Assembly: GCA_002269645.1 (NCBI GenBank)
Contig: NIVC01004445.1
Coordinates: 1 to 45,707, forward strand
Source of the DNA: Macrostomum lignano
Lineage: Eukaryota
Direction of reading: 5' to 3'
DNA length: 45,707 nt
The notes beneath the pieces were generated by a model, which saw only the letters and a program-made list of their open reading frames with translations, made no database searches and was not told where the DNA came from. A program made the position numbers and the translations under genes. Below are positions 1-45,707 of the stretch, one piece after another; the first letter of the stretch is position 1, and every line of letters begins with the position of its first letter.

Positions 1-299
1 GCGGGACTCCTCAGCGGTAAATTTTTGACCAAGATATGAGCAGTGGCGCTCGACTGGAGGCTGCTAATGCGGTGGCCTCCGAATCTTTGTCCAAGTCAGT
101 CTCCAAACTCTGTAGGTAGACCTTATGGCTGTCGTTGGAGAGGGCTAATGGTATAGTGGCCTCTTGAACATCATCATTTAGGCTGGTCTCTTTGAAGTGA
201 CAATAGAGCGTCGGCTTTGGTGTGGTCAGTACCTTTGTGATGGGAGATGGTGAACTGAAATTCGCTGATCCTCTGGACCCATCAACCTAGAATCCCTGT

Positions 300-1500
300 A
301 GATTCTGTCTGACGTAACAGCCAGAGCAAGACCTTATGGTCACTTCTTCAAATTTCTTTCCTATTTAGTATTCTCGAAAGTGTCGCATGTCATCGACAAT
401 TCCTAGTAGGTCCTGCTTGTTGACCATGTAGCGAACTTCTGGGTCACAGAGCTTGGAACTGAAGAATGCAATCGGCATTCTATTCCATCGGATTGCAGTT
501 GTCCTAGACATGCTCCGATTCAGGTGTTGGATGCGTTTGTATCCAGGATGAACTTGGCCTTTGGATCCTCATTGAACTGCGAGTACTTCAGTTGAGCATA
601 GCTTGCTCTTCAGAGTCTCAAAGGCAGTCTTATGCTGCTGCGTCCAATGACGCTAGAATCCTTGCAGGTCCTTGCGTTCAATGCGTGTAACGGGGCAGCA
701 ATGCCCAAATAATCCTTGACAAACTTCTGTAGTAATTGGCAAGACCAAGAAAGCTTTGTAGTTGACGAACAGTCCAAGGTGTTGGCCAACTGCGTATCTG
801 CGCAATCTTGTATTTACTGGTTCGTAGGCCTTCTGGCCTACCTAATCACGTGGCCTAGATAATGGAGGTCCTTCTTAAATAAATGGCATTTATTCGGTTT
901 TAGCTTCAAGTTGGCGGCTATAATTCGATTTAGGATTTGTTGTAGACGGTCTAAGTGATCTTTGAATGTCACTGCATGTACAACGATATCGTCCATGTAA
1001 CCAAACGTGGCCTGCGGTGCTAATCCATTGAGCAGTTGGTTGATACAATGCTGGAATGATTGGGGCTGTCAGTGGGTCCCATTAGTAGCACCTTAAAGCA
1101 GAATTGTCCACAATCGAGCACAGAGAAAGCAGTGATGTCCTGGTCTTCTTCGCGGAAAAGGATCTGGTAGAAGCCTTGTACAAGGTCGAGGCTTGAATGC
1201 CACTGCGCTTCTCTTAGTTTGGCGAAAGTTTCCTGAATGTGCAGGATTGGATACGGGTGCTTCAGCGTCACTTCGTTGATTGCTCTGAAGTCGTGCACAA
1301 TGCGAATCGTCTTGTCCTTCTTTGGTATTAGGAGCATTGGCGAGTTGTAACTGGAGTAAGTCAGTCGTATAATGCCCTTCTTCAGCATATCATTGAGCAT
1401 CTGATCCAGTTGCGGTCATAGGTGAAAAGGTATCCGGCGAGGAGGAATCGCGATTTGCGTCGAGTCTATGAGCACAATCTCATGAGTTACTAGGTGCGTC
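300..1500 (-). pseudogene. pol: Reverse transcriptase and RNase H of the Gypsy pol, interrupted
   Basis: ORF 1020-1400 holds the RT N-half. A 1-nt frameshift near 1058 restores FQHCINQLLNGLAPQATFGYMDDIVVH. Thumb WPTPWTVRQLQSFLGLANYY and RNase H at about 310-560 follow. Confidence 0.92.
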
Positions 1501-1642
1501 AGTCTGTGGTACAACGGAGTTAGGGAGAATGCCGTCTTGCATTCTTTGAGTAAATCCTGGACCTGGTGCCTCTAGTGGCTGTTCAGCTGGTCTCCGATGG
1601 CGACTTCATTAATCCAACTGGTAGTCGTCTCTTCAGCCATTA

Positions 1643-2420
1643 TCAGTTGACATACTTCTGGCTCGTCGACTTGCTGAAGTACTCGAGGTCCTGGGTCTTG
1701 AGTGGTGTAGCTACTCCCATTAGCATGTTGCGACGCAAGTGAACCTCTGTATCTGATGGGTTGAGTACTTCCATCACTCCTCGACTTTCTGTCATCGTAT
1801 GCAGGACCAGGGCTGCGTCTAACTGGTGATGCTTTACTCGTAGTCCTGATTTGAGTGGTTCGATAATCATCGGTGAACCGTAGTTCTGCTGTTGACCTTC
1901 GGCTAGCTTAATGGCGATGAGGCAGGAACATTGGGGCAGCAGAGTGCATTTTTCAGCAATATACACTCGGCAGGCCTTCAGTTCTCTCCTTGAATAGCAT
2001 ACTGGAAGTCGGGTGCCTTGTTGGAATGTAAGCATTCCTTGCTGGAAGTCCAGTCCTTGGCAATGACTCCGCATGAAATCAATTCCTAGAAGATTTCCAG
2101 TCTCTTTCGGCGGCAAAGAATTCGGTTTCCACGAATTAATCCCCAAATTCAACTGATAGGATAACTTTGGTGGCGAGACTTAACTCAGTCCCATCATACA
2201 TAGTGACTCAGTTAGGGTAAGCAGGTGTGACTATACAACGTGGTGAACGACGGCTAATGGTGGTCTAAGTAGACGCTCCAAGGAATTTCTTCTGCTTCCG
2301 CTGTCTAGCAGAAAGGCGACCTCTTGTCAAGCCACTCATCCAGTAATAAATGGATCGGCGTCATGCGCATGGACTGTATTTACAAAAGAGGCATCCAGAA
2401 AACCTCCATCAACTGATTCT
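1643..2420 (-). pseudogene. Retrotransposon aspartic protease plus spacer (dUTPase-like fold not established)
   Basis: FITG*VA*QEVAFLLDSGSRRNS motif, followed downstream by LLGIDFM, typical of retropepsin ends. Stops and frameshifts present. Confidence 0.8.
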
Positions 2421-2424
2421 TTGA

Positions 2425-3495
2425 TTACTGACAACTTGGACAAGTCAGCTGCTGCGGCTGCGGGGCCATACTCTTCCGGGGCGTGTTCGGTGTCAGCTGC
2501 ATAGCCTGGGCTGGAGCTTGGGGGGTGTTGCCATTTACGTCCTCTGGCTGGCTGTTTCCCATAAACTGCTGAGTTGATTGATGTCTGTGCGGACAATCTC
2601 TTGCCTTGTGTCCTTCTTGATGACACTCATAGCATGTGTAGTGTGGTGGTCGGTTTGCTTGACTGGTCATTTGATTGGCTGTGGCCTGCTGTGCCATCGT
2701 GTTGAGTAGATGCTGCTGCTGCTGCATCATTGCAGCTTGTTGCTTAATGACTTTTTCCAACTTCTTGAGGGTGCTGTTGTTGGGCTCCTTTGAGGCTTGT
2801 CCCTCCCCGTCCAACATTCTGACTGGGGGCTCTTTCAAACAATGAGCCAGGTCTTTAGCTAGTTCCATCCTCTCTAGTGCTTGCATGGCTTCGCTGAGTG
2901 TCCGAGGTTGGATCCAGAAAAGCTTTTTGCGGCAGTCTGATGACATGCAAATCCCACAAAGGAACTGGTCAATCAGTTATTGCTCTAGATGGCGAGGCTC
3001 AAGCCAAGGGAAGGCTTGTTCTCCTAGCTCCTGCAGAGCATCTGCGTAATCTTCAGTTGACTCATTCTTGCGCTGGCTGCAGCCTCTGAATTCTTCTCAA
3101 TACTCATCAGGTCCTGAGAGTTGTGCGAATTTCTCTATTAGTCATTGCTGAAGCTGTTTATAGGTGATGCAGTCGGGCAGCCTCATGCAAAGTACCACAG
3201 GCACAGCCTACTGGGTCCCATAGCGGCTAGTTGATGCCATCATGTCTCGGTATCGCGCGGCTTTGGTGACGGAGGGTCGCCTGTCCGAACTTTTTTTAAA
3301 ACTTGGTCAGGATTGCTACAGGGCGACACATTAGCATCATTCCTCTTCGTTTTGCTTCTTGACTGGGTGCTCCAGAATGCACTCCCCTCAGCAGGCACGG
3401 CTTCGGCTTCCTGCTACGCAGACGCATCGGTCGCCGCTACAACAAGATGCACTTGACCCTACTGCGCTATTCTGACGACCTTGTCCTCGTGCCAT
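2425..3495 (-). pseudogene. gag: Retrotransposon gag with zinc knuckle, interrupted
   Basis: Candidate ATG at 3495. Reads ...YKQLQQ*LIEKF...EY*EEFRGCSQRKNESTEDYADALQELGEQAFP...LEQ*LIDQFLCG...QPRTLSEAMQALERMELAK...CYECHQEGHKARDC, with in-frame stops. Confidence 0.85.
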
Positions 3496-3831
3496 TTAAA
3501 TTTATACTTGAAATATTTAAATATTAAATAGATGAAAGACCAAAAATCTAGCTAGTAGATTGTCATATTGTATTATTTACCAAGTTTTAGTAGCAGTGTT
3601 TATTATGGTACCTGTATGCAAACTATCTTGACATGTTTAAGAGTAACGGTCCATACTTTTACTCAAGTATTCTGTTAGAATCCCAGAACTAATTTAAAAT
3701 TTTCAGAGTCCATCTTAGCACTCCAATATTTATCTCAGCTGCCCAACACCATCAAAGGCCACTTTAATATTCAGAGTTTCAATCTAGCATTCTAGAATTC
3801 TCTTAGTTGTCTAGAATCAATCTTTCCACCA

Positions 3832-4223
3832 TGTCACTCCAAAGTCCCTTTGTCAGTTGTCACTCCAGAATCCACCTCACCTTATCACTCCAGAGGTCAC
3901 CTTGTCACTCCAGAGTTCATTTCGTCACCACAGAGTCCACCTATGGACAAGCATTCGCCTTGTAAATAAGCAAGCAAGATTAAACAGCCTGGCAAATTCC
4001 GGTCTATCTTTGTGCTATGCGGGTCTGTTGCGCGGACTTCAACGCAGAATCTTTAGCTTTGTGTGCATCGTGTGGTACTTTAAGTCATAGTTTGATGTCC
4101 GCTTAGCAACGAGAATATTGTACACCGGGTCTATTGGAAGCAACCAATTTTCAAATTTTCAGTAATATTAATCTTTTACCAAAGTATATCCTTTCTAGAT
4201 CTGCTAAGAAAACTTGTGCAACA
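3832..4223 (-). repeat. Candidate 5' LTR of the Gypsy element
   Basis: On the minus strand it starts TGTTGCAC (4223), ends GTGACA (3832) and is immediately followed by TGGTGG (PBS-like start), about 330 bp upstream of gag. The partner LTR is outside the window so it cannot be verified, and the PBS match to a tRNA is short. Confidence 0.35.
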
Positions 4224-4265
4224 CCAAAAATACTAGCGAACACCCATCAAAAAACTCAAAATATC

Positions 4266-4353
4266 AGAAACCCAAAATATCATGACTCCGAAAACCAATG
4301 TAGCCTTGGGTAACGTTGCTAGCACTTTCGGAGTCATGATATTTCGGGTTTGT
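4266..4353. repeat. 28-bp imperfect inverted repeat (19-bp perfect core) with further short direct repeats to ~4412; MITE/DNA-transposon-like fragment
   Basis: AAATATCATGACTCCGAAA (4275-4293) is the exact reverse complement of 4326-4344; arms extend to 4266-4293 and 4326-4353. Confidence 0.75.
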
Positions 4354-4776
4354 GATAATTCGGGTTTATAATGGTAGTGCTTTCGGAGTTGTGATATTTT
4401 GGGTTTGTAATGCCCCCCCCCCAATTTAAAGATAGAAAGGACAGAATGTATTCTATATTAAGAATAGATGATATGAAAGAGCAAGTGGGAAGGTAGAAGG
4501 AAACATGAGACGAGTTTAGCTGCACCCTCTCTCTCTCTCTCTCTGTGTTTTTCTGACAGTTAGGTCTATTTTTACCTCATCGATATATTTCCTAATAGGG
4601 AGTTGAATGTACGCTGGGCTCTCTGCAGTTTCTGCCTGTCCAATGCGCACACAGCTTAGGAGAGAGAGATGAACTAGGAGAAGCGTGGCATAGAAGCAGG
4701 TGCAGCTATGTTTCAGATCCTATTTTTAGCTCCCAAAATGCCTAGCCTATAAGTTCAATCTTTCTGCTCAGTGTTA

Positions 4777-4790
4777 GTCGCCCTGGCAAC
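4777..4790. promoter_or_regulatory. Candidate RFX X-box
   Basis: GTCGCC-CT-GGCAAC fits GTNRCC(N0-3)RGYAAC and lies about 1.25 kb upstream of the ATG at 6042. Motif match only. Confidence 0.3.
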
Positions 4791-5437
4791 TAAACCTGAC
4801 TATACTAGCTAGATACAGCTTTTGAAAAAGAAACTTGCTCGTCCGTCTATTATTCAAGCAAGAAGTTGCCCTGCACAAGCAAATTCGTTTCAGCTGTAAA
4901 AAACGAAATAATTAAAAAAATCTTCTAGAACCATTAGTGGTGAGTGCGGTTTGTGTAATGATTCTGTGTATTATTTTATTAATGCAACCCTTGGTTTAAG
5001 TTTAAGTTTAAGTTTTGTATGGATGGAGTTGAATGTATGTAATGGGGGGGGGGGTAGCCATCCCGCTGAGGACGGAGGTCAGATGCTACTTTGTCACTCT
5101 TACATTTTGGAGCTAATGCCTTTTCTTTGGTGCTAAATTGGCGCCAAAACCTTTCCAGTAGCACTGGATTGGCGCTAAAACTTTCCGTGGCGCTAAATTA
5201 GCGTCAAAATTATTTTAAAGACCTTAATCTCTTTGCTAAAACGCTAAACTGATACCAAGCTGTTTGTCAGTGAGTAAGACTCTTAATTTCTGTCAAAACT
5301 ATTTCTTAGTACTGGTTTCAAGTATCGAAATTTTCATTAAGTTTCAACCACGTATTTGTCGAGAGGTTTTTTGTGTATTTTATTTTGAAAATGAATTGTT
5401 TCTCTTTCTGGTTCTAAATTAGATTAAGGAAAGACTG

Positions 5438-5559
5438 TCAGGCAGACAGACTGACAGACAGACAGGCAGACAGACAGGCAGACAGACAGACAGACAGACA
5501 GGCAGGCAGGCAGGCAGGCAGGCAGACAGACAGACAGGCAGGCAGGCAGGCAGGCAGAC
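5438..5559. repeat. (CAGA/CAGG)n microsatellite
   Basis: Direct inspection. Confidence 0.95.
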
Positions 5560-6041
5560 TCTTTGAACGGTAGACAAATAGATAGACTGACAGACAATTC
5601 GCTGTCGCCATACTGTATCAAAATTGATAGAAAATGTAAGTTGCGAAGTCAATCCGAAGCCATCAAGCCACAAATTGTATCGAGGCGCAAGAATCCGCCG
5701 GTTAAATTTGTAGCTTATGTTTTTTCTAGCATTTTTATTGTCTAATATTTATAGCACTCCTGAAGTTGTGAAATTTTGTCAAGGATGTCCTGTTTTCGAA
5801 TTGATACAAAGTTAGCAGTAGCATGTTGATAGACAGCTGCGTTTTAAAGAATTAAAACACCTTCGCTACAATGATTGCAGATATTTTCCATCAGGCGATA
5901 CGGCTGTGCTTAGATCATGTAAAGAATAATCGTTGTAGAAGAAATAAAACAAAGTTTATTGCTTGTTATAATTCGAATATACCCGGTTCGTTTAAAAGCT
6001 TGTTGGAGTTCGTTACCAAGATTTCAAGCTCGTGTGCAATA

Positions 6042-13134
<7,093 letters not shown>

Positions 13135-13244
13135 GTGAGTAGATGTGCTTTTTTTGGTTGCGTCTGTGTGCCAGTGCGACACTTCATCATTTCCAAAATC
13201 ATATAAAATTAGTTACTCGATTGCTAAATTGAATTTCTTTCCTT

Positions 13245-13690
13245 TCCTGTCTACCCTCTCTCCCTGTACCCTCCTTCTCTACCCTATCTACCCTCCCTCT
13301 CTACCCTCTCTCCCTCTACCCTCCCTCTCTACTCTTTTCTACTTTCTTTTCTCTCCCTACCATCTCTCTTCCTCTACCCTCTACCCTCTCTCCCTCAACC
13401 TTCTGCCTCTCTCCTTACGTAGTCTCTCTCCCTTTCTCCCTCTCTACTCTCTCTCTCCCTCTACCTCCCTCTCTACCCTCCCTCTCTACCCTCCCTCTCT
13501 ACCCTCTCCCTCTACCCTCCCTCTCTACCCTCCCTCTCTACCCTCTCCCTCTACCCTCTCTCCCTCTACTCTCTCCCTCTCCCTCTCTACCCTCTCCCTC
13601 TCCACCTTCCCTCTCTACCCTCTCCCTTTCTACCCTGTCCCTCTCTTTCTCCATGTCTACTTTCCCTCCCTTTCCCTCTCTACCATCTCC
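13245..13690. repeat. Pyrimidine-rich low-complexity repeat (CTCTACCCTCCCT-like)
   Basis: Direct inspection. Confidence 0.9.
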
Positions 13691-14424
13691 CTTTCTACAG
13701 TTTAAAAAAATTTCCTTTCTGTCATTCTATTTCCCCCCTAAAATCTCCCTCACAGCAGTCTATCCTTTCTCTATCTTTCCACTCTCCCCCCTCTTCGTGT
13801 TCTCGGAAACTTTTAGAATCTCGGGGACACTTCTGTCCTCAATAGAGCTCCAATTGGCAACCCTGAAGCGCCTCTCCACCCTCCCTCCATCCAGTGCAAA
13901 GGCGTTCAACTACGATTCTTCGTCTCGAGTCTCATTCTTTCTTGAGCAGAAAAATCTCTTACACTTTCTCGCCCTCGCCCTCGCCCTCGCCTTCGCAGGC
14001 ACGCACGCCCGTGCACACAGCCTGTTCAGCATCGCCCTGATTGCCCTGAGCTCCTCCCCGGCTCCTCTATATCGGGGATGGGAAAGGGAAACTAGGCTAC
14101 AAGTCTACGCATCCCGAGCTAGAAGCTCTGTCTCCCCTCTCCCCTCCCCTCTCCCCTCTCTCTCTCCCCTCTTCCTCTTGAGAAGTTCAGCTCGCCGACT
14201 AGAAGCGGCCCTAATGAGTAGGAGGGGGAGGGGGGAGTGATGGAGAAGACAAGAAATGCAGAAGCCTAAAAAAAGCCTTTCCCAAACTCCAAACTCCTCA
14301 TCCTCCTCCAGCGGCAACCGAGTTTCTCAAGTGTCCCCCATATAGTTTGCTAGCTGTAATAGTTTAATACTATCTCACGCTTCAACTCTTCCTTGCTAGC
14401 CTTATCTATACGAAAATCGGATAA

Positions 14425-15110
14425 GATGGGAGACGAGATGAAGGGAGGCTGAGACGAGATAAAGGGCGGCTGAGAGAATCCGATGAGATGAAGGGAGGCT
14501 GAGAGAGGAGATGAATGAAGTATGAGAGAAAGGAGATGAAGGGAGGCTGAGACGAGATAAGGGCGGCTGGAAGAGAAGTGAAGGGCGGCTGAGAGAATTC
14601 GATGAGATGAAGGGAGGCTGAGAGAATCCGATGAGATGAAGGGAGGCTGAGAGAATCCCATGAGATGAAGGGAGGCTGAGAGAGGAGATGAAGGCAGACA
14701 GGAGATGATGGGAGGCTGAGAGAATCCGATGAGATGAAGGGAGGCTGAGAGAATCCCATGAGATGAAGGAAGGCTGAGAGAGGAGATGAAGGCAGACAGG
14801 AGATGATGGGAGGCTGAGAGAATCCGATGAGATAAAGGGAGGCGGAGAGAGGAGATAAAGGCAGACAGAGAGGAGATAAAGGGAGGCTGAGAGAGGAGAT
14901 GAAGGCAGACAGGAGATAAAGGGAGGCTGAGAGAATCCCATGAGATGAAGGAAGGGAGGCTGAGAGAGGAGATGAAGGCAAACAGAGAGGAGATGAAGGG
15001 AGGCTGAGAGAGAAGATGAAGGCAGACAGAAAAGAGATAAAGGGAGGCTGAGAGAAGAGATAGAGGCCTGAGAAAAGAGATGAAGGGAGTTTGAGAGAAG
15101 AGATGAAAGG
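14425..15110. repeat. Minisatellite, core GAGATGAAGGGAGGCTGAGAGAATCC; related to the 10.1-12.5 kb array
   Basis: Shares GATGAAGGGAGGCTG(A/G)GAGAA with the larger array. Confidence 0.92.
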
Positions 15111-15660
15111 AGGCAGAGGGAGTTGTCTTATGCTGTGTATAATAGAAAATAAAATAATCCTAATTTCAATTTTGTATAGATTTTCAGTGAGTACACAAAT
15201 TTCTATGCATCAATGTGCGGGAGTTTATATGTATGCAGTATTTATACGAGTATATAATTGTAAGATGGCGTGACTGACCAACTACGCCCATATCTAGAAC
15301 TCTAGAAGTCAGTTGGTTCTCTACTGATTTGATTAGTTTGTACCTCCTTGCCTCTGCCTAAATCCTGATGTAGTATGTGGATGGTTGGATAAACCTGATA
15401 CGGTTCTTGTTTAGCTGGCTGGTGGGCTGACTGCCGCACACACTCCTGATCTATCTATGCTCCGCGCCGAGGGCTAACACTGCAGATTGAAGTGTTGGAG
15501 CAAACTTTTATTATATGTGCATCTACTAAAGTTAGATTCATTTCCAGTGTTGCTCTGCGCAAGAGGGGGATAGAAGAAATTCAGAGTTGCAGAATACATA
15601 AAGTGGGAAGAAAGGAGAAGAGTGACGAAAAAGAGAAAAAACAAGGAGTTGACAAAATTA

Positions 15661-16095
15661 AGAGAGTGACAGATTATGGAGTAAGTGAGTGACAGATAAT
15701 GGAGATAGAGAGTGACAGGATGAATATAGTGGGCGACAGAGGATAGAGATAGAGTGACAGAATGGAGATAGAGAGTGACAGATTGTGGATATAGAGAGTG
15801 ACAGAGGATGGAGATAGAGAGTGATAGAGAATTGAGATAGAGAGTGACAGATGATGGAGATAGAGTGACAGATTATGGATATAGAGAGTGACAGAGGATG
15901 GAGAAATGTATGGAGATAGAGTGACAGATGATGGAGATAGAGTGACAGATGATGGAGATAGAATGACAGATGATGGAGATAGAGAGTGACAGAGAATGGA
16001 GATAGAGAGTGACAGAGAATGGAGATAGAGAGTGACAGGATGGAGATAGAGTGACAGATTATGGATATAGAGAGTGACAGAGGATGGAGAAATGT
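15661..16095. repeat. Degenerate GAGTGACAGA..ATGGAGATAGA minisatellite
   Basis: Direct inspection. Confidence 0.88.
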
Positions 16096-17211
16096 AAAAA
16101 ACTCACACTGCAGACAGTAATTGAAAAAATGATGAACTGCCGAAAATTCCTACTCAAATATCAGAGATAGGAAATATGGGTAAATAATGTTGCAGTTTTG
16201 GCCTCAATAGCTAGACACTCGGGGAATAAAATTACAAAGGAATTTTATTACAAATCTGCAGTAAAATGGTCGTTAAGATGAGCCTTTTTAGAGTCTGTTC
16301 CTCCATAGCCGGGTAGACTGAAACATTTTTTTTCTGTAGCGATTTAACGAGCGGATTAAGCAATGCCAATAAAATTATTAGCAGTAGAGATCAAGCTAAA
16401 CGAGGGGTGATACGAGATGGATAGAGATAAGGGAAAGGAGGAGATGTAAGACAGGGTAATAATGCGAGATAAAGAGAGATGTAGATAGGAGGAGATAGAG
16501 AGGGACATTGAGATGCAGATAATGGGAGATAGAGAGGGAGATAGAGAGGAAGATTGAGGAAGATAATGACAGAAATATAGAGAGATGTAAGAGAGAGATA
16601 GATTAAGAGAAGTAGATAGGAGTCTGGAAGCTAGTGAGAGGGAGAGGCCAGCTACCAGAGGCCGCAGATCCCAGTCTTAGTAGTCTGATTTTTAGCTGCA
16701 GGCTGCCTCCTCCCATTCCCAGCGCCATCCATCCCTACTTACTCTGACGTTAACTTGAGCTGCAGCCGGATTTTGTATTAGAGGGTTTGGAATGATGATT
16801 CTGCGAAATAATACTCATTTCATCTCAGCGGAGGCGGCAAGAGGCGTCGATATCCATCGCGACAAGAAACCTGATCCGACATTAGCTCGAATGAATGCTT
16901 GAAGCAAAGGCCGGCAGGATTTTCTGATTCATATATACGATCTTCAGCCTTGTTTTGCGTCAGAGCAGATGCCCGGGCAGGCAATGCAGAAGATGGAAAG
17001 CTCTCTCTCTCTCTCTCATTCGGAGATGCTGGTTTGGCGAGAGAGAAATCTGCGCTTCCTCTGACGTCAAGATTTTTTTCTCAATTCCGTTGATTAAATT
17101 GCCAATCGCCATTTTTGTGTAGGCATTGCCTGGTGTTGGCAATGCGATTTGGATGGGGCCTCCCACTGCCCCTCATCTTTTTCCTGACTTCCGTTCTTGA
17201 CTTTTTCCTTT

Positions 17212-18007
17212 CTCATCTAATCTCATCCTACATCTCTAGTCTCATCCTACAATTCTAGTCTCATCCTACATCTCTTGTCTTATCTTACATCTCTAGTCTC
17301 ATCCTACATCTCAAGTCTCATCCTACAATTCTAGTCTCATCCTACATCTCTAGTCTCATCCTACATCTCAAGTCTCATCCTACAATTCTAGTCTTATCTT
17401 ACATCTCTAGTCTCATCCTACATCCCAAGTCTCACCCTACAATTCTAGTCTCATCCTACATCTCTAGTCTCGTCCTACATCTCTAGTCTCATCTTATATT
17501 TCTACACCTCTTTTTTTATTAGAGACAGGGGGGTTGTGTGCACCCTGGCGCACTTTAAGCGACATCAACACACAACCGGTGAGAGGCATTACTGCCCACT
17601 CCGCCGACTCCCCTGAGCAGGCACACAAGCGCGCGGATACGTACGCAGTCATACGCACAGGCACTCACTCACACAGGAGTGTACAGCGGCCCTAACTTTA
17701 TTTATCGTTAGGCATGTCACTTCACTGCGCCTTGGGGGTTGGCTCTCAGGGCCGTTAATTGCACGACCAGAGCCAAGCCGAGATTCCAATTCAGCCCCAA
17801 ATTAATGTGACTGCTCTTGGAATCGAGCCTGGGTCGCTGGCACACCAGAGCAGCGGCGCTACCGCTGGGCTACGGCCCCCCTTCTACACCTCTAGTCTCA
17901 CCCTACAATTCTAATCTTATCTTAAATTTCTAGTCTCATATTACATCTCTAGTCTCATTCTAGACTTCTAATCTTTTATGTCATCCTACATTTTTAAGTT
18001 CATCCTA
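17212..18007. repeat. 19-bp minisatellite (TCTCATCCTACATCTCTAG)n, split by a SINE insertion
   Basis: Units run 17212-17510 and resume at 17882-18007. Confidence 0.9.
17512..17881 (-). mobile_element. tRNA-derived SINE, apparently full length, with target-site duplication
   Basis: Minus strand begins GGGGCCGTAGCCCAGCGG; A-box at 17862-17872, B-box GGCTCGATTCC at 17819-17829; ends AATAAAAAA. Flanked by the 12-bp direct repeat TTCTACACCTCT (17500-17511 and 17882-17893). A second copy is at 31.55-31.86 kb. Confidence 0.9.
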
Positions 18008-18132
18008 CGTGAGCAATTTAGTTTTTGACTGAACTCATGCATAAGCTGGCTTTTGTGAATTCATGCGAAAAATTTCTTTAAACAGACTTTTGATTATCAT
18101 GCGAGTAATTTGATTCTATGGTTTAAGAACAG

Positions 18133-20064
18133 GTCATGTGCCCCGCAAGATTATTCAACGTCTCGCAAATCCCACAGCTCTTCAAGAAGCATTCAACTTT
18201 TTTGACATCGACCAAGACGGCCGAATCACTAGCGGCGAGCTGCAGAAGGTGCTGAAATTCCTTGGCTTCAAAACTAACGAGGACGAGGTGAAACTGATGA
18301 TCGCCGATGTTGATATTGACGGTGAGGCATTCAGTTTAGCTGGCTAGATCCATTCTATTTTAGTTTACCTCTGATTGGCTAGATTAGCAATCCATTCTAT
18401 TCCAATTGATCTGTGATTGGCTAGATTAGCAATCCATTCTAATTTAGTTTACCTCTGATTGGCTAGATTAGCAATCCATTCTAATCCAATTGATTTGTGA
18501 TTGGCTAGATTAGCAATCCATTCTATTCCAATTGATTTGTGATTGGCTAGCTTAGCAATCCATTCTATTCCAATTGATTTGTGATTGGCTAGATTAGCAA
18601 TCCATTCTATTCCAATTGATTTGTGATTGGCTAGATTAGCAATCCATTCTATTCCAATTGATTTGTGATTGGCTAGATTAGCAATCCATTCTATTCCAAT
18701 TGATTTGTGATTGGCTAGATTAGCAATCCATTCTATTCCAATTGATTTGTGATTGGCTAGATTAGCAATCCATTCTATTCCAATTGATTTGTGATTGGCT
18801 AGATTAGCAATCCATTCTATTCCAATTGATTTGTGATTGGCTAGATTAGCAATCAATTCTATTCCAATTGATTTGTGATTGGCTAGATTAGCAATCCATT
18901 CTATTCCAATTGATTTGTGATTGGCTAGATTAGCAATCCATTCTATTCCAATTGATCTGTGATTGGCTAGATTAGCAATCCATTCTATTCCAATTGATTT
19001 GTGATTGGCTAGATTAGCAATCCATTCTATTCCAATTGATTTGTGATTGGCTAGATTAGCAATCCATTCTATTCCAATTGACCCGTGATTGGCTAGATTA
19101 GCAATCCATTCTATTCCATTTGACCCGTGATTGGCTAGATTAGCAATCCACTTATAAACCCCCGCAGGCAACGGCACAGTAGAATTCAACGAGTTCCTCA
19201 AAATGATGAAGAAGTATTACAAGCAGAGTTCGGACGAGCACTCTGAGGACGCCGATATGTGGGAGGCATTTAAGGTTTGTAAAAATTAATTTGTAAGTCA
19301 ATTTAATATTTAAATAATCAGAATGAAAGAATGCAATGATCAAAACAAATAATTATATTATCTGACAGGCTTTCGATCACAATGGCGACAATTTTATCGA
19401 CTTCGCCGAGATTAAGAAGACGATGCACTTCTTAGGCGAAGAGGTCACAGACGAGGACGTCCGGTCGATGATACGAGAGGCGGATGTAGACAATGACGGC
19501 CGAATCAACTTTGAAGGTAATTTTTTCACAAATATGCTTTTTTCACACTACTTATGTCAGTAGAAAGCTAAGAAGCGAAAAACCTTAAACCAAAGGAAAA
19601 ATTTTTAAACAATAATTAAGTAACCAATTTTCTCTAACCAATCCGATATGTTGCGAAAGATACATTTGATCAATATCTCCTTTTAAGCCATTTTTACACT
19701 ACTCATGTCAGTAGGAATATAAGAAAGGACAACTTTTCTCGAACCAAAGGATTAATTTTTTTGACTCTAATTTTCTTAATAAGCCGATGTGTTGTGAAAA
19801 AACTTTGATTCAATTCATAAAAGCATTTGGTAAATATCTCCTTATTTGCCCTTTTTAACACTACTCATGTCAGTAGAAATATAGGAAACAATAAACTTTA
19901 ATCGAATGATAATTTAAAATTTTATTAACAATTTAGTTATCAATGTTTCAAATCATCTACTTTTGTCAGTAGAAATATACGAATAATAAAATATGTTTTG
20001 CTCGCCCGCAGAGTTCAAGAAAATGATGGCCGTCATGCAGCAGAAGGCCAGCAGCCAATCGTAG
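18133..20064 (+). CDS. Calmodulin-like protein, four canonical EF-hands (core exons)
   Basis: Exons 18133-18321, 19168-19274, 19369-19516 and 20012-20064 (TAG), all GT-AG and in frame: [164 protein letters not shown]. Too divergent to be canonical calmodulin, so no symbol is given. Confidence 0.95.
18341..19150. repeat. 42-bp minisatellite (TTGGCTAGATTAGCAATCCATTCTATTCCAATTGATTTGTGA)n filling a calmodulin-like intron
   Basis: About 19 units occupying nearly all of intron 18322-19167; explains ORF 18449-19201. Confidence 0.97.
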
Positions 20065-20561
20065 TGAGCCGCCGTCATCTCAGACAATCCTTCTTCTTAA
20101 ACGGCAGTGTTTTTTCTTCTTTATTCTTCATTCCTCTCTTTCTTTTTGCCCTTTTTAGACTTTAGAAGAACTGTTTCGTATGAATTATGTTTCTCCTACA
20201 AGACTATTATTGTACTGAGGCCTTTTGTGGATTGCTGAATTCTTGATGACTTGCTTAAATGTTTTCCTCTGGTTTTTCGATCTATTTCTATATATATAAT
20301 TAATATATCATAATGCCTGCTGTTAAAAAAAATTGATTTCCTATTGATTCTGTGCACTTTCCTTCGGTAAATATTTGTCAAATATGACTGCAGATTTAAT
20401 TTATATATTCAACGATTGATTTGTACACACTGATTATTCGCGCCTGCTGTAATTTTATTTTATTCTAGTCTCATTGGCATTACTGTTTGCTCACCTGGCT
20501 GGGCAGAGTGCTGGCTCTGCTTTATTTACCTGCGCTGGGATCGTGATGTTGCTTGACGGAC

Positions 20562-20565
20562 AGAT

Positions 20566-20612
<47 letters not shown>

Positions 20613-20623
20613 GGCAGGCAGGC

Positions 20624-20664
<41 letters not shown>

Positions 20665-20675
20665 GGCAGGCAGGC

Positions 20676-20708
<33 letters not shown>

Positions 20709-20715
20709 GGCAGGC

Positions 20716-20763
<48 letters not shown>

Positions 20764-20851
20764 TGACAGGCAGACAGACAGACAGACAGGCAGGCAGGCA
20801 GACAGACAGACAGACAGACAGACAGACAGGCAGGCAGGCAGGCAGGCAGGC

Positions 20852-20887
<36 letters not shown>

Positions 20888-21836
20888 TGACTGACTGACT
20901 GACTGACTGACTGACTGACTGACTTGAGTGAGTGGGTGACTGACTGACTGACTGACTGACTTGAGTGAGTGGGTGACTGACTGACTGACTGACTGACTGA
21001 CTGACTTGAGTGAGTGGGTGACTGACTGACTGACTGACTTGAGTGAGTGGGTGACTGACTGACTGACTGACTGACTGACTGACTTGAGTGAGTGGGTGAC
21101 TGACTGACTGACTGACTGACTTGAGTGAGTGGGTGACTGACTGACTGACTGACTGACTGACTGACTTGAGTGAGTGGGTGACTGACTGACTGACTGACTG
21201 ACTTGAGTGAGTGGGTGACTGACTGACTGACTGACTGACTTGAGTGAGTGGGTGACTGACTGACTGACTGACTGACTTGAGTGAGTGGGTGACTGACTGA
21301 CTGACTGACTGACTTGAGTGAGTGGGTGACTGACTGACTGACTGACTGACTGACTGACTTGAGTGAGTGGGTGACTGACTGACTGACTGACTGACTTGAG
21401 TGAGTGGGTGACTGACTGACTGACTGACTGACTGACTTGAGTGAGTGGGTGACTGACTGACTGACTGACTGACTTGAGTGAGTGAGTGGGTGACTGACTG
21501 ACTGACTGACTGACTTGAGTGAGTGGGTGACTGACTGACTGACTGACTGACTTGAGTGAGTGGGTGACTGACTGACTGACTGACTTGAGTGAGTGGGTGA
21601 CTGACTGACTGACTGACTTGAGTGAGTGGGTGACTGACTGACTGACTGACTTGAGTGAGTGGGTGACTGACTGACTGACTGACTTGAGTGGGTGACTGAC
21701 TGACTGACTGACTTATGTGAGTGGGTGACTGACTGACTGACTGACTGACTTGAGTGAGTGGGTGACTGACTGACTGACTGACTGACTGACTGACTTATGT
21801 GAGTGGGTGACTGACTGACTGACTGACAGACAGACA
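20562..21836. repeat. Compound microsatellite: (CAGA/CAGG)n switching to (CTGA)n interspersed with TGAGTGAGTGGG
   Basis: Direct inspection; the switch is at about 20885. Confidence 0.95.
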
Positions 21837-22842
21837 ACTATTTTGATACCTAAGAAACTACTATGAAAGGGCAACATTCATAAATTGGTTTTATTAGCAA
21901 ACAAGGTAAAGGGTATTTCGCATAACACAAAATATTGCAGCACTGATTATTGCAATAGCAGTTCTTGCATACTAGCAATCATTTATCAGATTGATCTAAT
22001 TGAACTCTTTTGGTATCTAGTCTGTGTAAATTCACTTGAGAAGTCACACAATATTTCTATAAAATGCATCTATTTTGAATTATCATCATTAATAAGCACG
22101 GGTGCAATTGTTCAAAACAGTCACAATCTTTACCTAATTAGCAATTTCTTTTGCACTTATAAGTCTGTGTTTTTTCTTTCAAAATCTCAGCTTTGATTTA
22201 CAAATTTGTGTCAGCGCTAAGAGGAGTGAACACTTTATTTTCCTTGTTTCAATAACTTTTACTTGTTTTTTTGTTTATCTTCATAAATATTTCCTTTGTC
22301 CCGTAACTGATATTGCTGCTAATTAGTGCATTATTGATTCAATTTATTAATATTATAATTAGTTCCAACCACAGTTGTCATGACAATAGATGCGATTAAA
22401 ATATGTTATATTTTATTATTGACAATAATACAATTAGTAAAATTGCATATAAAAATAGTTGGTCATTAGTTTTTTGAATAAATATTGACGCATAAAAATG
22501 ACTGGAATTTATTTTTTTATTAATGGAGAATTGAAGGCGATACAGTCAGAGTACTTTTAGTTGTTGCTGGGGGGGCAGGTGGTAAACATGGGGCGTCTCC
22601 TGCGCATTCGCCTGGCGACCGCGCCCTAAAAAGTACTTTTGGATTTTGTAGGATGTGTTTTTTCGCCAAATTGTCGGACAAAATCAACTGGGAAATGTTT
22701 TTTTAAGGACAAGAATCGATAAAATTTTGACGATGGGTTCAACGCGTAAATTATCCGTCTAAACTGAGTGACAATTGTCATGTTTATGATTAGAAAAATG
22801 ATTGTATATATCCAAAAAGTACGCACATTTTATCGTGGTTAC

Positions 22843-23330
22843 ATTAGCAATCCACTCTATCCAATTAGGCTATAGATTAGCAATCCACTCTATCCAATTA
22901 GGCTATAGATTAGCAATCCACTCTATATTCAATTAGGCTATAGATTAGCAATCCACTCTATATTCAATTAGGCTATAGATTAGCAATCCACTCTATCCAA
23001 TTAGGCTATAGATTAGCAAACCACTCTATATTCAATTAGGCTATAGATTAGCAAACCACTCTATATTCAATTAGGCTATAGATTAGCAAACCACTCTATA
23101 TTCAATTAGGCTATAGATTAGCAAACCACTCTATATTCAATTAGGCTATAGATTAGCAAACCACTCTATATTCAATTAGGCTATAGATTAGCAAACCACT
23201 CTATATTCAATTAGGCTATAGATTAGCAATCCACTCTATGTTCAAGTAGGCTATAGATTAGCAATCCACTCTATGTTCAAGTAGGCTATAGATTAGCAAT
23301 CCACTCTATCTAATTAGGCTATGGATTAGA
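22843..23330. repeat. 33-35-bp minisatellite (GATTAGCAATCCACTCTATATTCAATTAGGCTATA)n, related to the 42-bp family
   Basis: About 14 units; shares GATTAGCAATCCA(C/T)TCTAT with the 42-bp unit. Confidence 0.93.
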
Positions 23331-23496
23331 TTGCTAACTACATTGGTTAGTAATTATTATGATATTATTATTATTAGTACTAGTAGTAGTAGTACAACAT
23401 AACTCACGCGGTAATCTTAAAGATCAAGTCTAGAGTCGAGCATGAATGGCAAACGAGTTTCCGCTCGACCCAGAACTCAGTCCAGTACCGGTTTCA

Positions 23497-25771
23497 TCAC
23501 ACTCCGCCGCCTTCCTCAGCCAGAATCTGGGCCTCTTTGTCGCCGTTCTTCGCGGCCGCTTCGATGCCACTGGAGCGAAGGCAGCCGCAGACAACAGGTA
23601 GCCAGGCAATTGGCAGAGTCAGCAGCAGCGCTGCCAGGAAGGCGATGGCACGGAACACTGAAATGTGTGCGCAGTGCGGCAATGTCATCGCTAATCTAGC
23701 CAATCACAGATCAATTGGAATAGAATGGATTGCTAATCTAGCCAATCACGGATTATTTGGAATAGAATGGATTGCTAATCTAGCCAATCACTGATCAATT
23801 GGAATAGAATAGATTGCTAATCTAGACAATCACAGATTAACTGGAATAGAATGGATTGCTAATCTAGCCAATCACAGATCAATTGGAATAGAATGGATTG
23901 CTAATCTAGCCAATCACGGATTATTTGGAATAGAATGGATTGCTAATCTAGCCAATGGCGGGCTATGTCATTGGATTGCTAGTCTCACCCAGCAGTAGCC
24001 CGCGCACCATGCGCCGTCCGGCGGGGCACCCTGGCCAGAGGTTTTTCTCGCAGCCGAACACGCTGAACCGGCCAGCGTGGGTGCCCAGAGTCCAGTCCGT
24101 CAGCTTCGAGTAGAGGCAGCAGGCTCCACTGCCGCAGCTTCCTCGAAGATCAACTCCGCAGTCTCCGCAGACTTCGATTCCGCAGTTGCGGCAATGCAGC
24201 TGGTTTTGAACGCCCTCGTGGCTTGTCGGGCCTTGGCAGCTCGGACACCTTGGCTGTCCGTCTGCCGTCTGCTGCTGCTCCTCTTCTTCTGGAATCGCCT
24301 CGGCAGCAGCAGCAGCAGCCTCCGCCTCGTCAGGGACAACTGCTGGCGTCTGTTTGATGTTCTTTGATGTTCGCCGCCAGCTAGTTCGATTTGGCGGCTT
24401 CGTGGCAGCTGGCTTGTCGTTGTCTTTGACTCCCTGTTCGACCTCTTTGGTGTCGCCGCCGCTGCCTGTTGAGCTGCCCGTTGAACGCATCCGGGTTTTT
24501 CGCCAGGAGGTGCGCTTTGATTGGGACTTGTCCGCCGCCTTCTCATTAGGATTCTCATCTGCCGCCGCCTTCTCATCGGAATTCTCATCCGCAGTTGTCC
24601 TCTCATCGGGATTCTCATCTGCAGTTGTCTTCTCATCGGGATTCTCATCTGCCGCCATCTTCTCATCGAGATTCTCATCCGCAGTTGTCTTCTCATCGAG
24701 ATTCTCATCCGCAGTTGTCGACTCATCGGGATTCTCATCCGCAGTTGTCTTCTCATCGGGATTCTCATCCGCCGCCGCCGCCGTCTTCTCATCGAGATTC
24801 TCATCCGCAGCTGTCGTCTCATCGAGATTCTCATCCGCAGTTGTCGTCTCATCGGGATTCTCATCCGCAGTTGTCTTCTCATCGGGATTCTCATCCGCAT
24901 TTGCCTTCTCATCGGGATTCTCATCCGCAGTTGTCTTCTCATCGGGATTCTCATCCGCCGCCGTCTTCTCATCGAGATTCTCATCTGCAGTTGTCTTCTC
25001 ATCGGTCTTCTCACCGGAATTCTCATTCTCAATTTTCTCGTCTTGATTATTATCTGTTTTCTCACCATTAGTCTTCTCATCCGTCTTCTCATCTTCAGCT
25101 TCTTCAGCGATGTACATCGACATTGATTGGTCTTCGATAGCAGCTGCAGCTCCAGACTCAGACGTCTGTTCTCGAGCTCTTTTCGAAGCTCGCCTCCAAC
25201 CGGCTTTCATGGCAGCCTTTTTGTCCCCGCCCTGCTGCTGCTGCTCCTCTTTTGACTCATCCGCTTTTGCCGACGTCGGTTGATTGCGCGCTTTCTTTGA
25301 TGCGCGGCGCCAATTCGACTTAGCGCCAGGCGGCCCCGGTGGCGCCGGCTCCTCAGAGTCGATCTCCTCAGCCACGGCGTCGGATCTCAGTGAGTTGGTC
25401 GACGTCGCGCTGATCCGCTTTGAAGCTCGACGCGAACCAGCTCGACCAGCGCTGGCCTTCTCATCCGCCTTCTCAGTAGTCTTGTCTGCCGAAGAGTTTG
25501 CTGACATCGAAGTTAAATCTCGAACTTTTTTGGAGGTTCTTCGCCAATGTATCTTGGATTCCGACTTGTCATCGGCGGAACTATTAGTGACTCCGCCTAC
25601 CACGGATTCTACCAGATCTTCAGCCTCCTTTGTTATACTGACGTCTTCCATTTGTTTATCTACGGCGGCAGATTCGAGCGTCTTTGTCTCAGTCTTTGTT
25701 GTCGCTTTCTTAGAAGCCCGTCGCCACTGGGACTTGGCCGACGGTGTCTCGGGTTGGGCTGCTGTCGACAT
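23497..25771 (-). CDS. RNF217-like C-terminus (degenerate RING2/Rcat zinc finger + TM) fused to a long low-complexity N-terminus; predicted 658 aa
   Basis: Exon 1 is 25771-23989 (donor GTGAGA, phase 1); exon 2 is 23690-23497 (acceptor TTAG, TGA); total 1977 nt, in frame. Contains CPSCQGPTSHEGVQNQLHCRNCGIEVCGDC, then GTHAGRFSVFGCEKNLWPGCPAGRRMVRG, then hydrophobic VFRAIAFLAALLLTLPIAWLPVVCGC. This matches my recollection of the RNF217 C-terminus (CPKC...[10 protein letters not shown]...FCYRC...GDHTSNLSIFGC...RRLVRG + TM). The start codon is uncertain. Confidence 0.75.
23691..23981. repeat. 42-bp minisatellite family (inverted relative to the 18.3-19.2 kb copy) filling the intron of the RNF217-like gene
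   Basis: About 6 units of CTAATCTAGCCAATCACAGATCAATTGGAATAGAATGGATTG. Confidence 0.95.
24535..24995 (-). repeat. Coding 30-bp repeat encoding 15 copies of ADEN[P/L]DEKTT
   Basis: Counted in the 622-aa ORF; the frame is preserved throughout, including a 6-bp length variant. Confidence 0.9.
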
Positions 25772-25858
25772 TGATTGAGAGACAGAGACAGAGAGAGATA
25801 ATAGGATTCTGAGCTCGGGTCTCGCTGTCACGCAACAAGCACGCAGACGTCTCGGAGA

Positions 25859-25978
25859 CTCCGCCCAGTTTTTAAGGCCAGATCAGGCCTGGAAGCCACT
25901 CCCTTGGGCATTGTATGGTCACAATTTGAGACTTTTAGCTGCCTTTGACATTCGATTTGCTGTGCCCCAGACCATTGG
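25859..25978 (-). promoter_or_regulatory. Candidate promoter of the RNF217-like gene (CCAAT box and GC box)
   Basis: Minus-strand AGCCAAT at about 25974-25980 and GGGCGGAG at 25859-25866, 90-200 bp upstream of the ATG at 25771. Motif match only. Confidence 0.3.
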
Positions 25979-26104
25979 CTGGGATTTATTATGAAAAAAA
26001 CGGATAAAAAATAATGATGGAATTTCAACTGGTTTATTTCGTGTGCAGTTGACATGGTTGTCTGATTTCGAATTTGGGATTTTTGCTGCCTGGATTTTTG
26101 GGGT

Positions 26105-26520
26105 GAGATTAGTGAGAGTGACATCAATGAGGAGGGACATTCGTGAGAGTGATATTAGTGAAAGTGACATTAGGTAGAGTGACAATAGTGAGAGTGACAT
26201 TAGTGAGAGTGATGTTAGGTAAAGTGACATTAGTGAAAGTGACAATAGGTAGAATGACATCAATGAGAGTGACATCAATGAGAGTGACATCAATGAGAGT
26301 GACATTAGTGAAAGTGACAATAGGTAGAATGACATCAATGAGAGTGACATCAATGAGAGTGACATCAATGAGAGTGACATTAGTGAGAGTGACAATAGGT
26401 AGAGTGACATCAGTGAGAGTGACATCAATGAGAGTGACATTAGTGAGAGTGACAATAGTGAGAGTGACATTAGTGAGAGTGATATTAGTGGTACTGACAT
26501 TAGTGGGAGTGACATTAGTG
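26105..26520. repeat. 15-bp minisatellite (GAGAGTGACATTAGT / GAGAGTGACATCAAT)n
   Basis: Direct inspection. Confidence 0.92.
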
Positions 26521-26878
26521 GAAGCAGGGAGCCTTTAATGGCCTTCGCCCCTGAGGACAGATGAGTTCGTCTTTCCTTTCCGCACATGCACGGGAGTGAA
26601 ACTGGCCAGATTCATGCTTCTTCTCAGTCTAACTGGGCGTTGTCAAAAAGACATTTCCATTTCCTTTTTTGGGTCTGCAGGTGGACTTGCAGCAAAAGCA
26701 CTTCCACGCCCTGATCCGTGACGACTGGGCAGGGCAAGGCGGAATGCTAAGGTGTAGGTCAGAAAAATATAGTCAATAATAGTATTTATGTAACTAAGGA
26801 CACTAAGGAATACTTGTTCTGTACGCGTAATGTTTATATTTGCTTGCTATATTAATTTCTACTAATTAGTAAAAATTT

Positions 26879-26941
26879 TTGCTAATCTAGCCAAGCAACG
26901 TAACGATTGGAATAGAATGGATTGCTAATCTAGCCAATCAA
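26879..26941. repeat. Isolated ~1.5-unit copy of the 42-bp minisatellite family
   Basis: GCTAATCTAGCCAA...GATTGGAATAGAATGGATTGCTAATCTAGCCAATCA. Confidence 0.85.
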
Positions 26942-27274
26942 AAAATTGGCATATAGCTATTTATTGAAAAATAAATATCCAGTAAATCCCGGTTTAATTC
27001 GATTTTCTCTCACGGTGTCTTCTCGATTTGCTAAACAGAATAACCAGCTATATGTAGCTGCTGACGCACAATCAAGCGGCTAATTGGGAATAAGTACAGC
27101 GTCCTTCAACTAAATTGGGAGGCTGGAGTGCGAAGCAATTATGTAGTTTTTAAGCTGCGACTTTAGGGCAGTACATTCATCAGAAAATGTAATTATGTAT
27201 ACGGTTTCGTCATAGACAATGGTTAATCTCACTCGTAGCTACGCGACTAGTGAAAAATCAATCAATCATTTTCT

Positions 27275-27680
27275 GCCTCCAATCCATAGACACGATCTAA
27301 CATTCCCTACCTCCAATCCATAGACACGATCTAACATTCTCTACCTCCAATCCATAGACACGATCTAACATTCCCTACCTCCAATCCATAGACACGATCT
27401 AACATTCCCTACCTCCAATCCATAGACACGATCTAACATTCTCTACCTCCAATCCATAGACACGATCTACCATTCTCTACCTCCAATCCATAGACACGAT
27501 CTACCATTCTCTACCTCCAATCCATAGACACGATCTAACATTCTCTACCTCCAATCCATAGACACGATCTAACATTCTCTACCTCCAATCCATAGACACG
27601 ATCTACCATTCTCTATACCTCCGAATCTATAGACACAGTCTACCATGGCCTCCGAAACCAAATAGACACAATCTACCATT
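27275..27680. repeat. 34-bp minisatellite (CTACCTCCAATCCATAGACACGATCTAACATTCT)n
   Basis: About 10 good units plus degenerate ends. Confidence 0.93.
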
Positions 27681-28650
27681 ATGTGCAAGGTTCGGTGATT
27701 GAGTCGGCTTAATGATTATTTATTTTGATTTATTAATATTTAGTTTTATTAACTTTTGCAACTCAATAAATTTTTTGAAATATTCAACCATTTGCTGGCT
27801 AGATATACCCTGAGCCCATAGTCAGCCAACTCCATCGCGTGCTGTAACAACATTTTTGCTAACTTTTTGCCTTCCTCCCATCGCTGCAACTCACTCCCAA
27901 TTTGCAGGCTTGCTTTTTCAATTGATCAATAAAATACTGCACGTTTTAGAAGGTTTCGTGAGGGACTGCCGCGCCTTGTTTAGTTAGTTAGGACGTTTTG
28001 CCCGACTCAACTAAGTTTTTAGTTGAGTCCTTACAGCCTTCAAAAGGCGCTTTGAGTTAAGTCAAAAAAGAAATAATTCTACTGACGAGAAGCTTTTCTG
28101 TGGAAAAGAATAGAATCTTTGTCGCTGTTCGCAATGGAATTGCTAATACCCTACCATAAATGGAGGTAGAGAGGCGTCTACTTGTGCAGTAGGATCTTAG
28201 AGTATTAGGGGGGAACAACTAGAGCATTTATTAGGATACATTGCATACGTGTAGGATGCAATACATGTACAGAAGATAGAAATCTCATTTTTGTGAAGAT
28301 TTAATAGCTAAATCATGATAGAACGCAGCTAGATTAGCTACATCTAAATTAATTAGAGGTTACCGGTACTTAATTTAGAAACAAAGTCGATTGTGACGAT
28401 TAATAACAAAAAAGAACGACTCATAAGCATCCAGCACATGTAGCTTAAGCATGCCACAAATATACGTGCGTTATTGGACTGTCTTTAACTTACTTCTAAG
28501 AAAAATGGGGTGTAGCATCCTTTAACTCTAGTTGTCCATTGCTTATCCGTAAACAAGGCAATGCGAAAATATGGTTTCTAAGATAAGGAAAGGAAAAAGA
28601 AAAAATTGATAAAGATGATACGTACAAAGCTATGCATGATATTGTTGAAT

Positions 28651-28656
28651 TTTATT
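28651..28656 (-). terminator. Candidate polyadenylation signal (AATAAA) of the PAN-FReD gene
   Basis: TTTATT on the + strand, about 240 nt past the stop at 28894. Confidence 0.35.
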
Positions 28657-28893
28657 TTCCGGGATTGCCTATCTTGTATAAGGTTTTTGAATGTTCGTCC
28701 ATGGGACCACGCGTGCATCACACCATAGAACCCCCAGGAGCCCCAAAAAGCCTGCTAAAAATACTACAATTGCCATGGACATTGTGATTGGATCATAAAC
28801 AACTGCACTAGTGCAAGTGGGGCATACCTGCACAATTCAAAATGTCTTGCAACAGGTCATGGTATTAATAGAACTCTTGTTACTACAGGTAGC

Positions 28894-31016
28894 TCAAGTC
28901 AGCATGAGAATCTCCAGCTGCTTAAAGCTGTAGTACCAGCCGTCTGTAACGTTGCTTGGAGCATTACTAGCCCACACGATGCCCTTGGCCCTGTCTGCAG
29001 CTGATACATTCAGCGCGTATGGGTAGTTGAAGTACCGACCGAAAGGTCCACTACAGTGGCAGCACTTGTGCCAGTGAGGCAAGAAGACAACGGCACAATT
29101 AGCCGCGCAGTCACTCCATCCGCGGTCTCGGGTCATAAACTGCATATTAAAAGGGCCAAAAAGGCAGTTTCCAAGACCTGCACCAGGCACAAAGGTGTAA
29201 GCAGACAGCGTGTAGTTTGTACTTTCAGCCAGAATGTGAATGTTATCGTAGTAGGCGTAAATGTAAGTGTCGTCCCAGTACAGCAGGTCAACGCGGAACC
29301 GGTTGTTACTGGGCTGAGCGCTGGTCCTGGTGTGCAGCCACTCCAGGCCTGGCAAAGTAAATAATGTGCTACATGCTGGATTGCATTTGCTGGCTGAATA
29401 AGCTCACGCCAAAAAAGACACATCGTAAGAAAAGTCCAAATTAAGAAAGACACATTGCAAACAAGTTCACGTCGCTAAAGGCACTTCGTCAAAGACATCC
29501 AAGACGCATCGTCAAAGACACATCGGCAAAGACACACACAGGCAAAGACACATAATCCAAGACACATCGTCAAAGACACATCGGCAAAGACACACACAGG
29601 CAAAGACACATAATCCAAGACGCATCGTCAAAGACACATAGGCAAAGACACACACAGGCAAAGACACATAGGCAAAGACACACACAGGCAAAGACACATA
29701 ATCCAAGACACATCGTCAAAGACACATCGGCAAAGACACACACAGGCAAAGACACATAATCCAAGACGCATCGTCAAAGACACATAGGCAAAGACACACA
29801 CAGGCAAAGACACATAGGCAAAGACACACACAGGCAAAGACACATAATCCAAGACGCATCGTCAAAGACACATTGTCAATCAAGTCCACATCGGCAAAGG
29901 CAGAGCTAGCATTTTACTAGCTCGAAGCTTCAAAAGCATGAAATTTCACATCATTGAACAGTCTTGACATTCATGCACTCCCGCCAGCTAAAAACTTGAA
30001 GTTGGATACTTTTTGAGCTTGAAAAAATATTAAACTTGTGAAACATTTAGTGTGACTAACCAACAAAGTAGTTGTCGTGATAAGTCCCGAAGCCGGCCTT
30101 GTAGTCGGCCCAGAGCCGGTCGAAGCTCAAAGCGTCCGACACTCGAAGATTGACCGTCTCGAAGCACTGCTGGGTTAGGACCGTGTAGAACTCCTGCATG
30201 AGTTTACAGTGGACGAGTATAACTCTAAGTTCTAACTATAATGTAAATTATGTGCGAAAATACATACAGAATCCTCTGTAAAATAACGTTGCTCACATAG
30301 ACGGCAAACTCAGGGCTGCCTGGTGGCTGCCCGAACCAGCGGCACAGCGGATAGTCGTTGAGCAGTGAGCAGTTGCTGGAGTTGAACAGGATTCCGCGAC
30401 ACGTCGACGGCGTAGCGCTGCACTTGGCAACGCAGCCAATGAGCGTCGAGACAGTCGGCTCTGGCACCAGACGGGTGGCGAAGATCTTCGCCGAGTTATT
30501 GGGAATGTACACTCGCTTTCGAGTCACGCTTCGAGCCGCAAGGTATTCTGACAAAAAAAATAACAGAACGCGTCACAAAAGTTAAGCAATGTCTTTGAGG
30601 CTAGTTTCAAATGTAGCGCTTCCACCCTGCGCGCTTAGGATACTGAGTACTTATATGAGACCGCACGCTTACTAAGCATTCTTTGTCCCCAATGTCTCAC
30701 CAGTGTGAAAACTGAGCAGTCTGTCATTGAAGACCAGAGCTGACTGTCCACCGCAGGACGCCTTCCAGCCAAGTAGCACCGTCTCCGCGGTGAACAGCTG
30801 GCAGACGCGGGCAGCAGTGAAGATCAGCGCTGCACACCATGACTGCTTGGTGCAGAGCATTGCGCACTGCTGCTTGTTGTCAGACTGCTGCACAGTGAGT
30901 TGCGCGGAGCTGGGGTCAGATGGACACCCAGCTAAACTGGTCAGCTTGAACTGACAGCCCACGGCTCCTGTTGACTGCCAAGTTGTCAGGCACAGCAGCA
31001 TGAAAATCAACAACAT
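28894..31016 (-). CDS. Secreted protein: signal peptide + two PAN/apple domains + fibrinogen C-terminal (FReD) domain; predicted 384 aa
   Basis: Exons 31016-30701, 30547-30297, 30193-30061 and 29348-28894 (TGA), all GT-AG, 1155 nt, in frame. Signal MLLIFMLLCLTTWQSTGA; PAN motifs QQCAMLCTKQSWCAALIF...CQLF and IGCVAKCSATPSTCRGILFNSSNCSLL; FReD motifs SFDRLWADYKAGFG..NYFVGLEWLH, FRVDL, QFMTRDRG..DCAANCA, GIVW, KQLEIL. Confidence 0.9.
29465..29885. repeat. Intronic compound repeat built from CAAAGACACA subunits
   Basis: Direct inspection; lies in the last intron of the PAN-FReD gene. Confidence 0.92.
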
Positions 31017-31549
31017 TATTCACCTGGGGAGCTAGACTTAACTGGGAAGGAATAAATGATGAAGACTTCGCGTATGGCGACGTGAAAGCGACTGTTTTGA
31101 AGCAGGTGGGATCCTCCTATTATATGGATGCAGTGAAAGAAACTTAACAGTAATTGGCTGGAAGCCACTTGCAGTGACGTTTTTTTGCGAGCTACCAGCC
31201 TAGTGTGTATTGCATTATTGCATTATTGATCCATTTGAGTTGCATTCCAGGCAGGAAAGAAGGCCCATTTCTTTGTGACAATTAGAACACTTTTTGGAGT
31301 ATTGCTAGTAGAAACGGCTACATTTTTCTTTCAAATGTCTCATGTACTCGTACATGAGTGGATACTCCATGTGAACTGACTGGCGGTTTTCATCTCAACT
31401 GTGGGTGATGCAATTTGCGTCCCAAGGAGGACCCATGAGCTCAGGCTCATGAACTGATTATGGGGTGGCAACTTTAACATTTGTCGGGATACGCTATGAG
31501 CGGAGCAGTCTTGTACCAGATTATTGGCTTTAATTATATAGCTAATGAG

Positions 31550-31856
31550 GGAGCCATTATTTCCCATTCCACCGACTCCCCTTAGCAGGCACACAAGCGC
31601 GCGGATACGTACGCAGTCATACGCACAGGCACACACTCACACAGGAGTGTACAGCGGCTCTAACTTTATTTATCGTTAGGCATGTACACTTCACTGTGCC
31701 TTGGGGGTTGGCCTTCAATTCGGGTGTTAATTGAATCGAGAAAAGCCAAGCAGAAATTCTAATTTAGCCTCAAATTAATTTTGGCTGCATTTGGAATCGA
31801 GCCTGGACCGCTGGAACATAGGAGCGCTGCGCATTAGACCACTGGGCTACGGCCCC
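31550..31856 (-). mobile_element. Second, more diverged or 3'-truncated copy of the tRNA-derived SINE
   Basis: Head GGGGCCGTAGCCCAGTGG; A-box at 31839-31849, B-box GGCTCGATTCC at 31793-31803; near-identical central block (GCAGGCACACAAGCGCGCGGATACGTACGCAGTCATACGCACAGGCAC...TTTATTTATCGTTAGGCATG) shared with 17512-17881. Confidence 0.88.
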
Positions 31857-31880
31857 GACATGCGTTAACAGGCGTTAACG

Positions 31881-32521
31881 GGCTTTAGCACCAGGGCTTT
31901 AGCACCAGGGGCTTTAGCACCAGGGGCTTTAGCACCAGGGGCTTTAGCACCAGGGGCTTTAGCACCAGGGGCTTTAGCACCAGGGGCTTTAGCACCAGGG
32001 GCTTTAGCACCAGGGGCTTTAGCACCAGGGGCTTTAGCACCAGGGGCTTTAGCACCAGGGGCTTTAGCACCAGGGGCTTTAGCACCAGGGGCTTTAGCAC
32101 CAGGGGCTTTAGCACCAGGGGCTTTAGCACCAGGGGCTTTAGCACCAGGGGCTTTAGCACCAGGGGCTTTAGCACCAGGGGCTTTAGCACCAGGGGCTTT
32201 AGCACCAGGGGCTTTAGCACCAGGGGCTTTAGCACCAGGGGCTTTAGCACCAGGGGCTTTAGCACCAGGGGCTTTAGCACCAGGGGCTTTAGCACCAGGG
32301 GCTTTAGCACCAGGGGCTTTAGCACCAGGGGCTTTAGCACCAGGGGCTTTAGCACCAGGGGCTTTAGCACCAGGGGCTTTAGCACCAGGGGCTTTAGCAC
32401 CAGGGGCTTTAGCACCAGGGGCTTTAGCACCAGGGGCTTTAGCACCAGGGGCTTTAGCACCAGGGGCTTTAGCACCAGGGGCTTTAGCACCAGGGGCTTT
32501 AGCACCAGGGGATTTAGCACC
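31881..32521. repeat. Near-perfect 15-bp tandem array (GGGGCTTTAGCACCA) x ~42
   Basis: Direct inspection; only the terminal units vary. Explains the LKPLV ORF. Confidence 0.97.
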
Positions 32522-32991
32522 AGAGATTAAATATAGATTTTATTCAGCTTAAATAGATCCAACTAGGTAAAGAGTTAATAATTTGCATACTTAACTACTA
32601 AGAGTAGAAAAGCAGGATCTGGCACTGAATTCAAACAACATTCTCGCGATAATTCTGAATCTATTTGAAGAATTTGTTTTAGTTTGAAGTGGCACTTCGT
32701 GGGAAAGCTTGGCTAAAATCAATTAAGTGAAGCCTTTTGTTCCAAAGCTGCTTTGAAGCGGGAAATGTCTGTGTGTGAGCAAAGTGTTCAAAGTGTTAAG
32801 ATTGCCAGGTGTTAAAAAGCTGTTAAACTGCATTCACTTTAGCTTTGACAAGATCAGGACGGCTCTGCCAGAGTGCACATCAAATCCAAGTTTGTTTGCA
32901 GTCAAAAAGGCGAAATCGTTGGTCTTCGAGTTGTAGGCTCGACAAATAAAGGAATTGATCTTTTTTCTAAAAGCTCCTTACCTTCGGCTTT

Positions 32992-33293
32992 GCATCTCAG
33001 CAACTCCCTCTTTGAGCCCATGGCATCTCAGCAACCCTCCATTGAGTCATAGCATCTCAGCAACCCCCCATTGAGTCATGGCATCTCAGCAACTCCCCAT
33101 TGAGCCATGGAATCTCAGCAACTCCCCATTGAGCCATGGAATCTCAGCAACCCCCCCCATTGAGTCATTGCATCTCAGCAACCCCCCATTGAGCCATGGC
33201 ATCTCAGCAACCCCCCATTGAGCCATGGCATCTCAGCAACCCCCCATTGAGCCATGGCATCTCAGCAACCCCCCCATTGAGCCATGGCATCTA
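32992..33293. repeat. ~29-bp minisatellite (GCATCTCAGCAACCCCCCATTGAGCCATG)n
   Basis: About 10 units. Confidence 0.92.
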
Positions 33294-33660
33294 AGAAACT
33301 CTTAAAAAGTTAGCAATTAAGTATGGTTGACGCATCGTTTTGTTAACGTTATTTAAAACATACGGAAGCCTATATGATATAATTATTTTCCAAGAAAATA
33401 AGTTGTAAACTTTTAACCGATTTATTCTAAAATTACAAAAAGTGCCTATCATTTAGCGAATGAATTCTGTAGCTAAACCGTATTTGCCTTCAAGCTCAAT
33501 ATGTAGAAAGTTTAAAAGCTTTTCTTAGGAAGAATTTTTCAAGTCAGCAAGCGGCCATGAGACTCGTTGCACGCTTCAGCAAGTCACGCCCGCGGGCAAA
33601 AGAGGCAGTTTTACTCGAATACCGAATACTTAGTCACTCAACTGAGCTCTCTTCCTCTTC

Positions 33661-33724
33661 GTATCTATCTATCTATCTATCTATCTATCTACCTATCTAT
33701 CTACCTATCGATCTATCTTTCTAC

Positions 33725-33769
<45 letters not shown>

Positions 33770-33972
33770 CATCTATCTATCTATCTTTCTATCTATCTAT
33801 CTATCTATCTATCCATCTATCTATCTATCTTTCTGTCTGTCTATCTATCTATCCATCCATCTATCCATCTATCTTTCTGTCTATCTATCTATCTATCCAT
33901 CTATCTATCTATCCATCTATCTATCTATCTATCTATCTATTTATCTATCTATCTATCCAACTATCTATGTAT
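33661..33972. repeat. (TCTA/TCCA)n microsatellite
   Basis: Direct inspection. Confidence 0.95.
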
Positions 33973-34689
33973 CTAGTCATATCTTCTCAACAAATATTTA
34001 ATCTTTCTGCACGAATCCACATTCAGTTTCCACTTCAGTGACTGTATTCATTGGCTTGAGTTCCCACAAAAGATTTATTCTCTGTCTTCAACTCTCGGTG
34101 GAACTTCTCACATTTCTTTTACTTTCCTTCTGAGCTATTTTTTTCAAATATTGCTCACTGCCTTCAGCAATAGCTCCTCAGCAATAATTGGTTAGCTACT
34201 TCTTGACTGAAGTTGGAGCCCATGCGCCAAGTGACTCACATAGAGTGCAAAGAAAGGCAGATCGATCCAATCCAATCAGACTCTCCGCCTCGCACGCTGA
34301 GCTGCCCCGGCTTCATCTGAAAGAGCTCAAGACAGTTCCTTCAATAGTCTCTGCCCCCGTCCCCTGTCTGTCCATCCGAGATCTCAAATTTTCGCTCGAA
34401 CTGTCTTCTAAAAATCCTCTATGTTTGCCTTCACCGAAAATTCTTTATTTACTGTGCCAATCCTGACTGGGAAGCTATTGACTTTTAAAGCAGTCATTCT
34501 GCGCTGTTTTTTTATTGAGATCGAATTTCGGTAATTACCTTCTAGACTGGATAGATAATGTGTTCTATTTTCTGTCACGTTTAATCGGGTTAGGAAGAAA
34601 ACATGATTACATGAACACTGGTTTGGAATTATTTCTAAGCAAGAAATTGTCAGAAAAAGGCGAGGAGGGTGGGGAGGAAGGAGAGAGAA

Positions 34690-35792
34690 GAGGGAGAGTG
34701 CTGGAGGAGAGGGAGAGGGCAGGAGGAGAGGGAGAGTGCAGGAGGAGAGGGAGAGTGCAGGAGGAGAGGGAGAGGGCAGGAGGAGAGGGAGAGGGCAGGA
34801 GGAGAGGGAGAGTGCAGGAGGAGAGGGAGAGGGCAGGAGGAGAGGGAGAGGGCAGGAGGAGAGGGAGAGTACAGGAGGAGAGGGAGAGTGCAGGAGGAGA
34901 GGGAGAGGGCAGGAGAAGAGGGAGAGTGCAGGAGGAGAGGGAGAGGGCAGGAGGAGAGGGAGAGGGCAGGAGAAGAGGGAGAGTGCAGGAGGAGAGGGAG
35001 AGGGCAGGAGGAGAGGGAGAGGGCAGGAGAAGAGGGAGAGTGCAGGAGGAGAGGGAGAGTGCAGGAGAAGAGGGAGAGTGCAGGAGGAGAGGGAGAGGGC
35101 AGGAGAAGAGGGAGAGTACAGGAGGAGAGGGAGAGGTCAGGAGAAGAGGGAGAGGGCAGGAGGAGAGGGAGAGTACAGGAGGAGAGGGAGAGTGCAGAAG
35201 TGAGGGAGAGGGCAGGAGAAGAGGGAGAGTGCAGGAGGAGAGGGAGAGGGCAGGAGGAGAGGGAGAGGGCAGGAGAAGAGGGAGAGTGCAGGAGGAGAGG
35301 GAGAGGGCAGGAGAAGAGGGAGAGTGCAGGAGGAGAGGGAGAGTGCAGGAGAAGAGGGAGAGGGCAGGAGGAGAGGGAGAGGTCAGGAGAAGAGGGAGAG
35401 TGCAGGAGGAGAGGGAGAGGTCAGGAGAAGAGGGAGAGTGCAGGAGGAGAGGGAGAGTGCAGGAGAAGAGGGAGAGTGCAGGAGGAGAGGGAGAGTGCAG
35501 GAGAAGAGGGATAGTGCAGGAGGAGAGGGAGAGTGCAGGAGAAGAGGGAGAGTGCAGGAGAAGAGGGAGAGTACAGGAGGAGAGGGAGAGTGCAGGAGAA
35601 GAGGGAGAGTGCAGGAGGAGAGGGAGAGGGCAGGAGGAGAGGGAGAGGGCAGGAGAAGAGGGAGAGTGCAGGAGGAGAGGGAGAGTGCAGGAGAAGAGGG
35701 AGAGTGCAGGAGGAGAGGGAGAGGGCAGGAGGAGAGGGAGAGGGCAGGAGAAGAGGGAGAGTGCAGGAAGAGAGGGAGAGGGCAGGAGGAGA
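34690..35792. repeat. Purine-rich ~18/19-bp minisatellite (GCAGGAGGAGAGGGAGAG[G/T])n
   Basis: Direct inspection; explains the RRRGRVQEERE ORFs. Confidence 0.95.
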
Positions 35793-37737
35793 CAGATACT
35801 CATGTAGAAAGTGTGGGGAAGAGAAGTCTAAACAGAGAGCCGAAGAGTGGGAGCTGCAAGACAAGTCAGAGACAGGCAGGGGGTTCCGGCACAAGGCATG
35901 ATGATTAGCTGCATCATCGATTAGCGGAACTCAAATCGAGGGCCAAAATTCGATGGGTGCTCAGTGCGAGTATAGAAAATCAATAATTTTTATTTAAAAC
36001 ACAACCCATACTTTACCAAGTACCGAAATGCCATATGGAGTTTCCCAAAGGAGAAGAAAATGATGAACAAGTTTCCAGGTCCCCTGTCGGAGTTATAAAT
36101 CATTTTCAAAAGAAAAACAGAAAAAACACCCAGCAACTGAGCGGAGCTGAGAGTCCGGAGACATGCGATCACAGTTTTCTTATCGAGCTGTGAGATCGCT
36201 TTTTCCCAGAAAAGAGGATCGAGCTGGAGTCTCGTCGAATGAGCGAGTGCGAGCGAGTGAGTTCCTTTGCTACAGCTTTGCACCCTCGGGGGAAATGTTT
36301 GGCCCAGCTGAATAAGTGGTAGAAGAGCGGCGCTTTTAGTCAATATAGCCGCTCTTCAAGCCCCGATAGCTACTCGTACATAAAACGAAGTGCACGCATT
36401 GGGGATTAGCTTCCTTTTATATACGAGCAAAATTTTAATCCATGACTAGTAAACTCTTGGCGTTGTTTGCAGCTCAAGAATTCGAAAATTGCTCTATAGT
36501 TTCTCGGATACAAATTGAGATCAAAAGTACATCTACACTCGCCGATTCTGTCAAGTTCGCCTCGAGGCCAATGTTTTTGCGCTGCAAAATGCATTAGCAA
36601 AATTGAGAGCGTTCAGTTTTTTTACCAGGCCCTGAATTTAGAAAATCTCAACTTTTGGAATTCCGAATGGCGGACAGAATGAGCATACGCATTGTCCGAA
36701 ATGCACGGTTTTGAACGAGTATCGGTCGCTGAATGAGGTTCCGCCATAGACCAATTTCGGCTGGGAAGAATCTGTGCTAGAAACGAAAGAAGATGACATT
36801 TCGACGCAAATTTTAAGTGCACCCTGGAAACGAAAGAAATATTTTTTTCGCATGTAATTTTCCGCTTTGAAAGTGCGTTCCATTTTCCATAAGACTCGTC
36901 GTTGGTAGCCAAGCCTGTTCGCTAATCCGAGGCCAAGACACAATGGCTAAAGATTTTCCGTGATCAGTCAAATTGAACTGCCTGATATTCTTCACACAGA
37001 CGCTTCTCGCTTGTCGAATTCCTGTTTGTAGAAAGAGAAGAAAAAAGTAAGGGGACTAACCCGCATGTAGATCGAGAAGGAAGGTCAGAAGAGAGTGAAA
37101 GCAAACACCACAGCAACTGCTAGGTATTGATCGAACAAGGGGGGGGAGAGAAAAAAGCAGAGAATGCTTTGCGCTTTCGAGTCAGCTTTACAGGCAGTCG
37201 TATGGCTGCCTGCCAAGCAAGTGCCCGCTCTTTTTTCTCAGCATTTTCCCCCAAGAAAAGTTCCGTCAGTCATTTTGCTCTTGGCTCAAGTGCGTCCATT
37301 GTTATCAACAAATCATTAAGTATTGGATTTTGAGAATGATTTTCTTGACTTGATCACTCCTTCTCACAGTTGTGCAAGCCTTGGACCATAGACACGCAAT
37401 AGCTGATTTCATTGGAAAAACATGAATATGACGACGAATAAGCAGTCATAAAAGCTTTACTACAGGTCAAGATTTACCGGATGATAAGCAATGGAAAAGT
37501 ACGACCTAATTTTGGTTGCCATCGAGAGAGGTGACAGTGCTCATCAGATTGTGCGATGGCTGTGTGTAAAGAGAAAAGCTTTGAAATCTGTTGTCTGTTT
37601 GACTGTTTCGATTCGTTTTTTCATAACAATTTCATAAAGATGCTTATTAGGAAGGCCAAGCTTACACTCAGAGTCAGCAGGTCATTCCATGGCTGTTCCA
37701 AAGCAACATTATATATAGGCGACTGGCTAATACTTTT

Positions 37738-37743
37738 TTTATT
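37738..37743 (-). terminator. Candidate polyadenylation signal (AATAAA) of the LRR gene
   Basis: TTTATT on the + strand, about 210 nt past the stop at 37954. Confidence 0.3.
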
Positions 37744-37953
37744 CAACAAGAGCTTCAATTTAAAAAACCGCCATTCATTGGATTTGTACATAAAAAATCC
37801 TTTCAGTTAACTGCTTGCTGTGTATATTTCTGAGGTCCGTCTTAGCAGGATCAGAGACTTTCGAACTGGTAAAATGGTTAAATATTGATGAGAGGTACAG
37901 GAGGAAGAAGAGCTACATGATGCAGTTAAAAAACCTAGGAGCACAGTTAGTAG

Positions 37954-40400
37954 TCACACTTCGATAATACATTTCGACGTCGCACTGAATCGGTCACGTC
38001 TAGATCGAGCCGAAGCTGCTGCGGTTGTCGATGTTGGCGAAGCTAGCTGCTGCCGCTGCTGCACCAGCACGGAGCCCGTGCTGCTCCCGACGTCTCTCTC
38101 TCCGTCGTCGTCTTCGCCGGCGCTGTCACTTTCGTCGCCGCCGCGGCACAGCGCCGCGTACACGATAGCAGCAATCAACAGGATAAACAAGGACGCGGCG
38201 ACAGCAATGACGGCTGGAATCCGGCTAAACTGTGACTCGCAGCTGGCCAGCTGAAGGTCCAGCACTGGCCGGTTGCGCAGAGCGCTGGGTGAGGCGCAGC
38301 GCAGTTGACGCGAGTGCAGCCCGACCACGGACACGTTGGTTGCCAGGGCCCAACGCCAGAAGTGACGCAGTCGGCCGCAGTCGCAGCGCAACGGATTGCC
38401 AACCAGGTCGATTCTGCGCAGGCCGAACAGCGAGCGCATGGCGTCAGCGCTGACACTGGAGATTCGCGCCGACCGGATCGACACGTCGCGCAGGTGGCTG
38501 GCTGAACGGAAGGCGTCGCTGTCGATGTCTCTGATCGGATTGTAGTCAAGCGCCAGACGTCGTAGAGAACTCGGAAAGACAACGCCGGGCCCGGGCGGCT
38601 GGCGGATGTTGCAGCGGCTGAGCTCAAGCTCTTCAAGCTCGTTGAACTCGCGGAACAGGCCCCAGTTGTTGTTTTTTAGGTAGGCAAAGATTTCGTAGCG
38701 GTTGAGCTTGAAGACGCGCAGAGAGCTGGCTAGCCTATCCAGGCTGGACTTGAACAGCGCAAGAGTTCGCGCCTCCATGGGGTTGTCGCTCAGGTCCAGC
38801 AGCTGCACATTTGTGCTGTGTAGGAATGCCTGCGTATCGATAGTACTGATGTTGTTCACGCCGACGTGTAGTTTGCTGAGGCCAGCGGAGCCGTAGTCAG
38901 CGAGTATCTGCAGTCGGTTGCCCGTCATGTCCAGCTCTTCCAGCTCCCTGGCTCCCAGGTCCAGTGGCTCAATCTGAGGAAATCCATTCCAGCTGAGGTT
39001 GAGAAAGCGCAGATGCGGACAGTCCCGGTCAGGTTGTCCGGAATCTGGCTGATCCGGTTGCGACTGAGGTCGAGTCGCAGCAGTTTCGGCGAGGCGGCAA
39101 AAATGCCAGCCAGATGCTCGCGCCGCAGCTCGTTGCCGCCGAGGAGCAGCTCAGTGAGGCCCGAAATTTGCTGCCGAGTTGGTCGGAAATCCTTCAGGCC
39201 GTTGTCTCGAAGATCCAGCGACTGGAGGCTGGCGAAGCGAGTAAACACTGATGGGTGAAGATTGTGCAGCGAGTTTCGGCCTAAACTGAGCCAACGGAGA
39301 TTCGCCGGCAGGCGGGTTGGGTCAACGAAAATTGTTAAAAGATTGTGCGACAGATCGAGCCGCATCAGGTTGTTGAGATCGGATAAGTTTGGTATTTCGG
39401 TTAGACGATTGTCGGACAGATCCAGCTCAGACAGTCGCGTCAGACTGTTTAGAGCGCCATTCTCCACGGTTGCTATGGCGTTGCTAGCTAGGCTGAGGCG
39501 TCTCAGGCTGTGCAGGCGGAGGTCGCGGCCTCGGAATGCGTAGGCGGGCAGGCGGGCCAGTCCAAGCCTTCGCAGACGCAGTTCGTCAAGATCACAGTCG
39601 GCACTGACAGACCTAAGCAGTGGTTTGAGCGCCCCGCTACCCGTGTAGGACAGAGCCGGGTTGCCGGATAGGTCTAGCAGGGCCGGACAGCTCGCCACGG
39701 GCCAGCGAAATCTGCTGTCCACCGACTCTAGCAGATTGTGCGATAGATCTAAACGAGTGTCGCGATTCAACTGACGAGCCGTCATCACGGGCGGTCTTTC
39801 TAAGGCGTCGGTTGATGACCCTGCGGAGGTCTGAGACTGAGAAGTTACCGAGCGCAACCGATTGTGCGACAAGTTCGCCTCGAACCAGACTGGTAAATTA
39901 TCGAGCAAGTCAAACGGCAGCACGCTCAGCATGTTGTGACTCAAATCGATGATTCGCAGATTAACGCAACTGCTTAGATCTTTGGCGTCCAGGTTCTGCA
40001 GTCGGTTGTGCGATAGTCTCAGTTCAACAAGATTAGGCAACGCGGTGAATAAATTCTTGTTGAGCTTGGTGATTGCGTTCTTCGATGCGGACAGAACACG
40101 CAGATGAGGAGCGGACGCGGCAATGCTGACTGGCAAGTCTGCTAATCGGTTGTCGTCCAGATTCAGCTCAAGCGTGGCAGGGTCCAGCAGGTCGCAGGGC
40201 ACCTCCGTGAGACCTTTTCCGCTGCAGGTAACTGACAGAACCGCTGTGCTTGGCGCCACCGCGGGGTGGGGCAGCTCGCACCAGCACCTGCTCGGGCAGC
40301 GGTAGCCCAGGTCGCCCGCCGCGATGACATCCGCCAGCCGAAGCGATGACGCTTCGTAAAGCTGCAGCAGGTGGACCAGCAGCTGCAGCAGGGCTGGCAT
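37954..40400 (-). CDS. Intronless LRR type-I membrane receptor (SP-LRRNT-~20 LRR-LRRCT-TM-short tail, no TIR); one 1-nt frameshift at 39024-39026
   Basis: ORFs 38925-40400 and 37954-38928 join into one 815-aa protein if a G is restored (ACC GGG GAC gives IPDNLTGDCPHLRFLNLSWN, restoring LRR spacing). LRRNT CPSRCWC...VTCSGKGLTEVP; LRRCT NPLRCDC...LRCASPSALRNRPVLDLQLASC; TM IPAVIAVAASLFILLIAAIVYAALC. Could be a pseudogene or an assembly error. Confidence 0.88.
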
Positions 40401-42684
40401 CTATGGCCCTAAATTATTCAAGCCTTTCACGACATCGCAGCGCGCTTGCAGCACGACCAATGAAGTAGTTTGTTATACGAATCTCTTCAACTATTGCTGG
40501 TTATTTAAGAAATGTAGAACTCCATACCTACATGTAAGTAACAAAATTGTTTTTATTCTGCTCTTAAAGAAACATGGCATGGAGAAGCTGAAGCAACTGT
40601 CTCTCAGCCAATGGCAGCGCGTTTACTGGACAAGCCATGCCTGTAAATACCGACTTCCATTGGGTTTAGCTAGCAGCTTAATGAAGTGGCCTTTAGGGAG
40701 GCATAGGAACCTTTTTCTAACCCCAAAATGCAATTTTGGAATGTGGGTGGATCGGATGTCGCACAGCTTGGCATTATTTTGCCATTATTTTCTGTAGGAA
40801 AAATGCCTGAAAATCTTTTCTGCGCACTTCAGAGGCAAAACAATTAGTAGCACTGCTTTAATAACCTTTTGTTGCAACGGTCAAGCGTTCTGCTGATTAA
40901 TATATCACTGAAGAAATATTAAATGACGCTTATTCAAGCTTTAGACAGTGGACTAATGCACTGGTATAAAACTATATTCGTGCAAGTATAATACGTAGGA
41001 ATGAAAAAAGCATGGTTCATTAATACTATAGGACAGCTGCAATATGCGCACAAGAAGGAAGCAGACAATTACACCTGCTGTGGATCGCCTTAACAGAGAG
41101 AGAGAGGAAGTCTTCTAGGGGAAAAACTGATTGGTCCAATTAAAAAGGCAGCTCCTTTTTACAAGGCGCAAGAGGCATCTATAGGAGTCTGGGGAGTTTC
41201 TTACTTTACTGACTATACTAGGGAGGCTTCTGCTAACGCATAGCAGCCACCGCTCATTAATTATGCTTTGATGACGCGTGCTCAGCAGTGGTGGATAGTA
41301 GTGCATTACTAGCTGCGCATTTTCTCAAAGAGCCGTGGAACTAGCATACTAGTTTAATATCCACGAGCATCTGATTGCTTAACTTGCTTTAATTCACAAA
41401 CTTGGAAAAGTATCTTCAACCTAAAGGAATCGGAGACACTCGTATATATGCTGTCATTATTTCATTATATACCTATGTAATGTTCCAGCACAGTTAATAA
41501 AGTATTTTCGCAGACAATATTTATTTGCGATCGCTTCGAAGCTTCATCCATGGTAAACGGATTTGCTGGGGCAATCAGCACGAACTCTGCAGAAGTCTGC
41601 CAGCCCGCCACACGTCCTTCGGCCATCTCCTCCCTGGCCTTCTCCTTAGCCTGAATCAAACCGAACGAGAAGGCAAGTAATAATTTTTTTCGTCCTCGCA
41701 TATAATCAATCGAATTATGACGGTTGCCGATCTCCCAGAACCGTACGCCCATGCCCCTTGTGAGCAAAAAACTTTTCTACACTTAGTCAGTAGCCTCAGC
41801 TCGCTGAGCAATAATTCGACTTTCTTTTTCTGCACATCCGATGAAGCATGTGCTGAGTGAGTTTTCTTAGAATATTCCGCCGGACCAAAAAGTTTTTTTC
41901 TTGCTGTAAACTTCTGCTTGACCTCGTTATGCTGCGGAATTCCTTCGACGGAATTCTGGCGAAAAATGTTATGGGCATGTAGTAAAAGTTTTACGAAGCC
42001 TGCAGGTTACTTTTTAGTCCGAGGTCAACACAGCTCTCACTGTGCCCGGCAGTTGCATACTAATCTTCCATTAGCTGTGTGACAACTGTCTCTCTTGATT
42101 GCCTCGCAAAAAAAAATATTGAAAGCGACTTTACACCGACTGGAACCTGATTAGTTTTGCATACTACTGAGAAATGTTTTGCGCCCTGTAATCATCATCC
42201 CATCGATTGTACTAATGATGAAAAATCAATTAGAAATTTTTATCTTGCGATTAATTTGTCAGTCCATTTCTGTTCTCAGTTGCTTATTGAGAGCAGGGAG
42301 TTAAAGTTTCAAGCTAACTATACAGCACTTGCGTTGCTGTCAATAACGCATTTATGCAACTATGAGACTATACGAGAAGTTACCAACTTATTTCAATTTT
42401 CCATAATACTTTATGCTGCAAATCAATACAAGTTTATAACCAAACTTAGCCAAGACTGCTGAGTTGAAGAGCACATACTGCCAGTCATTTTTTGCTAGTC
42501 ATTATTCGCTCGCAGCGCTAAAATTGATCTGTAGTATCGCGTGAAGCGCCTAGTTGTTGGGAAGGCTATACAGCTGTTAGTATTTTTAACAAATGCGCAA
42601 CGATGCTGACTACTTAGCGTCTTATCGTATAAATAGTAGTATTTACCCCAGTTTTTCCAAAGTTTCTACAATAAGTCAAGCAAT

Positions 42685-44343
42685 CTAAATCTTCGTAGTA
42701 ACAGATTCTTCCACCGGTATGTCGGTGCGGCTTTCCTCGGACGCGGTGAGACGCCTCCTTCTCTTGATCGCTGCCTCCAATAAGTCGTGCATCAGTTCGA
42801 AAAGCTCGCAGAATGTCAGTAAAGACATTCCTTAGTAGAGGCCCATTATTCCGCCTACATCAGAAAAGAAATTAGCGAAGCCATAGTCGATTGACAGAGT
42901 CACCCGATTGCAATTCTGCCGATGCGGTCTGAAGGTCACCTTGAGCAGATTGGCGTTGATGAAGGCTCCTGCAGTGCTTAAATTGGCACCCGCCAGGTAG
43001 CTTAGAGTGGGTTTACTCAAGTTTTGAGATCGAGCGTCGTTCAAAGCCTGATCGATTGTGCTAGCAACGAATGGCTCGATAGAGCTGTAAGTTGGCCAGT
43101 CCGAGTTGGAAATGATCGGATCGTAGTTGATGATTCTGCACGGGGCCAGCTTGCTGCATTGCGCTTGAGCCAATTCGCTGACCCGAGACAGATGGTCATT
43201 GTCGGTTAAGCGATCTGCCGCTAAATCGCCAACCTGTTGCAAAAAGTTGCTCTCATCGCCGGAAAGGTTGAACAAGTAGCGCCGACCTCTAACTGGCCAG
43301 GGCAGTGGACCGGCGTCCCCGCTGAGGTTCATGAGTGCCTGATACTGCTTGTGATACTCCAGGTAGTAGCAGTAGGAGTAGCTGTAGCTGTGGTTGTAGG
43401 GTTCTTGCGAGTACGGATTCACAAACTACAAATCGAAACTCGATGGACTGTACAGCTGCTCGGTCATGCCAATCTCCACAGTGTGATATCGACCTGGACC
43501 AAGCGAGAATGACGTCACGAATTCGGTCGGGCACTCGCCCAGTGGGCACAGATAGATTCGAACTCCAGCCCTACGATCCGGGTCGTCGAAATCCATTCGC
43601 GACAAAGACCAATCCGAGACGGGGATGGGTGCTCCACCGGCGAACACCTTGGCTAGAATTGGCGGACCAGATGGCGAGGCCGAGAAAAAATTTTTCGTCC
43701 GTCAGTAGCGTGACGGTGAGTCCGCCGGATGGGCCACTTTTAGACAGGTTGACTTTGATCAACTGATAAAATCATTCAGGACCCATCGCAAACGGCGGAG
43801 AAACACAGGATGGTGGAACTGGCTTGCTGTCACGGGATCAGAAGTAGGCAAGCCGTAATTGGAAACGTAGGAAACATCCGACGCAATCAGTGACTGCTCA
43901 AGCCTGTGCGCGAATGCGTCCACAAGCAGCCGGTACTGGAGCGACTGGATGTATGCGAAGGTGTACCAGCGCTCGACCTCCATCGGGTCCGAGCTGATAT
44001 TCGCGGCCAGGATGATACGAGAAAACACCTCGGATGTGAGAAACAGCTGACAGTTGATTTCGGACACAGTATCGTTTATCGCCGCATAACTGGCAGATAC
44101 GGCGATCTCAAAGCAGGCATATATATCGGGGTACTTGAACAGTACAGCGTTGGTGCCCAACGAGCTGGTCACCTGACCGCTATTCAACTTGATAACGAAA
44201 TCTGCGAAGCCTTTTAAGAACAGACCCAAGGATGCGAAATAAAGAAGTAGCCAGGAAAGCCTCACGTACAGAGGCTTTTTACTTATAGTACGACTCAATC
44301 CGTGAGTCGTGGTCTGTTTCGGAGCTACTTTAACTTGCTGCAT
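42685..44343 (-). pseudogene. Intronless DEG/ENaC (ASIC-family) sodium channel, disrupted
   Basis: N-terminal TTHGL motif, TM1 RLSWLLLYFASLGLFL, FKYPDIYAC, SGPSGGLTVTL, AGVRIYL, LLKVTF, and TM2 FANFFSDVGGIMGLY*GMSLLTFCELFEL. Lesions: -1 at 43768-43771, +1 at 43685-43695, TAG at 43426-43428, TAA at 42832-42834. Natural stop TAG at 42685-42687. Confidence 0.9.
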
Positions 44344-45430
44344 CTACACGTGCTTAGAAATTCAAAGCTATAAATCCAAGTTACTCTAGGGAAGAGCCTA
44401 AGTAAATTTTGCAGCGAATATGGATTAATTTCTTCATTAATATTACAGATAGAGCAAGTTTTGTTTGCGGAGGACTCGGTGCAAACCGGCTTAGTATGTA
44501 AAGCTACCCGTTGCTATGCATGAAGGGTAGCTACATCGCAAAAGCAAATTCAAATATATATTTACTTTAGGATTTTGAGCGTACTAAAGACGAGCAGTTG
44601 ACATGACACCCGTTCAAAAGACTAAGCGGTTCTAATATATTTCGAAAGCTAGTGAGACTTAGGTGCGTAAAGAAACTAGGTGAGAATAAGATTGTGTTAA
44701 ATCAACATGGGACAAATGGATGGAGTTGTCTGCGTCTAGTTCACTGTTTTGTACTCCAAGCAGCTTTACTTTGGTTGACGTAGAGAATTGAAGTACGTTT
44801 GTAGAACACGACGTACTTCGAAAATTGAACAGGTACATGTAGCAATAGTGCCAATAAAAGCAGGCTTAGAACTGAATTTTCCAGGGGTTTCAGGGGGCTC
44901 AAAAAGACAATTGTAACTCCAACATGAATTGAAACGAAAGTTCTACATGACCGCAACTGCATTGAACATGGATTGCAATATTGCAGCAAGAATCAGACGC
45001 ATTTCTTTATTTAAAGATGATTGTTGACTCAGCTGAGTCAACTGGCTGTTTGGGAGAAGTTGCAAAAAATCTATAGGGGCCAAAGGAACCCAGAAATTTA
45101 GCCAATGTATTTAAATATTGGCCCGATATTTAGTACAGAATTTTATTCAAATAAAGCTATAGAAAATTTACTAACTTCTCTCAGACCCTGGCTGTGAAGC
45201 TTTGAGACCATCGTCTGTATATATATACGAGCATATAGGAATTTATTGTACTCCCAATTATACCCATTCATTCTACGTACGTGTGTGTAGACGTTTACAA
45301 GAAACTAGTATGATCCAGCCGTGGCGGCAACAAAGTTTGGCTTATTTCAAAAAAGGAAGCGAACATAGCTAGAAAAGTGTGAAATTGAAGTATTTGTTCG
45401 TAAAGAAAAAATTCAACACAGTTTTACACA

Positions 45431-45707
45431 ATGCAACAAGTAAAGGAGTCCCTCGCGCAGTCCACGTCCCATGGCCTGCCGAGGCTAGTTACAAAGAAGC
45501 CGCTCTACGTTCGCCTTCTCTGGCTGCTGTTTTTCCTCGCCTTTCTCGGCCTCTGCCTCCGCGGCTTGGTAGATTTCGTTAAAAAACTGGAGAGTCGTCA
45601 GGTTAGCACAACTTTGGAGGCAAATGCGTTAGCCTTCAAATTTCCGGACGTGTACAAATGCATGGAGAATCCGGTTTCAACCAGCTATGCGCGACGATGA
45701 GTAACCA
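45431..45707 (+). CDS. Second DEG/ENaC paralogue, N-terminal part (runs off the window); apparent 1-nt deletion near 45691
   Basis: MQQVKESLAQSTSHGLPRLVTKKPLYVRLLWLLFFLAFLGL...FKFPDVYKCME aligns residue for residue with the minus-strand paralogue. TAT GCG CGA CGA TGA versus paralogue TAT GCG GCG suggests a lost G. Confidence 0.88.

Follow-up and report, generated by a model that had tools for sequence, protein, structure and literature searches.

Can an RBR ubiquitin ligase be reduced to its Rcat (RING2) domain and a membrane anchor, lose its active site, and still be kept as a gene? This question is raised by a locus of Macrostomum lignano, within a 45,707-nucleotide stretch of contig NIVC01004445.1 that was analyzed as a whole (hereafter the window). 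At positions 23497-24260, the original prediction, made from the sequence alone, had placed an apparently catalytically dead, truncated RBR ligase with an RNF217-like Rcat followed by a transmembrane (TM) segment. Our analysis confirmed this observation, and the interpretation as a dead, truncated RNF217-like Rcat with an anchor is supported at the level of the predicted protein.

The locus contains an unannotated two-exon gene on the minus strand, whose spliced open reading frame comprises 647 codons and translates into 647 aa. Coding exon A (23989..25771, inside the ORF 23963..25831) starts with an ATG at 25771, spans 594 full codons plus one base, and contains the N-terminal arm, the Rcat-like domain and the juxtamembrane motif. 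It is followed by a 331-nt phase-1 intron (23658..23988, minus strand) with a GT donor at 23988 and an AG acceptor ending at 23658, which splits a Val codon (G|TG), and by coding exon B (23497..23657, minus strand), which supplies the remainder of the hydrophobic anchor, a CGC motif, a 27-residue mildly acidic tail and a TGA stop at 23499-23497. The predicted interval corresponds to the end of exon A, the intron and exon B, and the TM segment claimed to follow RRMVRG is indeed present in frame, given this one GT..AG splice. Most of the intron is occupied by a minisatellite detected by TRF (23690..23956; 42-bp unit, 6.4 copies), and an array at 18449-19201 consists of the same 42-bp unit in the opposite orientation.

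The Rcat-like zinc domain (aa 509-574; 24050..24247, minus strand) was delimited by alignments, an HMM alignment and profile matches to Rcat structures. It opens with the 30-residue string CPSCQGPTSHEGVQNQLHCRNCGIEVCGDC (minus strand 24247-24158, in the ORF 23963..25831), which was recovered as originally described, with GTH...SVFGC and RRMVRG downstream; the RNF217 RING2 string with which it had originally been compared agrees with the real RNF217 fragments P0007 and P0008 (CP[RQ]...[KQ]CNTNFCYRC). Alignment identifies C509, C512, C527 and C530 together with C535, C538, H565 and C574 as putative zinc ligands, such that the predicted C4 + C3H arrangement of the RNF217 family is kept in 8/8 ligand columns, in line with the claim that the zinc-binding cysteines and the downstream His and Cys are retained. 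The former active site (24200..24208, minus strand) reads Gln522 (CAA, 24208-24206), Asn523 and Gln524 (CAG, 24202-24200). Both the pairwise alignments, gap-free in this region, and the HMM alignment pair Gln522 with the catalytic Cys and Gln524 with the catalytic His, as had been proposed; the string is G-C-x-H-M in all eight homologs that cover this position (8/8) and V-Q-N-Q-L in the window protein. None of the alignments brings a Cys to the active-site position, and the stretch separating the first CxxC from the third zinc ligand has 0 Cys. Seventeen of the 29 columns that are invariant in seven catalytic RNF217s are kept, with the zinc ligands preserved in 8/8 cases versus 9/21 of the others (Fisher p = 0.009), and the losses are concentrated in the catalytic loop (K, I, G, C, H, M) and at the F/Y of FCYxC.

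Between zinc ligands 6 and 7 lies a Cys/Gly-rich loop (VDLRGSCGSGACCLYSKLTDW; 24092..24154, minus strand), ~13 residues longer than that of the same-species ligase and modeled with pLDDT below 50, whose inserted part (GSCGSGACC) carries three extra Cys. Snail RNF217-like proteins have an insertion of comparable length at this loop site, and the two insertions probably arose independently. A single-sequence AF2 model (pLDDT 54) was discarded; in the AF2 model retained, pLDDT is ~80 across the Rcat-like domain, and the best Foldseek matches to it are all RBR Rcat domains, at weak scores (E 0.1-1). The profile matches the Rcat structures of ARIH1, ARIH2, CUL9, HOIL-1 and parkin.

Family membership was examined by similarity searches. 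An exhaustive phmmer search of 1.8 billion proteins returned four RNF217-like matches (E 1.1e-6, 2.4e-6, 4.5e-4 and 8.7e-4), the best from the snails Nucella and Babylonia and each a single colinear stretch of ~90-115 residues, and RNF144 was not among the significant matches of this search. P0005, an RBR ligase of the same species, matched at 63.9 bits (E 5e-17) in pairwise BLASTP. A seven-sequence RNF217 HMM that excluded the window gave 52.3 bits with the catalytic loop aligned ungapped, and a profile search contributed at least four further RNF217 fragments. Pfam IBR_1 scored 18 bits, below its cut-off of 27, and word-indexed searches with the C-terminal domain or the N-terminal arm retrieved nothing, the window's own protein included. 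Taken over the phmmer, profile and HMM matches, the claimed similarity to RBR Rcat domains is real and beyond chance. The top phmmer match, a bacterial repeat protein (P0001, E 4e-8), is spurious, and a single-sequence search of the PDB yielded only noise (a designed Kelch protein, a FYVE domain and NleG).

The similarity continues past the zinc domain. The juxtamembrane motif RRMVRG (23999..24016, minus strand; family consensus RR-L-I/V-RG) places R587, R590 and G591 on columns invariant across all aligned sequences, and the wider post-Rcat motif LGxH..S.FGC..P..RR.(I/V)RG is present, with its G, H, S, G, C, R, R and G on invariant columns. It leads into a predicted hydrophobic anchor, with a hydropathy maximum of 2.4 at aa 591-617 and an AF2 helix at pLDDT ~90, within which a PVV aligns with the snail sequences.

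M. lignano does possess a separate RNF217-like gene that is intact (P0005/P0006; PAA88544.1 and PAA59392.1; BOX15_Mlig030936; RBR-type E3 ubiquitin transferase). Like the window gene, it consists of two exons with a single phase-1 intron three residues past the RG, which also splits a Val codon (G|TC), and the two genes run colinear through the Rcat, LGxH..S.FGC, RR.VRG and anchor, with 31% identity and one indel across the 104 aligned residues. As judged from the alignments, the window domain is an Rcat by descent, since it aligns with the Rcat, linker and anchor of this parent and not with the parent's IBR. The window gene is not a 3' fragment missing its upstream exons, as its layout is that of the intact gene. 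The differences lie elsewhere: RING1, IBR and the catalytic Cys and His are present in the intact gene and all four are missing from the window gene, which instead has 508 unrelated, low-complexity N-terminal residues, the 13-residue Cys/Gly-rich loop insertion, and a longer, mildly acidic tail where that of the intact gene is short and basic. The window copy is also strongly accelerated: Tajima relative-rate comparisons assign 17-20 unique changes to it versus 2-5 to P0005 (p = 6e-4 to 3e-3), and its domain is ~30% identical to RNF217s, compared with 49-67% among those of flatworm, snail, spider and fish. No ortholog with the same active-site changes was found by phmmer among 1.8 billion representatives. 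On these comparisons, the gene is a putative lineage-specific, non-catalytic derivative of the known RNF217 family.

Upstream of the Rcat-like domain lies a long N-terminal arm (aa 1-508; 24248..25771, minus strand), characterized by composition and motif scan. It is of low complexity, rich in A/E/T/D/K/S, and has one His and 0 Cys, and the C-terminal domain is the sole IBR-type signal of the protein. Pfam found no domain in the arm and no RING in the predicted protein, tblastn of the window with four full-length RNF217-like proteins hit the Rcat exon only, and an HMM of RING1-IBR gave a best E of 2.4 when run on all six translated frames of the window, the 21 kb upstream of the gene included, which bears out the original statement that RING1 and IBR are absent upstream. 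The arm has no similarity to the N-terminus of the intact ligase P0005, and its aa 1-229 matched nothing among 5.8 billion proteins in a word-indexed search. It carries seven [W/S]R[RK][AT][SR][KM][KRN] motifs and an in-frame 30-bp tandem repeat detected by TRF (24539..25013, minus strand; 15.6 copies) that codes for DEKTTADENP units; the sole length variant among the units is +6 bp, and the differences between them are spread evenly over codon positions (8/11/11), so the repeat is uninformative about selection. With no RING1 to recruit E2~ubiquitin and no catalytic Cys to form the ubiquitin thioester, the predicted product should be unable to work as a ubiquitin ligase.

These features can be set against known systems. 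Vertebrate RNF217 is a reported E3 ligase for ferroportin degradation (PMC8295296); the window protein shares its subfamily-defining Rcat and post-Rcat motifs (P0007, P0008) and differs in lacking the catalytic residues, RING1 and IBR. The BRcat/IBR of RBR ligases has the Rcat-type two-zinc fold with no catalytic cysteine and no ubiquitination activity (PMC3940038), and the window domain would now resemble it functionally, although it stands alone and not between RING1 and Rcat. RNF144A and RNF144B likewise have a C-terminal membrane anchor after the Rcat, but belong to a different subfamily, and the window gene keeps the RNF217-specific juxtamembrane motif. For RNF144A, self-association through the TM domain is described as regulating ligase activity (Ho et al. 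2015, as cited in PMC12317654), which, as far as that citation goes, makes TM-mediated interference plausible. An annotated 169-aa 'RNF217-like' product of Babylonia areolata (XP_076466524.1) also comprises only a partial Rcat and anchor with no RING1-IBR; however, the locus behind this isoform codes for a full RBR too, the catalytic Cys is retained while the first CxxC is missing, and the product is possibly an artifact of prediction. The Babylonia gene has an intron at the equivalent position (RGSVL g|gt).

Our preferred explanation, to which we give somewhat better than even chances, is that the locus is a paralog of the M. lignano RNF217-type gene that is still protein-coding and specifies a non-catalytic, membrane-anchored adaptor or competitor. 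The duplicate preserves the parental arrangement of two exons, the zinc scaffold of the Rcat, the juxtamembrane motif specific to RNF217 and a hydrophobic anchor at the C-terminus; the entire RING1-IBR half is gone, and both the catalytic Cys and His have given way to Gln. If the gene is still protein-coding, as we infer, it would specify a BRcat-like zinc module, non-catalytic and anchored in the membrane, under a 508-residue disordered acidic arm with RRxS-type basic motifs. This protein would most likely act by occupying the membrane site or the partners of the intact ligase with no ubiquitination of its own. Selection on the gene, as originally proposed, is suggested by its uninterrupted frame, its splice sites and its preserved zinc ligands; the decoy or scaffold role proposed along with it is conjecture. 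A further reading, which we consider doubtful, sees a natural 'pseudo-RBR', namely a stand-alone, cysteine-less Rcat at the membrane that serves as an endogenous regulator of the RNF217 pathway. Such a protein might be a dominant-negative partner or an adaptor for substrate or ubiquitin, and its long, RRxS-studded disordered arm might place it under kinase control; a limited literature search found no described RBR-class pseudo-ligase made of an Rcat alone.

The main competitor to a coding paralog, distinctly less probable in our view although a serious one, is a decaying or never-expressed duplicate, whose open frame would be a remnant aided by stop-poor, low-complexity sequence. Consistent with decay, the gene is missing from the GenBank annotation of the assembly, which was RNA-seq-guided (PMC5730564): neither protein searches nor a look-up of the unspliced ORF found a record. 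This absence is weak evidence, since the nearby fibrinogen-like and ASC-like genes are apparently unannotated too. The gene is also a rapidly evolving orphan for which no orthologs were found, it harbors a minisatellite in its intron and tandem repeats in its coding sequence, around which 4/5 of the remaining frames contain long ORFs as well, and a neighboring LRR gene on the same contig is frame-shifted relative to its 100% identical twin. Moreover, more than half of the M. lignano genome consists of repeats and it has undergone large recent duplications (PMC5730564), conditions under which decaying gene copies are common. Against decay, the frame is open over 647 of 647 codons, even though stops would be expected in its non-repeat parts: in shuffles, the first 252 codons were stop-free by chance in 0/20000 cases and the codons at 24538-23990 in 0.4%. 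The splice sites and phase are likewise intact, and 8/8 zinc ligands survive while 12/21 other invariant positions have changed. Neutral decay to 31% identity would likely have broken the frame, so the open frame and the single indel relative to the parent favor coding constraint; the change from Cys to Gln (TGY to CAA) moreover requires three base changes, implying that catalysis was lost long ago and that the frame nevertheless survived.

The remaining alternatives dispute what the domain is or does. An artifact of the gene model, in which RING1-IBR is supplied by exons outside the window or the Rcat exon belongs to another transcript than the long ORF, seems improbable to us. In its favor, the view upstream ends after 21 kb and exons farther out would escape notice, the ATG is preceded by a possible AG acceptor, both trans-splicing and polycistronic precursor transcripts occur in M. 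lignano (PMC5730564), and an annotated Babylonia isoform splices a short 5' exon straight to the Rcat exon. Yet exon 1 of the intact M. lignano gene carries RING1, IBR and Rcat together, uninterrupted by an intron, the 508 upstream codons of the window gene run on in frame into the Rcat and its first CxxC, and the 21 kb upstream are taken up by unrelated same-strand genes (fibrinogen-like, LRR and ASC), with no RING1-IBR signal in the window; even if a RING1 were supplied, the catalytic Cys would still be missing. That the protein is still an enzyme, with a new nucleophile such as a Cys of the GSCGSGACC loop and ubiquitin passed on in trans by the intact ligase's RING1-IBR, is less credible still. 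The extra Cys of the inserted loop speak for it, and the TM self-association of RNF144A, as represented in the citing article named above, makes a mixed oligomer with the intact ligase conceivable; but the loop lies elsewhere in the fold than the catalytic loop and is modeled as disordered, and the entire catalytic loop has been replaced, not the Cys alone. Least probable of all is an unrelated treble-clef zinc finger, FYVE-like or B-box-like and not derived from an RBR. The HCRNCG...CGDC string does recall the FYVE signature, Pfam FYVE (E 0.015-0.05) and zf-B_box (E 0.08) score in a range like that of the IBR matches, and the LM5-1 FYVE structure aligned over 36 residues (E 0.24). These Pfam matches, however, fall far under their cut-offs (14-16 bits for FYVE versus 27.8), the WxxD and RVC elements are missing such that only HCRNCG resembles the R(R/K)HHCR signature, and the RNF217-like match extends more than 100 residues past the finger, through LGxH..S.FGC..P..RR.VRG and the anchor, to which the intron position common to RNF217-like genes can be added.

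RNAi and transgenesis are established in M. lignano. If expressed, the gene would offer a natural experiment on the non-catalytic roles of the Rcat scaffold and of the RNF217 module formed by the juxtamembrane motif and anchor, and a handle on how RNF217-type ligases recognize partners at the membrane; if not expressed, it would simply add to the decaying duplicates of a genome that is rich in repeats and recently duplicated. In both cases, a 647-codon open frame was missed by RNA-seq-guided annotation.

Two observations concern the surroundings of the gene. A twin copy lies on NIVC01001284.1 and was followed as far as the point that corresponds to ~33 kb in the window, with ~7 kb left to the gene. 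Elsewhere in the window, a CPSCQ string occurs at the end of a retrotransposon gag ORF (2428-2976), which we regard as coincidence.

The first ATG of the minus-strand open reading frame at 23963..25831 lies at 25771, and from there the frame stays free of stops down to a GT donor at 23988 (CTG CTG G|GTGAGA). Joining this first exon (25771-23989) across a 331-nt intron (23988-23658), which is mostly a 42-bp minisatellite and closes with an AG acceptor (...CATTTCAG|TG), to a second exon of 161 nt (23657-23497; TGA at 23499-23497) yields a spliced product of 647 aa. The spliced translation consists of an N-terminal arm of 508 residues (aa 1-508) and a cysteine-rich domain (aa 509-574), followed by an RRMVRG motif, a hydrophobic segment of ~30 residues and a 27-residue C-terminal tail. 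The span 23497-24260 of the original prediction corresponds to the end of the first exon, the intron and the second exon, and the peptide it singled out, CPSCQGPTSHEGVQNQLHCRNCGIEVCGDC, is encoded at 24247-24158 in this minus-strand frame. The minisatellite within the intron (23690-23956) has its unit in common with a larger array at 18449-19201, 4.5 kb off and in the opposite orientation, and a separate 35-bp array (22843-23329) begins ~170 nt past the stop codon.

Pfam by itself was not decisive for the family of this protein, with IBR_1 scoring 18 bits against a cut-off of 27 and FYVE and B-box comparably weak, and a word-indexed protein search with the cysteine-rich C-terminal domain returned no matches. 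Searched exhaustively with phmmer, 1.8 billion representatives yielded five matching proteins, one of which, a bacterial repeat protein, was rejected as a sum of weak repeat scores with unaligned cysteines. The remaining four are RNF217-like RBR (RING1-IBR-Rcat) ubiquitin ligases, namely the transcript-derived protein P0002, KAL8624630.1 of Nucella lapillus, XP_076466524.1 of Babylonia areolata and PAA88544.1 of Macrostomum lignano, all aligned over a single colinear stretch of ~90-115 residues from the first CxxC of the Rcat (RING2) domain to the membrane anchor. When seven RNF217s were used to build an HMM, with the window protein left out, the spliced product scored 52.3 bits with a gap-free catalytic loop, and pairwise BLASTP against PAA88544.1 gave 63.9 bits (E 5e-17), bearing out the resemblance to the RNF217 Rcat that had been proposed from the DNA. 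The family profile also matched solved Rcat domains (ARIH1, ARIH2, CUL9, HOIL-1 and parkin; E 1e-9 to 1e-5), and the top PDB fold matches of an AF2 model built with the alignment (mean pLDDT 77.6) were exclusively RBR Rcat domains, at weak E values (0.1-1) that are expected because the zinc knot has only 45 residues. These similarities indicate that the window gene is a member of the RNF217 subfamily by descent.

Across seven catalytic RNF217s (snail, flatworm, fish and spider), 29 alignment columns are invariant, and the window protein retains 17 of them. All eight zinc-ligand columns are kept (C509, C512, C527, C530, C535, C538, H565 and C574), in line with the original prediction, compared with 9/21 of the other invariant columns (Fisher p = 0.009). 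Of the 12 altered columns, six (K, I, G, C, H, M) fall within the catalytic loop and another two correspond to the aromatics of FCYxC. The predicted replacement of both the catalytic Cys and the adjacent His by Gln was likewise recovered, as Gln522 (CAA) and Gln524 (CAG) in a gap-free HMM alignment, and the catalytic loop holds no other Cys. Between zinc ligands 6 and 7 (24092-24154), the alignment with RNF217 homologues shows an insertion of ~13 residues in the window protein and snail RNF217-likes, which is missing from the M. lignano ligase and from fish and spider RNF217s; the snail and window insertions are probably independent and would mark a permissive loop.

RING1 and IBR were expected to be missing upstream, and no trace of them was found in the window. 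With no Cys and a single His in residues 1-508, a zinc finger is impossible there; tblastn with four full-length RNF217-like proteins recovered the Rcat exon only, a RING1-IBR HMM reached a best E of 2.4 when run on the whole 45.7 kb translated in six frames, and a regular-expression scan for CxxC upstream of the gene gave no candidate exon. Over the 21 kb upstream, the same strand carries genes of other kinds, represented by a fibrinogen-like exon, an LRR gene and ASC/ENaC exons, and the N-terminal arm showed no similarity to the parent PAA88544.1 or to any database protein.

A separate intact RNF217-like gene, a possibility that the original prediction had raised, is present in M. lignano as PAA88544.1 and PAA59392.1 (617 and 618 aa), both with a RING1-IBR-Rcat-anchor layout and the catalytic Cys. 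The intact gene has two exons, the first encoding aa 1-578 (N-terminus, RING1, IBR, Rcat and linker) and the second the anchor, separated by a 606-nt intron (donor ...CGC GGA ACA CTC TTC G|GTAGGT; acceptor ...CCAG|TC CTA). The single intron of the window gene lies at the same site and in the same phase, splitting a Val codon in both, which argues that the window gene is a whole-gene paralogue in layout and not a 3' fragment short of upstream exons; the region due to hold RING1-IBR is absent from it. The Babylonia areolata gene has the same intron plus an extra one within Rcat. In its annotated 169-aa product XP_076466524.1 (CM085429.1, 10001-24447), a short 5' exon is spliced to the second Rcat exon, skipping RING1-IBR and the first CxxC at a locus that encodes a full RBR (exon 1 ~10175-11986); this product is either a genuine short isoform or an artefact of gene prediction.

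Rcat-linker identity is 49-67% among catalytic RNF217s across phyla and 29-37% between these and the window protein, which is closest to the same-species gene. Tajima counts, taken with a fish, spider or snail outgroup, gave 17-20 changes unique to the window and 2-5 confined to PAA88544.1 (p = 6e-4 to 3e-3).

We lean towards regarding the window gene as a constrained coding gene. All 647 codons are open, with shuffles of its two non-repeat parts stop-free in 0/20000 and 0.4% of cases, both splice sites and their phase are unbroken, a single indel occurs over 104 aligned residues at 31% identity to PAA88544.1, and retention is selective for the zinc scaffold and the juxtamembrane motif. That it is instead a relic seems rather unlikely to us, and such a reading can draw on the low complexity of the N-terminal arm, whose 30-bp repeat has no codon-position bias, on the lack of an orthologue among the 1.8 billion representatives scanned with phmmer, on a genome of which repeats make up over half and which has large, recent duplications (PMC5730564), and on a frame shift in the LRR gene of the same contig relative to its identical twin. 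The gene is also missing from the RNA-seq guided GenBank annotation, which is weak evidence against it because the neighbouring fibrinogen-like and ASC-like genes appear unannotated as well.

Without an E2-binding RING1, a thioester cysteine and a catalytic His, the product of such a coding gene cannot be an RBR ligase, and three of the four features defining an RBR enzyme are lacking. It keeps the ligands of the two-zinc Rcat fold together with the RNF217-specific segment joining fold to anchor. The product would lie on the cytosolic face of a membrane, like its parent, and would work by binding rather than catalysis; it could vie with the intact ligase for substrates or for partners at the membrane, or associate with it via the anchor. 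For RNF144A, a reference title in PMC12317654 states that TM-domain self-association regulates activity. The N-terminal arm carries seven [W/S]R[RK][AT][SR][KM][KRN] motifs, 6/7 of them RRxS-like, which look like basic kinase sites, and it could be phospho-regulated through these predicted sites. BRcat, the IBR domain, has the same fold without the catalytic cysteine (PMC3940038), and in functional terms the window domain has become BRcat-like. A limited literature search found no description of a cysteine-less, stand-alone, membrane-anchored Rcat.

The 33-45.7 kb portion of the window (32992-45707) is 95-99% identical to NIVC01001284.1:127578-150025, interrupted by a 3.5-kb indel at ~45109. 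This block is a recent duplicate or alternative haplotype, and the twin of the window gene should lie just past the fetched part of that contig. The minus-strand LRR/LRRCT/TM gene (37957-40400) encodes a protein 100% identical to PAA69847.1 (815 aa, NIVC01001284.1). A one-base frame shift near 39024 divides it into ORFs of 491 and 324 aa; either an indel error from long reads or a genuine disruption of the window copy could account for this. GenBank calls the first 491 aa only (ORF 38925-40400, an exact database protein), and the 90% cluster of this protein consists of Macrostomum lignano proteins. Also on the minus strand are a Fibrinogen_C exon (28894-29355, E 1e-10), a Cys-rich ORF upstream of it (30672-31016, no Pfam match) and two exons of an amiloride-sensitive sodium channel (ASC) gene (42832-43422 and 43759-44343). 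No exact database protein exists for any of these ORFs and the twin contig has no ASC call, so annotation is sparse here. LTR retrotransposon fragments (1020-2946, minus strand) comprise a gag ORF with a CCHC zinc knuckle, a reverse transcriptase ORF and a further ORF with no Pfam match that may be a protease; the element is probably broken, since its parts sit in separate ORFs. The gag ORF ends in TCPSCQ, the hexapeptide core at the start of the Rcat-like domain, which we took as coincidence. Micro- and minisatellite arrays with long spurious ORFs in several frames occupy 8362-9673, 20474-21837, 26103-26520, 31885-32520, 33557-34001 and 34515-35908, which fits the 15% of simple and tandem repeats reported for the M. 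lignano genome (PMC5730564).
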